Positions 1 to 64,000 of a DNA stretch of 64,000 nt are shown here, piece by piece. Within the stretch, counting starts at the first letter, position 1. Every line of letters begins with the position of its first letter. Source of the stretch: Planctomycetota bacterium (GTDB lineage Bacteria; Planctomycetota; B15-G4; JADJEK01); NCBI GenBank assembly GCA_016709145.1, contig JADJEK010000009.1, positions 126,368 to 190,367 on the forward strand, given 5' to 3'. Below the pieces are notes generated by a model. The model was not told the origin of the DNA and did no database searches. It was given only the letters and a program-made list of their open reading frames with translations. Both the position numbers and the translations under genes were made by a program.

Positions 1-2
1 GC

Positions 3-1667
3 CACATCGATGCGCGCATCGATCGCCTGGCGTGGGACCTCGGTGACCCGCAGGGCAGCATGAAGGCGCTCACCGGGCAGAACCTCGGCGCGAACGTGCC
101 GGGCATCAACACGGGGTTCCAGCCGTGGCACCCGATGAAGGGCCCGATGACGACGCAGACGCTGCAAGACATCATCGGGAAGGAACCGCTGCACTGGCGC
201 GGTGACCGCGCCGGCATCGAGGAGTTCAATCCCGCGTTCGTCGGACTGCTCGGCGACGACACCCAGTTGTCGACGCCGCAGATGCAGGCGTTCGAGGACT
301 TCCTGGCCACGATCTCGTTTCCGCCCAACCCGTTCCGCAACGTCGACAACTCGATGCCGAACAGCGTGGCGACGGGCATGGTGAGCCCGGGGCGCTTCTC
401 GCCCAAGGGCACGCCGCTGCCGACCGGCAATCCGAACAACGGCGTGATCGCGTATCGGCCGCCGAACCTGCTCGACGGCGGCGCGATCGCGTGCTCGAGC
501 TGTCACAACCTGCCGACCGGCATGGGCACCGACACGACGTTCAGCTTGGCGACGTTGACGTTCAACCCGATCGCGGCCGGACCGAAGGGCGAGCGGCACC
601 ACATGCTCGTCTCGCAGGACGGTTCGACCAACGTGACGATCAAGGTGCCGCAACTGCGCAACCTCTACGACAAGATCGGCTTCGACACCGCGTTCACGTC
701 GAACCGCGCCGGCTTCGGGTTCCTGCATGACGGCTCCGTGGACACGCTTGCGACGTTCATCGCGGAGCCCGTGTTCAACCCGACGAGCGATCAGCAACTC
801 GCGGACTTGGTCGCGTTGATGCTGTGCTTCGCGGGCGGTGATCTGCCGTACGGCGGCCAATTGCTCGAACCGCCGGCCACGGCGTCGAAGGACACGCACG
901 CGGGCGTCGGCACGCAGACGACCGTGAGCAACGGCGCGAGCCCGGCGCCCGGTCAATTCGCGCTGATCGATCAGATGATCGCGCTCGCGAACACCAACGA
1001 CGTCGACGTCGTGGTCAAGGGCAACCAGGGCGGACTCGCGCGCGGATTCGTCTACGTCGGCGCGAACTCGCTGCAGTCGGATCGGCTCGCGGAGACGACG
1101 ACGGTGGCGACGCTGAAGATCGCGGCCAGCGCGGGCAGCGAACTGACGTGGACGCTGGTCCCCGAGGGCAGCGGCACGCGCATCGGCGTCGACCGCGATC
1201 TGGACGGGTTCTTCGATCGCGACGAACTCGACGCGGGCTCGGACCCCGCCGATCCGCTGTCGGTGCCGGGTTGCGGCACGATGAGCACGTACGGCCAAGG
1301 CTGCGCGGGCTCGGGCAACGTCGCGCCGCGGCTGCAGTTGTCCGGCTGCCCGAAGTCGGGTGGAAACGTCACGATCACGATCGACAAGGCGCTCGGCGGC
1401 TCGTTCGCGTTCGTGTTCTTCGGCCTTGGCGAAGCCGCGCTGCCGATGGGCTACGACTGCACGCTGAACGTCGCGCCGCTGTTGTCGCCGGTGCTCGGAC
1501 CGTTGCCGCTGGCCGGGGCCGGCGCAGGCAATGGCACGATCACGCTGCCGGGCACGCTGCCGCTGGGATTGCCGCAAGTGGCGATCACGATGCAGGCGTT
1601 CGTTTCGGACGCTGGCGGCGCGGGCGGCTTCGCGAACAGCAACGGCGCGAAGATGAACATCGAGTAA
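3..1667 (+). CDS. cytochrome c peroxidase/MauG-family haem protein, C-terminal portion, with an acidic Ca-binding-like repeat and a Cys-rich C-terminal extension; 5' end lies outside the window
   Basis: Frame is open back to nt 3. CxxCH haem motif (CSSCH). KVPQLRNL and GFLHDGSVDTL motifs typical of the second haem domain of di-haem peroxidases. DRDLDGFFDRDELD thrombospondin-type-3-like acidic repeat. Stop at 1665-1667. Confidence 0.6.
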   Translation, partial: HIDARIDRLAWDLGDPQGSMKALTGQNLGANVPGINTGFQPWHPMKGPMTTQTLQDIIGKEPLHWRGDRAGIEEFNPAFVGLLGDDTQLSTPQMQAFEDFLATISFPPNPFRNVDNSMPNSVATGMVSPGRFSPKGTPLPTGNPNNGVIAYRPPNLLDGGAIACSSCHNLPTGMGTDTTFSLATLTFNPIAAGPKGERHHMLVSQDGSTNVTIKVPQLRNLYDKIGFDTAFTSNRAGFGFLHDGSVDTLATFIAEPVFNPTSDQQLADLVALMLCFAGGDLPYGGQLLEPPATASKDTHAGVGTQTTVSNGASPAPGQFALIDQMIALANTNDVDVVVKGNQGGLARGFVYVGANSLQSDRLAETTTVATLKIAASAGSELTWTLVPEGSGTRIGVDRDLDGFFDRDELDAGSDPADPLSVPGCGTMSTYGQGCAGSGNVAPRLQLSGCPKSGGNVTITIDKALGGSFAFVFFGLGEAALPMGYDCTLNVAPLLSPVLGPLPLAGAGAGNGTITLPGTLPLGLPQVAITMQAFVSDAGGAGGFANSNGAKMNIE

Positions 1668-1739
1668 GGCCTTTGCGGCTGGCACCGACGATGGCCTGTG
1701 CGGCCGGCACCATGGGGCCGCAGGGCGGCGGCCCCTAGA

Positions 1740-1750
1740 CCCCCCCCCCC
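1740..1750. other. C11 homopolymer tract in a long GC-rich intergenic region
   Basis: Eleven consecutive C read directly from the sequence. Confidence 0.9.
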
Positions 1751-1866
1751 GCGCCCGGAACCGCAGGACCCGGGGTACGTCGAGGGAGAAGGAACGGGAC
1801 TTTGGTCCGCGCGACGGCCCCCTCGAAGCGCAGACCGCGCGCTCGATGGGGTGCTGTTTGGGGGTT

Positions 1867-1879
1867 GGGGGGGGGGGGG
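1867..1879. other. G13 homopolymer tract
   Basis: Thirteen consecutive G read directly from the sequence. Confidence 0.9.
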
Positions 1880-2235
1880 CCGCGCCCGCTGGCCCGCAGG
1901 GCAGGTGGTTTGGGGAGTCCTTGGGCCGGGGGTCGGCGTCCGCCCACGGGATGCTTGCGCGGGCGCTGGCGCGCGAAGCGAGGGGCGTCCCGCGCGGCTG
2001 ACGGGGATTGGTTTTGGATGGGCAGGGGCTTGCCGCGAAGGGCCGAGGAGTTCGTGGATGGGGGCCTTCTTCTTGGGGATCCGGCCGGGGCGGGCAGACC
2101 GCGCCGCGGCTTCCCTGAAGGTTTCGCGGCGGCGAAGCCCACGCGTTCTGTGGAGATGCGGAGGCGCCGTCGCGACCGAAGCCGGCGGGGGGCAGGCCGA
2201 CGGACCGTGGTGGACGGTGCAGGACGAGGCCTCCC

Positions 2236-2692
2236 GGGCCGTCCCGGGCGGCTACCGGCCCGGGCCGTCACCCGGGCCGTCACCGGCCGTCACGCCCGGG
2301 CCGTCCGCCGGGCCGGCGCGTCACCGGCTGGCCCCAGGCCGTCACCCGGGGGGGGAGGCCCCGGGCCGCGCGCGGCCCGGGCCGCCACCACGGCGGGGGT
2401 GCTGTTTGGGTTGTGCCGCGCCCCGCCCCCCCGGGGGGGCGGGGGGTTTGGGCGCGTCACCCCGGCACCCGCCCGGGCCGTCACCCGCCGTCACCCGGGC
2501 CGTCGCGCCGCAAACCGGGCGGGCGGCCACCCCCGGGCTGGCACCCGGGCCGTCACCCGGAGCGGCCGTCACCCGGGCCGTCACCCGGGCTGGCACGGGC
2601 CGTCACCGGGCCGTCACCCGGGCCGTCACCCGGGCTGGCACCCGGGCTGGCACCCGGGCCAGCACCCGGGCCAGCACCCGGGCCACTTCGCT
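2236..2692 (+). repeat. degenerate tandem array of a 12-nt unit CCGTCACCCGGG (variants CCGGGCTGGCAC and CCGGGCCAGCAC), interrupted by G/C homopolymers, directly upstream of the hydroxyproline operon
   Basis: 12-nt periodicity is visible from nt 2236-2340 and again from 2470-2690. The unit is the reverse complement of the array at 54075-54155. Confidence 0.8.
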
Positions 2693-2795
2693 CGCCGCCT
2701 GTCGTTCGATGCGCGCGTCGCGTTCCGCACGGGACTTGCGCCGCACCTTGGTGCCTTCGAGTTCGAGTGCTCTTCGTCGCTAAACTCCGTCCGCC

Positions 2796-4406
2796 ATGGC
2801 ACACGACTCGACATCACTGATGGGTACCTCTTGGGTGGGCGGCCGGCGCGCGGAGGCTGGGACGAGCCCTGTCTGGTTCTCCGCATTCGATCCCGCCCGC
2901 GCTTGTGATCTCGATCCTCCCTTCCTCGCGGCGACGACCGACGATGTCCATGCCGCCATGCGCGCGGCTTCCTCCGCGTTCGAAGCGCTCTCCGTCCGGC
3001 CTCCCCACGAGCGCGCGACCTTGCTCGAGCGGTGCGCCGATGGGTTGCTCGAACTCGGCGACGCGCTGATCGAGCGGGCCTGCCTCGAGACCGGATTGCC
3101 CGGCGCTCGCCTTGCCGCCGAACGCGATCGCACCGTCGCTCAACTGCGCATGTTCGCCGCGCTCGTGCGCGACGGCTCGTACGTCGAGGCTTCGATCGAT
3201 CACGGCGATCCGAAGCGCCAGCCGACTCCGAAGCCCGACGTTCGGCGGATGTTGAAGCCTCTTGGCCCCGTCGTCGTGTTCGGCGCCAGCAACTTCCCGC
3301 TCGCGTTCTCGACGCTCGGCGGCGACTCCGCGTCGGCACTCGCCGCCGGTTGCCCCGTCGTCGTCAAAGGCCATCCCGCGCATCCCGGCACCGGCGAGCT
3401 CGTCACCGACGTCGTCGTCCGCGCCGCGCACTCGCTCGAATTGCCAGCCGGCACGTTCAGCTACCTCCACGCCGGCGGCTCGCGCGAAGTGCATGTCGGC
3501 ATCGAACTGCTACGTCATCCCTCGACGCGCGCGGCCGGATTCACCGGATCGCTCGCGGCCGGCACCGCGCTCGCTCGCATTGCCGCCGAGCGACCCGAGC
3601 CGATCCCGTTCTTCGCCGAGATGGGCAGCGTCAATCCGGTGTTCGTGCTGCCCGCTGTGCTCCGCGACCGCGCCGCCGCGATCGCCGACGCGCTGTTCCA
3701 GTCGTTCACGAACTCCGTCGGCCAGATGTGCACGAGCCCCGGCCTCGTGTTCGTGCCCAAGGGCGAAGGCGCCGATCGTCTCGCTGCCGCACTCACGCAG
3801 CTCGTGCGCGCGGCATCGTCGGCGCCCATGCTGACGCCGAAGATCCGCGCCTCGTTCACCGACGGCGTGCTGCGCTTGAAGAACGTGCCGGGCGTGTTCC
3901 GACTCGCCGAAGTCGACGGCGAGGGCATGAACGCCGGACCGGCGCTGCTCGCGACCACCTACGAGGCGCTGTCGCGCGAACCCGCGATCGCCGAGGAAGT
4001 GTTCGGGCCGGTGCTCGTGCTCGTCGAATGCTCGCACCTCGACGAGTTGTTCGCGTCGGCGAAGCTCGTCCACGGCTCGCTCGCCGCGGCGCTGTGGATG
4101 AGCGACGACGACGGCCCGGCCGCGCACGCGCTGCTCGCCCGACTCGAGAAGATCGCCGGCCGCGTGATCGTGAACGGCATGCCGACCGGCGTCGAAGTGT
4201 GCGCATCGATGGTCCACGGCGGCCCGTTCCCCGCGACCAACCGACCCGAGGCGAGCGCGGTCGGCGCCTCGGCCCTGCGACGCTGGTGCCGCCCGGTCGC
4301 GTGGCAGAACGTGCCGGACAAGCTGCTGCCGCTCGAGTTGCAAGAAGCCAACCCGCGCAAGATCGCTCGCGTCGTCGACGGCGCGGCGGTCGTCGCGCCC
4401 CGCTGA
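2796..4406 (+). CDS. NAD(P)-dependent aldehyde dehydrogenase, probable alpha-ketoglutarate semialdehyde (2,5-dioxovalerate) dehydrogenase
   Basis: 536-aa ORF with the VFGASNFPLAFS and GCPVVVKGHP signatures of ALDH-family KGSADH. First gene of the hydroxyproline catabolic operon. An alternative start at M 2820 is possible. Confidence 0.8.
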   Translation: MAHDSTSLMGTSWVGGRRAEAGTSPVWFSAFDPARACDLDPPFLAATTDDVHAAMRAASSAFEALSVRPPHERATLLERCADGLLELGDALIERACLETGLPGARLAAERDRTVAQLRMFAALVRDGSYVEASIDHGDPKRQPTPKPDVRRMLKPLGPVVVFGASNFPLAFSTLGGDSASALAAGCPVVVKGHPAHPGTGELVTDVVVRAAHSLELPAGTFSYLHAGGSREVHVGIELLRHPSTRAAGFTGSLAAGTALARIAAERPEPIPFFAEMGSVNPVFVLPAVLRDRAAAIADALFQSFTNSVGQMCTSPGLVFVPKGEGADRLAAALTQLVRAASSAPMLTPKIRASFTDGVLRLKNVPGVFRLAEVDGEGMNAGPALLATTYEALSREPAIAEEVFGPVLVLVECSHLDELFASAKLVHGSLAAALWMSDDDGPAAHALLARLEKIAGRVIVNGMPTGVEVCASMVHGGPFPATNRPEASAVGASALRRWCRPVAWQNVPDKLLPLELQEANPRKIARVVDGAAVVAPR

Positions 4407-4413
4407 GGTCGCG

Positions 4414-5361
4414 ATGCACCGTGTCCGCGTCGTCGATTCCCACACCGAAGGCGAGCCGACGCGCGTCGTGCTCGACGGAGCGCCGGACCTCGGCGGTGGA
4501 ACCGTCGCCGCGCAGGCCCGCGTGTTCCGCGAACGCTTCGACTGGTTCCGTGCGGCCGTCGTCAACGAACCACGCGGCCACGATGCGCTGGTCGGCGCGC
4601 TCGTCGTGCCGTCCGTCGAGCGCGACACCGTCTGCGGCGTGATCTTCTTCAACAACGTCGGACTGCTGAACGCTTGCGGACACGGCACGATCGGCCTCGC
4701 GCGGACGCTCGTCCACACGGGTCGCATCGGCGTCGGCCGCCATCGCTTCGAGACGCCCGTCGGCGTCGTCGCGGTCACGATCGACGCGCACGGTGACATC
4801 GAGCTCGACAACGTCGCGAGCTTCCGCCACGAGCTCGACGTCGCCGTCGACGTCGAGCTCGACGGCAGGACGCGCGTCATGCATGGCGACGTCGCGTGGG
4901 GTGGCAACTGGTTCTTCCTCGTCTCCGACCACGGCGAGCCGATCGAGCTCGCGCGCGTCGATCGTCTGACGTCCGTCGCTTGGGCGATCCGCGATGCGCT
5001 CGAGCGCCAGGGAGTGACGGGCAAGGACGGCGGCGTCATCGACCACGTCGAGTTGTTCGGCCCGCCGACGCGGTCCGACTGCGACTCGAAGAACTTCGTG
5101 CTTTGTCCCGGCAAGGCCTGGGATCGCTCGCCGTGCGGCACCGGCACCAGCGCGAAGCTCGCGTGTCTCGTCGCCGACGGCAAGCTCGCGCTGGGTGCGG
5201 AGTGGCGCCAAGAGAGCGTGATCGGCAGCCGCTTCGTCGGCCGCATGCGCGCCGAGCACGGGGCGTGGATCCCGACGATCCGCGGGCAGGCGTTCGTGAC
5301 CGCCGAGTCGACGTTGCTGATCGATCCGGGCGATCCGTTCCGGTACGGCTTCGGGTCATGA
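4414..5361 (+). CDS. 4-hydroxyproline 2-epimerase (proline racemase family)
   Basis: 315 aa. Proline-racemase-family motifs including SPCGTGTSAKLA, which carries the catalytic Cys. 7-nt gap after the preceding gene. Confidence 0.8.
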   Translation: MHRVRVVDSHTEGEPTRVVLDGAPDLGGGTVAAQARVFRERFDWFRAAVVNEPRGHDALVGALVVPSVERDTVCGVIFFNNVGLLNACGHGTIGLARTLVHTGRIGVGRHRFETPVGVVAVTIDAHGDIELDNVASFRHELDVAVDVELDGRTRVMHGDVAWGGNWFFLVSDHGEPIELARVDRLTSVAWAIRDALERQGVTGKDGGVIDHVELFGPPTRSDCDSKNFVLCPGKAWDRSPCGTGTSAKLACLVADGKLALGAEWRQESVIGSRFVGRMRAEHGAWIPTIRGQAFVTAESTLLIDPGDPFRYGFGS

Positions 5362-6500
5362 ACGGCGACGGCACTTCGTCTCGAGCGACCGACGTCCTCG
5401 TCGTCGGAGCGGGGATCGTCGGAGTGGCGTGCGCCGCCGCGTTCGCGGCCCGCGGCGCGACGGTGCGCGTGATCGAGCGCGGCCCGATCGGAGGTGGCGC
5501 GACCGCGGCCGGGATGGGGCACCTGATGGTCCTCGACGACGCACCGGCGGAGTTCGCGCTGACGAGGCGCTCGTGCGAATTGTGGACCGAACTCGCGCCC
5601 GACTTGCCGCCGCGCGCGGAGTACTCGGTGGCCGGAACGTTGTGGGTCGCGACCGACTCGGCCGAGTTCGATGTCGCACGAGCGAAGTTCGTGCGATTGC
5701 GCGAGGTCGGGATCGACGCCGATCTCCTCGACGAATCCGCGTTGCGGGAGGTTGAACCGGCGCTGCGTCCCGGACTCCTCGGGGGGCTGCGATTACCGAC
5801 CGAGGCCATCGTTTACCCGCCAGTCGTCGCTCGCTGGCTCCTTGATCGTGCGGGCATCCTGGGCCGCCCTTCGATGCTCTTTGCGCGAGTTGCGCGGATC
5901 GAGCCTGGACGCGTGACGCTCGACGACGGAACGGTGCTGGCGGCCGGGATCATCGTCAACGCCGCCGGCGTGGATGGCGGAACACTGACGCCCGGGATCG
6001 TGCTGCGTGCGCGCAAAGGCCACTTGATGATCACGGATCGCTACCCGGGACAGTTGAGGCACGAAGTCGTCGAACTCGGCTACATCAAGAACGCGCACGG
6101 CGCGGCGCTCGAATCCGTCGCCTGCAACGTCCAGCCGCGCGCGACCGGTCAGTGGCTCGTCGGATCGTCCCGACAATTCGACGTCGTCGATCCGCGAGCT
6201 GAACCGCGCATGCTGGCACGCGTCGCGGCGCGCGCGATCGAGTTCCTGCCGTGCCTCGCGCACATGAACGTCGTACGCGCGTGGACCGGCCTCCGGGCGG
6301 TGTCCGTCGACGGCTTGCCGATCATCGGCGAGCACCCGACCCAACGCGGAGTCTGGCTCGCGCTCGGGCACGAAGGACTCGGCATCACGACGGCGCTCGC
6401 GACCGCCGAACTGCTGGTCGACCTCGTGGAACGCCGTGAGCCGCGCGTGCCGGCCGCCGCGTTCGACCCCGCGCGCTGCGTCGTGGCGAGGGCGTCATGA
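5358..6500 (+). CDS. FAD-dependent oxidoreductase, D-hydroxyproline dehydrogenase beta-subunit-like (DadA/LhpB family)
   Basis: Start ATG overlaps the upstream stop (ATGA). N-terminal VLVVGAGIVGVACAAAFAARG dinucleotide-binding fold. In frame with ORF 4896..6500. Confidence 0.75.
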   Translation: MNGDGTSSRATDVLVVGAGIVGVACAAAFAARGATVRVIERGPIGGGATAAGMGHLMVLDDAPAEFALTRRSCELWTELAPDLPPRAEYSVAGTLWVATDSAEFDVARAKFVRLREVGIDADLLDESALREVEPALRPGLLGGLRLPTEAIVYPPVVARWLLDRAGILGRPSMLFARVARIEPGRVTLDDGTVLAAGIIVNAAGVDGGTLTPGIVLRARKGHLMITDRYPGQLRHEVVELGYIKNAHGAALESVACNVQPRATGQWLVGSSRQFDVVDPRAEPRMLARVAARAIEFLPCLAHMNVVRAWTGLRAVSVDGLPIIGEHPTQRGVWLALGHEGLGITTALATAELLVDLVERREPRVPAAAFDPARCVVARAS

Positions 6501-8026
6501 GCACGCGCGTGCGCATCGACGTGGACGGTCGCTCGATCGAGGTCGATGCCGACGCGTCGCTGGCCGCCGCGCTGATCACCGCGAACGTCGCCACCACGCG
6601 CACGAGCGTCCGCGGTGAACCTCGCGGGCCGCTCTGTGGCATGGGCGTGTGTTTCGAATGCCGCGCGACGGTCGACGACGTCCCGCACGTGCGAACGTGC
6701 ATGACGCGCGTGCGCGCCGGCATGCGTGTCCGCACGGGCGCACCGGCCGCCGCTCCCCTGACCGCCGCAGCGCCGCCGCTCGCTCGGCTCGATGCCGACG
6801 TGGTCGTGGTCGGCGCCGGACCGGCCGGCCTCGCCGCGGCGTGCGCGGCGGCGCAGGGCGGCAAGCGCGTGCTGATCCTCGACGACAACGACGGCACGGG
6901 CGGCCAGATCTGGCGGCGCGACGCGGCGACGCCGGCGGCGACGTGGCGCGCTCGTGCGCAGCGCCTCGGAGTCCTCGTCGAATCATCGACGCGCGTCGTC
7001 GGAGTCCACGACGAACGCAGCCTGCTCGCCGTGCGCGGCGATGCGGCGCGAGTGGTGGGCTACGGCGCGTTGGTGCTCGCGACCGGGTCGACCGAGCGCT
7101 TCGTGACGTTCCCCGGGTGGACGCTGCCGCGCGTGTTCGGCGCCGGCGGTGCGCAAGCGTTGCTGAAAAGCGGATTGCGCGTCGACGGCTCGCGAGTCGT
7201 CGTCGCCGGCAGCGGACCGCTGTTGCTCGCGGTCGCCGCGACGTGGGCGCGTCACGGCGCGCGCGTCGTGGCGCTGGTCGAGCAAGCTCCCGCGGCCCGC
7301 GTCCGCGCATTCGCGCGCGGGTTGTGGGCGCGCCCGGCCAAGCTCGCGCAAGCGGCGTGGCTGCGCGCGCGATTGCTCGGCGTGCCGTTCCGTATGGGCT
7401 GGTGGCCGCAGCGCATCGACTCCGCCGCCGACGCGCTGCGCGTGACGATCACCGACGGACGGCGCGTCGCCGCACTCGCGACCGACTACGTCGCGTGTGG
7501 GTTCGGCCTCGTGCCCGACGTGCGGCTCGCCGCGGTGCTCGGGTGCGCGATCGAGCGCGGCGCGGTCGTGGTCGACGACGAGCAACGCACCAGCGTGCCG
7601 CACGTGTTCTGCGCCGGCGAGACGACCGGGATCGGCGGTGTCGACAAAGCGCTACTCGAGGGCGAGCGCGCCGGCAGCGCGGCGGCGGGAATTCGCTCGA
7701 CGACCTCGCGCGCGATGCTGGCGCGCGAGCGCCGGTTCGCCGCGGCGCTCGAGACGACGTTCGCGCTGCGCGACGAACTGCGCGCCCTTACGGCGCCCGA
7801 CACGATCGTGTGTCGGTGCGAGGACGTCCTGCGCTCCGACGTCGACGCGTGCGCGTCGTGGCGCGACGCGAAGCTGCAGACGCGGATCGGCATGGGACCG
7901 TGCCAGGGTCGCGTCTGCGGCAGTGGCGTCGCGTTCACGCACGGCTTCGCGGTCGCCGACGCGCGGCCGCCCGTGTTCAATGTCCCGCTTTCGACCCTGT
8001 GTGGTGGACCGGACTCCGGAGCGTGA
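6497..8026 (+). CDS. fused [2Fe-2S] ferredoxin-like / FAD-NAD(P)-binding oxidoreductase subunit (HcnA-HcnB / opine oxidase-like; gamma-alpha subunits of D-hydroxyproline dehydrogenase)
   Basis: ATGA overlap with the upstream gene. N-terminal CGMGVCFEC cluster motif. Two Rossmann GxGxxG motifs (VVVVGAGPAGLAAA and VVVAGSGPLLLAVAA). Confidence 0.75.
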   Translation: MSTRVRIDVDGRSIEVDADASLAAALITANVATTRTSVRGEPRGPLCGMGVCFECRATVDDVPHVRTCMTRVRAGMRVRTGAPAAAPLTAAAPPLARLDADVVVVGAGPAGLAAACAAAQGGKRVLILDDNDGTGGQIWRRDAATPAATWRARAQRLGVLVESSTRVVGVHDERSLLAVRGDAARVVGYGALVLATGSTERFVTFPGWTLPRVFGAGGAQALLKSGLRVDGSRVVVAGSGPLLLAVAATWARHGARVVALVEQAPAARVRAFARGLWARPAKLAQAAWLRARLLGVPFRMGWWPQRIDSAADALRVTITDGRRVAALATDYVACGFGLVPDVRLAAVLGCAIERGAVVVDDEQRTSVPHVFCAGETTGIGGVDKALLEGERAGSAAAGIRSTTSRAMLARERRFAAALETTFALRDELRALTAPDTIVCRCEDVLRSDVDACASWRDAKLQTRIGMGPCQGRVCGSGVAFTHGFAVADARPPVFNVPLSTLCGGPDSGA

Positions 8027-8030
8027 ACCC

Positions 8031-8963
8031 ATGACGACGCGAGACCCGATGCGAGCGACCGACTGGCGCGGAGTGCTGCCGGCGATCACGACGCCGTTCG
8101 ACGCGCACGACCGCATCGACCTCGCGTTCGTGCGCAAGCACGTCGCGTGGCTCGTCGACGCCGGTTGCCGCGGTATCGTCACGCCGGGCTCGCTCGGCGA
8201 AGGCGCGACGCTGAGTGGCGCCGAGAAGACGGCGCTGTGGTCGGCGTGCGTGGACGCGGTCGGCGCGCGCGTGCCGGTGATCGCCGCGATCGCGTCGGCC
8301 AGCACGGCGGACGCCGTCGCGCTCGCGGAGGCCGCGGTCGATGCCGGTTGCCGCGGGCTGATGGTGCTGCCGCCGTACCTCTACAAGGGCGCGTGGCGCG
8401 AGACGAAGGCGCACTTCGCCGCGGTGCTGCGCGCGACTCCGGCGACGGCGATGCTCTACAACAACCCGATCGCCTACGGCGTCGACGCGATGCCCGAGCA
8501 GGTCGCCGAACTCGCGGCCGAACACCCGAGCCTCCTCGCCGTCAAGGAATCGAGCGCCGACGTGCGCCGCATCACCGCGATCCGCTCGCAGTGCGGCGAT
8601 CGCTTGCAGATCAGCGTCGGTGTCGACGACCTGCTGGTCGAAGGCGTCGCCGCGGGCGCCGTCGGTTGGGTCGCCGGACTCGTCAACGCGTTGCCGCTCG
8701 AATCGGTGCGGCTGTTCGACCTCGCGCGCGCGGGACGCTCGCCGGAATGCGACGCGCTCTACGGGTGGTTCCTGCCGCTGTTGCGCATGGACACGACCTA
8801 CGACTTCGTCCAGCTCATCAAGCTCGTCCAACACGAAGTCGGCATGACCGGCAGCGGCGGGCCGATCGTGCGGGGGCCGCGGCGTTTGCCGGAAGGCGAG
8901 GAGCTCGAACGGACCGTCGGTGTCATTCGCGCAACCCTCGCGGCTCGACACATCCTGCGTTAG
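8031..8963 (+). CDS. dihydrodipicolinate synthase-family lyase, probable delta1-pyrroline-4-hydroxy-2-carboxylate deaminase
   Basis: ATG lies 5 nt after the upstream stop and is in frame with ORF 7497..8963. DapA/NAL-family motifs (GIVTPGSLGEGATLS, the Schiff-base Lys region, LAVKESS). Its position in the operon supports the assignment. Confidence 0.75.
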   Translation: MTTRDPMRATDWRGVLPAITTPFDAHDRIDLAFVRKHVAWLVDAGCRGIVTPGSLGEGATLSGAEKTALWSACVDAVGARVPVIAAIASASTADAVALAEAAVDAGCRGLMVLPPYLYKGAWRETKAHFAAVLRATPATAMLYNNPIAYGVDAMPEQVAELAAEHPSLLAVKESSADVRRITAIRSQCGDRLQISVGVDDLLVEGVAAGAVGWVAGLVNALPLESVRLFDLARAGRSPECDALYGWFLPLLRMDTTYDFVQLIKLVQHEVGMTGSGGPIVRGPRRLPEGEELERTVGVIRATLAARHILR

Positions 8964-9094
8964 AAGAGTGACGCAACGACTGGCGACTTGAAACTCGACG
9001 GCCCTCCAGCGCCTGTGACATTGACCGATGGTTCGAATCCAAGCACTGAGGCGCACGAGCTCGATACCTGGCCGGACATCCATCCGATGGAGCA

Positions 9095-10315
9095 ATGCAA
9101 GATCGCATGAGCCCGTACACGGACCAGGAATTGGAAGCGCTCTTGCGGGACGTCGAATCGGACCGCGTCGAGCGCAAGGAGTCGTTGGGGGGAGACGCGC
9201 CGACCAAGGTCCGGGAAGCCATTTGCGCGTTCGCCAACGACCTCCCAGATCATCGGCGATCAGGTGTCGTCTTCATCGGCGCGACCGACGACGGCCGACC
9301 GGTCGGACTTCCGATCACGGATGAGCTGCTGCGGTTGCTTGCGGATATGAAAACCGATGGAAACACGCTTCCGCCTCCAACGCTCGCCGTCGAGAAGCGC
9401 AAGCTGATGAACTTGGATGTGGCGGTCGTCACCGTGGAACCAGCAGACGCTCCTCCGGTTCGATTCAAGGGGAGGATTCACATCCGTGTCGGGCCGCGGC
9501 GCGCGATCGCGACCGCCCAGGACGAACGTGTTCTCAACGAGAAGCGGCGGCATCGGGATCGTCCGTTCGACACCCGCGCGGTGTCGGTCGCGACCATCTC
9601 GGATCTTGATCGTCGCCGATTCGAGGATGAGTATCTCGTATCTGCGGTCGCGGCGGACGTGCTGGCGGCGAACGAGCGCACGTACGAACAACGACTTGCT
9701 GCTACGAAAATGGTCGTTTCTGCCGACGAGCCCACACCGACGGTCCTCGGAGTCCTGGTGCTCTCGTCGCGCACCCGAGACTTCTTGCCAGGCGCGTATG
9801 TCCAGTTCTTGAGGATCGCCGGCCGAGACTTTGCCGACGACGTCGTCGATGAGCAGACGATCGACGGCGCGGTCGCCGACTTGCTTCGCCGAGTCGAAGA
9901 GAAGTTGATGGCGCACAACCAAACGAGCGTGAGCTTCGCAGAGTCGGTCGTCGAGCGACGGCGATCGACCTACCCAATGGCAGCTCTCCAACAGATCGTG
10001 CGCAATGCCGTGATGCACCGCAGTTATGAGATCACGAACTCACCGATTCGGATCACGTGGTTCGACGATCGAATCGAGATTCTGAGTCCGGGTGGCCCGT
10101 ACGGAGTCGTTACCGAGAGCAATTTCGGCCAGCCAGGGATCGCCGACTATCGGAATCCGAGCTTGGCGGAAGCACTCAAGGTACTTGGGTTCGTGCAGAA
10201 GTACGGCGCTGGAATTGCGACGGCGCGTCGGGCACTCGCAGAGAACGGGAATCCGATCTTCGAGGTCGAGATCACGCAGTCGCACGTCAATTTCACGTTG
10301 CGAGCGCGTTCGTGA
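9095..10315 (+). CDS. COG2865-type ATP-binding protein (AlbA_2/Schlafen-like divergent AAA domain plus RecG-C-terminal-like HATPase_c_4 domain); often annotated as a putative transcriptional regulator
   Basis: 406 aa. N-terminal AICAFANDLP...GVVFIGATDDG segment typical of the AlbA_2 domain. C-terminal LQQIVRNAVMHRSYE segment typical of HATPase_c_4. Lies in a lower-GC island. Confidence 0.65.
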   Translation: MQDRMSPYTDQELEALLRDVESDRVERKESLGGDAPTKVREAICAFANDLPDHRRSGVVFIGATDDGRPVGLPITDELLRLLADMKTDGNTLPPPTLAVEKRKLMNLDVAVVTVEPADAPPVRFKGRIHIRVGPRRAIATAQDERVLNEKRRHRDRPFDTRAVSVATISDLDRRRFEDEYLVSAVAADVLAANERTYEQRLAATKMVVSADEPTPTVLGVLVLSSRTRDFLPGAYVQFLRIAGRDFADDVVDEQTIDGAVADLLRRVEEKLMAHNQTSVSFAESVVERRRSTYPMAALQQIVRNAVMHRSYEITNSPIRITWFDDRIEILSPGGPYGVVTESNFGQPGIADYRNPSLAEALKVLGFVQKYGAGIATARRALAENGNPIFEVEITQSHVNFTLRARS

Positions 10316-11310
10316 AGACCATAGCGTTCTTCAACAACAAGGGGGGTGTCGGCAAGACCTCGTTGGTCTACCACTTGGCATGGATGTATGCGGACATGGG
10401 GGTGTCGGTGATCGCCGCCGATCTCGACCCACAGTCCAATCTCACCGCGATGTTCCTCGGAGATGAACGCCTGGAGAGTCTGTGGCCAGCCTCACGGCCC
10501 AGTTCGACGGTGTTCGGTGCGATCAGGCCGCTCCTGGACGGTACCGGTGACGTCGGGACTCCGCACGTCGAACACGTCAGCGAAAGGATAGGACTGCTTG
10601 CCGGCGACCTCGCTATTTCGGAGTTCGAGGACGAGTTGACCCGACAGTGGTCGGATTGCTTGGATCGCAAGCCAAGAGCGTTTCGTGTCGTTTCCGCGTT
10701 CTGGCGACTCTGCGAAGCGGCCGCGACCGAGAGGGGTGCGACATTGGTCTTGATGGATGTCGGCCCGAATCTCGGTGCGATCAATCGAGCTGCTCTGATC
10801 GCCGCACAGAACGTCGTCATTCCGCTGGCGCCGGACCTGTTCTCGATCCAGGGTCTGCGGAATCTTGGGCCGGCGCTGTTCCGGTGGCGACGCGAGTGGG
10901 CCGATCGAGTGCAGCGCAAGCCGCCGGAGGACACGATATCGATTCCCAGAGGCGACATGGTGCCCGTTGGGTACGTAGTAATGCAGCACGCGGTTCGCTT
11001 GGATCGTCCCGTAGTCGCCTATGACCGATGGATGAAGTTGATTCCGTCGGTTTATCGAGAAGCGGTACTCAAAGAACCGGTCATCGGGCATGTTCCGTCG
11101 ATCGAAGAAGACACTCACCGACTCGCTGCGTTGAAGCACTACCGAAGTTTGATGCCGCTCGCGCAAGTGGCTCACAAGCCGATGTTCCAACTGAAGGCGG
11201 CAGATGGAGCGCTGGGCGGTCACGCGAAGGCTGTGCAGGATTGTTATCGAGACTTCCACGATCTCGCGCGTGTGATTGGCGAGCGTTGTCACGTATTCGA
11301 TTCGAATTGA
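10312..11310 (+). CDS. ParA/MinD-family P-loop ATPase, orphan (no parB or partition site recognised nearby)
   Basis: GTG start overlaps the upstream stop (GTGA). Deviant Walker A FFNNKGGVGKTS. About 332 aa. Lowest-GC segment of the window. Confidence 0.7.
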   Translation: MKTIAFFNNKGGVGKTSLVYHLAWMYADMGVSVIAADLDPQSNLTAMFLGDERLESLWPASRPSSTVFGAIRPLLDGTGDVGTPHVEHVSERIGLLAGDLAISEFEDELTRQWSDCLDRKPRAFRVVSAFWRLCEAAATERGATLVLMDVGPNLGAINRAALIAAQNVVIPLAPDLFSIQGLRNLGPALFRWRREWADRVQRKPPEDTISIPRGDMVPVGYVVMQHAVRLDRPVVAYDRWMKLIPSVYREAVLKEPVIGHVPSIEEDTHRLAALKHYRSLMPLAQVAHKPMFQLKAADGALGGHAKAVQDCYRDFHDLARVIGERCHVFDSN

Positions 11311-11346
11311 GTCGTCACGAACTGCGAACGTGAGTCGGCCGGTCCG

Positions 11347-12768
11347 TCAGAACGGAACCGTCTTCGCGAGCAGCAGCGCGACGTTCTCGACGTGATCCGT
11401 GTGCGGGAACAAGTCCACCGGCGCGACGCGCGCGAGTGTGAACGCCGGCGCCAGCGCGGCGATGTCCTTCGCTTGCGATTCGGGATTGCAGCTCACGTAG
11501 ACCAGGCGGCGCGGTCGCATCGCGCCGAGACTCTGAACGACCTTCGGATGCAAGCCGGCGCGCGGCGGATCGACGATGACGACGTCGGGTTCGCCGTACT
11601 TGCGCACGAGGTCGTGATTGAGCTTCTCGGCGATGTCGCCGGACTCGAACGCGACGTTCGTGACGCCGTTGCGGTCGGCGTTCTGGCGCGCGTGGTGGAC
11701 GGCTTCCGCGTCGAGTTCGAGACCGAGGACGCGCTTCGCGTGTCCCGACACGAACAGCGTGATCGTGCCGACACCGGAGAACAGGTCGTAGACGAGGTCG
11801 TCCTGCGTCAGGTCGGCGAACTCGAGCGCGAGCTCGTACAGGCGCTCGGCCTGCTCGGTGTTGGTCTGGAAGAACGAGGACGGTCCGATGCGGAACTCGT
11901 GCGGTCCGATGCGATCGACGACGCTGCCGGAGCCGAACACGACGCTCTGACTCTGTCCGATCGCGACCTGCGCGAGGCCCGAGTGGATCGTGTTCACGAA
12001 CGTCGTCACCGCGGGGACGTCGCGGCGCAAGAACGCGGCGATCGTGTCGATGCGTTGCGGATCGTGGCTGCTCGTGACGAGGTTGACGAGCACGTCGCTC
12101 GTTCGAGCCGGCAATCGCAGCCCGAGGTGGCGCAGGTAGCCCTCGTGCGTCTTGGTGTTCCACGGCGCGTAGCCGTGCTCGAGCGCGAGCGCGCGCAAGC
12201 CGTTCACGACCGCTTGGGCCGGCGGCGGCGGCAGGTGGCACTCGTGCAAGTCGACGACGCGGTCGAAATGCAGCGGCAAGTGCAGGCCGAGCGCGAAGTC
12301 CTTGCGCATCGGCTCGCCCGACGCGATCTCCCAGTCGGTCAGCCAGCGCCGCGCGCCGAACGAGAACTCCATCTTGTTGCGGTACTCGTAGAGCCTCGCC
12401 GCGGCGAGCGGCGTCGGCACGCCGCCCGGCACCTCGATCCGATGGCGCGCGAACGCGTCCTCGACCGCTTGGCGCTTCAGGTCGAGCTGCGCCGAATACA
12501 GCAGGTTCTGGCGCTTGCAGCCGCCGCAGTGCCCGAAGTACCGGCAGCGCGGATCGACGCGCAGCGGGCTCTTTTCGACGACTTCGAGGATCTCGGCCTC
12601 GAACATGCGGCGTGATTTGCGCGCGACGCGCACACGCAGCGTGTCGCCGGGGACGGCGCCGCCGTGGATGTAGAGCGTTCCCTCGGGCAATCGCGCGGAC
12701 GCGAGTCCCTGGGGTTCGATCTGGTCGACGGTGAGAGTGTGTTCGTTGCCGATGCGGAAGGCGGGCAT
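11347..12768 (-). CDS. rlmD: 23S rRNA (uracil-5-)-methyltransferase RlmD/RumA family (TRAM domain, [4Fe-4S] Cys cluster, SAM methyltransferase)
   Basis: Start taken at MPAFRIGNEH (ATG complement at 12766-12768). The long 688-aa ORF is an upstream in-frame extension. Conserved CxxxxxxCxxC plus a C-terminal Cys, DLFSGVGTITL SAM motif and C-terminal VDLFPHTDHVE motif. Confidence 0.8.
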   Translation of the reverse strand: MPAFRIGNEHTLTVDQIEPQGLASARLPEGTLYIHGGAVPGDTLRVRVARKSRRMFEAEILEVVEKSPLRVDPRCRYFGHCGGCKRQNLLYSAQLDLKRQAVEDAFARHRIEVPGGVPTPLAAARLYEYRNKMEFSFGARRWLTDWEIASGEPMRKDFALGLHLPLHFDRVVDLHECHLPPPPAQAVVNGLRALALEHGYAPWNTKTHEGYLRHLGLRLPARTSDVLVNLVTSSHDPQRIDTIAAFLRRDVPAVTTFVNTIHSGLAQVAIGQSQSVVFGSGSVVDRIGPHEFRIGPSSFFQTNTEQAERLYELALEFADLTQDDLVYDLFSGVGTITLFVSGHAKRVLGLELDAEAVHHARQNADRNGVTNVAFESGDIAEKLNHDLVRKYGEPDVVIVDPPRAGLHPKVVQSLGAMRPRRLVYVSCNPESQAKDIAALAPAFTLARVAPVDLFPHTDHVENVALLLAKTVPF

Positions 12769-12891
12769 GAGGCGGAGCAGGGTAGAGGGTCGAGACGACG
12801 GACGGTCGGGGCTTCTTCGACGGGCTGCTAACTTGGTCTCCCCGTGTCGACGTCGACGGCGGTGTCGGTGGCGCGCTTTGGAGGACTCGGA

Positions 12892-13701
12892 ATGCGTCGA
12901 TGGCTGGTCGTGGCCGCGTTGGTGTTCGCTTGGGCGTCGATTGCGGCAGGCTGGGGCACGAAAGGCCACGGCATCACCGGGATCATCGCGGAGAAGTTCC
13001 TGACCGCCGACGCGAAGGCCGGCGTCGAGGACTTGATCGGGCGTTCGCGGCTCGTGTGGATCTCGACGTGGGCGGACGTGATCCGCGACGAGCAACCCGA
13101 CACGGCCCCGTGGCATTACGTGAACATCGCGCCGGGCGCCGAGGGCTACGAGCGCGAGCGCGACTGCGCGGATGGACGCTGCGTGGTCGAGAAGATCGAG
13201 GAGATGAAGCGCGTACTGGTCGATCCAGACCGCGAGAAGACCGAGCGCGTCCACGCGCTGAAGTGGCTGGTCCACTTGGTCGGCGACGTGCATCAGCCGC
13301 TGCATTGCGCGAACGCGGCCGATCGCGGCGGCAACTCGATCCACGTCACGCTCGACGGCGAGCGCTACAACCTGCACGAGCTGTGGGACTCGACGGTGAT
13401 CGAGCGTCAGCACCTCGACGAGGGCGCGTACGCGAAGGCGTTGATCGACGAGATCCGCGAATCGGACGTGGCGTCGTGGCAGCAGGGCTCGGCGGCGGAA
13501 TGGGCGACCGAAACGTGGAAGCTCGCGCGGACGGTCGCCTACGTCGACGAGCGCGGCGAGGCGATCGTGGACGGCGCCAAGCTCACGCGCACGTACGTGA
13601 CGACGCGCGTGCCGGTGATCGACGAGCAGTTGAAGAAGGCCGGAGTCCGACTCGCGGGGCTGTTGAACGACGCTTTCAAGCCTGCCGCGCCACCCAAGTG
13701 A
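12892..13701 (+). CDS. S1/P1-family secreted endonuclease
   Basis: Signal peptide MRRWLVVAALVFAWASIAAG followed by WGTKGH, then HY, HLVGDVHQPLH and NxxDxGGN Zn-ligand motifs. An in-frame upstream ATG at 12844 is an alternative start. Confidence 0.75.
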   Translation: MRRWLVVAALVFAWASIAAGWGTKGHGITGIIAEKFLTADAKAGVEDLIGRSRLVWISTWADVIRDEQPDTAPWHYVNIAPGAEGYERERDCADGRCVVEKIEEMKRVLVDPDREKTERVHALKWLVHLVGDVHQPLHCANAADRGGNSIHVTLDGERYNLHELWDSTVIERQHLDEGAYAKALIDEIRESDVASWQQGSAAEWATETWKLARTVAYVDERGEAIVDGAKLTRTYVTTRVPVIDEQLKKAGVRLAGLLNDAFKPAAPPK

Positions 13702-13713
13702 TCGCCGCCGCGA

Positions 13714-13947
13714 TCACTTCGCGATCATCGCGAGCAGCTCGTCCTTGCGGAAACCGATCATCACGTCTTCGCCGACCACGATCGTCGGCGTCGAGCGCGA
13801 GCCGAGCGCCATCAGTTCGTCGAGCGCGGCGTCGTCTTCGGTGATGTCCTTGTGCGTGAACGGGATCCCGTGCTGTTTCAGGAACTCCATCGCGCTGTGG
13901 CAGGGCGGGCAGCCGGGCTGGTGGTAGACGACGATGTTCTTGGCCAT
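13714..13947 (-). CDS. glutaredoxin/NrdH-like small redoxin (CPPC active site)
   Basis: 77-aa ORF with YHQPGCPPCH thioredoxin-fold motif and TPTIVVG motif. Confidence 0.75.
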   Translation of the reverse strand: MAKNIVVYHQPGCPPCHSAMEFLKQHGIPFTHKDITEDDAALDELMALGSRSTPTIVVGEDVMIGFRKDELLAMIAK

Positions 13948-14130
13948 GTTGGGCTCTCCTCAGGGCGCCGTTCATAGCACCCCGGACGGAGCTTCGCACG
14001 GGCCGCGTCGGTCGGGAAATCTCGCAACGTGAGTTACCTCGACACCGTCGGACGGGTTCCTGATAGGGCGAGCAGTCGTTTCGAAGAACTCCCGGCGGAC
14101 CGTCGGGCGAGCAAGGACGAGGAGTCGACG

Positions 14131-15429
14131 ATGCATCGAACGTGGATGGCCGTGGGGTTCGCGATGTTCCTCGGATCGGCGACGGGACAAGTCGTCGTCG
14201 GCGACGTCGACGGCGATGGGACCGACGACGTCGTGGTGACCGGGACGAAGGGCAAGGACCACTTCGTCGTGGTCGATCGGCCGGGCAATCCCGATGTGGT
14301 CGTCAGCCTCGATCGCAACGGCGACGGCGATTTCCTCGATGCCGGAGAACTCGACGCGCAGGTGTTCGCGCCGTCGACCGCGGCGTTCGGGATCGTGCGC
14401 ATCGCGACCGGCAAGGGGGACGACACGGTCGACGTCACGCTGGACGGGACGCTCGCCGTGCCGCGCGTGCTCGCGATCGAGCTCGGTTCCGGAGCGAACG
14501 CGTTCGCGATCTCCGGCATGCCCGGCGCGCAGGTGGTGGGCGGCGGCCTGACGATCGACGTCACGGGGAGTTCGAAGTCCGACGTCGTCGAGTTCGACTT
14601 CGCGTCGATCGCGTGCGACGACGCGTCGATCGCGTTGCGGTTCGCCGCGGGTTCGGGCGCCGACGACTTGACCGTGGACCTCGGCGCGTTGGCGGGCGCG
14701 ACGATCGTCGACCTCGATGCGGATCTCGGCAAGAAGAACGACGTCGCGCTGCTGCGCAAGTCGGGAACTTGGTCCGAGGGCGCGACGGTCTCGCTCGCGC
14801 TCGAAGGCAACGCCGGGAACGACGAGGTGCGGTGCGAGCTCACGGACGGCCTGCTGGACGATGCGCAACTCGAGCTGCGCGTGAGTTTGTCGAGCGGCAA
14901 CGACGTGTTCGAGACGTTCGTCGACGCCGCGACGTTCGACGTCACGAGCGCCACGGAGTCCGCGCGCGTGAGCTTGCGCGGCACCGGCGGCAGCGGGCGG
15001 GACTCGTTGATCCTGAACACCGCGTTGACGGTCGGGACGATCGCGCTCCAAGGAGTGATCGACGTCGACTTCCGCGGGGAGTCGGAGGACGACACGATCA
15101 CGTTCGACCTCGACGCGCCGCAGGCGCTCGGCTTCGGCGCGGGCGGCGACGCGCTGCTGCGGCTGCGCCTCGACGGTGGCGCGGGCAACGACTTGATCCA
15201 CACGAATCTGTCGAACGACGCGAGCGGCGTCCCCGCGTACGACGTCGAGATGCGCGGCGACGCCGGCGCGGATCAACTGACGTACGGCGCGCAGAACGCG
15301 ACGCCGGGCGGGAACACCGCCGCGAACTACCCGCCGCGCGGAGCGATGTTCATCGATGGCGGCGAGGGCGAGGACGGAGGCTTCGCCTTTGGGAACGCCT
15401 TCGGCGTGGACGTGGTCCGAGTGCCTTGA
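14131..15429 (+). CDS. secreted acidic repeat protein with degenerate RTX/haemolysin-type Ca-binding repeats
   Basis: Start at MHRTWMAVGFAMFLGSATGQ (signal peptide) preceded by an AGGACGAGGAG Shine-Dalgarno. Repeated GxGxDxL/V units (GGAGNDLI, GDAGADQLTYG, GNAGNDEV, GSGADDLTV). Confidence 0.6.
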   Translation: MHRTWMAVGFAMFLGSATGQVVVGDVDGDGTDDVVVTGTKGKDHFVVVDRPGNPDVVVSLDRNGDGDFLDAGELDAQVFAPSTAAFGIVRIATGKGDDTVDVTLDGTLAVPRVLAIELGSGANAFAISGMPGAQVVGGGLTIDVTGSSKSDVVEFDFASIACDDASIALRFAAGSGADDLTVDLGALAGATIVDLDADLGKKNDVALLRKSGTWSEGATVSLALEGNAGNDEVRCELTDGLLDDAQLELRVSLSSGNDVFETFVDAATFDVTSATESARVSLRGTGGSGRDSLILNTALTVGTIALQGVIDVDFRGESEDDTITFDLDAPQALGFGAGGDALLRLRLDGGAGNDLIHTNLSNDASGVPAYDVEMRGDAGADQLTYGAQNATPGGNTAANYPPRGAMFIDGGEGEDGGFAFGNAFGVDVVRVP

Positions 15430-15616
15430 CGCCAGCTCGGGCGTCGGCTTCACAAACGAGCGAAGCCCCCCTTTGGGAACCCCCGCGCCCTTGAGTCGCG
15501 CGTGAGACTTGACGACGTCCCTTGGCGACGGACTGGTTACTCGGGCGCGCGCGAGCTTGAACCCGAGGGAGAACTTCGGGTCGCGCTTCGCGCTCCGCGG
15601 TGGCGATTGAAGGAGT

Positions 15617-15646
15617 GGGGACAGAGCAGATGAGGGGACTGTCCCC
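15617..15646. repeat. REP-like hairpin type 1 (GGGGACAG-AGCAGATGAGGGGA-CTGTCCCC)
   Basis: Inverted repeat seen in the sequence. Identical copy at 23554-23584. Confidence 0.8.
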
Positions 15647-15664
15647 ACCGAGCTCGACGGCCAT

Positions 15665-15692
15665 GACGGGGACGGAGGCGCGTCTGTCCCCG
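15665..15692. repeat. REP type 2 (GACGGGGACGGAGGCGCGTCTGTCCCCGT), same sequence as the REPs flanking the RAYT gene
   Basis: Exact match to the REP copies at 47774-47803 and 48526-48555. Confidence 0.8.
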
Positions 15693-15757
15693 TTCGCGTC
15701 GGGTCTCGGTCACCGGTCACCGGGACTGCCGTCTCGCGTCCCTCGCACCTGCAACCA

Positions 15758-17512
15758 TCACCACCAGATCGGGATTCCGAGCATCCACGCCCTCGCTCCC
15801 TCGCGCTCGCGCTCTCCCCACTTGGAGTGGAGCAGGATTCCCCAGAGGAGGTCGAAGCTCTTGTGCTCGCGGTCGTTCTCGTAGCAGATCGCGTTCGCGG
15901 CCAGGCCGAAGCGGGCCCTGCGCTCCGAGCCCTCGTTGCGCCCGTGCCACGTGAAGATCAGCGGGATGCGCGCGTACGAGTAGTCGACGGTGCGGTCGGT
16001 GGACATGCCGACCAAGCCGAGCAGCATCCAGAAACCGAAGCGGTCCGCGTTGTTCTCGGTGTGCAGCGCGAGGCTGTTGAGGACGCGGAACTTGTAGCCG
16101 TCGTCGTGCGAGCGCCAATCGACGCCCCAGTTGCCCGCGACCTTGAACTCGAACGACTTGTGCAGCGGGCGAATCGCGAGCGGCCAGCGCAGGGCTCGCC
16201 AGTACCAGCGATCCGGGCCCTCGTCACCGTCCTGGACCGTGACCTTGGTGTCGCGCAGGAGTTGGTCCGCGACCGACTGCGCGCGGCCGTCGTGGACGTT
16301 GATCGTCACGGCGACGCGCGTGCCCTCGCGTGCGACCGCACTCGCCCCGATGGTCCCCGTACGCGGGAGGACGTAGGCCTCGAGTTCGTCGGCGAAGGCC
16401 GCTGCCTCGCGCTCGCTGTCCCACACCGTGAACCAGCCGATCGCGTCGCCGGTCGGCGTCTCCCACAGGACGTATCGATCGCCGTCCCAGCCGTCGATGT
16501 CGGACAAGTCGCCCTCGCGCGCGAGCAGCACGCGCGTGCGCAACAGGCCCAGCGTCTGCTGGTGGACTTCGCGGAACCCACTCGGTGTCGAGGGCAGCGC
16601 GATGAGTTGCGGACGGTCGAGTCGATCGACGTAGCGATCGGGATGGAGGATCTGCTCGCTCGATTCGGGCGGCGTGCGAAAGGCCTCGTCGACCGCCTCG
16701 TAGCCGTACTCGGCGCGCAGGCGATTCATGAACATCCAGCCCTTGACGTACGGGAAGTACAGCTCCGAACGCACGATGGCCGGCGCGTCTTGGAGGTCCT
16801 TCGAACCACTGCCGCCGTCGACGTCGATCTCGACGTCGCCGACGTCCGCCAGGTCGACGTGGTCGAGCCACGAGATGCCGGTGCGCAACACGGGACTCGC
16901 GAAGGAGCCGGGGAAGCCACCCGCGTCGAGCGCCGTGTCCGCGCCCGAGTCCATCGCGCTGCCTTCGCACACCGCGTGGAACGCGAGGTTGCGGTCGTCG
17001 TCGTGCGCGAGTTTCGCGTCCATCGCGCCGAGGTCGAAGTGTTGATCTTCGAGCGCGTGCGTGAGTTCGTGCGCGAGCAAGAACGGCTGCGGCAGATCAC
17101 GGTTGCCGTCGTCGTCGTCGCCGCCGGCGCGCGCGATCGTGTAGTAGCGCTTGGTCTCGGTGTCGTAGTAGCCGGCGATCTGATCGGTCATGAACTCCGA
17201 CGCCCACGACTTCATCTCGAGGTCGCGCGGCAGCAGACCGAAGACGCGGTACGCGCGTTCGGATGGCGCGCCGACCGTGTCCCACGTCTTCGCGATGGAG
17301 TCGTCGAGGTACGCCTTCAGCGTGGCCTTGTCCTGTTCCTCGACCGGAACCGGATGCTTGAAGGGGAGATCGCGCACGCGCGCGAGGACGACCTCGATCG
17401 CGGCGGCCTGGTCGGCCAACGTGTCGGTCGGCGGCGGTTCGTGCGGCAGCACGTTGCACGACGCGAACACGAAGAGCAGGACCAAAGCCGCGGGGCGGTG
17501 GGGGTGGTTCAT
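15758..17512 (-). CDS. putative lipoprotein Zn-metallopeptidase (HExxH)
   Basis: 584 aa. N-terminal LLFVFASC lipobox-like signal. HELTHALEDQH zincin motif. No closer family assignment is possible by eye. Confidence 0.6.
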   Translation of the reverse strand: MNHPHRPAALVLLFVFASCNVLPHEPPPTDTLADQAAAIEVVLARVRDLPFKHPVPVEEQDKATLKAYLDDSIAKTWDTVGAPSERAYRVFGLLPRDLEMKSWASEFMTDQIAGYYDTETKRYYTIARAGGDDDDGNRDLPQPFLLAHELTHALEDQHFDLGAMDAKLAHDDDRNLAFHAVCEGSAMDSGADTALDAGGFPGSFASPVLRTGISWLDHVDLADVGDVEIDVDGGSGSKDLQDAPAIVRSELYFPYVKGWMFMNRLRAEYGYEAVDEAFRTPPESSEQILHPDRYVDRLDRPQLIALPSTPSGFREVHQQTLGLLRTRVLLAREGDLSDIDGWDGDRYVLWETPTGDAIGWFTVWDSEREAAAFADELEAYVLPRTGTIGASAVAREGTRVAVTINVHDGRAQSVADQLLRDTKVTVQDGDEGPDRWYWRALRWPLAIRPLHKSFEFKVAGNWGVDWRSHDDGYKFRVLNSLALHTENNADRFGFWMLLGLVGMSTDRTVDYSYARIPLIFTWHGRNEGSERRARFGLAANAICYENDREHKSFDLLWGILLHSKWGEREREGARAWMLGIPIWW

Positions 17513-17638
17513 GGGTTTCGATGCTAGCGGGCCGGCCCGGGCCGGGATGGTCGGGGCGGTTTCCGTGGCCGGTCAACGCGCGGCCGGGTGGCCGGGTTCC
17601 CGCGGGGTGCCCGACTTCGGGAAGTCGGTCGACGCGGG

Positions 17639-18412
17639 TCAGGTCCGGCAGCGCGCGATCACGACTCCGACGATCGGCGCCGCGAGCGTCGGCAGCAACA
17701 TCAAGACGGCGACGGTCGTGAGCGGCGTCCCGAGCGTGCCGCCGGCGACGCGGAGCAAGTCGTTCTCGAGGCCGAACGAGCCGTTGCCGGTGTAGGCACG
17801 GACCGCGGCCGCGCTGGTCGCGAGGCCGAAGAACAGCGTCGCGTTGTGGCAGACGAGGTACAGGGCGAACGTCGCCTCGAGCAGTCGGCCGATCGCCGTG
17901 CCGTCCTCCTCGGAATGATCGAGCGAGCGCACGAGGAACACCGTCGCGAACGCGAGCTCGCCGAGATGACCCGCGAGCAAGCAGAACGTCTCGCGCCCGC
18001 CGCCGAACGCCAGCAGCCACTGCACGGGGACGACCGCGGCCAGCGCGATCGCGGACTTCCGCCACTCCGTGTTCCGGAACAAGTGCGCGGCGCAACCGAG
18101 CAGCGCCGCGGACGCGAGCAGCACGACGACCGGCGAGAACTCGCCATGGATGGTCGCGGCGTGGCCGTCGACACGGATCGCGGGGAACGACGGCAGTCCG
18201 ACCAGCAATCCCGCGATCGTGTGCCCGAGTTCGTGGACCAGCGAGGACAAGAACCACGCGACCCACGAACAGCCTTTGACGACGAACACCTGCGCCAACA
18301 GGAACCCGACTCCGAGGACCTTGAGGTCCGGAAGCCATGGCCGGCTCGGCCCGGCTTGCGGCCGGGGAGCGCGGGTCGCGCCGATGACACGGAAGGTCCG
18401 CGAGGATTCCAT
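17639..18412 (-). CDS. membrane-embedded HExxH metalloprotease-like protein (site-2-protease/M50-like)
   Basis: 257 aa and predominantly hydrophobic. HELGHTIAG sits within a predicted transmembrane helix. Confidence 0.5.
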
Positions 18413-18502
18413 CGGCTTCCTTATCGGAACCGCTCAGGCTCTAATGTGACCTCGTTTGCACCGCACCCGGAATCCCCAGGAACGCACAGCCGGAGCCTCC
18501 CG

Positions 18503-19729
18503 ATGGCCGACGCGATCACGATGTCCTCGAAGGGACTGAACGTCCCCGATCACCCGATCCTCCCGTTCATCGAAGGCGATGGCACCGGACCCGACATCTG
18601 GGCCGCATCGGTCCGCGTGTTCGACGCGGCGGTCGCGAAGGCCTACGGCGGCAAGCGCAAGGTCGAGTGGCTCGAGGTCTACGCTGGCGAGAAGTCGTTC
18701 AAGAAGTTCGACAGTTGGCTGCCCGACGCGACGCTCGACGCGTTCCGCAAGTACCTCGTCGGCATCAAGGGTCCGCTGACGACCCCGGTCGGCGGCGGCA
18801 TCCGGTCGTTGAACGTCGCGCTGCGGCAGATCCTCGACCTCTACGTCTGCTTGCGCCCCGTGCGCTACTTCGACGGCGTGCCGTCGCCGGTCAAGCAGCC
18901 CGAACTCGTCGACATGGTGATCTTCCGCGAGAACACGGAGGACATCTACGCCGGCATCGAGTTCCAGGCCGGCACCGACGACGCCAAAAAGATGTTGGCC
19001 TTGCTGAAGGACCACTTCCCGAAGTCGTTCGCGAAGATCCGCTTCCCCGAGACGTCGAGCATCGGCATCAAGCCGGCGTCGCGCCAAGGCACCGAGCGCC
19101 TCGTGAAGGCCGCGATCGAGTACGCGATCGCGAACGGCCGCAAGAGCGTCACGCTCGTGCACAAGGGCAACATCATGAAGTTCACGGAAGGCGGTTTCCG
19201 TGATTGGGGCTACGCGCTCGCGAAGGAGAACTACGGCGGCCAGGAGATCGACGGCGGCCCGTGGCAGAAGATCAAGACGAAGGACGGCCGCGAGATCGTG
19301 GTGAAGGACGTCATCGCCGACGCGTTCTTGCAGCAGATCCTGACGCGTCCGGCCGAGTACGACGTGATCGCGACGATGAACTTGAACGGCGACTACGTCT
19401 CCGACGCGCTGGCCGCGCAGGTCGGCGGCATCGGCATCGCGCCCGGCGCGAACATCAACTACGACACGGGTCACGCGATCTTCGAAGCGACGCACGGCAC
19501 CGCGCCGAAGTACGCGGGCCAGGACAAGGTCAATCCGGGCTCGGTGATCCTGTCCGGCGAGATGATGTTCCGCTTCCTCGGTTGGAACGAAGCGGCCGAC
19601 CTCATCATCAAGGGCGTCGAAGGCGCGATCGGCGCGAAGACCGTGACGTACGACTTCGAGCGACTCATGAGCGGCGCGAAGCTGCTGAAGTGCTCGGAGT
19701 TCGGCGACGCGATCATCGCGAAGATGTGA
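18503..19729 (+). CDS. icd: NADP-dependent isocitrate dehydrogenase
   Basis: Start at [11 protein letters not shown], in frame with the longer ORF 17588..19729. Strong full-length similarity pattern to bacterial IDH ([34 protein letters not shown]). Confidence 0.9.
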
Positions 19730-19760
19730 ACGAGCACTCGATGAGTGCGAGGAATCGCGC

Positions 19761-20816
19761 GTGACGAACGTCCAGGAACATCTGCATCGCCTGGACGAGG
19801 AGCGCGAAGCGGTCTTCCTCTACGCGCGCGTCGCCGCGTGCGAGCGCGATCCGCGCCGCGCCGCGTTGTTCCGCGGACTCGGCAAGGAAACCGCGGCGCA
19901 GGCGAAGCTGATCGAAGCCGAGATCCAGGCGATCGCGCCCGGCACGCCGATTCCGCCGTTCCGGGCGTCGTCGCGTGTGCGGCTCGTCGCGTGGCTCGTG
20001 AAGAGGTTCGGTCCGCGCGCGATGGTGTCCGTACTCGCCGCGATGAAGGTCCGCGGCGTGTCGGTCTATCGCGGCCCGTTGATCCCGATGGCCGGGCATC
20101 CGGTCACGGACGGCGCGTCTCCCGAGAGTTGGCACAACGCGAAGGGCGGCGCGGGCTCGCTGCGCGCGGCGGTGTTCGGCGCGAACGACGGGCTGGTCTC
20201 GAACGCGAGCTTGATCCTCGGCATGGCCGGCGCGACCGCGGACCCGAAGGTCGTGCTGCTGACGGGCGTCGCGGGCTTGCTGGCCGGCGCGAGCTCGATG
20301 GCGGCCGGCGAGTGGATCTCGGTGAAGAGCCAGCGCGAGATGTTCGAACACCAGATCGGACAGGAGAAAGAAGAGCTCGCGCTCTATCCCGATTCCGAAG
20401 CCGAGGAGCTCGCGCTGATCTACGAAGCGCGCGGCCTGTCGCGCGACGAGTCGCTGCGCATCGGTAAGGCGATGGTCGCGGATCCTGTGGTGGGGCTCGA
20501 CGCGTTGGCGCGCGAAGAGCTCGGGCTGAATCCGGACGATCTCGGATCGCCGTGGGGGGCGGCGATCGCGTCGTTCGTCGCGTTCGCGGTCGGCGCGCTG
20601 CTGCCGCTCGCGCCGTTCCTGATCACGACCGGCTCGTCGGCGCTGACCGCGTCGATCGTCGTGACCGCGGTCGCGCTGCTGTCGATCGGCGCGGTGATCA
20701 GCTTGTTCACCGGCACCAGTGCGCTGAAGGGCGGCCTTCGCATGCTGCTCGTCGGCGGCGGAGCCGGCGCGGCGACCTACGCGCTCGGGCGCCTGTTCGG
20801 TGTCAGCGTCGCGTGA
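19761..20816 (+). CDS. membrane-bound ferritin-like / VIT1-CCC1 family Fe-Mn transporter (MbfA-like)
   Basis: N-terminal erythrin/ferritin-like helices followed by VIT-family transmembrane region (GANDGLVSNASLILG). Confidence 0.7.
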   Translation: MTNVQEHLHRLDEEREAVFLYARVAACERDPRRAALFRGLGKETAAQAKLIEAEIQAIAPGTPIPPFRASSRVRLVAWLVKRFGPRAMVSVLAAMKVRGVSVYRGPLIPMAGHPVTDGASPESWHNAKGGAGSLRAAVFGANDGLVSNASLILGMAGATADPKVVLLTGVAGLLAGASSMAAGEWISVKSQREMFEHQIGQEKEELALYPDSEAEELALIYEARGLSRDESLRIGKAMVADPVVGLDALAREELGLNPDDLGSPWGAAIASFVAFAVGALLPLAPFLITTGSSALTASIVVTAVALLSIGAVISLFTGTSALKGGLRMLLVGGGAGAATYALGRLFGVSVA

Positions 20817-21919
20817 TCGTCGCGGTCGACGTCTCGCCCGCGCTGAAGCACGCGCCCGGCGTCGGGCGCTATGCGCGTGAACTCACGCGAGCCCTGGTGC
20901 GACGCGCGGACGCGCCGGCATTGCGATTGCTCGAAGTCGGTCGCGCGCCGCACGTGCTTCCGGTCACGGCGCTCGGACTCGACGCCGCTCGCGCGAGCGG
21001 CGTCGATGTCCGCGTCACGCGAGTCTCGTTGCCGCGTCGCGTGGTCGGTGCACTCGGTCGCGTCGGTTGGACGACCGAACGCTGGGTCGGCGGCGCCGAC
21101 GTCGTGCATCAAGTGTTGCCGTACGAGCCGCTGCCGACGCGCACGGCGCTGAGCACGCTGACGCTCTCCGAGTTGCCCGAGCCGCGCTCCGCCGACGAAC
21201 CCACGCTGCGCACCACGCTATTGCGCACCGAACGCGCTCTCGTGTTCTCGACGTCCGCGCGCGACGAACTGACGCGACGCTACGACGTCGATGCATCGTG
21301 GATCGACGTCGTGCCCGTCGGCGCCGATCACTGGGCGCGCGAAACGACGGCGACGCACGAACGCCGCTCACCTCCCGAAGTCCTCGTGCTCGGCCAAGCG
21401 TCGTCCTCGCGACGACCGGATGCGATCGTCGCGGCGTGCGAGCGCGTCGTCGCCGCGGGGCTCGAGTTGCGTCTGCGTTTCGTCGGACCGAAGGGCGATC
21501 TCGGCGACGCGTTGCGCGCTCGGCTCCTGCGATCGGCGTTGGCAGGGCGCGCGACGATCGAGCCCGGAGTCGAAGCAGAGATGCCGGGTCTGGTGGCCGG
21601 CGCGGGCGTGCTCGTGCATCTCAATGACGTCGAATGGACGGCGGTCACGCCGCTCGAAGCACTCGCCGTCGGCGTGCCGGTCGTGGTGTCGCGGATCCCC
21701 GCGTTCGTCGAAGCCCTCGGCGACGAGGCCGGCTACGTCGACGACGACGCGGAACTCGCCGACGCGATCGCGGCGGCGATCACGACCGACTCGCCGGCGA
21801 CGCGGATGCGGCGACGTGATCTTGCGCGCTCGTTCACGTGGGACCGCAATGCGGCCGCGACGATCGACGTCTGGACGCGGATGGTCAGCGCGCGGGACTC
21901 GGGTCCGACTTCATCGTGA
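20813..21919 (+). CDS. glycosyltransferase family 1
   Basis: GTG start overlaps the upstream stop (GTGA). C-terminal GT1 core (VHLNDVEWTAVTPLEALAVGVPVVVSRIP). Confidence 0.65.
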   Translation: MIVAVDVSPALKHAPGVGRYARELTRALVRRADAPALRLLEVGRAPHVLPVTALGLDAARASGVDVRVTRVSLPRRVVGALGRVGWTTERWVGGADVVHQVLPYEPLPTRTALSTLTLSELPEPRSADEPTLRTTLLRTERALVFSTSARDELTRRYDVDASWIDVVPVGADHWARETTATHERRSPPEVLVLGQASSSRRPDAIVAACERVVAAGLELRLRFVGPKGDLGDALRARLLRSALAGRATIEPGVEAEMPGLVAGAGVLVHLNDVEWTAVTPLEALAVGVPVVVSRIPAFVEALGDEAGYVDDDAELADAIAAAITTDSPATRMRRRDLARSFTWDRNAAATIDVWTRMVSARDSGPTSS

Positions 21920-23444
21920 GCTTGCGCACGAAGTAGATCGCCAGGCCGATCAACAACCAGATGCCGAAGCGCTCCCACGCGTGGACCGGCAGGCCGAGCA
22001 TCACGTAGATGCACGCGCCGATCGACGTCGGCGCGACGATCCAGATGAAGGGGACCTGGAACGGTCGGTGGATCTCCGGGTGCTTCACGCGCAGCACGAG
22101 CACGCCGAGCGACACGATCGCGAACGCGGACAGCGTGCCGATGTTCGTGAGGTCGTAGGCGGCGTCGTCGTCCCACACGGCGGCGCCGATCGCGACGATC
22201 AGACCCGTGACGATCGTCGTGACGTGCGGCGTGTGGTACTTGGGGTGGAGCTTCGCGAACACCTTCGGCAACAGCCCGTCGCGCGACATGGCGTAGAAGA
22301 TGCGCGGTTGCCCGTACTGGAACACGAGCAGCACGGCCGCCATCGAGATCACGGCGCCGAGCGAGACGATGAACTGCGCGGCCGGGAACTTCTGCAGCGC
22401 GATCGCGAGCGGATCGGCGCCGTTGCCGAGTTCTTGGTAGGGCACGAGGCCGGTCGCGACCAATCCGACCACCATGTAGAGCACGGTGCAGATCGCCAGC
22501 GAACCGAGGATGCCGATCGGCATCGTGCGTTGCGGATTCTTCGCTTCCTCGGCCGCGGTCGACACCGCGTCGAAGCCGATGAACGCGAAGAACACGATCG
22601 CGGCGCCATGGTGGATGCCGGTCCAGCCGTTCGGGGCGAAGTCCTTCCAGTTCTCCGGGTTCACGTTCCACGCGCCGACGCCGAGGAACAGCGCGAGCAC
22701 GCCGAGCTTGATCCAGACCATCACGTTGTTGGCCTTAGCGCTCTCGCGGACGCCGCGCACGAGCAGCCACGTGATCGCGAGCGTGATCAGGACCGCGGGG
22801 ACGTTGACGATGACGTCGAAGCCCCACAGCTTCGGCGCTCCGTCGACGATTCCCTGCATCTCGGCGACGCGCGCGGTCGCCGTCTTGAGCGCCTCGGGCG
22901 TGGCGTCGACGGCTGCGGTCAATTCGGCCAACGACGCTTGGCGGGACGCGAGCTGCTGGAACACGTCGCCGTAGCTGAACATCAGCCAGCGGGGCGGCTC
23001 GATGTCGAACCCGCGCAACAGCGAGTCGAAGTAGTTCGACCACGCGATCGCGACGCCGACGTTGCCGATCGCGTATTCGAGCACGAGGTCCCAGCCGATG
23101 ATCCACGCGACGAACTCGCCGAGCGTGGCGAACGCGTAGGTGTAGGCCGAGCCGGACACGGGGATCATCGCCGTGAGCTCGGCGTAGCACATGCCGGCGA
23201 GCATGCAGACGAAGCCGAGCAGCGCGAACGAGAACACGACGGCGGGGCCGGCACCCTCGCGCACGCCGGGCACGCCGACCGCGGCGGTGCCGAGCGTCGA
23301 GAAGATGCCGGCGCCGATGATCGCGCCGATGCCGAGGAAGATGAGTTCCTTCGGACCGAGCACGCGCTGCAGCCGATGCTCGCCGCGTTCGGCGGCTTCG
23401 CTGAGTTCGCCGACGCTCTTCGTGCGGAACAGATTCCAGCCCAT
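21885..23444 (-). CDS. APC-superfamily amino acid permease
   Basis: Start taken at MGWNLFRTKS. 12 predicted transmembrane segments. Amino-acid permease N-terminal signature (LGPKELIFLGIGAIIGAGIF). 3' end overlaps the convergent GT1 gene by 35 nt. Confidence 0.8.
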   Translation of the reverse strand: MGWNLFRTKSVGELSEAAERGEHRLQRVLGPKELIFLGIGAIIGAGIFSTLGTAAVGVPGVREGAGPAVVFSFALLGFVCMLAGMCYAELTAMIPVSGSAYTYAFATLGEFVAWIIGWDLVLEYAIGNVGVAIAWSNYFDSLLRGFDIEPPRWLMFSYGDVFQQLASRQASLAELTAAVDATPEALKTATARVAEMQGIVDGAPKLWGFDVIVNVPAVLITLAITWLLVRGVRESAKANNVMVWIKLGVLALFLGVGAWNVNPENWKDFAPNGWTGIHHGAAIVFFAFIGFDAVSTAAEEAKNPQRTMPIGILGSLAICTVLYMVVGLVATGLVPYQELGNGADPLAIALQKFPAAQFIVSLGAVISMAAVLLVFQYGQPRIFYAMSRDGLLPKVFAKLHPKYHTPHVTTIVTGLIVAIGAAVWDDDAAYDLTNIGTLSAFAIVSLGVLVLRVKHPEIHRPFQVPFIWIVAPTSIGACIYVMLGLPVHAWERFGIWLLIGLAIYFVRKLTMKSDPSPAR

Positions 23445-23553
23445 GCGCGTGTGCCTCCGTGTCCTCGGACCCGAGCCGGCCTGAGCGGTCGGGTCGATGC
23501 GGCGCGCCATTGAAGGAGTGCCGAGGCCGAAACGCACGCCCCAGCCCCAAAAG

Positions 23554-23584
23554 GGGGACAGAGCAGATGAGGGGACTGTCCCCT
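23554..23584. repeat. REP-like hairpin type 1
   Basis: Identical to the hairpin at 15617-15646. Lies between two convergent gene ends. Confidence 0.8.
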
Positions 23585-23586
23585 TT

Positions 23587-26500
23587 CTAGCGCTGGGCCT
23601 CGCGGACCTCGACGCGTAGCTGGGGGGCGAAGGTCCTTCGCTCCGGTTCGTAGTACGGCGCGATCCGCGAGGCCGGGCCCGTCGTCGTGCCGGGGATGCG
23701 GGCGACGAGGTCGACGTGGAGCGTTCGTTCCGGCTTCGCGCCGAACGAGCGCCAGTAGACGACGAGGTCGCGACCGCGCAGCTCGGCGAAGTCGACCGCG
23801 TTCGACGTCGCGAGCCGTTCGAGTTCGCGCGCCTGGAGTTCGAGGCCCGCGGGGATGCCGAGCACGCCGACCACCATCCCCACGTCGGTCGGGTCGACTT
23901 TCGTGATGCGCGCCGAAAGCCGCGTCAGCGCGCCTTCTTCGACTTGGGTCGCCGACAGCTTGGTCACGATCCGCAGCACGGCGTCGGCCGCGTCGTCGGG
24001 TTGATCGAGGCGACCCTCGACCGCCACCGTGAACGGCAAGTTCGAACCCTCGACCGACCGCACGACGATCGAGTGCGAGCCCGCGCGCAGCGCCGCCGTG
24101 AAGCCGTCGAGCACGACCGGCTCGGTCTCGCCGTCCTTCACCTCGACCGCCCCGGCGAAGCCACCGTCGATCGTCAATTCGAACCGCCCGCCGCCGCGCG
24201 CGTCGAGCCCGAACTCGCGCCCCGCGAGGATCGCCTTCAGCGCCATCACGGTCGCCTGCGTCGCGCCGAACGAGCCGTCGCCCTTGCGGAACGACAACAG
24301 CGCGTCGAACGCGCGTGCCGCGACCGCGCGGTGCGCCGGGTCCGACGCGAGCGCGAGGATCGCGAACGCCGTGGTCTCGACCGTCAGGTTCGCGCCGCGC
24401 GATCCGGTCATGCTCGGGGCCGATCCCGTGAACGTCCCGTCTTCGGCCGCCATCGCGGCGAGGCGATGTCGCGCGGACTGCGCGGCATCGTCGCGACCCG
24501 CGGCCGTGAGAGCTCCGGCGCACAGCGCGAGCTCGTACGCGTCGATCGTCGACTTCGCTCGCGCGGCCAGCGCACCGAGTTCGGCGTTCAGCGCGGTTGC
24601 ATCGCCCGTCGTCGCGAGCGCATACGTGACGTACGCGTTCGTCGTCGTCTTCGAGGCTCCGCCGAACGACGCGAACGCGCCGTTTGCTCGATTGAACCCA
24701 CCCTTGCCGTCGCGGCGCGACACGAGCCACGCGCGCGTCCGCTCGACCAGCGCGGGATCGACGTCGAACACGCCTCGCATGTCGTGGAATTGCATCAGCC
24801 CGTACGCCGTGAGTCCCTCGTGCGCGGGCGACTTGCCGAACCATTCGAAGCCGCCGCCCTCGACCTCGAACGACGTCAGTCGCGCGTAGCCGTCCGCGAC
24901 GAGCTTCGCCGTGTCCTTCGTCGCGGCGCGCGCGTCTCCGGCCGTCGGCCCGAGGTCCTTCAACAGGTGCAGTGCGAGCACGTTCGGGTAGTTCACGCTC
25001 GAGGTCTGCTCGAAGCAGCCGTACGGCTCGCGCAGCATGCCGCGCAGTCCGTCCCCGAGTTCCGACAACGGCGACGTGTACAGCGTCAGCGTCGCCGTCG
25101 AGCGCTCGACGTCGAAGCCGCTCGGCAGCGTCAACGCGAGTTCGCCCGTGAAGCCGGTGCGCCCCGACACCGCGCGGAGGTACGGGAAGCCGCGCGGCGT
25201 GATGGCGACGCGGTGCGTCACGCGATCCGCCCAGCGCCCGCCGCTGGCGTCGAGCTCGATCGTCCCGTCCCAGGTCGGCGTCGCGATGGCGGTGAACGGC
25301 ACGTACGCGCGGCCGCCGCCGTCGGCGAGCGCGACGTCGAACCGCTCGACCGTCCTGTCGCCGCGCAGCGCATCGCCGAGCGTCACGCGAACCTGCGCGG
25401 CGCCGAGCGTGTCGTCGTCGCTGCGCAGCGCGATCGGCATGCGGACGTCGTCGCCATCGGTCAGCTCGATGGGCAGCACCGGCTCGATCGACAATGGACG
25501 CCCGGTGTGGAACGACGCCGCGCCGAAGCCGACGCGGCCGGCGGCCATGCCGTCGGCGACGACGTCCCACTGCGTCAGTCGATCGCTGGTGTCGAACTCG
25601 ATCGTCGCGTCGCCGTTCGCATCGGTGGCGAGCGCGGTCTGCCAGCACAACAACGACGCGAAGTCGCTGCGCGTCTCGCTCGCGCGATGCTCGTGCACGT
25701 ACGCACGCAGCGCGGCGACGGTCGCTGCATCGACGTCGACGTCGTCCGTGGTCGTCGCGATCGATGTGCGCGGAGCGATCAGGTCGGCGAGCCCGGCTTC
25801 GTGCATCGGCGATCCCGTCGTGAACCTCGAACCTGGCTTCGACTCAGTGGGCCGGTCGGCGCCGCCAGGCTCGATCTCTTCGTCTGCGAGACGAGCCTGG
25901 ATCGCAATCGACTCGACAATGGCCCAAGACCCCTCGGACGTGCGAACCTGAATCCTCGACAACGCGAACAGCACGAGCAGTGTCGGTGCTCCCGCGACCG
26001 TGAGTCGCGCGAACGCGCGGTACCACGGCGACGCGATCGTCTCCGTGAACCTCCGCGTCCACCAAGCGAACAGCGCGAACAACCCGAAGATCGCGAGCAA
26101 CGCGATCGCGATCGCCGCGGCGCGCGTGGCCTGTCCGGTCCGATGGCGCGCGTCGCGCTTCGCGGCTTCGATCGCGTACGACGTGTCCTCGACCTTCGTC
26201 GCGTCGGACCGACCTTCCTTGAGGGCAACGCTGCGCGCGAGCGCGAGCGCGACCGGATCGTCCGTCGTCGGATCCATCGTCTGCGCCGACCCTCGGCGCG
26301 CGCCGCGCGTCCCGAGCAAGAGGTCGAGCGCGAGACTCGATCCGGTGTCGGCCGGAGCGGCCCAAGTGAGCGCGGCGACGTGTTCCGGATCGTCGACGTC
26401 GCAGAACAGCCACGTCTGGTGGAACAGGTCCTGCCGCGGCCGGCCGGCGAGATCGGCGAGCGCGTGGTCGTGGACCGACAGTCCGACGATCGCGCGGCTC

Positions 26501-28347
26501 GGAGCTCCGGATTCGTCGGTGGTGCGGACGTGCAGCGTCTGTCGCTCGCCAGGACCGAGGATCGCCTGCCGCGGCGTCAGCGCGACGTGGACCGCGCGCG
26601 CGGGCTTGCGATGCACGAGGCGCTGCGCAAGCGGCCGTCGATCGGCGCCGAGCACGCCGACGCGCAACACGCCCGCGATCGAGTCCGGCGGCGTCAGCAC
26701 GACACTGGCTTCCGTCGTCGGCTCCACGTCCTGGTGCGCGACGAGCACGCCGCGGCAGAACAGCGCGACGGTCAGCGCCTGCGCCGTCGACGCACGGACG
26801 TGGAGGCGAACTGGCTCGCCGGCCGCGAACGAGTCGCTGGTCGACTCGAGCACGACACCGTCGGATTGCGTCGCGGGCAGCGTCGCGGGATCCGCCGCGG
26901 GCGAGTCGAACTCGACGCGGTACGAGCGTCCGTCGCGCGGCGTCAGCGCGAACCGCGCGCGCCCGCGCTCGTCGGCCTCGAACGCCACGACGTCGGAGCC
27001 GCGGTCGTCGACGACGCGCCCGCGTGCGGCCGTCGGTCGTCCGCTCGGCGTCGTCACCTGCGCGTAGACGCGGGTCGGCAATTCCGCGACGAGCGCCCCG
27101 CCCTCGGGGAAGAACTGGACGTCGAGTCGCCGCAACGCGAACGCGAACGGTTGCGCCTTCGTCTCGAGGTCGCCGCGGTCGCGCACGCGCACCGCGAACG
27201 ACGCGTCGCCGACGCGCACGTCCTTCGGCAACGTGAACGCGATCGACGCCTTGCCTTCGCCATCGAGTTTCGCGACGTGCGTCGACGACGCCTCGCCGTC
27301 GACGAATACGACCGCGTCGATCGCGGCGCCGGCGGCCGCTCCGCCGCTCGCGCGCAGGACCTCGATCGTCGCGCGTCCCTTCGCGCCCGGCGCGTACGTC
27401 GCGCGATCGAGCGCGATCGTCGTGAACAGGCGCGGCGCCTGCGTGCTCGCGACGGTGAGACTCGAGCGCGCGAGCTCGATGCCATCCGTGTTCAGCGCGA
27501 GGACGGTCCACGTGCCGGCTGGTGAGCGCTCGTCGAGGACGAATTGCGCGACCGCGATTCCGTCGTGAGGAGTCACGTCGCGCGCCGCTGCACGGTTTCG
27601 CGTCGGATCCTCGAACGCGATCCGCAATGCGTCGGCGCGCGGATCCAACGTCAGTCGATCGAGTGCGACGGCGCGCACGCGGATCACGTCGCCGGGCCGG
27701 TACGCGGGTTGACTCGTCGACAGAGCGACCATCGGCGCGTTGGCCGCAGCGGCGAGGTCCCACTCGAGCCCGCCCATGGCGTCGCCGGATCGCGCTTGGA
27801 TTTCGAGTCGCGCCGGCGCCGCGGCGAGCGGCGGCACCGACAGCGTCCGCAGATTGCCGTCGCCGACCGCGACGCCGTGATGCAGCAGCGTGCCTTCGCG
27901 ATCGAGGATGCGGCCTTCGACCGTGATCGCTTCGCCGTGCGTCGGCACGGCGACGACGTACTCGGTCGGCGCGAACGCGGAGATCGACGCCGGACCGGTC
28001 AAGCGGATCGCCAGTGCAGTGTCGTCGAGGCGCTGCTCGCGCCATTGGAACCAACCCGCCGCGATCAGCGGCCCGACCAACGCGATCGTGATCGCGGCGA
28101 CGGCGGCGGCTCTCGTCCACGCGAACACACGCGAACGCAGCGAAGGCGTGAACTTCAGAGCGAGCGTCGGCATCTCGGCGCGCGCGGCGTCCGACAAGCC
28201 CGTGGCGATGCGCGCCGCTTCACGGTCCAGCGCCGAGAGCTCGGGATCCTCGCGCAGTCGCAGGTTCAACGCGTCGGGGTCGGGATGACAGCCGAAGCGC
28301 AACTGCAGTAGCTCGTCGAGCAGTCGTTCGCGGTCCGCGGGATTCAT
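23587..28347 (-). CDS. alpha-2-macroglobulin-family thioester protein fused to an anti-sigma-factor-like cytoplasmic N-terminus and transmembrane segments
   Basis: 1586-aa ORF whose ATG overlaps the stop of the ECF sigma gene (ATGA). Residues 1-85 are helical and acidic, then a TM helix (AAVAAITIALVGPLIAAGWF), MG-like beta-sandwich repeats, a TM hairpin near residue 740, an MG domain with a TDANGDATIEF...DRLTQW motif, and a thioester motif PYGCFEQ followed by thioester-domain signatures (GGGFEWF, LTAYGL, TTNAYVTYALA). Confidence 0.8.
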   Translation of the reverse strand: MNPADRERLLDELLQLRFGCHPDPDALNLRLREDPELSALDREAARIATGLSDAARAEMPTLALKFTPSLRSRVFAWTRAAAVAAITIALVGPLIAAGWFQWREQRLDDTALAIRLTGPASISAFAPTEYVVAVPTHGEAITVEGRILDREGTLLHHGVAVGDGNLRTLSVPPLAAAPARLEIQARSGDAMGGLEWDLAAAANAPMVALSTSQPAYRPGDVIRVRAVALDRLTLDPRADALRIAFEDPTRNRAAARDVTPHDGIAVAQFVLDERSPAGTWTVLALNTDGIELARSSLTVASTQAPRLFTTIALDRATYAPGAKGRATIEVLRASGGAAAGAAIDAVVFVDGEASSTHVAKLDGEGKASIAFTLPKDVRVGDASFAVRVRDRGDLETKAQPFAFALRRLDVQFFPEGGALVAELPTRVYAQVTTPSGRPTAARGRVVDDRGSDVVAFEADERGRARFALTPRDGRSYRVEFDSPAADPATLPATQSDGVVLESTSDSFAAGEPVRLHVRASTAQALTVALFCRGVLVAHQDVEPTTEASVVLTPPDSIAGVLRVGVLGADRRPLAQRLVHRKPARAVHVALTPRQAILGPGERQTLHVRTTDESGAPSRAIVGLSVHDHALADLAGRPRQDLFHQTWLFCDVDDPEHVAALTWAAPADTGSSLALDLLLGTRGARRGSAQTMDPTTDDPVALALARSVALKEGRSDATKVEDTSYAIEAAKRDARHRTGQATRAAAIAIALLAIFGLFALFAWWTRRFTETIASPWYRAFARLTVAGAPTLLVLFALSRIQVRTSEGSWAIVESIAIQARLADEEIEPGGADRPTESKPGSRFTTGSPMHEAGLADLIAPRTSIATTTDDVDVDAATVAALRAYVHEHRASETRSDFASLLCWQTALATDANGDATIEFDTSDRLTQWDVVADGMAAGRVGFGAASFHTGRPLSIEPVLPIELTDGDDVRMPIALRSDDDTLGAAQVRVTLGDALRGDRTVERFDVALADGGGRAYVPFTAIATPTWDGTIELDASGGRWADRVTHRVAITPRGFPYLRAVSGRTGFTGELALTLPSGFDVERSTATLTLYTSPLSELGDGLRGMLREPYGCFEQTSSVNYPNVLALHLLKDLGPTAGDARAATKDTAKLVADGYARLTSFEVEGGGFEWFGKSPAHEGLTAYGLMQFHDMRGVFDVDPALVERTRAWLVSRRDGKGGFNRANGAFASFGGASKTTTNAYVTYALATTGDATALNAELGALAARAKSTIDAYELALCAGALTAAGRDDAAQSARHRLAAMAAEDGTFTGSAPSMTGSRGANLTVETTAFAILALASDPAHRAVAARAFDALLSFRKGDGSFGATQATVMALKAILAGREFGLDARGGGRFELTIDGGFAGAVEVKDGETEPVVLDGFTAALRAGSHSIVVRSVEGSNLPFTVAVEGRLDQPDDAADAVLRIVTKLSATQVEEGALTRLSARITKVDPTDVGMVVGVLGIPAGLELQARELERLATSNAVDFAELRGRDLVVYWRSFGAKPERTLHVDLVARIPGTTTGPASRIAPYYEPERRTFAPQLRVEVREAQR

Positions 28348-28874
28348 GGCCGGCCTCCGGCGTCGGATTCGGGTTCGAGCGGCGCGAGCTCACGCCGCAG
28401 TCGCATCAGCGCCGACCGCATGCGCGTCTTCGCGGTGCCGAGCGGGATCGACAGCGCTTGCGCGACCGCTTCGAACGACAGGCCGCCCGACACGCGCAGC
28501 ACGAACACTTCCTTCTCGGAGTCGTCGAGGTGCTCGATCGCGCTGCGTGCGCGTAGCACGAGTTCTTCTCGTTGCAGGCGCGCGTCGGGTGGGGCTTCGG
28601 GCGAAGGCAGTTCCATCGGGTCCTCGTCGCTGTGGTCGCGGGCGCGACGATCCCTGCGCCGGCGCACGTCGCGGGCGCAATTCATCGCGACGACGAACAC
28701 GAAACCGAGAGGGTCCGTCCGAATGCGTCGCTCGCGGTGAGCGACAAGCACGCGCGCGAACGACTCCTGCAGCACTTCGCTCGGATCGGCCGCGGGGCCG
28801 AGCACGGAGCGCACGGCGCCGGCGAGGCCGGCCCGATGATCCTGGAACAGTGCCAGCAGCTCGACTTCGTCCAT
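28344..28874 (-). CDS. ECF (sigma-70 family group IV) RNA polymerase sigma factor
   Basis: Start taken at MDEVELLALFQDH. Region 2 (ESFARVLVAH) and region 4 HTH (LSFEAVAQALSIPLGTAKTRMRSAL). Alternative upstream start at MDLVRF (about 29024). Confidence 0.8.
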   Translation of the reverse strand: MDEVELLALFQDHRAGLAGAVRSVLGPAADPSEVLQESFARVLVAHRERRIRTDPLGFVFVVAMNCARDVRRRRDRRARDHSDEDPMELPSPEAPPDARLQREELVLRARSAIEHLDDSEKEVFVLRVSGGLSFEAVAQALSIPLGTAKTRMRSALMRLRRELAPLEPESDAGGRP

Positions 28875-29273
28875 CGTTCGCTCGCTGGAGACGGCGGAGA
28901 CGTCGCGCAGATTGCGAATTCCCCGAACGAAGTCGATCGCGGAATCCGGCACCGAGCCGTGACGGAGGGGTGGCGAGTCGGTGACGACGGGGAGTCGGTG
29001 GTCGAGGAAACGGACGAGGTCCATCCACGGCTCGCGCAAAACGGCGGCGGGTGCGTTTGCGTGGATCGGGTGATCCTGAGCGGTGCGCACGATCGCTTGG
29101 GCAAAGCGACGCGATCGAAGGCGAGCCTCGGGACGCTCGCCCAGCGCGGTCGCAGCGCGTGGCAGCTTATTCCCCCGTGGCATGGACCTTGCAAAGTCCC
29201 TCGCCCCCCGCGATCGCGCACCTCGAGGCTCCCCTTCGTGGTGCGCGTCTCTCCCGATCCGAGGAAGGCACCC

Positions 29274-31169
29274 ATGATCCACCGTTGCGCGCGACTCGTT
29301 GCGCTCGCGCTCGCGTTCGGCTTCGCGCCGACGACGCTGGCCCAAGAACTCCCGCTGTCCGGCACGAACGGCGTGTTCGTGTTCGAAGTCACGCAGCCCG
29401 GCGGACTGACGCAGATGCACGTGATCGCGCCGACCTTGAGCGCGACGTCCGCGGTGCCGATCGGGAATCCGGTGACCGGGGTTCCGTCGCGTTGGGCGCA
29501 TCGTCGTCGCACGCTCGGAGCGCTCGAGACCGAGCTCGCGTTCGCACCGCCGTTCGTCGTGATGGCGCCGATGGGGGATGTGGTTGGTACTGGCGGCATC
29601 CACTTCGTCGACGCACGCACGAACCCGATCACGTCGACGCTGGTCCAAACCGGCGGTAACCCGATCGGCTACGACCTGCTCGTCGACTCCACGCGTCAGC
29701 GCGTCTACGCGGTGTCCGACGACGGGCTCGGCGGCACGATCGTCCACGGCTTCAGCTACGCGACGCCCGGAACGCTGACCGCGCTGACGCCGCCGAGCGT
29801 GACGTTGCCCGGCGCGCCCTCCGCGTACGTGAACCGGATCACGATCGATCCCTCGACCTCGGCGTTGATCGTTCCGACGTCGACGGGCCTCGGCATCGTC
29901 GCGCAGTCCGCGTCCGCTCCGCAGATTGCGCAGTCGGCGTTCCTGTCGACCGGAGTGTTCGCGCCGGCGACGAACGCTGCGCCCGTGACGCGCGCGGGCT
30001 CCACGCAATGGTCGATCGGCTTGTGCCGCTTCGACACCATCAACAACGCCCCGCGTGAAGCGGGGATCGCATTGTTCGACACCACCGCGATCGCGCATCA
30101 GGCGAGCTTCGGCATCGTGCCGCTCGTGCCATCGAAGTTCTGGGTGCCGGCTGCAGGTACGCACGAACTCGCGGTGGTCGGCGACGGCGTCGATGCATAC
30201 GTGTACTTCCTGCTGCGCGAGCCCGGCCCGGGCACGTTCTTCGTCAAGCCTTCGGCGATCGGCGCGCTCGCGCTGGTCGGGAACAACGCTCCGTACACCG
30301 GCATCGTGTCGGTGCCGAATCTCTGCGGCGAACCGTTCGCGATTCCGACGACGTTCGGTGCGCGCGTCGCGTTCGAGTCGAGCTTCGGCCTGCCGTTCAC
30401 GCCGAATCCGCCCGGCGGCGGCGAGATCAACAACCTGCTGTACACGCCGCTCGATCCGCTCGGCGCATCGACGACGTTCGGCTTGGTCGCGGTGCCCGGT
30501 CCGCTGGGTGGCCGCATCAGCACGAAGGGCTACGAGCGTCCGCTGTGGAGCCGTGACGGCACGCGCCTCGTCGCGACGACGAGCCATTTCCCCGGCGCTC
30601 CGAATCCCGGCGTGCCCGGCGTCGAAGTGCTCGAGGTCCCGGCCGACGTCGTGCTGACCGAGTTCAACTCGCCGTCGACGATCGTGCCGAGTCCGACCTT
30701 CCCGGTGCAGGCGATCTTGCAACCAGGCACGTTCCTGCCCCGTGATCCGAACGGTGCGCTCGCGGTGAACGGGCTGTCGTTCGTCGGCAACGTGTTCAAC
30801 GACGGCTTGCGCTCGGTCGCACTGACGACGTTCGGAGCGGTCGGGCAGTACCAGATCGAGACGCCGAACTTCGTGCAGTCGCCGGACGTGCCGAACTTCC
30901 CAGCGATCTTCCCGCCCGCGTTCCTCGATGCGACCGGTTCGCTGACCGCGGTGCCGGCGACGTTCGGCGCGCGGCGCACGAGCTTCAACTTGATCCCGGG
31001 CTTCGGGCTCAGCGGCATGGTCATGGCCGCAGCCGTCGACGACGAGGTCGTGCTGCAGCTCACGGGCTACGACACGCTCGCGGCGCTCGGGCTGTTCGCG
31101 CCCGCGCCGGCGCTGCGCTTCGCGCTGCCGGCCGGAGGTCGCGTGAGTTCCGAAATCACTTCACTGTGA
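29274..31169 (+). CDS. secreted hypothetical protein (631 aa, Gly/Pro/Thr-rich, no recognisable domain), divergent from the ECF sigma gene
   Basis: Start at MIHRCARLVALALAFGFAPTTLAQ (signal peptide) with a GAGGAAGG Shine-Dalgarno 6 nt upstream. In frame with the longer ORF 28572..31169. Confidence 0.6.
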   Translation: MIHRCARLVALALAFGFAPTTLAQELPLSGTNGVFVFEVTQPGGLTQMHVIAPTLSATSAVPIGNPVTGVPSRWAHRRRTLGALETELAFAPPFVVMAPMGDVVGTGGIHFVDARTNPITSTLVQTGGNPIGYDLLVDSTRQRVYAVSDDGLGGTIVHGFSYATPGTLTALTPPSVTLPGAPSAYVNRITIDPSTSALIVPTSTGLGIVAQSASAPQIAQSAFLSTGVFAPATNAAPVTRAGSTQWSIGLCRFDTINNAPREAGIALFDTTAIAHQASFGIVPLVPSKFWVPAAGTHELAVVGDGVDAYVYFLLREPGPGTFFVKPSAIGALALVGNNAPYTGIVSVPNLCGEPFAIPTTFGARVAFESSFGLPFTPNPPGGGEINNLLYTPLDPLGASTTFGLVAVPGPLGGRISTKGYERPLWSRDGTRLVATTSHFPGAPNPGVPGVEVLEVPADVVLTEFNSPSTIVPSPTFPVQAILQPGTFLPRDPNGALAVNGLSFVGNVFNDGLRSVALTTFGAVGQYQIETPNFVQSPDVPNFPAIFPPAFLDATGSLTAVPATFGARRTSFNLIPGFGLSGMVMAAAVDDEVVLQLTGYDTLAALGLFAPAPALRFALPAGGRVSSEITSL

Positions 31170-31280
31170 ACCATGGAACGACGACCGGCGCGCGTGCGTC
31201 GGTCGTCGTTCGTTCCGGTCTTCCCCGTTGTCCGCGTTTCCTCGACGCCCTGTCGTTTCCCCGGAAGAAGGAGTCTCTCG

Positions 31281-32507
31281 ATGCTTCGCTCTCTGCTCAC
31301 GTGTCTCTCGCTGTTCGGTGCTTCGCAAGCGTTCGCGACCGATTGGGTCGTCGACGCGACCGGTGCCGGGTCGTCGTTCACGACGCTGAATCAAGCGATG
31401 GTCGCGGCGTCGCCCGGCGATCGCATCCTCGTGCATCCGGGCAGCTACCCGGCGTTCCAGATGTTCAAGGGCGTGACGGTGCTCGGACTTGGGCCGTCGC
31501 CCGATGCCGTGAAGATCGCGCGCTGCGACTACCACCCGCTGCAGCCGCTCGTGAACTACGACTCGGCGCTGATGAACCTCGCGCTCGGCAGTGCGGCCGA
31601 CGAGGACTCGATCGCGCTGACGGGCAACGAGCTCGCGCTCGGCACGCTGACGCTCGATTCGGTCGTCGTCGACGGCGCCGTGTTCCTGCGCGGCGGCAGC
31701 ACGGGCTTCTACCTGCAGATGTCGAACTGCTCGGTCGTCGCGCAACCGGGTGAGGGATTCGCGGGCGAAGCGATGTGGTTCGGCGGCATCGGCAATCGGC
31801 TCGACGTCCACGACAGCCGCATCGTCGGTTGGGACTGCCCCGAGTCCACGCCGGCGGTCGGCGCGGGCGTCGGATTGCGGCTCGCGCCCGGCACGCAGGC
31901 GCGCCTGACGGATTCGGTCGTCGCGGGTGGTTCGGGCCTCGGCGCCGGAGTCGCTGGAGCGACCGGGCTCGTCGGTTCGACCGGAACGCTCGAGTTGCTC
32001 GGTTCGACGTCGGTGCATGGCGGCAACGCGTCGCTGACGGCGAATGGCGGCGCGGGCGTCGACTTCGCCGGTTCGTTGCGCACCGGTGCGTCGATCGACG
32101 TCGCGGGCGGTTCTGGCGCTTCGACCGGACCGGCGTACGCGAGCGGGATGCCGAGCGCGTTGCCGGTGGATCCTTCGATCACCGTTGTTCCCGACCGTGA
32201 TATCGCGAGCGGACCGTTCGCGGTCGCGAGCGGCGAAACGCTCGGCTTCTCGACGGCGACCGCGGCCGGCTCGACGGTGCTGCTGATCGGATTCGGCGTC
32301 GATTGCCCGCCGCCGAGCGCCGCGGTGTTCCTGCCGCTCTCACCGGCGCCGATGCTGCTCGTCGGTGGAAACGCGCTGTTCGCTACCGTGCCCGCGTCGA
32401 CGGTCGGACCGCTGTTCGGCATCGAGGTGTTCGCGCAAGCGGCCACCGCGAGCCCGGAGGGCGTGCTGCTGTCCGGAGTCGTCTCCACGAGGATGAACCT
32501 GCAATGA
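31281..32507 (+). CDS. secreted right-handed parallel beta-helix repeat protein
   Basis: Signal peptide MLRSLLTCLSLFGASQAFA with a GGAAGAAGGAG Shine-Dalgarno. Gly-rich repeats with the periodicity of pectate-lyase-fold proteins. Confidence 0.6.
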   Translation: MLRSLLTCLSLFGASQAFATDWVVDATGAGSSFTTLNQAMVAASPGDRILVHPGSYPAFQMFKGVTVLGLGPSPDAVKIARCDYHPLQPLVNYDSALMNLALGSAADEDSIALTGNELALGTLTLDSVVVDGAVFLRGGSTGFYLQMSNCSVVAQPGEGFAGEAMWFGGIGNRLDVHDSRIVGWDCPESTPAVGAGVGLRLAPGTQARLTDSVVAGGSGLGAGVAGATGLVGSTGTLELLGSTSVHGGNASLTANGGAGVDFAGSLRTGASIDVAGGSGASTGPAYASGMPSALPVDPSITVVPDRDIASGPFAVASGETLGFSTATAAGSTVLLIGFGVDCPPPSAAVFLPLSPAPMLLVGGNALFATVPASTVGPLFGIEVFAQAATASPEGVLLSGVVSTRMNLQ

Positions 32508-35251
32508 TCCGATCGTCCGCGCGAACCACGTTCGCCGGCGTTGCGTCCGCCATCGCCCTCGCCGCGGGAGTCCTCGCGGCGGGGGCGAGCGCGCAAACGC
32601 CGGCAGCGCCGAGCCCGGCCAAGAAGGCCGATCCGACCAGCGAAGAAGTTCCGTTGCCGGCGCTCGCCGGCTGGAACGGCACGCTCGTGATCGACAACGA
32701 CGTCGGCGTGTGGACGACGCTCTCCGCCGACATCCTGCCCGGGCACGGGTGTCCGCAGATCGTCGGGCTCGACGACAAGGGCCGCTGCATCGTGCTGTTC
32801 TCGTACAGCGGCAAGTGGACGCCGCTGCAGACGGTCGAGGACGGCGAGTGGCTCGGCGCGTTCGAGTTCGTCGATCTCGATCCGCAGCGACCGGGTCGCG
32901 AGATCTACACCGGCGGCAAGCGCGGCAACCTGTTCTGCATCCAGCCGAACGCGCCGCGCGATCCGGCGCTGAAGACGCCGCCGTTCCAGACCGACGTCGT
33001 CGCGCGCTTTCCCGGCGAAGAGCTGCACACGATGGTCGGCGGCGACTTGCTGCCGTCCGAGCCCGGCAACGAGCTGCTGCTGTACACGCTTCACGGTGCG
33101 GCATACCGCCTGAAGCCGCCGCGCGAGCCGCGCGGCATGCTCGTCGTCGAACCGCTCGGCGACGTCGGTGGTCGCGTACGCGAAGCGAAGATCCTGCCGG
33201 CGCGCGCGGGCGAAGCGCCGTGGATCGCGTGCGTGCTCCGTAGCGGTGAGATCCAACTGCAGCGCCTCACGCCAGGCGGCATCGAGCGCAAGACGATCAC
33301 GAAAGAACCGATGGGCTTCGGTCGCCTCGCGCTGCGCAAGTCCGCGGTCGGCGAGCCGGTCGTGTTCTACGCGACGCGCGACGATGGCGTCGTGCTGCGC
33401 TTCGAGGGCAGCCCCGACCGCGACGCATGGACGCGCGAGCTCGTCTACGCCGGGCCGCAAGGACCGCGCGGACTCGCGTGCGGGCGCTTCTCGGCGGATC
33501 CCGACGAAGAGACGATCGCGGTGTTCGGCTACGCGGCGAAAGTGCAATTGCTGTCGCGCAAGCGCGGGCAGCCGTGGCGCGCGGAGACGATCTTCGTCGA
33601 GCGCGACAAGGGCCATTGGCTCGCCGCGGCGGAGCTCGACGGCCGCAATGCGACGGACGAGCTGATCGCGTCGGGCTACGGCAAGCGTGTCGTGCTGCTG
33701 TCGCGACCGCCGGGATACGGCCTCTCGAACGTGCCGACCGACCCGGATCCGCCGCAGCCGCCGACGGTCGATCCGGGCAAAGCCGGCGCGCAAACTGCGC
33801 CGGAGGGCAAAGCCGGCGCGCAAGCTGCGCCGGCGGGCGACGGCGCGCTGCGCGTCGCGGTGCGCGCGCGGTTGCGCGAACCGGGCCGCGTCGACCCGCT
33901 GAAGTACCACGGCGGCTTCGAGACCAAGACGCTCGTCTACGAGACGCTCGTCACGCGCGACGCCGCCGGACGCATCGCGCCGAAGCTCGCGTCGGCGTGG
34001 GAACTCGAGGATGGTGGAGCGACCGTGAAGTTCACGCTGCGCGAGGGCGCGACGTTCCACGACGGCACGCCGGTCGACGCGCAAGCGGTCGCGATGCACT
34101 TCCGCCGCGTGCTCGGCTTGCCCGAGCACGCGTGGTTGCGCGGGCTCGCTCGCGTGCGGTCGGTCGACGTCGACGGGTCGCGCGTGCTGCGCTTCCGCCT
34201 CGACGCGCCGTGCTCGCTGCTGCCGGATCTGTGCGCGGTGAATCCGTGTTCGATCCGCGCGCCGTCGACGCTCGACCGCGAAGGCGAGTTCGTGCGCGCG
34301 ATCGGCAGCGGTCCGTTCAAGGTCGAGGCGGCGGACTCCGACGGCATGCGCTTGGCGTGGACGCGCGGCAAGGCGCGCTCACCGGTGCAGCTCGTGTTCG
34401 CGTCGGGCGCCGCGGCGGACCTCGTCGATCGTGTGCTCGGCGGTGAGTTGGACGTCGTCGCCGACGGTTGGAGCGAACTCGTCGATCGCTCGCGCGTCGC
34501 GGCGTTGAGGGACGATCCGCGCGTGCGCGTGATCGGCGGGCCCGGGTCGTCCGTCACGTACTTGTCGTTCCTGATCCGCGAGGGGCCGACCGCCGACCCG
34601 GCCGTCCGCGCGGCCGTGGCCGCGGCGATCGATCGCGCGGAACTCGTCAAGGACGTCGAGTTCGGCTGCGCGCAGCCGTGCGCGACGTTCGCCGCTCCCG
34701 CTGTCGCCGATTGGCCGCGAGCGACGCCGCGCGCGTCCGCGACGGACGTCGCGATCGATCGAGCGCTCGTCGTCGTCGGCGACGGCGCGACGCGCGACGG
34801 TCGGCTCGCGGGCGCGATCGTGGCGCAGCTCGCGCGGCGCGGAATCGCTGCGCAGGCGCGCGTGCTCGAAGGAGCGGAACTCGCGAAGGCGATCGAAGGC
34901 GGGGAGTACGACGTGCGGATCGAACGAACCTGGGGAGTGCCGTACGACCCGTACCTGTCGTTCGTGAATCGGTTCTCGACGCCGACTACCGGCGCGACCG
35001 CGGCGACGAAGCCGGTTGCCGGGTTCGACGCGGAACTCGCTCGGATCGCGGACGCGTTGCGCGGCGAGGTCGATCCCGCGAGGCACGGGGAGATGTACCG
35101 GAAGGCTCAGGCTCGGATCGAGGAAGCGAGTGTCGTCGTGCCGTTGTTCGTCGCCGAGAGGGTCGGAGTCGTGCGGAGCGGGGTTGGGGAGATTGCGATG
35201 GGGGTGAATCTTTATGAGATCGGGTTGGAGGGGGTTTTGCGCGGGCGGTGA
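32504..35251 (+). CDS. secreted fusion protein: N-terminal beta-propeller-like repeat domain, Pro-rich linker, C-terminal ABC-type solute-binding protein family 5 (DppA/OppA/NikA-like) domain
   Basis: ATGA overlap with the upstream gene. Signal peptide. Repeated hydrophobic-strand motifs (VLFSYSG, EIYTGG, VVFYAT, IAVFGY, LIASGYG). C-terminal LKYHGGFETKTLVYETLV...ASAWELEDGGATVKFTLREGATFHDGTPV matches SBP_bac_5. No permease or ATPase genes adjacent. Confidence 0.65.
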   Translation: MIRSSARTTFAGVASAIALAAGVLAAGASAQTPAAPSPAKKADPTSEEVPLPALAGWNGTLVIDNDVGVWTTLSADILPGHGCPQIVGLDDKGRCIVLFSYSGKWTPLQTVEDGEWLGAFEFVDLDPQRPGREIYTGGKRGNLFCIQPNAPRDPALKTPPFQTDVVARFPGEELHTMVGGDLLPSEPGNELLLYTLHGAAYRLKPPREPRGMLVVEPLGDVGGRVREAKILPARAGEAPWIACVLRSGEIQLQRLTPGGIERKTITKEPMGFGRLALRKSAVGEPVVFYATRDDGVVLRFEGSPDRDAWTRELVYAGPQGPRGLACGRFSADPDEETIAVFGYAAKVQLLSRKRGQPWRAETIFVERDKGHWLAAAELDGRNATDELIASGYGKRVVLLSRPPGYGLSNVPTDPDPPQPPTVDPGKAGAQTAPEGKAGAQAAPAGDGALRVAVRARLREPGRVDPLKYHGGFETKTLVYETLVTRDAAGRIAPKLASAWELEDGGATVKFTLREGATFHDGTPVDAQAVAMHFRRVLGLPEHAWLRGLARVRSVDVDGSRVLRFRLDAPCSLLPDLCAVNPCSIRAPSTLDREGEFVRAIGSGPFKVEAADSDGMRLAWTRGKARSPVQLVFASGAAADLVDRVLGGELDVVADGWSELVDRSRVAALRDDPRVRVIGGPGSSVTYLSFLIREGPTADPAVRAAVAAAIDRAELVKDVEFGCAQPCATFAAPAVADWPRATPRASATDVAIDRALVVVGDGATRDGRLAGAIVAQLARRGIAAQARVLEGAELAKAIEGGEYDVRIERTWGVPYDPYLSFVNRFSTPTTGATAATKPVAGFDAELARIADALRGEVDPARHGEMYRKAQARIEEASVVVPLFVAERVGVVRSGVGEIAMGVNLYEIGLEGVLRGR

Positions 35252-35425
35252 GGGAGGACGAGGGACGAGGGGGACGCGAGGGACGAGGGGGACGCGAGGG
35301 ACGACGAGGGACGCGAGGGACGAGGGGGACGCGAGGGATGAGAGGGACGAGGGGGACGACGAGGGACGCGAGGGATGAGGGGGACGCGAGGGATGAGAGG
35401 GATGAGAGGGACGCGAGGGATCGGA
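35251..35425. repeat. tandem array (about 19 copies) of the degenerate 9-nt unit GGGACGMGA (array A)
   Basis: 9-nt periodicity read directly from the sequence. Begins at the stop codon of the preceding gene. Confidence 0.85.
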
Positions 35426-35483
35426 CGACCCACCACCAGGGGCGAGACCCGCGCGCCCTTGGTCGCTATCGTCCGCCGCCACT

Positions 35484-36632
35484 ATGACGAACCTCGCGAT
35501 CGCACTGCTCGGGCAGAAGTTCATGGGGCGGGCCCACAGCAACGCCTGGGGCCAGGTGAACAAGTTCTTCGACCTTCCGCTGAAGGCCGCGCTCGACGTC
35601 GTCGTCGGGCGTGACGTCTCCGAGCTCGCCGCGTTCGCGAAGCGGTGGGGCTGGCAGCGGTTCGCCGCCGACTGGCGCGCCGTCGTCCGCGACGATGCCG
35701 TCGGGCTCGTCGACATCGTGACGCCGAACGACCTGCACGCCGAGCCCGCGCTCGCCGCGCTCGAAGCCGGCAAGCACGTCGCCTGCGAGAAGCCGCTCGC
35801 CGGCACGCTCGATCAAGCGCGCGCGATGCGCGACGCCGCGAAGAAGCACGCGAAGAAGGCCAAGACGTTCGTCTGGTTCAACTACCGACGTTGCCCCGCG
35901 GTCGCTCTCGCGCAGCGGCTGATCGCGTCCGGCAAGCTCGGCCGCATCTACCACGTGCGCGCGCATTACCTGCAAGAGTGGGGCGGGCCCGACACTCCGC
36001 TGCTGTGGCGCTTCCAGAAGAAGATCGCGGGCTCCGGCGCGCATGGCGATCTCAACGCGCACATCGTCGACATGGCGCGCTTCCTGCTCGGCGACGAAGT
36101 CGTCGAAGTCCACGGCGCCGTTTCCCGCACGTTCATCACCGAGCGCGTGATCCCCGGCTCCACCAAGACCGGCAAGAGCGACGTCGACGACGCCGTGTTG
36201 TTCCTCGCTTCGTTCAAGGGCGGCGCGGTCGCGAGCTTCGAAGCGTCGCGCGTCGCGTTCGGTCACCAGAACGACAACTCGATCGAAGTGAACGGCGAGA
36301 AGGGCTCGCTGCGCTTCTCGTTCGAAGACATGAACGTGCTCTGGCACGCCGATGCGACCGCGCCGCGCGCGACCAGCGGCTGGACGCGCATCATGGCGAC
36401 CGAAGGCGCGCACCATCCGTACGTGAAGGCGTGGTGGCCTTCGGCGCACGTGCTCGGCTACGAGCACGGCTTCGTCAACATGGCCGCGGACATCCTGCGC
36501 GTGCTCGCGGGCCAGGAGCCCGAAGCGCCGCTGCCGGACTTCGACGACGCCTACCAGACGCAGCGCGTGCTCGAGGCCGCGCTGCTGTCGGCGAAGGAAC
36601 GCACCGCGATCAAGCTCGCGCAAGTGAAGTGA
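35484..36632 (+). CDS. Gfo/Idh/MocA-family NAD(P)-dependent oxidoreductase
   Basis: 382 aa. N-terminal Rossmann fold. EKPLA consensus (ACEKPLAGTLDQA). Confidence 0.75.
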   Translation: MTNLAIALLGQKFMGRAHSNAWGQVNKFFDLPLKAALDVVVGRDVSELAAFAKRWGWQRFAADWRAVVRDDAVGLVDIVTPNDLHAEPALAALEAGKHVACEKPLAGTLDQARAMRDAAKKHAKKAKTFVWFNYRRCPAVALAQRLIASGKLGRIYHVRAHYLQEWGGPDTPLLWRFQKKIAGSGAHGDLNAHIVDMARFLLGDEVVEVHGAVSRTFITERVIPGSTKTGKSDVDDAVLFLASFKGGAVASFEASRVAFGHQNDNSIEVNGEKGSLRFSFEDMNVLWHADATAPRATSGWTRIMATEGAHHPYVKAWWPSAHVLGYEHGFVNMAADILRVLAGQEPEAPLPDFDDAYQTQRVLEAALLSAKERTAIKLAQVK

Positions 36633-36685
36633 CGCAGGACGAGACCCCCGTGATCCGCGCGACCCCTCGCGCGTGAAGGAGCCGC

Positions 36686-37999
36686 ATGGAGAGCAAGAGC
36701 CCGCTCGGTCGTCTGTCCGTGATGATGTTCTTGCAGTACGCCGTGTGGGGTGCGTGGCTGCCGATCGCGGGGCGCTTCTTCGGTGCCGCACCCGAGACGG
36801 GCGGCCTCGGCTTCAGTTCCGCGGACATCGGGTTGATCCTCGGTGTCGCGGCCTCGATCGGCGCGATCGCCGCGCCGTTCGTCGCGGGGCAGATCGCGGA
36901 TCGCTACTTCCGCACCGAGCGCTTCCTCGGCTTCCTGCTGCTCGTCGGCGCGGCGCTGCAATGGAAGTTGCGCTCGAGCACGACCGTGAACGAGTGGCTC
37001 GTGCTCGGCTCGCTGTACTCGGTGCTGTACATGCCGACGCTGGCGTTGTCGAACTCGCTGGCGTTCGCGCATCTGAACGACCGTACGCGTGAGTTCGGCA
37101 AGGTCCGCGTGTGGGGCACGATCGGCTGGATCGCGGCGAGCTGGATCTTCCCGATGATCTGGTTGCAGCACGACCTGGAACTCCAGGCGATGCCGCCGTT
37201 CCTCGTCGGACCGGAGATGGATCGCGTCACGGGACGCCTCTCGGACGCGTTCCTGTTCTCGGCGATCGTGTCGGCGATCTACGGCGTCTACGCGCTGACG
37301 TGCCTGCCGGCGACGCCGCCGAAGAAGGACGCGACGCAGAAGCTCGCGTTCGCGCGCGCGTTCGCGCTGCTCGCGAAACCGTCGATGGCCGTGCTGATGC
37401 TGGCCGGGCTCGCGATCAGCATGATCCACCAGATCTACTTCATCCAGGCCGGGCCGTTCCTGTCGGCGATCGGGCTGAAGGACAGCGAAGTCGGGCCCGC
37501 GATGACCGCCGGGCAGTTCTCCGAGATCCTGATGATCGCGATGCTCGGGTTCGCGTTGAAGCGGCTCGGCTTCAAGCTGACGTTGACGCTCGGTGCGCTC
37601 GCGTACTTCGGGCGCTACTTCGTGTGGTCGACGGAAGGCGTGACGCCGACGATCGCCGTGACGAGCCAGGCGCTGCACGGCATCTGCTACGCGTTCTTCT
37701 TCGCGTCGGCGTACATCTACGTCGACCGCCTCGCGCCGCCCGACGTGCGCCACTCGGCGCAGACGATGTTCGGCATCGTCATGCTCGGCGGCGGACCGAT
37801 CCTCGGAGGAGCGTTCGTGAACCGCTGGCTGTCGGAAGCCAACACCGTGAAGCTCCTGCAAGACGGCGTCGAACTGACGAAGCTCGAGTTCGGCCCGTTC
37901 TTCCGCACGCTGTCGTGGATCGGGCTCGGCGCTGCCGCATTGATCCTGTGGGCGTTCAAGGACGAGACCAAGGACGAGACCAAGGAACAGGCGTCGTGA
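36686..37999 (+). CDS. MFS transporter, nucleoside:H+ symporter (NHS) family-like
   Basis: 437 aa, 12 transmembrane segments. N-terminal LSVMMFLQYAVWGAWLP motif characteristic of NupG/XapB-type transporters. Confidence 0.65.
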   Translation: MESKSPLGRLSVMMFLQYAVWGAWLPIAGRFFGAAPETGGLGFSSADIGLILGVAASIGAIAAPFVAGQIADRYFRTERFLGFLLLVGAALQWKLRSSTTVNEWLVLGSLYSVLYMPTLALSNSLAFAHLNDRTREFGKVRVWGTIGWIAASWIFPMIWLQHDLELQAMPPFLVGPEMDRVTGRLSDAFLFSAIVSAIYGVYALTCLPATPPKKDATQKLAFARAFALLAKPSMAVLMLAGLAISMIHQIYFIQAGPFLSAIGLKDSEVGPAMTAGQFSEILMIAMLGFALKRLGFKLTLTLGALAYFGRYFVWSTEGVTPTIAVTSQALHGICYAFFFASAYIYVDRLAPPDVRHSAQTMFGIVMLGGGPILGGAFVNRWLSEANTVKLLQDGVELTKLEFGPFFRTLSWIGLGAAALILWAFKDETKDETKEQAS

Positions 38000-38610
38000 T
38001 CGTGCGCCGCGGCTTCGTGCTGCTCGTGCTGACGGGCGCACTCGGGTTCGCCGCGGACGAACCCGAGTCGGTGCCGGCAGCGCAGGTCGACTTCAAGCTG
38101 AACGACCGGCTGCGTGTGTTGTGGGACCCGTCGACGTGCACGCTCGCGCGCACGTCGAAGCCGGACGGCGTCGAATTGCCCGATCCGCTGGTCGGAATGC
38201 GATGGGCCGCGACGCGACTCGGTGCGCCGATCGCCGTGACGCCGCGCTTCGTCGAGGTCGTCACGAAGGACGGCAAGCCCGAGATCCGCTACGTGCTCGC
38301 GCTCGAAGGCGTCGCCGAGATCGAGGTCGCCGAAGCCATCGACGACTACACGCACGACGACAAGGGTCGGCCCGCGTGCTGGCGGCGCTTCCGCATCGGC
38401 GAACTGCCGCACGGCGTCGTGCTCGCGCAAACACGCGACGACGTGTCGCTCGCGGCAGCCCGCGTGCTCGCGCGTTCGAACGCGACGTGGACGTGGGGCG
38501 AAGCCCGCTTCGTGCGCGGCATCGGCGGCGAGTTCGCGCTCGTTCGGACGGCTCGCTTCGAGTTCCCGCAGCGCGGCGAGACGATCGTCACGGTGGTCTA
38601 CGACGCTTGA
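37996..38610 (+). CDS. hypothetical secreted protein
   Basis: GTG overlapping the upstream stop (GTGA). Signal-like N-terminus. No motif recognised. Confidence 0.4.
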   Translation: MIVRRGFVLLVLTGALGFAADEPESVPAAQVDFKLNDRLRVLWDPSTCTLARTSKPDGVELPDPLVGMRWAATRLGAPIAVTPRFVEVVTKDGKPEIRYVLALEGVAEIEVAEAIDDYTHDDKGRPACWRRFRIGELPHGVVLAQTRDDVSLAAARVLARSNATWTWGEARFVRGIGGEFALVRTARFEFPQRGETIVTVVYDA

Positions 38611-38649
38611 CCCCACGCGCCGCTGCGCGGCCGTCGGAGTCCGAGTGGA

Positions 38650-39615
38650 TCAATGGGTTCCGGTGCGTTCGACGCGAACGCGCCACGCCGGGCCGGCCGC
38701 GATGCCGTGTGTGCGCGCGAAGTCACCCATGTTCAGAGCGAACGCAATGCGGTCGAGGCTGTTCAAGTACGCCAGCGGCGCACCTCGTGGCACATCGCCG
38801 AACGTCGCGCAGAACGGCACGGCTCCCGCGAACACGGTGCGCGCCGCTCCCGCGTCGCCGGTTTCGATCGTGACGTTCAACACCGTGCCGGGCTCGATGC
38901 CCGCGCCACGGACGAACGCGATCGGCAGGTTGGTCCAGACGTTGCCGTAGGGTTCGTCGATGACTTCGACGATGCCGCGCATCGAGCGCGCGCCGGTGGC
39001 GTCGTCGAACGTCGGCTCCGGCACCGCGAGCAGCACGAGGCGCTCGACCGGGATCGAATCGCCGACTTCGCGCGCTTCGATCTCGCCGGCGGCGAGCAAT
39101 GCACCGACGTACGAGAACACGTCGCGCCCGTGGAAGGTCGCCGTGACGTCGGCGCCGGGGCGGTGGAAGCGCTCGACGTCGATCGCGTACGCGGCGCTCA
39201 AGCCGACCTCACGCGCGAGGAACGTCAACGTGCCGTTGTCCGGAGTCACGATGCGATGCCCGACGTGATCGATCGCGATGATCGGCAGGCGGTCGGTGCC
39301 GACTCCCGGATCGACGACGCAGACGAACACGGAGTCGGACGGCCAATACGGAACCGTTTGGCGCAAGCGCAGCGATGCGGTCCAGATGTCGAACGGCGGG
39401 ATGCGATGGGTGATGTCGAGCAAGTCGAGTCGCGCATCGACCGCGCGCGCGACGCCCTTCATCGACGCGACGGCGCCGTCCATCGTGTCGAAGTCGGTCA
39501 GGTAGACGACGGAACCCGTTCGATCCGCGCACCCGAGTGGTCTCGGCAGCAGCCCACACGACGGCGCGATCAGCGCCAACACCAACGATCCCGCGACTCG
39601 TGCCGTTGCGTTCAT
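38650..39615 (-). CDS. S-adenosylmethionine hydrolase (SAM hydroxide adenosyltransferase, DUF62 family) with an N-terminal lipoprotein-type signal peptide
   Basis: Start at MNATARVAGSLVLALIAPSCG. Core VVYLTDFDTMDGAVASMKGV and downstream motifs match the DUF62/SalL/FlA fold. Confidence 0.65.
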   Translation of the reverse strand: MNATARVAGSLVLALIAPSCGLLPRPLGCADRTGSVVYLTDFDTMDGAVASMKGVARAVDARLDLLDITHRIPPFDIWTASLRLRQTVPYWPSDSVFVCVVDPGVGTDRLPIIAIDHVGHRIVTPDNGTLTFLAREVGLSAAYAIDVERFHRPGADVTATFHGRDVFSYVGALLAAGEIEAREVGDSIPVERLVLLAVPEPTFDDATGARSMRGIVEVIDEPYGNVWTNLPIAFVRGAGIEPGTVLNVTIETGDAGAARTVFAGAVPFCATFGDVPRGAPLAYLNSLDRIAFALNMGDFARTHGIAAGPAWRVRVERTGTH

Positions 39616-39847
39616 GGCGCCCGATCGTGCCAACGTCCGACGCGAACGGGAAGGGCGCCGAGCGGTTCGCTCGCGGTGATCTCGGCTGTCGCGGGTGGGG
39701 CGAATCGGCCGGGCCGCGGCGCGCGGGACCTCGCGCCGCGGCCCGTGGAGCGATAGGGTTGGCGCACGTTCAGGGACGCGGACAGGTGCCCCCCTGTCGC
39801 CGTCCGATCGGTATCCCCCAGGCGGGATCAACTCGAGGAGTCACGCC

Positions 39848-41095
39848 ATGTCCTTCGCTTCGATGGCGAGCCGTTTCGGCTCGCTCGCCGCCCTGATTCT
39901 GTCCCCGGCCGGATCGCCGTCCACGTTGGCGCAATGCGGCCCGGACGGTCTCGATCTCGGTGCGTGCTGCCAGCTGACGAACGCGAACTTGCCCGGGTTC
40001 TTCGGGCAGCAGATGCCCGGCCTCGGCATCGTGTGGAACAACTGCATTCCCGCCCAGCAGGCCAACCTGGTCGTCGACGTCTCGACGCCGGCGCTGGTCC
40101 GTTGCGGCCAGTACCAGGCCAACGTGTTCGTGCGCGACGTCGGCACGAACCAGATGCTGCTGAGCGGCTCGATGACGCTCGACTACACGCGTACGTGGCA
40201 AGAGGTGCACACGAGCGGCGTCGTCGAGCAGGTCTGGCGCTTCGCCGCGAAGGCCGACCTCAAGGTCGCGACCCTCGGGATCCCGCCGCTGCCGCCGATC
40301 CCGAACTGCATCGCGCCGTTCGGCCCGCATCCGACCGCGTTCTTCTACGGCTACATGGACTGGTCCGGAGGGTGCACCGGCACGCCGCCGCGCAACGCGC
40401 TCGTGCTCTATCACGCCAACGACTTCTTCATCCACAACCCGGCGCTGTCGGACAAGCCCGGCGCGTTCCATCCGACGCGCGGCTACGCGATCGTCGCGCC
40501 GCACAGCACCGCGCAGTTCTTCATCCCGGCGAACCAGTTCGCGCCGCAGGGTGGGCTGTTCGGTGAAGCGACGCGTGACGTGCCGGCGTCGACGTTGGCC
40601 TGTGTCGTCGAGGACCGTCTCGTCAGCGGCTTCATGAACAACTTCGGCGCCGCCTGCCTCTGCAACTTCTCGACTACGCCGCAGCAGCACAACTTCCGTC
40701 AGATCGCCGGCAAGACCGCGTGCGTCAACGCCGTGGGCCAAGGCGGGAACTTCCAGTCGCTGGCGTTGTCGTTCCCGACGTTGCCGTGGTTCCACATGAC
40801 GTCGACGAGCATCGGCTTCTGGACCAATCCCAACCAATACCCCGGCACCGAGTCGGCCTGGGTCGAGGAGGGGCTGTTCCTGCGCCAGACGCCGTGCCAG
40901 GGCGATTTCGTCGCGCTCTACTACGGCGGTTCGACCGACGGTGGTCTGCAGCCGCTGTTGCCGATCCCCGTGATCGCCGACGGCTTCGTCGACATCGCGG
41001 ACAACTACACGGCGCCGATCAACGGTCCGTATCCGTTCCCGATCCTCGGCAGCACACGGCCGACGGATCATCTGATCTACGTCAACGTGCCCTGA
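39848..41095 (+). CDS. secreted Cys-rich hypothetical protein
   Basis: Signal peptide with a GGAG Shine-Dalgarno. 415 aa, about 14 Cys, no known domain recognised. Confidence 0.5.
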   Translation: MSFASMASRFGSLAALILSPAGSPSTLAQCGPDGLDLGACCQLTNANLPGFFGQQMPGLGIVWNNCIPAQQANLVVDVSTPALVRCGQYQANVFVRDVGTNQMLLSGSMTLDYTRTWQEVHTSGVVEQVWRFAAKADLKVATLGIPPLPPIPNCIAPFGPHPTAFFYGYMDWSGGCTGTPPRNALVLYHANDFFIHNPALSDKPGAFHPTRGYAIVAPHSTAQFFIPANQFAPQGGLFGEATRDVPASTLACVVEDRLVSGFMNNFGAACLCNFSTTPQQHNFRQIAGKTACVNAVGQGGNFQSLALSFPTLPWFHMTSTSIGFWTNPNQYPGTESAWVEEGLFLRQTPCQGDFVALYYGGSTDGGLQPLLPIPVIADGFVDIADNYTAPINGPYPFPILGSTRPTDHLIYVNVP

Positions 41096-41197
41096 CCGCG
41101 GGACACGAGCCGTTCGATGTTCGTCTGCGCGAGCGCGCCGGATCCTCGGGTTCGGCGCGCTCGCGGCACGAATCGGCGCGCTAGACTCCCGCCCCGC

Positions 41198-42520
41198 ATG
41201 GCAATGCGCGACTGGATCGAAGCGAAGAAGGCAGGCAAGGCGTTGTCCGACGCGGACATTCGCGCCTTCGTCGCCGGCGTGACCGACGGCTCCATCGAGG
41301 ACGCGCAGATCGCCGCGTGGTTGATGGCCGTCTGCTGGCGCGGCATGACCACCGAAGAGACGACGGCGCTGACGCAGGCGATGATCGCTTCGGGTCGCAC
41401 GCTCGCGTGGGCCGGAGTGCCTGGGTTGCGCGTCGACAAGCACTCGACGGGCGGAGTCGGCGACAAGATCTCGCTGCCGCTGTTGCCCGCGGTCGCGGCA
41501 TGCGGCGGTCAGGTGCCGATGATCTCGGGCCGCGCGCTCGGCCATACCGGCGGCACGCTCGACAAGCTCGAGGCGATCCCGGGCTTCCGCACCGACCTCG
41601 CGCTCGACGCGCTGATCGAACAGACCAAGCGCCTCGGCGGCGCGTTCGGCGCGGCGACCGATGACCTCGCTCCTGCGGATCGCCGGCTATATCGCTTGCG
41701 CGACGCGACCGCGACCGTGGCGTCGATCCCGCTGATCACCGCGAGCATCCTGTCGAAGAAGGCCGCCGAAGGCGTCGACGGACTCGTCCTCGACGTCAAG
41801 TGCGGCGGCGGTGCGTTCTTGGCCGGTCGAGACGACGCGCGCAACCTGGCGCTGTCGTTGATCAACACGGCGGAGCGACTCGGGCTGAAGAGCGTCGCGC
41901 TGCTGACCGACATGAGTCAGCCGCTCGGCCGCACGATCGGCAACGCGCTCGAGATCGCGGAGACCATCGACGTCTTGAAGGGCTAAGGTCCCGACGACGT
42001 CGTCGGGCTCGTGATCGAGCAGGGCGGCGAGATGCTCGTGCTGGGCGGCGCCGCCCCCGATCTCGACGCCGGCCGACGCAAGATCGCCGCGGCGTTGTCG
42101 GATGGCAGCGCTTGGAAGACGTTCGTGCGCATCGTCGAAGCGCAGCGCGGCGACGTCGCGGTGCTCGACGATCCGCGGCGATTGCCGCGCGCGAAGCAGA
42201 CGAAGTTGTTGGCCGTCGACGAACCCGGCTTCGTGCGCGCGTTCGATTGCCGCGCGCTCGGTGTCGCCGCGACCAAGCTCGGCGCCGGCCGTGAGCGCCA
42301 AGCCGACGTCATCGCGCCAGCCGTCGGACTGGTGCTCGCGAAGAAGGTCGGCGACGTCGTCGCGAAGGGTGAGCCGTGGGTCGAAGTCCACTTCGACGAC
42401 GTCGCGCGCTTCGAGGCGGTCAAGGACACGTTGGCCCAGGCGATCACGATCTCGAAGCGACGCGTGTTCCCGGGGCCGCTCGTGCTCGAGCGCATTCCCG
42501 GCCAACGCTGGAGGCTCTGA
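41198..42520 (+). pseudogene. deoA: thymidine phosphorylase (deoA) interrupted by a single in-frame TAA at 41984-41986; both halves are collinear and in the same frame
   Basis: The N-terminal half (ORF to 41986) and the C-terminal half (42011..42520) are in the same frame, with only 8 sense codons between them. Their combined length is 440 aa, equal to full-length DeoA. Conserved motifs: KHSTGGVGDK, and TDMSQPLG before the stop. Confidence 0.7.
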
Positions 42521-43795
42521 GTGGACTGGACGCTGAAGGCGCGCGGCGTGTTCGGTCTGATCGTGCTGCTCGGCCTGTGCTGGGCGCTGTCGACGAACCG
42601 TCGCGCCGTCGCCTGGCGCATCGTCGGCTATGGCCTGGCGCTGCAGATCACGTTCGCGCTGCTGATCCTGAAGACCGAGCCCGGCCGAGCGTTCTTCGCC
42701 GCGGCGAACTCGGCGATCACGAGTCTGCTCGGCTTCGCCGATGCCGGCATCGGCTTCCTGCTCGGCCCCGTGCTCGCGGACAAGAGCGGCGACGGCAAGT
42801 CGATGGGCGTGATCTTCCTGTTCCACATCCTGCCGACGATCATCTTCTTCGCCGCGCTCATGAGCTTGCTCTACCACCTCGGCATCCTGCAGTGGGTGGT
42901 GAAGGGCGTGGCGTGGGTCATGCAGAAGACCATGAAGACGTCGGGCGCCGAGACGTTGTCGGCCGCCGCGAACATCTTCGTCGGCCAGACCGAAGCGCCG
43001 CTGCTCGTGAAACCGTTCATCCAGGACATGACCAAGTCCGAGATGATGGCCGTGATGACCGGTGGTTTCGCCACGGTCGCCGGCGGAGTCATGGCTGCGT
43101 ACGTCGGCATGCTGCACGACGTCAATCCCGACATCGCGGGCCACTTGCTCGCCGGATCGACGATGGCCGCGCCGACCGGACTCGTGATCGCGAAGTTGCT
43201 CGTGCCCGAGACCGAGGTCGCGAAGACCGCGAACACGATGACGGTCCACGTCGAGAAGAACGCGTCGAACGTCGTCGACGCCGCGGCGACCGGTGCGTCC
43301 GAAGGCATGACGCTGGTGTTGAACGTGGCGGCGATGCTGCTCGCGTTCGTCGCGCTGGTGAACATGTTCGACGTGATGCTCGCGTGGGGCGGCGATCACC
43401 TGCATGCGTGGACCGGCGCAGCGGTATTCGAGGACCTGAGCTTGCCGAAGGTGTTCGGCTGGATCTTCGCGCCGCTCGCGTGGCTGATGGGCATCGAGTC
43501 CGGCGACGTGCAAGACGTCGGACGTCTGCTCGGCGAGAAGCTCGTGCTGACCGAGTTCACGGCGTACCGCAACCTCGGCACCTCGGGCGATCTGCTGTCG
43601 CCGCGTTCGTTCACGATCGCGAGCTACGCGTTGTGCGGCTTCGCCAACTTCGCCAGCATCGCGATCCAGATCGGCGGGATCGGCGCGATGGCGCCGAACC
43701 GACGCTCCGATCTGGCCCGGATCGGCGTAAAGGCGATGTTCGCGGGCTTCCTCACCACATGCATCACCGCGACGGTCGCGGGCATCCTGATCTGA
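42521..43795 (+). CDS. concentrative nucleoside transporter (NupC/CNT family)
   Basis: GTG start directly after the deoA stop, with a GGAGG Shine-Dalgarno. 425 aa. CNT motifs (GQTEAPLLVKPF, FANFASIAIQIGG). Confidence 0.8.
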   Translation: MDWTLKARGVFGLIVLLGLCWALSTNRRAVAWRIVGYGLALQITFALLILKTEPGRAFFAAANSAITSLLGFADAGIGFLLGPVLADKSGDGKSMGVIFLFHILPTIIFFAALMSLLYHLGILQWVVKGVAWVMQKTMKTSGAETLSAAANIFVGQTEAPLLVKPFIQDMTKSEMMAVMTGGFATVAGGVMAAYVGMLHDVNPDIAGHLLAGSTMAAPTGLVIAKLLVPETEVAKTANTMTVHVEKNASNVVDAAATGASEGMTLVLNVAAMLLAFVALVNMFDVMLAWGGDHLHAWTGAAVFEDLSLPKVFGWIFAPLAWLMGIESGDVQDVGRLLGEKLVLTEFTAYRNLGTSGDLLSPRSFTIASYALCGFANFASIAIQIGGIGAMAPNRRSDLARIGVKAMFAGFLTTCITATVAGILI

Positions 43796-43829
43796 CCGTC
43801 GCGCGAGTCCGACCGATCCTGGAGCGAAC

Positions 43830-44759
43830 ATGAGCAGCTACGTCTTCGAAGAAGCCCAAGAGGCCTACGCCGCGGTCAAGAAGATCGCCGGCGCTCCGCA
43901 GGTCGGTCTGATCCTGGGCTCCGGCCTGGGCGGATTCGCGAAGTCGTTGAAGAACGCGCGCGTCGTGCCCTACGCGCGCATTCCGAACTTTCCGCCGGCG
44001 CGCGTCGAAGGCCACGCCGGCCAACTGATCTTCTGCACGTTCCGCGGCGTCGAGATCGCCGTGCTCGCGGGGCGCGTCCACTACTACGAAGGCCATGCGC
44101 TCGAAGAAGTGACGCTGCCGACGCGCGTCCTCGGCCTGCTCGGCGTGAAGGTCCTGCTGGTCACGAACGCGGCCGGCGGCATCGCGCCTTCGCTCGATCC
44201 GGGCGATCTCATGGTGATCACCGACCACATCAACCTGCTCGGCACCAACCCGCTGCGTGGGCCGAAGGATCCGCGCCTCGGGCCGCGCTTCCCCGACATG
44301 ACGAACGCCTATCACCCGCTCGTGCGCGCCGCGCTCTATGAAGCCGCGGACGCCGCGCGCGTGCCCGTGAAGTGCGGCGTCTATGCCGCGCTCGGCGGGC
44401 CGTCGTACGAAACGCCGGCCGAGATCAAAATGCTGTCGACGCTCGGCGCCGACGCGGTCGGCATGTCGACGGTGCCCGAAGTAATCGTCGCCAATCAAAT
44501 GGGCATGAAGGTCGGGGGCATCTCGTGCGTCGCGAACAAGGCCGCCGGGATCTCGCCGAACAAGCTCTCGCACGAAGAGGTCATGGAGACCACGCAGAGC
44601 GCGGCGAAGCGCTTCTGCAAGCTGCTCGCCGAGGCGATCCCGCTGGCCGCGAAGGCCGCGAACGGCCCGGAGCAGCGCAGTGACAAGCACGCCAAGATCG
44701 TGCTCTCGCTGCGCGAGAAGTGCTCGGTCGGCAACATGCTGAAGGGTGCGAAGAAGTGA
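43830..44759 (+). CDS. purine nucleoside phosphorylase (PNP/MTAP family, trimeric type)
   Basis: 309 aa. GSGLG phosphate-binding loop. SMSTVPEV motif. Confidence 0.8.
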   Translation: MSSYVFEEAQEAYAAVKKIAGAPQVGLILGSGLGGFAKSLKNARVVPYARIPNFPPARVEGHAGQLIFCTFRGVEIAVLAGRVHYYEGHALEEVTLPTRVLGLLGVKVLLVTNAAGGIAPSLDPGDLMVITDHINLLGTNPLRGPKDPRLGPRFPDMTNAYHPLVRAALYEAADAARVPVKCGVYAALGGPSYETPAEIKMLSTLGADAVGMSTVPEVIVANQMGMKVGGISCVANKAAGISPNKLSHEEVMETTQSAAKRFCKLLAEAIPLAAKAANGPEQRSDKHAKIVLSLREKCSVGNMLKGAKK

Positions 44760-45415
44760 ATAGAGCCGCGCTCGCCGCTCGCATCGACCACACCATCTTG
44801 AAGGCCGATGCGACGCGCGCCGCGGTCACGAAGGTCGTCGACGAGGCGCGCGCGTACGGCTGCGCGTCGGTCTGCGTGAACGGCAAGCACGTCGCGTTCG
44901 TCGCGCGGGCGCTGGCCGGCTCGAACGTGCTGGCGTGCGCGGTGGTGGGGTTCCCGCTCGGCGCGATGGACTCGCGCGCGAAGGCGCAGGAAACCGCGAG
45001 TGTCGTCGCGGCCGGCGCGCGCGAGGTCGACATGGTGATCGACGTCGGCGCGCTGAAGGACTGCGACGATGCGCGCGTGCGGGACGACATTCGTGCCGTC
45101 GTCGAAGCGGCGGACGGCGTGCCGGTGAAGGTGATCCTCGAGACCTGCTTGCTGACGCACGACGAGAAAGTGCGCGCGTGCGAGGCGTCGGTCGCGGCCG
45201 GCGCGGCGTTCGTGAAGACGTCGACCGGCTTTTCGACGAGCGGCGCGACGCTGGACGACGTGCGTCTGATGCGCAAGACGGTCGGCACGCGATGCAAGGT
45301 CAAGGCGTCCGGCGGCATACGCGATCTCGCGGCCGCGCTGGCGATGATCGAGGCCGGAGCGGATCGGCTCGGCTTGAGTGCGACCGTCGCGATCCTCGAA
45401 GCGCTACCGAATTGA
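44756..45415 (+). CDS. deoC: deoxyribose-phosphate aldolase
   Basis: GTGA overlap with the PNP gene. Catalytic Lys motifs (VCVNG..., FVKTSTGF). An alternative GTG start lies at 44720. Confidence 0.8.
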   Translation: MNRAALAARIDHTILKADATRAAVTKVVDEARAYGCASVCVNGKHVAFVARALAGSNVLACAVVGFPLGAMDSRAKAQETASVVAAGAREVDMVIDVGALKDCDDARVRDDIRAVVEAADGVPVKVILETCLLTHDEKVRACEASVAAGAAFVKTSTGFSTSGATLDDVRLMRKTVGTRCKVKASGGIRDLAAALAMIEAGADRLGLSATVAILEALPN

Positions 45416-47512
45416 TCGTCGCGGCGATCCGCGATCGTCGTTCCGCGCCGTCCATCGAGTCAGCCACGCGCACAGGGCGATCGCGCCCACCAACGTGCCC
45501 GCCAACGACGTGGTCAGAGCGCGGCGACTGGCGTGCGCGCGATCGCGCTCCGCCGCGTGTTCGACGTACCAGTCGGCCGTGTGGCGAGCGCGCTCGGCCG
45601 CGGGTCGCAGCGCATCGTCCGCGAGCGCGGCGTTCTCCAGCTCGACCGCTGCCGACGTGGTGCGCGCGAGGGCCGCGCTCGGCGACGCGAGGTCGTAGGC
45701 CTCGATCTCCGCGGCCAGGGTCGTCGCCCACGTCGCGCCGCCTTGCGGGAGCGAATCGCGATGCGCGAGCAGGCCGGCCAACGCCCGGTGCGGTTCGCCC
45801 TCGAAGCGGAGCCGTTGCGCCTCGCGCCAGGCCGTCGCGCTGGGCGCGTCGTGGCTCGATGCCATCGAGTCGAACGCGGCCTCGTACGTGGAGCGCGTGT
45901 CGTCCACCGTGCCGCGTTCGAGCTGCTCTTGCATCACGCGTTCGACCGGCGCGTGATCGTCCACGAACACTTGCTCGCTCGCCGCGAGCGTTGGCCGCAG
46001 CAGCAACGAGCGGAACGCCGTCGCGGCTGCGGTGAGGAATGGCGGGGGCTCGCGCAGCAGTCGCGTCGGAGTCTCGTCGCGCGCACCGCAGAACAAGATC
46101 GCCGAGGGGAAGTCGCGGACCGGCGTGAGCCAGACCGGGCCGAGCTCGGCCGCGTGAAGCGTCGCAGCGAGTGCACGCGGCAGTCGCGCCGCGGGTCGGC
46201 GGCAATCGACGTTCAGTGCCAAGAGGCCGGTCGGCTCGAGATGTTCGCGGATGCGCGCGAAGCACTCGCGCGTCGCGACCTGGAACGGGATGTACGTCTG
46301 ATGCGCGTACGCGTCGACGACGACGAGGTCGAAGCGTTGGTCGCGCATGAGCGTGTTCACGACGGTGCGACCGTCGTCGACGATCAGCGTCAGTCGAGGG
46401 TCGGCGCGGTCGAGGTCGAAATGCGACGCGGCGACGTCGAGCACGAGCGGATCGATCTCGACGCCGGTCAGGCGCAGCGTGGGGCCGAGCAGCGCGTCGA
46501 GCTCCGTGAACAGCGTGCCCGCGGCGAATCCGATCACGAGGACGTCGTACGTTCCGTCCGCCGGAGGCTCCTGGAGCAGAGGCAACAACGCGAGCGTGTC
46601 GAAATAGCGTCCGCCGGAGTCGATGCGACCCTCGATGCGCGCCGAGTGGAACTCCGCGTCGCCTTCGTCGAGCGCGAGGATGCGCGTCGTGACCATCGTG
46701 CCGGTCGTCCGGTCCCCGATGTCGCGCTCGAGCACGCGGACCGTTTGGACCACGGAATCGCGCTCGAACAGCACGCGGTCGCCCGCGATGCCTGGGCCCT
46801 TCAGCGGACCGGCGTCGAAGGAGGCGCAAGCGAACGCGCACAGGAGCGCGAGCGCGATCGCTCGCGGCGGTGGGGGGCGATGCGCGAGAGCGCGCACCCA
46901 GAGCGAGGCCGCACAAAGCAGAGCCGCGCAGGCCAGCAACGTGCGCTGCGTGCCTAGCCATGGGATCAGCACGAGGTTCGCGAGATAGGCGCCGAGCACG
47001 GACCCGACCGTCGACAACGCGAGCACGACGCCGCCGCTGGCGCCGACGGCATGCGTCGGCGCGAGATGTGCAAGCACGAGAGGCGTGATGGCTCCGAGCA
47101 GCAGCAATGGCGGCGCGAACAGGACCAGCGCCGCTTCGAGCGAGCCGAGCAGCGCGAGTGTCGGATCGGGTCCGTCGCGGAATCCGTCGGGCAGCAGCAT
47201 CCGCGCGAACTGTGAGCCGAACCGCGCTGCGCCCGCGATCCACGCGGCCGCGGGGAGTGGGAGCCAGATCAACGCGTGCCGAAAACGAGGTCGGTTCGAC
47301 CACCGTCCGCCGAGCCACGCGCCGAGCGCGAGCGCGAGCAGCACGACGGCGATGACGTTGGTCCAAACGATCGGCGACTGGCCGAAGAACGGCGCCAGCA
47401 GGCGCACTGCGGTGAACTCGAGCAACGTGATCGCGGCGCCGCACACGAGCACGAAGGCTCCGAGTGCGGAGAACGCGCCGCGCTTGGGCGGCGGAGAGAG
47501 AGCGGGGGACAT
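45404..47512 (-). CDS. fused membrane-domain / spermidine synthase-like (polyamine aminopropyltransferase family) protein with a C-terminal helical extension
   Basis: Start taken at MSPALSPPPKRG. About 8 N-terminal transmembrane segments. Central VLVIGFAAGTL...D methyltransferase-fold motif of the SpeE family. Confidence 0.6.
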   Translation of the reverse strand: MSPALSPPPKRGAFSALGAFVLVCGAAITLLEFTAVRLLAPFFGQSPIVWTNVIAVVLLALALGAWLGGRWSNRPRFRHALIWLPLPAAAWIAGAARFGSQFARMLLPDGFRDGPDPTLALLGSLEAALVLFAPPLLLLGAITPLVLAHLAPTHAVGASGGVVLALSTVGSVLGAYLANLVLIPWLGTQRTLLACAALLCAASLWVRALAHRPPPPRAIALALLCAFACASFDAGPLKGPGIAGDRVLFERDSVVQTVRVLERDIGDRTTGTMVTTRILALDEGDAEFHSARIEGRIDSGGRYFDTLALLPLLQEPPADGTYDVLVIGFAAGTLFTELDALLGPTLRLTGVEIDPLVLDVAASHFDLDRADPRLTLIVDDGRTVVNTLMRDQRFDLVVVDAYAHQTYIPFQVATRECFARIREHLEPTGLLALNVDCRRPAARLPRALAATLHAAELGPVWLTPVRDFPSAILFCGARDETPTRLLREPPPFLTAAATAFRSLLLRPTLAASEQVFVDDHAPVERVMQEQLERGTVDDTRSTYEAAFDSMASSHDAPSATAWREAQRLRFEGEPHRALAGLLAHRDSLPQGGATWATTLAAEIEAYDLASPSAALARTTSAAVELENAALADDALRPAAERARHTADWYVEHAAERDRAHASRRALTTSLAGTLVGAIALCAWLTRWTARNDDRGSPRRSIR

Positions 47513-47718
47513 GGGAACTCGGAGAGCGATGCAGGCGGCGAACTGTGGAACCCCGTGGTGGCGGAGAACCACGCAAGAAAATGACTCGGTCCTGCGTGAG
47601 GGGTCAATGATTCGACGATCTCGCGCCTCGATGCGGTCTTTCCGCGCAACGGCTCGGAGGCGGGCCTGGTCAGCGGGGGATCTCCACTCCCAAGACGTTC
47701 CCGCGCCGTCCACCGCAT

Positions 47719-48555
47719 GACGGGGACAGACGCGCCTCCGTCCCCGTCATGCTCGCAGGGCCACGGCCGCCGCGACGGGGACGGAGGCGCGTCTGTCCCC
47801 GTCATGCTGTAACCCCGGGGCCTCGCGTGCGTCTCCTCGGCATGGCACGACATCCACGACTCGTCATTCCTGAGTTGCTCCAACACGTCACCCATCGCGG
47901 CTGCGGCGGGCAGAGGATCTTTCGGGACGACGAAGATCGCCACGCGTATCAAGCGTCGACGGTCTTCCACGCGAACCGACTGGGCATTTTCATTCCCGGC
48001 CACGTCCAGATGGACAATCACGTCCACTTCGCGCTGTTCGTCCCGACGAAGAAGTCTCTCTCCGAGTTCATCCAGCGACTGCATTCCGAGCACGCGCAGC
48101 GCATGAACGCGAAGTACGGCACTTCGGGGCACTTGTTCGGCGATCGCTTCTATTCCGCCTCCGTCGATGACCGGCCGGCGCTCGAGGTCATTCGCTACAT
48201 CGACCTCAATCCCGTGCGTGCGGGCATGGTCGCGCGTGCGGAGGACTTCGTGTTCTCATCCGCTCGGGCGCACGCGTTGGGGATTCCCGATATCGTGACG
48301 GGCGAACTGTGGAAACCGCTGCGCGAGATCGAGAACTACGCGGAGTGGCTCCGCGAAGTGGCCCCGGATCACGAGCGGCGGCTTGCGACCATTCGCTTAT
48401 GCACGCGCCGGAGTCGCCGCATCACGAACCAGTTGATGTTCGGCGATCAACTGCCGCCTCGATGATGCATGACGGGGACAGACGCGCCTCCGTCCCCGTC
48501 ATGCTCGCAGGGCCACGGCCGCCGCGACGGGGACGGAGGCGCGTCTGTCCCCGTC
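47719..48555 (+). mobile_element. REPIN-RAYT unit: REP doublet (47719-47803), IS200-like Y1 (HuH) transposase gene, REP doublet (48471-48555)
   Basis: The two 85-nt flanks are identical. Each is two 30-nt REPs in inverted orientation (GACGGGGACAGACGCGCCTCCGTCCCCGTC and its reverse complement) separated by a 25-nt spacer. Confidence 0.8.
47842..48465 (+). CDS. REP-associated tyrosine transposase (RAYT; IS200/IS605 TnpA-like Y1 HuH transposase)
   Basis: HuH motif HVHFALF. Conserved Tyr region (YIDLNPVRAG) typical of RAYT/TnpA_REP. Start taken at MARHPRL because the upstream ATG at 47749 lies inside the REP. Confidence 0.75.
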   Translation: MARHPRLVIPELLQHVTHRGCGGQRIFRDDEDRHAYQASTVFHANRLGIFIPGHVQMDNHVHFALFVPTKKSLSEFIQRLHSEHAQRMNAKYGTSGHLFGDRFYSASVDDRPALEVIRYIDLNPVRAGMVARAEDFVFSSARAHALGIPDIVTGELWKPLREIENYAEWLREVAPDHERRLATIRLCTRRSRRITNQLMFGDQLPPR

Positions 48556-48566
48556 ATGCGTTCGGG

Positions 48567-49565
48567 TTAGCCGCCGAAGCTCTCCCACGAGTTCGCCTTT
48601 GCGAGCAGCGCGTTCAGCGCCTGGATGTTCTTCACGCCGCGGTCCTGGAGCCACGCTTCGAACGCCGCAGCGCCTTCCTTCGCGTAGACGGGGATGCCCT
48701 GCTTCCAGGTCGCACGTCCGCACAGCACGCCGTTCCAGCGCGTCTTCGCGTCGATCGCGTACTCGAGGTTCTCGCGGAACACGTCGTCGTCGACTCCGGC
48801 CGACAAGTAGATGAACGGCCGCGTCGCGGCGTCCGACGAGCGCTTGAAGTGGTCGAGCGCTTCTTGCTTCGAGTAGACCGACTCGCCCTTGCAGCCGCGG
48901 CCGCCCGCGACGAACGCGGGGTTGATCGGGACTTCGACCTTCAGCACGTCCACGTAGTACTTGTCCTGCGTGAACTCCTTGATCGAGCCGAGGACGATGT
49001 CCGGCTTCTGCTTCGCGAACGCCGCGCCCTTTTCGTCGCCGCCCTTCGGGTCGTAGCCGACGAACTCGAGGAAGTACGGGATGTCGTGGAACGCGCACTC
49101 GACGCCGATGCGTTCGACCCACGCGTGCTTGAACTCGTTGACCTTCTTGTCGTCGAACGGCGAGTAGTACAGCAGGATCTTGACCGCATTGGCGCCGACG
49201 GCGACGTGGTCGCGCACCGTCCAATTGCGCAGCAGGCGCGGCAGGCGGCCCGGGCCGCTCTGGTCGTAGCCGGTCTCCTCGTACGACAGGATCAGGCCGG
49301 CGTTCTTCGCGCGCGCCTTCGCCGCCGGCAGACCCCACTCGGGGTCGAGCAGGATCGCGCTCGCGTGGGGGGTCAGCACCTTCGACACGATGGCCTTGAA
49401 CTCGGACATCATCGCGTCGGTGATCTGGTCGTCGGCGACGCCCTTTTCCTTCGCCAGCGACTTCTTCAGCGACCCGCGCTGGTCCATCGCCGCGGCGGCG
49501 ATGACGCCTTGCGCGTTCGAAAGTGCCTTCAGGTGCTTCTTCTTTCCGTCGCTGAACTTCACCAT
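48567..49565 (-). CDS. tagatose-1,6-bisphosphate aldolase-like class I aldolase (LacD family)
   Basis: 332 aa. LacD-family motifs (AAMDQRGSL, catalytic Lys region LKVEVP). Confidence 0.65.
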   Translation of the reverse strand: MVKFSDGKKKHLKALSNAQGVIAAAAMDQRGSLKKSLAKEKGVADDQITDAMMSEFKAIVSKVLTPHASAILLDPEWGLPAAKARAKNAGLILSYEETGYDQSGPGRLPRLLRNWTVRDHVAVGANAVKILLYYSPFDDKKVNEFKHAWVERIGVECAFHDIPYFLEFVGYDPKGGDEKGAAFAKQKPDIVLGSIKEFTQDKYYVDVLKVEVPINPAFVAGGRGCKGESVYSKQEALDHFKRSSDAATRPFIYLSAGVDDDVFRENLEYAIDAKTRWNGVLCGRATWKQGIPVYAKEGAAAFEAWLQDRGVKNIQALNALLAKANSWESFGG

Positions 49566-49594
49566 GGCGCGCGCTCCTACGTCCCAGTCCGAGG

Positions 49595-50632
49595 TTGCAT
49601 GTCATGCCGAAACGGCGCGCCAGAGTACGCCACGACCCACAGGCGGTCAAACCGACGAAATCGCGACGAAAGGCCGCACCGCGACCGCGCGTGCTGGTCG
49701 TCGGGCCGAACAGCGCGATCGACGAAGTCTTCGCCACGCGCGGGTTCTGCCCGCTCGGCGGCGCGCGTGCCGCCCGCTCGTTCGCGTTCGCCGGCGGCAA
49801 GGCGGCGAACGCCGCGCACGTCGCCGCTCTCGAGGGCGCGGAGTCCACGCTGGTCGGCTTCGCCGGCGGTCCGCGCGGGCGAAGGTTCGCGCGCGGTCTC
49901 GTCGAGCGTGGCGTCCGCGGAGCTCTGGTGCGAACCGCCGCGGACACGCGCCGGACGTTCTGCTTCCTCGATGCCGATGGCGCGAACCCCGTCCTCGTCG
50001 TCGAGGACGGTTCGAGAGTCACGCACGACGAAGTCGCCGCGCTCGAGACGAAAGCACGACGCGAGATCGCGCGCGCCGACGTGCTCGTGCTGTCGGGAAG
50101 CGTGCCGCCGGGATGCGCTCCCACGCTGTACGCGCGACTGATCCGCGCCGCGCGCGAGCGCGGCGTCCCGACGGTCGTCGACGCGCACGGCGCCACGCTG
50201 CGCGCCGCGATCGCCGCGACACCGACCGTGATCGTTCCGAACGAGCGCGAGTTCGCGCAATGGCTCGGCCTCGCCATCGTCGACGGCGTCGACGACACGA
50301 CGCTCATCGACGGCGCGCGTGGCTTGCTCGATCGAGGAATGCTCGCGGTCGTCGTCAAGCAGGGCGAGCGCGGCGTTCTCTGCGTCGAGCGCGATCGCGT
50401 GACGCGCGTCGCCGGTCTGCCGCGCCTCGGCAATGCCACCGGATCCGGCGACGTCGTCACCGCGCACGTCGCGCTCGCGCTCGCGCGAAGGTGGCCCGTC
50501 GTGGTCGCGCTGCCGCGGGCCGTTGCCGCCGCCGGGGCGAACCTCGCGCATGAGCAGCCCGCGCATTACCGCGAGCGAGAGGTCTTGGAGTTGATGAGCG
50601 TGGTGGAGGTGCGCAGGGGCGGGGAGGGATGA
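49595..50632 (+). CDS. PfkB-family carbohydrate kinase (1-phosphofructokinase / tagatose-6-phosphate kinase-like)
   Basis: N-terminal VLVVGPNSAIDEV motif. C-terminal GSGD motif (NATGSGD). Divergent from the aldolase gene. Confidence 0.65.
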   Translation: MHVMPKRRARVRHDPQAVKPTKSRRKAAPRPRVLVVGPNSAIDEVFATRGFCPLGGARAARSFAFAGGKAANAAHVAALEGAESTLVGFAGGPRGRRFARGLVERGVRGALVRTAADTRRTFCFLDADGANPVLVVEDGSRVTHDEVAALETKARREIARADVLVLSGSVPPGCAPTLYARLIRAARERGVPTVVDAHGATLRAAIAATPTVIVPNEREFAQWLGLAIVDGVDDTTLIDGARGLLDRGMLAVVVKQGERGVLCVERDRVTRVAGLPRLGNATGSGDVVTAHVALALARRWPVVVALPRAVAAAGANLAHEQPAHYREREVLELMSVVEVRRGGEG

Positions 50633-50845
50633 GAGGGACGCGGGGGATGCGAGGGACGAAGGGGACGACGAGGGACGACGAGGGACGCGAGGGACGAGAG
50701 GGGCGCGAGGGGCGAGGGGCGCGAGGGACGCGAGGGGGCGGAGGGACGAGAGGGACGCGAGGGACGAAGGGGACGCGAGGGGCGCGAGGGACGAGAGGGG
50801 CGCGAGGGGCGAGGGGGACGCAAGGGACGAGGGGGACGCTGGGGA
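50621..50845. repeat. tandem array (about 25 copies) of the 9-nt unit GGGACGMGA (array B)
   Basis: 9-nt periodicity. Overlaps the last codons of the kinase gene and extends into the intergenic region upstream of the ECF sigma gene. Confidence 0.85.
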
Positions 50846-50930
50846 GACCGTGGGACCGAACAGCAGACCCACACCAGATCGGGCGGGTCGAATCACGGCA
50901 CGGTCGCGAGTCCTGGGTTAGATTCCTCGC

Positions 50931-51491
50931 GTGGCTGACGGCATCGACGCTCCCTCAACTTCGTTCGACGTGCTTTGGGCCGAGGCCGCGCCCCGCCTTT
51001 ACGCGTGGGCCGTCCTGCACTTAAGGCCGGCCGTTCGGCGACGGCTCGACCCCGAGGACGTCCTTCAAGAAGTCGCTTGCCGGGCCTACGGTCAGTTCGC
51101 GCATTTCGATCCCGCGCGCGGGCCGTTCCGTGCTTGGGTGTTCGGGTTCGCGCGCAACGTCCTCAACGAGGGAATGCGGCGCCTGACGTCGATGAAGGGC
51201 GCCTTGCCCGGCGGTTCCCTCTCCACCGGCGTGCTCTCCCAATTGCCGGCCACGACGACGACGCTGAGTCGGGCCGTCGCGCGCGACGAGTCGCTCGCGA
51301 AGTTCGTCACGCGACTCGAGACGCTGGCCGAGGACGAGCGTTGGCTCGTGCTGTTCCATGGGCTCGAGGGGATGTCGCACGCGGCGGTCGGCGAGTTGCT
51401 CCAAGTCACACCCGATGCGGTCGCGAAGCGCTGGCAGCGGTTGTGCGAACGGTTGCGCGACGAGCCGCGGTTCGCGGAACTCGTCGCCTGA
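50931..51491 (+). CDS. ECF sigma factor
   Basis: GTG start. Region 2 (LQEVACRAY) and region 4 HTH (MSHAAVGELLQVTPDAVAKRWQRL). Confidence 0.75.
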   Translation: MADGIDAPSTSFDVLWAEAAPRLYAWAVLHLRPAVRRRLDPEDVLQEVACRAYGQFAHFDPARGPFRAWVFGFARNVLNEGMRRLTSMKGALPGGSLSTGVLSQLPATTTTLSRAVARDESLAKFVTRLETLAEDERWLVLFHGLEGMSHAAVGELLQVTPDAVAKRWQRLCERLRDEPRFAELVA

Positions 51492-51515
51492 GGTCGAGGA
51501 ACGGGGGACCGTAGC

Positions 51516-53960
51516 GTGACGGACTCGGCGCATCGCGCATTGCCGGACGCATTGTGCGTCGACCTGCTCGGCCGCTTGCTCGCGGACCGTGAGACCGGGA
51601 CGCTCGGTTCGACCGCGCAGTACCAGGCGCTCTATCCCGGATTCGAGAACGCCGTCGCCGCCGAAGTGCATCGCTTCGTCGACGCGTCGCCGCGTGAAGC
51701 CCGCTCCGAGCGCGCGTTGGTCGGTCCGTTCCGGCTCGTGCGCGAACTCGGCCGCGGCGGGCAAGGCACCGTTTGGCTCGCCGTCGACGATCGCATCGGC
51801 CGGCACGTGGCGCTGAAGATCGTCGCGCGCTCGCCGCTGCTCGAAGATCTCGCGCCGCGCTTCCAACGTGAAGCGCGACTGCTCGGTCGACTCGATCATC
51901 CCGGACTCTGTCCGGTCTACGACGTCGGCAGCGACGACGCGGTCGCGTGGATCGCGCTACGCTACGTCGAAGGCGAGACGCTCGCGCATCGGCTCGAGCG
52001 TGGGCCGCTGGCGCGCGACGATGCGTTGCGCGTCGTCGAACATGCGGCACGCGCGCTGCATGTCGCGCACGGGTTCGGCATCGTCCATCGCGACGTGAAG
52101 CCGAGCAACGTGATGCTCGCGCCCGATGGTTCGCCGGTCGTGCTCGACTTCGGCATCGCTCGCTTGGTCGAACGCGAAGAGACGAAAGACGCGCCGGCCA
52201 CGCTCACGGCCACCGGATTCGTCGTCGGGACGCCGGCGTACCTCGCGCCCGAACTCCTCGACGGTTCGGTCCAGCCGGATCCACGCGTGGACGTGTGGTC
52301 GCTCGGCATCGTGCTCTACGAAGCTCTGACGGGTCGACGTCCGTTCCATGGCGCGACGCACCACGCGCTGATGCGGTCGATCGTCGAGGACGACGTCGAT
52401 CTGCCGCACGACTTCGACGACGACCTCGCGACCGTCGTGCGCACCGCGCTGCAGAAGGACCCCGCGCAGCGCTATCGCAACGCGCTCGAGTTCGCAGCGG
52501 ACCTCGAGCGACTCCGCAAGCAGTTGCCGATCCAGGCGCGGCGAACGCCGCCGTGGCGCCGGTTGATGTTGTTCCTGCGTCGAGAGCCGCGTCTCGCGGC
52601 GACGCTCGGAGCGCTCGCCGTGGTCGTGGTCGCGGCACTCGTCGTGACCGGCGTGTTGCTCTCGCGCACGCGAACGACGTTGTCGGCGCTGACGCGGCTG
52701 TCGGATCAGGACGTCGCGAGTCAACTCCTCGCGCGCCAGGACGCGCTGTGGCCGTCCGCGCCGGAGCGCGTGCCGGAGCTCGAAGCGTGGTTGGCGCAGG
52801 CGAACGAACTCCTCGCGCGCGAGCCGCTGCATCGCGCGACGCTGGATGCGAAGCCCGGTGAGCTGGGTCTCGCGGACACCAGTGACGCGTGGATGCGCGA
52901 ACAGATCGCGGCGTTGCTCGACGAGTTCGGGCGGCTCGCCGCGGTCGTCCCGCGCGTCGAGGCTCGGATCGAGGACGCACGCACGATCGACGCGCGGACC
53001 ATCGAGGCGCCGCGCGCGTCGTGGCAGGTCGCCGCCGCGGCCGTCGCTGCCGACGCGCGCTTCGACGGACTCGTGCTCGTTCCGCAGCGCGGATTGGTCC
53101 CGCTCGGCGCCGATCCCGGATCACGGCTCGAGGAGTTCGCGATCGTCGCGACCGGGGCCGTGCCGACGCGCGACCCCGCGACGTCGCGCTTGGTCCTCGA
53201 CGACGCCTCGGCGTGCGTGCTCGTGCTCGTTCCCGGCGGGCGTGTGCGTATCGGCGCCGACGCGAGCTTCGATCCGTGGACGCAGACGTGGGACGGGCCC
53301 GCGCACGAGGTCCGCTTGGATGCGTTCTTCATCGCGAAGCACGAGCTCACGCAAGGTCAGTGGCTGCGCCATGCCGGCGAGAACCCCGCGATCTTCCAAC
53401 GCGGCAGCGGACTGGCGGACGGACCGCTCGCGCTGACGCATCCGGTCGAGAACGTGCGCTGGGACGACTGCGATCGGTTCGTGAAGCAGACTGGACTCCG
53501 GCTGCCGACGGAGTCGCAGTGGGAATACGCAGCGCGCGCGGGGACGACGACGCCGTGGTGGACCGGCGACGAGCCCGAGTCGCTCGACGGCGCGGCCAAC
53601 CTCGCGGATCGCTTCGCGAAGGCGCACGGCGGATCCGCCGAGTGGCGCTACGACGAGTTCCTCGACGACGGCTTCACGAATCACGCACCGGTCGGCACGT
53701 ATCGACCGAACGCGTTCGGGCTCCACGACGTCGCGGGCAACGTCAACGAATGGTGCGACGGGCGGTGGGAGGACTACGCGAAGGTCGCACCGCGCGACGG
53801 CGACGGATTGATCGACGGGAACGAGATCGACTCGACGTTCCGCGGCGGCTCGTACTTCGAGCCGGCGTCGGCGTCGCGCGTCGCGTTCCGGCGTGGCAAT
53901 CCGCGCTACTACCGCAGTTTCGTGGTGGGCTTGCGCGTCGCGCGTGATCTGGAGCGCTGA
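51516..53960 (+). CDS. Ser/Thr protein kinase with transmembrane segment and C-terminal FGE-sulfatase (SUMF1/DUF323) domain
   Basis: Kinase motifs GRGGQGTVWLA, VALK, HRDVKPSNVM, DFG, TPAYLAPE. TM helix LGALAVVVVAALVVTGVLL. C-terminal FGE motifs (NAFGLHDVAGNVNEWCDGRW, RGGSY). Confidence 0.85.
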   Translation: MTDSAHRALPDALCVDLLGRLLADRETGTLGSTAQYQALYPGFENAVAAEVHRFVDASPREARSERALVGPFRLVRELGRGGQGTVWLAVDDRIGRHVALKIVARSPLLEDLAPRFQREARLLGRLDHPGLCPVYDVGSDDAVAWIALRYVEGETLAHRLERGPLARDDALRVVEHAARALHVAHGFGIVHRDVKPSNVMLAPDGSPVVLDFGIARLVEREETKDAPATLTATGFVVGTPAYLAPELLDGSVQPDPRVDVWSLGIVLYEALTGRRPFHGATHHALMRSIVEDDVDLPHDFDDDLATVVRTALQKDPAQRYRNALEFAADLERLRKQLPIQARRTPPWRRLMLFLRREPRLAATLGALAVVVVAALVVTGVLLSRTRTTLSALTRLSDQDVASQLLARQDALWPSAPERVPELEAWLAQANELLAREPLHRATLDAKPGELGLADTSDAWMREQIAALLDEFGRLAAVVPRVEARIEDARTIDARTIEAPRASWQVAAAAVAADARFDGLVLVPQRGLVPLGADPGSRLEEFAIVATGAVPTRDPATSRLVLDDASACVLVLVPGGRVRIGADASFDPWTQTWDGPAHEVRLDAFFIAKHELTQGQWLRHAGENPAIFQRGSGLADGPLALTHPVENVRWDDCDRFVKQTGLRLPTESQWEYAARAGTTTPWWTGDEPESLDGAANLADRFAKAHGGSAEWRYDEFLDDGFTNHAPVGTYRPNAFGLHDVAGNVNEWCDGRWEDYAKVAPRDGDGLIDGNEIDSTFRGGSYFEPASASRVAFRRGNPRYYRSFVVGLRVARDLER

Positions 53961-54074
53961 AGCTCGCACCGCCCGCGCTCACCGAGCACGCCGTCAAGAG
54001 GAGTGCGCGAGCGCGTGGACCCTCGATGACCCTGGCCGAGCCGGGGACGGTCCCGCACCCGTCGCCGCGCTGTC

Positions 54075-54155
54075 CCCGGGCGACGGCCCGGGCGATGGCC
54101 CGGGTGATGGCCCGGGTGACGGCCCGGGTGACGGCCCGGGCGATGGCCCGGGCCT
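54075..54155 (-). repeat. tandem array (about 6.5 copies) of the 12-nt unit CCCGGGTGACGG, the reverse complement of the 2236-2692 array unit
   Basis: Read directly from the sequence. Lies between convergent gene ends. Confidence 0.85.
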
Positions 54156-54219
54156 GCAACGCTTCGGGGCGGAGGATCCTGTTGGACCGCTCCGCCCCGC
54201 ATTGCGTGCTCGAACGAGT

Positions 54220-54450
54220 TCAGCCGGCGTTGCCGATGGCCTCGACCGGGCACTGCTCCATGGCTTCCTTGCACTGCGCCCGCTCTTCGTCGGTCGCCGG
54301 CTGCTTGTAGACCATGTCATGGTCGCCCGCTTCCGACTCCTTGAAGTTGTTGGGGGCGAGGTCGACGCACAAGGAGCACAGAATGCACGACTTGTCGACG
54401 AACCACTGGCCCGGAACGTTGTCTTCCCAGCGTTCACCCGGGTTTGCCAT
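54220..54450 (-). CDS. small single-cluster ferredoxin
   Basis: 76 aa starting MANPGERWEDN. Strong GGGAGGTAAGG Shine-Dalgarno. Cys motifs CILCSLC and CP. Confidence 0.65.
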   Translation of the reverse strand: MANPGERWEDNVPGQWFVDKSCILCSLCVDLAPNNFKESEAGDHDMVYKQPATDEERAQCKEAMEQCPVEAIGNAG

Positions 54451-54622
54451 GAGTTCCTTACCTCCCGGCGGTGTCCGTGCCGGAGCGTTCAGTTCGGGAA
54501 ATGAAAAGGGCGGGAGTCTATCCGCCCTCGGGGCCGGGAAGATAGCTCGGATCGCGGGGCGTGCAAACTTGGGAACAATCCAAATCCGTCCCCTCCGGGG
54601 GCGCAGTCGAGGGTGGTGAGCG

Positions 54623-55621
54623 ATGGCAGGTCGGACCGAGCGAGCCTTGGTGACCGGGGCGACCGGATTCGTGGGCGCCGAATTGGTGCGCCTGCTGGTC
54701 CAGCGCGGGTTCGCCGTCCGGGCACTTTGCCGCCCGAGCACGCCGCCGACGCGGTTGGCCGGACTCGACGTCGAAGGCGTCGCGGGCGACGTCACCGATC
54801 GGGACTCGCTGGCTCGGGCGATGCGTGGCGTCGACGTCGTGTTCCACGTCGCCGGTGTCGTCAGCTATCGAACGCGGGACGCGGCGCGCATGCACGCGGT
54901 CAACGTCGTCGGCACGCGCGATGTGTTGGCGGAGGCGCGTGCGGCCGGCGTGCGGCGCGTCGTCCACACGTCGAGCGTCGTCGCGGTCGGCAGCAGCGAG
55001 GACGGCGAGCCGATCGACGAGACCGCGGCCTGGAACCTCGGCGGCATCGGCGCCTACTTCGACACGAAGCGCGCTGGAGAAGCCGAAGTCACCGCGGCCG
55101 TCGCGCGTGGCCAAGACGTCGTCGTCGTCAACCCGGCCGCCGTCCTCGGCGAGGGCGATGCGCGCGGCAACTTGCATCAGCTCGTGCGCATGGTGTTGCG
55201 GCACGGTCGAGCGCTCGTGCCCGGAGGTGGCGTGAATGCGGTCGACAACCGCGACATCGCGCTCGGTCATTTGCTGGCGCTCGAGCGCGGACGCACGGGC
55301 GAGCGCTACGTGCTCGGCTCCGAGAACCTCACGTTCGTCGCGTTCGCGACGCGCCTCGCCGCAGCGCTCGGCAAGCCAGCGCACGTGACGCGACTTCATC
55401 CGGCCTTGATCGCGCTCTTACGCGGAGTCGCGGGTCTGCTCGATCCGCTGTTCGGGATGAAGCCGCCGCTGACCCCTGCGACACTTCGTTCCATGGGCCG
55501 GCGCTTCTGGTTCTCGTGCGCGAAAGCGGAGCGGGAACTCGGATATGCTCCGCGCCCGGTCGACGACGCCATGCACCGTGCGGTCGCCGCCATGCTCGCC
55601 GACAAGGAGTCCCGGTCATGA
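54623..55621 (+). CDS. NAD-dependent epimerase/dehydratase (extended SDR) family protein
   Basis: TGATGFVG Rossmann motif. YxxxK active site (YFDTKRAGE). Confidence 0.75.
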   Translation: MAGRTERALVTGATGFVGAELVRLLVQRGFAVRALCRPSTPPTRLAGLDVEGVAGDVTDRDSLARAMRGVDVVFHVAGVVSYRTRDAARMHAVNVVGTRDVLAEARAAGVRRVVHTSSVVAVGSSEDGEPIDETAAWNLGGIGAYFDTKRAGEAEVTAAVARGQDVVVVNPAAVLGEGDARGNLHQLVRMVLRHGRALVPGGGVNAVDNRDIALGHLLALERGRTGERYVLGSENLTFVAFATRLAAALGKPAHVTRLHPALIALLRGVAGLLDPLFGMKPPLTPATLRSMGRRFWFSCAKAERELGYAPRPVDDAMHRAVAAMLADKESRS

Positions 55622-56430
55622 GCCGTGTGTCGCTCGCGTGTGGTGTCGCCGTTCTCGCGCTCGTCTCGGTGGCCGCGTCGAGCGCGCAAGTCGACGCGGC
55701 AAGGCCCGCGGCGCCCGCCGTCGCATTCGACCCGAAGGGTTCCGACGCCGTCGCGATCGATCTGGTGAAGCAGTTGTGGGACTCGATGGGCGGCAAGGCC
55801 GCGTGGGACGCCGTCGCGGTGCTTTCGTTCGACGCGGTCGTCGAATCGGACGGCAAGCCTGTGCGCCGAACGTCATGGGTCTGGGACCGGGCGACCGACC
55901 GCTTCCGCATGGAGATGAAGACGAAGCGCGGATCGCTCGTCGCGCTGATCGATCGCAAGGAGAACCGCGGTGTCGTGCTCGAGAACGGCGAGAAGGTCGC
56001 CGAGTCGGATCACGAGGCGGTACTCGGTGCGGCCAAGGGCTTTCTCGAGTTCGACCTGAACGGGCTGATCCTGCCCTGGCGTCTGATGGATGCCGGTGTC
56101 CACCTGAAGAGTCTCGATGCCGTCGAGGTCGCGGGTCGCAAGCAGCCGCGCGTCGAGGTGACGTTCGACGCGGGCCTCGAGATGCCGCCCGGCAACAAAT
56201 ACGTCCTGACGCTCGATCCGATCGGTCATCGGCTCGCGGCGCTCGCGATCACCGTCGCCGGCGCGCCGCCGGATGCCGAGCCCATGAACTTCGCTTGGAT
56301 CGATTGGGCCGACGTCGGCGAACTGCAGTTCTGCGTCGACAAGGAAGGCCTGAACGTCCCGAACCGACTCGTCGCCGAAAACGTCGCGACGCCTGCGCAA
56401 GTGCCGGAAGGCACGTTCGAGGGCCTGTAG
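55618..56430 (+). CDS. secreted hypothetical protein
   Basis: ATGA overlap with the upstream gene. Signal peptide MSRVSLACGVAVLALVSVAASSAQ. Confidence 0.5.
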   Translation: MSRVSLACGVAVLALVSVAASSAQVDAARPAAPAVAFDPKGSDAVAIDLVKQLWDSMGGKAAWDAVAVLSFDAVVESDGKPVRRTSWVWDRATDRFRMEMKTKRGSLVALIDRKENRGVVLENGEKVAESDHEAVLGAAKGFLEFDLNGLILPWRLMDAGVHLKSLDAVEVAGRKQPRVEVTFDAGLEMPPGNKYVLTLDPIGHRLAALAITVAGAPPDAEPMNFAWIDWADVGELQFCVDKEGLNVPNRLVAENVATPAQVPEGTFEGL

Positions 56431-56490
56431 GCGGTCACGCTCGCTACACTCCCGCGCTTTCGTTCCATCCCTCACGCTGGGTCCACGCCG

Positions 56491-57747
56491 ATGAGCTTCA
56501 AGATCCCCGAGAAGAGCCTGAAGTGGCAGCTGAAGGCGCGCGAGATCGCGCACAAGTACGTGCTGCCGAACGCGAAGAAGTACGACAACCCGAAGCAGTA
56601 CGACCCGGCCACCGGCGTCGCGCAATACAACCACGAAGCCATGAAGGCGGTCGCCGACGCGGGCCTGCTCGGTGTGTTCATCCCGGAGCAGTACGGCGGC
56701 GTCGACGGCTCGGTGCTGTCGCTCTGCCTCGTGGTCGAGGAACTCGCGCGCGCGGACTCGGGCTTCGGCGTCGCGTTCGCGGTCAACGCGCTCGGCTCGT
56801 TCCCGATCCAGGTCGGCGGCACCGAGGAGCAGAAGCAGAAGTGGCTGCCGCAGGTCGCGCAGGGCAAGAAGCTGTGCGCGTTCGCGCTGTCCGAGAAGTT
56901 CGCGGGTTCCGACGCGCAGAGCCTGCGCGTGCGCGGCGAGCGCGTGCCGCAAGGTTGGAAGATCCGCGGCGAGAAGAAGTGGACGACGAACGGCGCCGTC
57001 GCCGACATCTTCACGGTGTTCGCGGTGACCGACCCGACGTCGAAATCGCGGCGCATCTCGGCGTTCGTCGTCGAGAAGGGCACGCCGGGTTTCCGCATCG
57101 GCAAAGTCGAAGACAAGATGGGCATCCGCTGCGTGCCCGTCGTCGAGACGATCTACGACGACGTGATCGTCCCCGAGACGAACCTGCTCGGCGGCCGTGA
57201 CGGCATGGGCTTCAAGCACTCGATGATGACGCTCGACCTCGCGCGCCCCGGCGTCGCCGCGCAGGCGGTCGGTGCGGCGCAGGGCGCGCTCGATCTCGCG
57301 CTCGTCTACGCGAACCGTCGTCGCCAGTTCGGCGCGACGATCTCGAGCTTCCAGATGGTGCAGCAGATGCTCGCCGACATGGCGATGCAGACCGAGGCCG
57401 CGCGCTGGCTCGTGTACGCGTCCGCGGCGGCCGTCGACAACGGCGAAGAGAACCTGACGAAGCGCGCCGCGATGGCGAAGTGCTTCGCGACCGACGCGGC
57501 CGTCAAGGTAGCGACCGACGCGGTGCAGATCTTCGGCGGCTACGGCTTCATGGAGGACTACCCGATCGCGAAGTTCTATCGCGACGCGAAGATCCTCCAG
57601 ATCTACGAGGGCACGAACCAGATCCAGCGCCTCGTGATCGCGCGCAACCTGATCAAGGAAGCTGGCCAGCTCGGTCATCTCGACGCGTACATCCCGCGCG
57701 AGGAGCAAGACCTCCACGGCGTGACCGACGTCGATCCGATCCAGTGA
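56491..57747 (+). CDS. acyl-CoA dehydrogenase
   Basis: 418 aa. ACAD motifs (ALSEKFAGSDA, C-terminal QIFGGYGFMEDYP, YEGTNQIQR). Confidence 0.85.
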   Translation: MSFKIPEKSLKWQLKAREIAHKYVLPNAKKYDNPKQYDPATGVAQYNHEAMKAVADAGLLGVFIPEQYGGVDGSVLSLCLVVEELARADSGFGVAFAVNALGSFPIQVGGTEEQKQKWLPQVAQGKKLCAFALSEKFAGSDAQSLRVRGERVPQGWKIRGEKKWTTNGAVADIFTVFAVTDPTSKSRRISAFVVEKGTPGFRIGKVEDKMGIRCVPVVETIYDDVIVPETNLLGGRDGMGFKHSMMTLDLARPGVAAQAVGAAQGALDLALVYANRRRQFGATISSFQMVQQMLADMAMQTEAARWLVYASAAAVDNGEENLTKRAAMAKCFATDAAVKVATDAVQIFGGYGFMEDYPIAKFYRDAKILQIYEGTNQIQRLVIARNLIKEAGQLGHLDAYIPREEQDLHGVTDVDPIQ

Positions 57748-57751
57748 TGCG

Positions 57752-58135
57752 ATGAACGTCCCGCTGCCCGTCCTCGTCGCGCTCGGCGGCGCGCTCGGCG
57801 CGGTGGCTCGTTTCGTCTGCGGCGGCGCGATCACGCGCGCCGTCGCGTCGTCGTTCCCGTGGGGCACGCTGACGGTCAACGTCGTCGGCTCGCTCGCGAT
57901 CGGCGCGATCCTCGGCGTCGCGGAAGGTCGCGGCGGTCTGTCCGACGCGTGGCGCGCTTTCGCGGTGACCGGCGTGCTCGGTGGGTTCACGACGTTCTCG
58001 GCGTTCTCGGCCGAGACTCTCGGGCTGATCCAGCGCGCGCACTACGGCGTCGCCGCCGCGAACGTCGCGGTGTCGGTCGCGCTCGGGCTCGCTGCGGTCG
58101 TGCTCGGCTTCGCGATCGGGAGGGCTCTGACGTGA
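57752..58135 (+). CDS. crcB: fluoride ion channel CrcB/Fluc
   Basis: 127 aa, 4 transmembrane segments. GxxGxxTTFS motif (GVLGGFTTFSAFS). Confidence 0.8.
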   Translation: MNVPLPVLVALGGALGAVARFVCGGAITRAVASSFPWGTLTVNVVGSLAIGAILGVAEGRGGLSDAWRAFAVTGVLGGFTTFSAFSAETLGLIQRAHYGVAAANVAVSVALGLAAVVLGFAIGRALT

Positions 58136-59631
58136 TGCTCGCTTGGCTCGTCGGATGGATGCTCGCGCAGGACGCGTCGACGGTTCCGGCGCCGCCGTCC
58201 TCCGTCGTCGCCGCGCGCGAAGCGATCGAAGCGCATGGACCGAGACTGGTGCGGGACGCGGTCGCATTCGTCGACGGGGACGACGACGTCGTCGAGCGCG
58301 CGCTGCAACAGCGAGCGTTCGAAGTCTCGACCGGCGCCGGCGAGGGCTGGATCGTCGCGGTCCGAGCCCGTCCCGATGCGCGGCGGACGATCGGGTTCCT
58401 CGTGTCGACCGAAGACCAGGCGTTCGCGACGCTGCCCGTCGCATCGGGTGGCCCATCGACGGACGGTGTGCTTTGGCGTGATCGCGGGCGCGGAGCCGTC
58501 GAAGGCGTGCTCCCGCCGCAGGACGGCGAGGCGGTCGATCGCACGCTGCGCTTCGAGGAGGGGGCGAGCGCCGGGAGGTTCGAACTCGCGGCGCTGCTCG
58601 CGGCGATCGACGCGCTCGACGCCGCAGGCATCGGTCCCGCGTCGAACCTCGTCGTCGCGATCGATCGCACGAATCGGCTCGAGGGCTGGGACGAGCTCGC
58701 GGCGCGCGACGTCCCGCTGACCGCCGAGCATGCCGCGGATCTGTGGTGCGTGTTCGCGGGCGCGCCGTTGCCGACGTCGCGCGCGACCGTGGCGTTCGGC
58801 GCGCGAGGCCGCGTCGACGTCGAGCTGACGTTCGACGTGGCCGGCGCGACCGCGGAGCTCGGCACGTACGGCGGCATCGTGCATAACGCCGCGCAGGTGC
58901 TCGCGACCGAGATCGCGGCGCTGCGCAACGAACGCGGCTCGGTCCAGGTCGCCGGCTTCTACGACGATGGCGAGGTGCCGACGGACCACGACTTGATCGG
59001 TCAGGCGCTCGAAGCCGCGCCCGACGTCGAATCGACGTTGAAGGACGCGTTCCGCATCGACGAAGTCGAACTCCCCGGCGTCGGCATGAACGGGCTCGCG
59101 CTGCGGCCATCGCTCGAAGTCGTCGCGCTCGACGCGGGTCGTGCGTTCGGCGACTCGCGTGCGTTCGTCGCGGGTCGAGCGAGCGCACAGTTGCGCGCGT
59201 TCACGATTCCCGGGCAGACGCGCGAACAGGTCGCTTCGCGACTGCGTGAGCATTTCGGCATGCGTGGATTCGTCGTCCGCGATGCGCCGCTGTCGGGAAC
59301 TCGAGTCGAACGCCACCGCATCGCGGCCTGCGTCGTGTCGGATCGCGGCTTCGACGCGCAACGCATGTCGCTCGACCAGGCGATCGTGATGCCGCTGTTC
59401 CAGGCCGTGTTCGCGATCGAACGCAAGCCCCCGGTCATCGCGCCGTCGCTGCCGGCCGCGCTCGATCTGGCGATCCTGCCGCTGAAGCCAGGCGGCGCGC
59501 GCGTGCTGCTGCCGCAAGGCAACGACTCGATGAGTCGGCTGCCGCCGCGCGTGCGCGAGAGCGGGACGGTTGGGGCTTATTTTCGGTGCGTCGAGACGGT
59601 TGCCGGCGTGCTCGAAGTCGGCGGTCGGTGA
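58135..59631 (+). CDS. hypothetical protein (weak resemblance to peptidase M20-like dimerisation architecture; function uncertain)
   Basis: ATGA overlap with crcB. 498 aa. No clear catalytic motif recognised. Confidence 0.45.
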   Translation: MLAWLVGWMLAQDASTVPAPPSSVVAAREAIEAHGPRLVRDAVAFVDGDDDVVERALQQRAFEVSTGAGEGWIVAVRARPDARRTIGFLVSTEDQAFATLPVASGGPSTDGVLWRDRGRGAVEGVLPPQDGEAVDRTLRFEEGASAGRFELAALLAAIDALDAAGIGPASNLVVAIDRTNRLEGWDELAARDVPLTAEHAADLWCVFAGAPLPTSRATVAFGARGRVDVELTFDVAGATAELGTYGGIVHNAAQVLATEIAALRNERGSVQVAGFYDDGEVPTDHDLIGQALEAAPDVESTLKDAFRIDEVELPGVGMNGLALRPSLEVVALDAGRAFGDSRAFVAGRASAQLRAFTIPGQTREQVASRLREHFGMRGFVVRDAPLSGTRVERHRIAACVVSDRGFDAQRMSLDQAIVMPLFQAVFAIERKPPVIAPSLPAALDLAILPLKPGGARVLLPQGNDSMSRLPPRVRESGTVGAYFRCVETVAGVLEVGGR

Positions 59632-59668
59632 CGCGACGGAGCGACGGACGCGAGGGACGCGAGGGACG
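59632..59668. repeat. short array (about 3.5 copies) of the 9-nt GGGACGMGA unit (array C), adjacent to a REP-like hairpin
   Basis: Directly after the upstream stop codon. Confidence 0.75.
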
Positions 59669-59670
59669 CG

Positions 59671-59705
59671 AAGGGTTCAGGGACTGACCCCGCATCGGGG
59701 TCTGT
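59671..59705. repeat. REP-like hairpin variant (GGGACTGACCCCG / CGGGGTCTGTCCCC) ending in the CCCCGTCATGC tail shared with the other REPs
   Basis: Near-perfect inverted repeat in the sequence. Confidence 0.6.
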
Positions 59706-59781
59706 CCCCGTCATGCGCCCGTCATGCGTTCGCGTTCCGTCGCCGTCGAGCACACCTCTTGAGTCCGGCGGCTGCGCCGCC

Positions 59782-61095
59782 TCAGTCGATCTCGGGCGCC
59801 ACGTTCTCGCCGCCGGTCGTGAACACGTTGGCGGTGAACGTCGCGGTGCCGTCGTTCGCGAGGTCGAGGCGGCTCTGCTTCGCGTCGTTGTCGGTGATCG
59901 TCGCGTTCGCTCCCGAGTTCTCGATGCCCTCGGCGAGGCAGCGGCGCACGACGTTGTTCGTCACGACCGCGGCTGTGGCCTGGGCACCGACATCGATGCC
60001 GTCGCGTCCGCAGTCCTTGATCGTGTTGTCGTCGACGACGATCGCGCCGCCATTGCCGAGCGCGATACGGATCCCGTCGCCGCCGAGGCGCGACAGGACG
60101 TTGTCGGCCACGGTGACGTCGGAGGCTGCGTCGATCAGGATTCCAGCGGTGCCGAGCGACCCGCACCGCTGGACCTTGTTGTTCCGGACCGAACCGATCG
60201 CCGATGGCCCGATGCGGATCGCGGTCCCGTTGGAGTCCCGGATCGAGTTCTTGCGGATGTCGCAGGTCCCGAGATCGACGTCGATAGCGGAATTGGAGTC
60301 CTTGAACGTCCGACGGATCGTGTTGTCGGTGAGCGTCATCAGCGCACCCGAGACCAGGAACGCGCGCCGCGTGCCGTCGACCGAGTTCTTGCGGACGGTG
60401 ATCGTGCCGCCGACGGCGACGTCGACGCAGTCCGTCGAGATGTCCTTGAAGCGGCAGTCGACGACGTCCAGAGAGCCGACGAGGTCGCCGCCGACACCAT
60501 CACCGCTGATGTTCGTGAACGAGCACCCGACGATGACCGCCGACCCCGGGCCGTCGAGTTGAATCGAGTCGAAGCCGAGTTCGAACGCGCAGTCGACCAC
60601 GCGAGCGAGCCCCGAGCCCGAGATGCGGATACCCAGACCGGAACCGACGAACTTGCAGTCCTCGATCGTCGGATCGGCTCCGGTCGTCTCGATGCTGCGG
60701 AATTCGCACGCGAGGAATCGGCACTTGCGGATCCGTGGTCGATTCCCGCTGACCGAGATGCCGTGCCCGGGGTCAGCGTCAGTGACCGGATTCCGGATCG
60801 TGAGTCCCGAGACCTCGACATCGTCGGACGCGATCGTGAGCGCGATTCCGCCGTTTTGGTCGAACCCGTCGAGGATCGCGCCCGGCTTCGCCTTGATCCG
60901 CAGTCCGTCCTTGCCCACCGGCACGACGACGCGTTCGTCGAACACGCCGGCTTTGACCACGATCACGTCTCCGGCCGCCGCGGCGTCGACACCGGCTTGG
61001 ATCGAGTCGATCGGTCCGTTCTTCGCGACTTCGATCACCGCCGCGGACAGCGGACCGCAGCTCAGCGACAGGATGATCATGGGGGCGAGTTTCAT
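59782..61095 (-). CDS. secreted right-handed beta-helix repeat protein (paralog 1)
   Basis: Start at MKLAPMIILSLSCGPLSAA with an AGGAGA Shine-Dalgarno. Parallel beta-helix repeats. C-terminal FTTGGENVAPEID. Confidence 0.65.
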   Translation of the reverse strand: MKLAPMIILSLSCGPLSAAVIEVAKNGPIDSIQAGVDAAAAGDVIVVKAGVFDERVVVPVGKDGLRIKAKPGAILDGFDQNGGIALTIASDDVEVSGLTIRNPVTDADPGHGISVSGNRPRIRKCRFLACEFRSIETTGADPTIEDCKFVGSGLGIRISGSGLARVVDCAFELGFDSIQLDGPGSAVIVGCSFTNISGDGVGGDLVGSLDVVDCRFKDISTDCVDVAVGGTITVRKNSVDGTRRAFLVSGALMTLTDNTIRRTFKDSNSAIDVDLGTCDIRKNSIRDSNGTAIRIGPSAIGSVRNNKVQRCGSLGTAGILIDAASDVTVADNVLSRLGGDGIRIALGNGGAIVVDDNTIKDCGRDGIDVGAQATAAVVTNNVVRRCLAEGIENSGANATITDNDAKQSRLDLANDGTATFTANVFTTGGENVAPEID

Positions 61096-61132
61096 CGGGG
61101 TCTCCTGGGTTCGCGAGGGGCGAAGCAGTCGG

Positions 61133-62476
61133 TCAGTCGATCTTGGGCGCAACGTTTTCGCCGCCGGTCGTGAACGACACGGCGACGAGGGTCAGCGTGC
61201 CGTCGTTCGTGACGTCGATGCGGTTCTTCTGGAACACTCCGTTCGACGCGGTGGTCGACGGACCGCTGTTGTCGAGGCCCTCGGCGCCGCAGAACTTGGC
61301 GGCGCATCCGTCGAGCGTCACGTTGGCGGCCGTGGCATCGACGTCGAAGCCGTCCTTGCCGCAGCGCACCGCGAGGCAGCCCTCGAGGTTCACGCCGTCG
61401 GCCGCGACGAGGAACCCGTCCCCGGCGACGTCGATCGCGGAGCAGTCGACGAGTTGGCAGCCGTCGCCCTCGATGAGGAACGACGCCAAGAAGAGCGAGG
61501 GGGTCGAGCGGCGAACGACGTTCGCCACGACGATCGCGTTCGTCGCCGTTGCTTGGATGTCGATCGCCGTTCCGCCGACGGCTTGGAGGCGATTGCCTTC
61601 GATCGTCGCGCCGATGGAATTGCGGACGTTCAGCGCGGACGAGTTCGACGCAGCTCCGTCGATGACGTTGTCGCGGATCACGAGCCCGTCCCCGCGCACG
61701 CTGATCCCGCCGCCACCGCGCTTGATCGAGCATTTTTCCACGAGGAGATTCGCGGCTCTCATCGAGACCGCGTTGCCTTCGAGGTGCTCGAACTTGCAGG
61801 ACTTGACGACGGTTCCATCGTTCGTGTCGGAGAACGAGCCCCGGAAACCGGTGACGCCGCCACGCACGATGCACTTCGAAAATGTGGCCACGGCTTCGTC
61901 CAGCAGATCCGCTGCTCGATCGGTGTTGGAGTCGAACGTGACCTTCTCCACGAGTGCGACGCCGGTCGTCGAACCGACGACGATCCCGATGTCGTTCGCC
62001 ACGAGTTTCGACGACCTCACGACTGCGTCCGGTCCGAGCAGAATGATCCCCGAGTCGACGCATCCCGTGATCAGGCAGTTCTGGATCCTGCACCGTTCGC
62101 CGGTCACGCGAATCCCGTCGCCGGGGTTGCCGGCGGCTGGCGTCGCGTTGCGCACGGCGAAGCCCCGCACCACGACGTCGTTCGACGCGACTTGGATGCC
62201 CGCGCCTGCGGCAACACCTCCCGCGGGAAGCGCGTCGAGGACGACTTTGCCGGTCGCTGCGAGGTTGAGACCGTCCTTTCCGACCGGGATGGTGACGTTC
62301 TCGAAGTAGATCCCGCCGGCGACGCGGACCGTGTCGCCGGCCGCAGCGCTATCGACTCCCGCTTGGATCGTCGAAAGCGGGCCGTTCTTCGAGACCTTGA
62401 TGACGGCGGCGTCGGTCGAGTTCGTGGCCAGGAGCAAGAGCGCGCACGCGGGAAGGACGACTTTGGAACAGCGCAT
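61133..62476 (-). CDS. secreted right-handed beta-helix repeat protein (paralog 2)
   Basis: Start at MRCSKVVLPACALLLLATNS with an AGGAGG Shine-Dalgarno. Same architecture as paralog 1. C-terminal FTTGGENVAPKID. Confidence 0.65.
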   Translation of the reverse strand: MRCSKVVLPACALLLLATNSTDAAVIKVSKNGPLSTIQAGVDSAAAGDTVRVAGGIYFENVTIPVGKDGLNLAATGKVVLDALPAGGVAAGAGIQVASNDVVVRGFAVRNATPAAGNPGDGIRVTGERCRIQNCLITGCVDSGIILLGPDAVVRSSKLVANDIGIVVGSTTGVALVEKVTFDSNTDRAADLLDEAVATFSKCIVRGGVTGFRGSFSDTNDGTVVKSCKFEHLEGNAVSMRAANLLVEKCSIKRGGGGISVRGDGLVIRDNVIDGAASNSSALNVRNSIGATIEGNRLQAVGGTAIDIQATATNAIVVANVVRRSTPSLFLASFLIEGDGCQLVDCSAIDVAGDGFLVAADGVNLEGCLAVRCGKDGFDVDATAANVTLDGCAAKFCGAEGLDNSGPSTTASNGVFQKNRIDVTNDGTLTLVAVSFTTGGENVAPKID

Positions 62477-62584
62477 CTCGGGAGCCTCCTGCGTCGGCGA
62501 ACGAGCGCAAGCTCGGCACGGGGACGCAGGATCGACCACGCAGTAGGTGGAGCTTGGCGACACGGAATTTGGGAAAAGTGGGAT

Positions 62585-62695
62585 CGAAGGGACGCGAGGG
62601 ACGCGAGGGACGATGGGGACGACGAGGGACGACGAGGGACGCGAGGGACGACGAGGGACGCAAGGGACGCGGGGGACCGCAGGGACGCCTTGGAC
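62585..62695. repeat. tandem array (about 12 copies) of the 9-nt GGGACGMGA unit (array D) in a divergent promoter region
   Basis: Lies between the start of the minus-strand beta-helix gene (62476) and the plus-strand gene starting at 62800. Confidence 0.85.
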
Positions 62696-62799
62696 CTCGA
62701 TCTGTCGGCGGAGTCACAGTCCACGCCGGGGCTGGAACCCCGCGCGACCGAGGACACAATGACCGCGCCCTCGGAGTTCGCAGTCGGTTGGAGCCCTCG

Positions 62800-64000
62800 A
62801 TGCGCTTCCCTCTCGCGTTCGCAGTCGCGTTGCCGTGTCTCGGCGCCCTGATCGGCGACGACGACGCCCGGCCCGCGGTCGCGCCGGCCGAGCGCACCGA
62901 GCCCGATCCCGTGTACTTCGAAGAGCGCGTTCAGCCGCTGCTGGTGAACTCGTGCGCGATCACCGGCTGCCACGACCAACCCGGCGCCGGGCGACTGATC
63001 CTCGAGCGCCCCGACTTCACCGGACGCGTTTCCGTGGCCGGGACCGCGAAGAACCTCGAGACCGCGCTCCAGTTCGTCACGTTCAAGGCGCCGATGGAGA
63101 GCCGCCTGCTGCTGAAGCCGCTGGTGAAGCGCGACGGCGGGCTCGACCACAGCGGACACCACTACGACTTCACGAAGAAGTCCGAGAAGTTCCGGCTCCT
63201 GTCCGAGTGGATCGATGGCGTCGAGTTGCACGACGTGCCGCCGATCGCCGACGCCGGGCCGGCCATCAGCGCGAAGGTCGCGCAGCGCGTCGAACTCGAC
63301 GGCGACGGCAGCCGCGAGCGGCGTGGTCTGCCGCTGAACTACTCCTGGTCGATCGTGTCGCGGCCCGACGGCAGCGTGCCGTTGCTGAAGGCCGCCGATA
63401 GCGCGCGCCCCGAGTTCCGCGGCGACAAAGAAGGCTCGTACACCCTCGCGCTCGTCGTCGACAACGGCACGCTGTCGAGCGAGGCGGACACGGTCACGAT
63501 CACGCTCGACGCGTTGCCGATCGTCCTGCTCGACGCCGAGCGGTTCCGCAGCGCCGACGCGTTCCACTCCGTGCGCGACGCGGCGGCTTCCGGCGGACTC
63601 GCGCTCGACGTCGGCCAAGAGATCAGCGCGCGCACCGAGGCCGTGGCGACGTACGAGTTCGTCGTGCCTGAAGGCGCCGCCTATCGCCTGTTCGCGCGCG
63701 TCGCGTCGCGCTCGAGCGCGGTGATGCCGCTGACGTTTTCGATCGACGACGCGGAGCCCGACGCGATCGAGGTCGCACCGGGGCCCGGCTACCAACTCAT
63801 GCAAGTCGGTGGCGACGGTGAGCAAGGGCGGCTCGAAGGTGCTGCGCTCTCGCTTTCGTCGGGCGATGGTGCGATCCGCGACGGCCGCCTCGTGCTGCGT
63901 GGCAGTCCGAAATCACCGGCGGTCGGCGTGCTCGACGTCCGCGCGCGCACTGCATCGATGCGCGTGCTCGGTCGCGTCGATCAAGGTGCATCGCTGCTGG
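62800..64000 (+). CDS. PSCyt (planctomycete cytochrome-c-like, DUF1549-type N-terminus) domain-containing secreted protein; 3' end outside the window
   Basis: ATG preceded by GGAG. Signal peptide MRFPLAFAVALPCLGALIG. YFEERVQPLLVNSCAITGCH motif characteristic of PSCyt/DUF1549 N-termini. Frame stays open to the window end. Confidence 0.6.
   Translation, partial: MRFPLAFAVALPCLGALIGDDDARPAVAPAERTEPDPVYFEERVQPLLVNSCAITGCHDQPGAGRLILERPDFTGRVSVAGTAKNLETALQFVTFKAPMESRLLLKPLVKRDGGLDHSGHHYDFTKKSEKFRLLSEWIDGVELHDVPPIADAGPAISAKVAQRVELDGDGSRERRGLPLNYSWSIVSRPDGSVPLLKAADSARPEFRGDKEGSYTLALVVDNGTLSSEADTVTITLDALPIVLLDAERFRSADAFHSVRDAAASGGLALDVGQEISARTEAVATYEFVVPEGAAYRLFARVASRSSAVMPLTFSIDDAEPDAIEVAPGPGYQLMQVGGDGEQGRLEGAALSLSSGDGAIRDGRLVLRGSPKSPAVGVLDVRARTASMRVLGRVDQGASLL

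Follow-up and report, generated by a model that had tools for sequence, protein, structure and literature searches.

Tandem arrays of a single 9-nt unit, GAGGGACGM, are found in the intergenic regions of an uncultured Planctomycetota genome, and we consider that they are probably VNTR or long simple-sequence-repeat loci, which are non-coding, driven by slippage and nearly neutral. Four such arrays are present in the 64-kb stretch of DNA analyzed here (hereafter, the window), all with the units head-to-tail and with the G-rich strand on the + strand (Table 1). Their copy number differs between near-identical assemblies, they are present or absent at orthologous sites in related species, and single-unit seeds or remnants are found at the matching positions in relatives.

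Structure and genomic setting of the arrays

Tandem arrays were called with Tandem Repeats Finder (TRF) at a period of 9 nt, and the units were parsed at G-runs. TRF recovered all four arrays close to where the preliminary description had placed them, with the copy numbers listed in Table 1, against the 19, 25, 3.5 and 12 copies estimated previously. Across the 64-kb window, the two-unit pattern GAGGGACGMGAGGGACG has 39 matches with at most 2 mismatches, versus 0.23 expected from shuffles, and all 39 are located on the + strand and inside arrays 1 to 4 only. Thus, a short unit is repeated head-to-tail far above chance, as in VNTRs. The word GAGGGACG occurs outside the arrays once per strand, versus approximately 2.5 occurrences expected, and hence shows no enrichment. 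The possibility that the unit is a common genomic word that seeds arrays repeatedly was accordingly rejected, because outside the arrays it is found at or below expectation.

The arrays are composed of several unit types. Array 1 contains GGGACGA, GGGGGACGCGA, GGGATGAGA and GGGACGACGA units and has a higher-order period of 55 nt, and array 2 includes GGGGCGCGA variant units. Higher-order periods of 18, 19 and 55 nt were detected by TRF, each confined to single arrays, and, together with the degenerate units at the array edges, these are typical of VNTRs. A CRISPR-like or iteron nature of the arrays was considered and rejected, given that there are no spacers and no replication context. An assembly artefact was also rejected, because the arrays are present in a second NCBI assembly (contigs L001, L257 and L262). 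Furthermore, three additional sequencing runs gave contigs that have arrays at their ends (L242, L243 and L263).

Table 1. Arrays of the 9-nt unit, flanking genes and associated features in the window
Feature	Position	Strand	Copies	Sequence or consensus	Setting; second assembly
Isolated copy of the unit	15729-15744	-	1.7	GAGGGACGCGAGACGG	13 nt after the stop (15758-15760) of the - strand gene 15758-17572
TGA stop, SBP_bac_5 (SBP) gene (32303-35251)	35249-35251	+		GGTGAGGGAGG	array 1 starts here
Array 1	TRF 35250-35420; extent 35250-35422	+	18.7 (~19 units)	GAGGGACGA	no difference in second assembly (L001)
Open frame, 79 codons	35248-35487	+			GTGA overlap at SBP stop, ATGA overlap at GFO start; judged not a gene
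Gfo/Idh/MocA oxidoreductase (GFO) gene	ATG at 35484	+			downstream neighbour of array 1
TGA stop, PfkB kinase gene (49595-50632)	50630-50632	+		GGGATGAGA	supplied by a GGGATGAGA unit, the third of array 2
Array 2 (the locus under study)	TRF 50624-50839; extent 50616-50845	+	24.0 (~24-25 units)	GAGGGACGC	L257: one extra 10-nt GGGACGACGA unit, one G fewer in a G5 run
Open frame, 131 codons	50629-51024	+			ATGA at PfkB stop; ends out of frame inside the ECF sigma gene; judged not a gene
ECF sigma gene	GTG at 50931	+			downstream neighbour of array 2
12-mer array	54075-54153				equal size, no alignment difference in second assembly
TGA stop, M20-like gene (57859-59631)	59629-59631	+			array 3 starts here
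Array 3	59630-59671	+	4.8 (degenerate, TRF)	GACGCGACG/GAGGGACGC	no difference in second assembly (L262)
REP-like hairpin	59680-59708			GGGACTGACCCCG-CAT-CGGGGTCTGTCCC	adjoins array 3
Beta-helix gene	start 62476	-			divergent gene beside array 4
Array 4	TRF 62588-62688; extent 62569-62690 with degenerate edge units	+	10.9	AGGGACGCG	between divergent genes; L262: one extra 9-nt unit, against 2 SNPs in 5 kb
PKD gene	start 62800	+			divergent gene beside array 4

The arrays had been described as starting at or next to a stop codon or lying in a divergent promoter, and the adjacency to a stop codon is confirmed for arrays 1 to 3, which lie at TGA stops; array 4 lies between divergent genes. In three of the four (arrays 1-3), the stop codon of the upstream co-oriented gene is the start of the array, and in the case of PfkB the last residues (RGGEG) and the stop codon are themselves read from array-like sequence. 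The flanking genes are supported by Pfam, and their domains end before the arrays. Array 3 is followed by a REP-like hairpin and then by a convergent beta-helix gene. This hairpin, which had also been noted to abut one of the arrays, is real, and it has CCCCGTCATGC in common with the palindromes flanking the Y1 transposase (Y1_Tnp) gene of the window.

The unit is found within 45 nt after the stop codon at 4 of the 33 gene 3' ends in the window, and in all of these the G-rich strand is the sense strand. The isolated copy at 15729-15744 is in the sense orientation relative to the gene 15758-17572, and a REP is located approximately 30 nt further on. When L243 is included, the sense orientation of the unit is seen at five of five independent gene-end sites. 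The window has a G+C content of 69% and its GC skew is positive throughout, so that the + strand is probably the leading strand and, with it, the G-rich strand of the arrays in the window.

Variation between assemblies and related species

A second assembly, GCA_020851675.1 (L001, L257 and L262), is 99.0-99.96% identical to the window over an overlap of approximately 20 kb. Apart from a mosaic patch at 54.6 kb, the only indels in the aligned ~20 kb are in array 2 (+10 and -1 nt) and array 4 (+9 nt), the comparison being between two metagenome assemblies, in which copy-number differences could partly be assembly error. The comparison of array lengths between strains that had been proposed in the preliminary description thus reveals differences in arrays 2 and 4 and identity in arrays 1 and 3. 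The copy number of arrays 2 and 4 differs between close strains as in VNTRs, with the reservation that both genomes are metagenome assemblies, and the view that copy number varies, as in a minisatellite family, is upheld by these indels and by presence or absence among relatives. Just upstream of array 2, 17 substitutions are clustered at 50458-50584, mostly 6 nt apart, a pattern that suggests a recombination tract ending at or in this array.

In relatives with 80-91% identity, the orthologous sites have either no array or 1-2 units in place of arrays 1 and 2. The site of array 2 is represented in L243 (~91% nucleotide identity) by a PfkB-sigma spacer of 59 nt with no array and in a sister species (~87%; L244-L256) by a 104-nt spacer, with a single GAGGGACGCG unit inside the PfkB C-terminus; in L242, a 93% relative, the array is present and the contig ends in it. 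At the site of array 1, the sister contigs L258 and L264 show no more than TGAGGGACG / TGAGGGTCG at the stop and then a hairpin, whereas L260 and L261 (88-90%) have two units followed by an unrelated 240-bp insert. Contig L263 (91% identical overall and ~96% locally) begins inside array 1 and includes its 3' end. Retention of this 3' end was considered as a sign of selection and rejected, because the local divergence is only ~3-4%. No array is present at the site of array 3 in L247 from the sister species. Arrays 3 and 4 bracket a 3.08-kb segment (59633-62713) with two beta-helix genes, in place of which the sister species has 87 bp.

In L243, an array of the 9-nt unit starts at the TGA of a kinase-FGE gene, where the window has no 9-mer array. 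The site 3' of this gene is occupied by a 12-mer array in the window, by a GCAGGGCGA array in the sister species and by the 9-mer array in L243. Thus, the site has a different array in each of the three species. Rapid gain and loss at orthologous sites, as expected of VNTRs, is therefore seen at the sites of arrays 1, 2 and 3 and at the L243 site, and the aligned sequences indicate that the array family arises, grows, shrinks and disappears on the time-scale of species divergence. The spacers in relatives are only 59-109 nt long, and cross-species conservation extends over the 56 nt upstream of the sigma gene start and over the sequence that precedes the GFO start. Short-read contigs, in turn, break inside the arrays (L242, L243 and L263).

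Coding capacity, predicted structure and rival explanations

When parsed at G-runs, the units are 7, 8, 9, 10, 11 or 12 nt long and shift the frame within each array, so that any frame switches repeatedly among the (GTR), (EGR) and (RDA) registers. No gene is recorded in the array intervals in the stored gene sets of the near-identical contigs L001 and L257. The arrays are non-coding, as the preliminary description had suggested, and the single uninterrupted (G-X-Y)n frame within a defined gene that characterizes collagen-like proteins was not found. The same description had seen no convincing start or stop; the frames are indeed regarded as non-genes, but start and stop overlaps do exist (35248-35487 and 50629-51024). 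The unit has no stop codons except in its T-variant, and the - strand of the arrays has none at all; the frames through the arrays are thus open because the unit is nearly free of stop codons and not because they are coding. That the arrays code for (G-T-R / E-G-R / R-D-A)n peptides of a collagen-like or low-complexity kind, or extend the upstream proteins at their C-termini, is largely refuted and exceedingly improbable. The largely open + frames, the fully open - frames and the unit inside the PfkB C-terminus of the sister species (...GGDDEGRAARNL) could be read in its favor, but there are several frame changes within each array, no genes are recorded in these intervals, the indels between strains are of +10, -1 and +9 nt, and orthologues without an array are otherwise intact. 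The overlaps at the frame ends also bear on the possibility that the arrays are MIRU-like elements, mobile or copy-pasted into stop/start junctions, with a small ORF translationally coupled to the neighbours so that the insertion is tolerated. Such an element would account for a unit shared by non-orthologous loci in two species, for the -4 overlaps at both ends (GTGA and ATGA) of the frame 35248-35487 and for the ATGA or GTGA at the start of the frames of arrays 2 and 3. However, overlaps of this type are found at both ends in array 1 only, at the 5' end only in arrays 2 and 3 and at neither end in array 4, a distribution compatible with chance; by our own estimate, about half of all TGA stops in this GC3-rich genome would be expected to form an NTGA. 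Moreover, the array edges decay without defined element termini, the frame-shifting units yield no consistent peptide, and the single-copy seeds at orthologous sites favor local growth over insertion. We therefore consider a MIRU-like element very improbable.

The arrays also stand out in composition and predicted folding. On the + strand, they are 72-83% purine and 50-61% G; the C-strand is 50-61% C and 14-28% G, and in arrays 1 and 2 it is 58-61% C and 14-16% G. Their G-C skew over 80 nt reaches 0.49, the most extreme value in the window (mean 0.02, sd 0.084). The predicted Watson-Crick folding of both strands, -0.09 to -0.31 kcal/mol/nt, compares with -0.47 +/- 0.06 kcal/mol/nt for random 200-nt windows, and the arrays are predicted to be the least base-paired segments of the window. 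An Rfam scan of 34-64 kb (E<=1) returned nothing at the arrays, the sole hit being a chance-level miRNA elsewhere. Between 49.5 and 63.5 kb, a scan for sigma-70 promoters found no promoter-like sites, and a scan for intrinsic terminators found terminator-like sites away from the arrays, which were no commoner than in shuffles.

Two functional readings draw on these properties. [quoted passage not shown] Consistent with this possibility, the + strand of the window has 19 canonical (G3+N1-7)x4 motifs, 16 of them located in arrays, versus a single motif on the - strand, with 5, 7 and 3 non-overlapping motifs in arrays 1, 2 and 4, respectively; the single motif of array 3 needs flanking Gs. In addition, the predicted energy of array 2 changes from -43 to -89 kcal/mol once G4s are allowed, every gene-end case has the G-strand as its sense strand, and a hairpin takes the place of array 1 at its site in the sister species. 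The mean G4Hunter scores of arrays 1 to 4 (1.37, 1.60, 0.62 and 0.99) suggest that G4 propensity is real for arrays 1 and 2 but varies within the family, and no G4 is predicted by ViennaRNA in arrays 3 and 4. The G4 prediction that had been called for thus gives a divided answer, with canonical motifs in arrays 1, 2 and 4 and a G4Hunter score of at least 1.5 in array 2 only. G4s with loops of 6-7 nt are weak. Furthermore, close relatives have no array or one unit at the orthologous sites, so that no locus needs an array, and on balance we regard a G4 function as unlikely. Alternatively, the arrays could be strand-specific candidate Rho-loading sites, where 100-230 nt of unstructured, C-rich and G-poor antisense RNA would stop antisense or read-in transcription, whereas the sense RNA would be rut-free and its transcription would continue. 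The descriptors of rut sites are a C>G skew, little secondary structure, regularly spaced YC dimers and 60-80 nt of single-stranded RNA (PMC6144790), and the antisense strand matches them in sequence (>=60-80 nt, C-rich, G-poor, unstructured and with YC dimers), in agreement with the C-rich composition of arrays 1 and 2, the extreme skew and a weak predicted folding of -0.09 to -0.26 kcal/mol/nt relative to the background of -0.47 +/- 0.06, except that array 3 (40 nt) is too short. However, this composition follows automatically from the unit sequence and does not require selection, and the arrays are not conserved among relatives, which makes Rho loading quite improbable as an explanation. 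We attach the same degree of doubt to a scenario that combines these elements, in which a self-propagating family would spread to gene ends when template switching or gene conversion targets GAGGGACG-like microhomology at stop codons, and would be retained as a directional transcription boundary (sense: G4/R-loop-prone and rut-free; antisense: strongly Rho-loading).

Relation to known repeats, probable origin and significance

The array family is the same kind of element as STRR and MIRU and a member of neither, because unit length, host and sequence differ. Its nearest analogues are the cyanobacterial STRRs, with MIRU-VNTRs the next closest. STRRs are short tandem units, usually of 7 bp and able to form hairpins, that occur at many intergenic loci in filamentous cyanobacteria; their function is unknown, and roles in transcript stability or translational coupling have been proposed (PMC2670836). 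As in STRRs, one short unit is arranged head-to-tail at dispersed intergenic loci, four in 64 kb in addition to the non-orthologous locus in L243. In contrast to STRRs, the unit has 9 nt and belongs to a Planctomycetota MAG, predicted base pairing is lower in the arrays than anywhere else in the window, and there is no sequence relation. MIRU units, for their part, measure 40-100 bp. MIRUs are intergenic repeats that overlap the flanking stop or start and are inserted with an ORF coupled at -4 spacing (PMC12548453). The likeness to MIRU-VNTRs consists of a high-GC genome, intergenic repeats at flanking stops or starts with -4 overlaps and a strain-polymorphic copy number, whereas the period of 9, overlaps at both ends in one of four arrays, the seeds in relatives and the lack of element boundaries set the present arrays apart.

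Tandem-repeat (MLVA/VNTR) loci in Xanthomonas, Ralstonia and the like reportedly serve as strain markers. The arrays resemble MLVA-VNTR loci and long simple-sequence repeats in being slippage-prone tandem repeats of a short unit, but typical loci each have their own unit, whereas here one unit recurs in one orientation. Prokaryotic genomes tolerate tandem repeats with units of 4-11 bp, a few showing an extreme excess of them in intergenic regions, and the planctomycete Isosphaera pallida has a strong excess of GGG-cluster (G4-promoting) patterns, an excess that is extreme in some cyanobacteria (PMC4060949). Arrays such as those described here would give a signal of the kind seen in the G-patterns of I. 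pallida and of Nostoc, Anabaena and Microcystis, for which the survey (PMC4060949) left the underlying elements undescribed. With REP/BIME and the associated RAYT (Y1), the arrays have in common that they are dispersed intergenic repeats downstream of genes, and REP-like palindromes and a Y1_Tnp gene are present in the window. However, REPs are imperfect hairpin palindromes, whereas the 9-mer arrays consist of direct repeats and are hardly self-complementary, and their folding energies of -0.09 to -0.31 kcal/mol/nt do not amount to a stable hairpin.

Collection-wide scans were performed with GGGACGNNNGGGACGNNNGGGACG on genome contigs and with GGGAYGMGRGGGAYGMGRGGGAYG on metagenome contigs. Among the matches listed, most were unrelated GGG-containing 9-mers, from Streptomyces and other high-GC taxa as well as from low-GC, probably eukaryotic contigs, and the arrays among these listed matches did not generally adjoin stop codons. 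Contig L237, a candidate for sharing two unit types with the window, was rejected as an apparently unrelated low-GC contig, possibly eukaryotic.

As VNTR loci, the arrays would each grow from a short GAGGGACG-like seed through slippage during replication and unequal recombination of blocks of one to six units, would shrink by the same route and would persist only where extra DNA is tolerated. We infer this slippage mechanism, together with a selection filter for position and near-neutrality, from the patterns of variation described above. The spacers of ~60-110 nt consist mostly of the conserved upstream sequence of the next gene, and the tolerated place is therefore the few bases after or overlapping the upstream stop; the promoter or leader of that gene presumably lies in the conserved downstream parts of the spacers. 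Most simply, then, the anchoring at stop codons is a survivorship effect. An array invading the last codons of a gene would survive only if a TGA (in a GGTGA or GGGATGA variant) closes the frame, and this stop would often come from the junction or from a unit of the T-variant type (GGGATGA). On present evidence, the arrays are near-neutral by-products, and any effect they have would be exerted on 3' untranslated or intercistronic RNA.

Several observations do not sit easily with this account. Slippage alone does not explain why one unit, including a shared 10-nt variant, GGGACGACGA, is found at a minimum of four unrelated loci even though the word is uncommon elsewhere, which implies some copying between loci or selection for the sequence. 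Neutrality, in turn, is challenged by the anchoring at stops (three of the four arrays, L243, L242 and the mini-copy at 15.7 kb) and by the constant sense orientation, both of which could reflect function, and by the three different arrays at the kinase-FGE site, which suggest a hotspot or selection for some array there. The recurrence of the unit at unrelated loci and its constant sense orientation thus keep the functional readings alive, each at a low probability.

In practical terms, the arrays are ready-made strain markers (VNTR loci) for this uncultured planctomycete lineage, although the value of such markers is modest. They also account for the breaks at gene ends in short-read contigs of this lineage and contribute most canonical G-quadruplex motifs found on the + strand of the region. 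Of more interest is the occurrence of one 9-nt unit at several unrelated gene ends, always in the sense orientation, and of three different arrays at a single intergenic site, one in each of three related species. Were the arrays to prove to be what sets transcript boundaries, hairpin terminators would have an unusual, repeat-based alternative, and a directional boundary of the kind outlined above would, if real, be a functional substitute, built from repeats, for both hairpin terminators and REPs in a high-GC planctomycete.

Different tandem arrays and inserts at shared sites

The tandem array at one intergenic site, 3' to the Ser/Thr kinase-FGE gene, is a different one in each of three related species, namely, that of the window, a relative with ~91% nucleotide identity (L243) and the sister species. 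In the window, the array at 54075-54153 is followed by a hairpin (54167-54200), the stem of which is kept in the sister species. Arrays 3 and 4 of the G-rich 9-mer family border a 3.08-kb segment on its two sides, and in the sister species this segment is replaced by 87 bp (L247, 18729-18816). At the site of array 1, another relative (L260, 88-90% nucleotide identity) contains an unrelated insert of ~240 bp (9690-9940) with internal inverted repeats (GGCAAATCCG...CCGGTTTACGG / CCGTAAACCGG...), which is possibly a miniature mobile element.

Coordinates of tandem arrays, repeats and associated genes
Feature	Sequence	Position	Content
Kinase-FGE 3' site	window	53961-54160	12-mer array
Kinase-FGE 3' site	L243	5014-5065	GAGGGAYGA-family array
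Kinase-FGE 3' site	L247 (sister species)	13031-13160	GCAGGGCGA array
3.08-kb segment	window	59633-62713	two beta-helix (Pel9A-like) genes
Y1 transposase (RAYT/IS200-like) gene	window	~47827-48465	within 47714-48560
93-nt repeats on either side of Y1 gene	window	47714-47807, 48467-48560	
Second tandem family, locus one	window	1668-2795	within 1.1-kb stretch without genes
Second tandem family, locus two	window	54075-54153	6.6 copies, 3' of kinase-FGE gene
Lone 9-mer copy	window	15729-15744 (- strand)	1.7 units

The second tandem family in the window has irregular units of 9-13 nt (CCCGGGCCGTCA / CCCGGGYGAYGG). The gene-free stretch at its first locus also includes a C10 run, a G13 run and recurring GGTGCTGTTTGGG.

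REP-like palindromes and an isolated 9-mer copy

Each of the 93-nt repeats bordering the Y1 transposase gene contains two copies of the motif CATGACGGGGACAGACGCGCCTCCGTCCCCGTCATG, inverted relative to each other. The gene is present in one sister-species contig (L247) and absent from another (L249). The flanking REP-like palindrome (REP) also occurs at 15660-15690 of the window, and a hairpin at 59680-59708 is related to it.

The lone 9-mer copy lies 13 nt past the stop codon of a minus-strand gene and ~30 nt ahead of a REP. This arrangement is the mirror image, on the other strand, of that at array 3. The copy may represent a seed or a remnant, or it may have arisen by chance (p ~0.02, a rough estimate).

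Clustered substitutions between near-identical assemblies

Comparison of the window's assembly with the near-identical GCA_020851675.1 revealed two short patches of clustered substitutions (window 50458-50584 and 54594-54805). The former, located just upstream of array 2, contains 17 changes, mostly at 6-nt spacing. The clustering suggests that the patches are recombination tracts brought in from a diverged relative.
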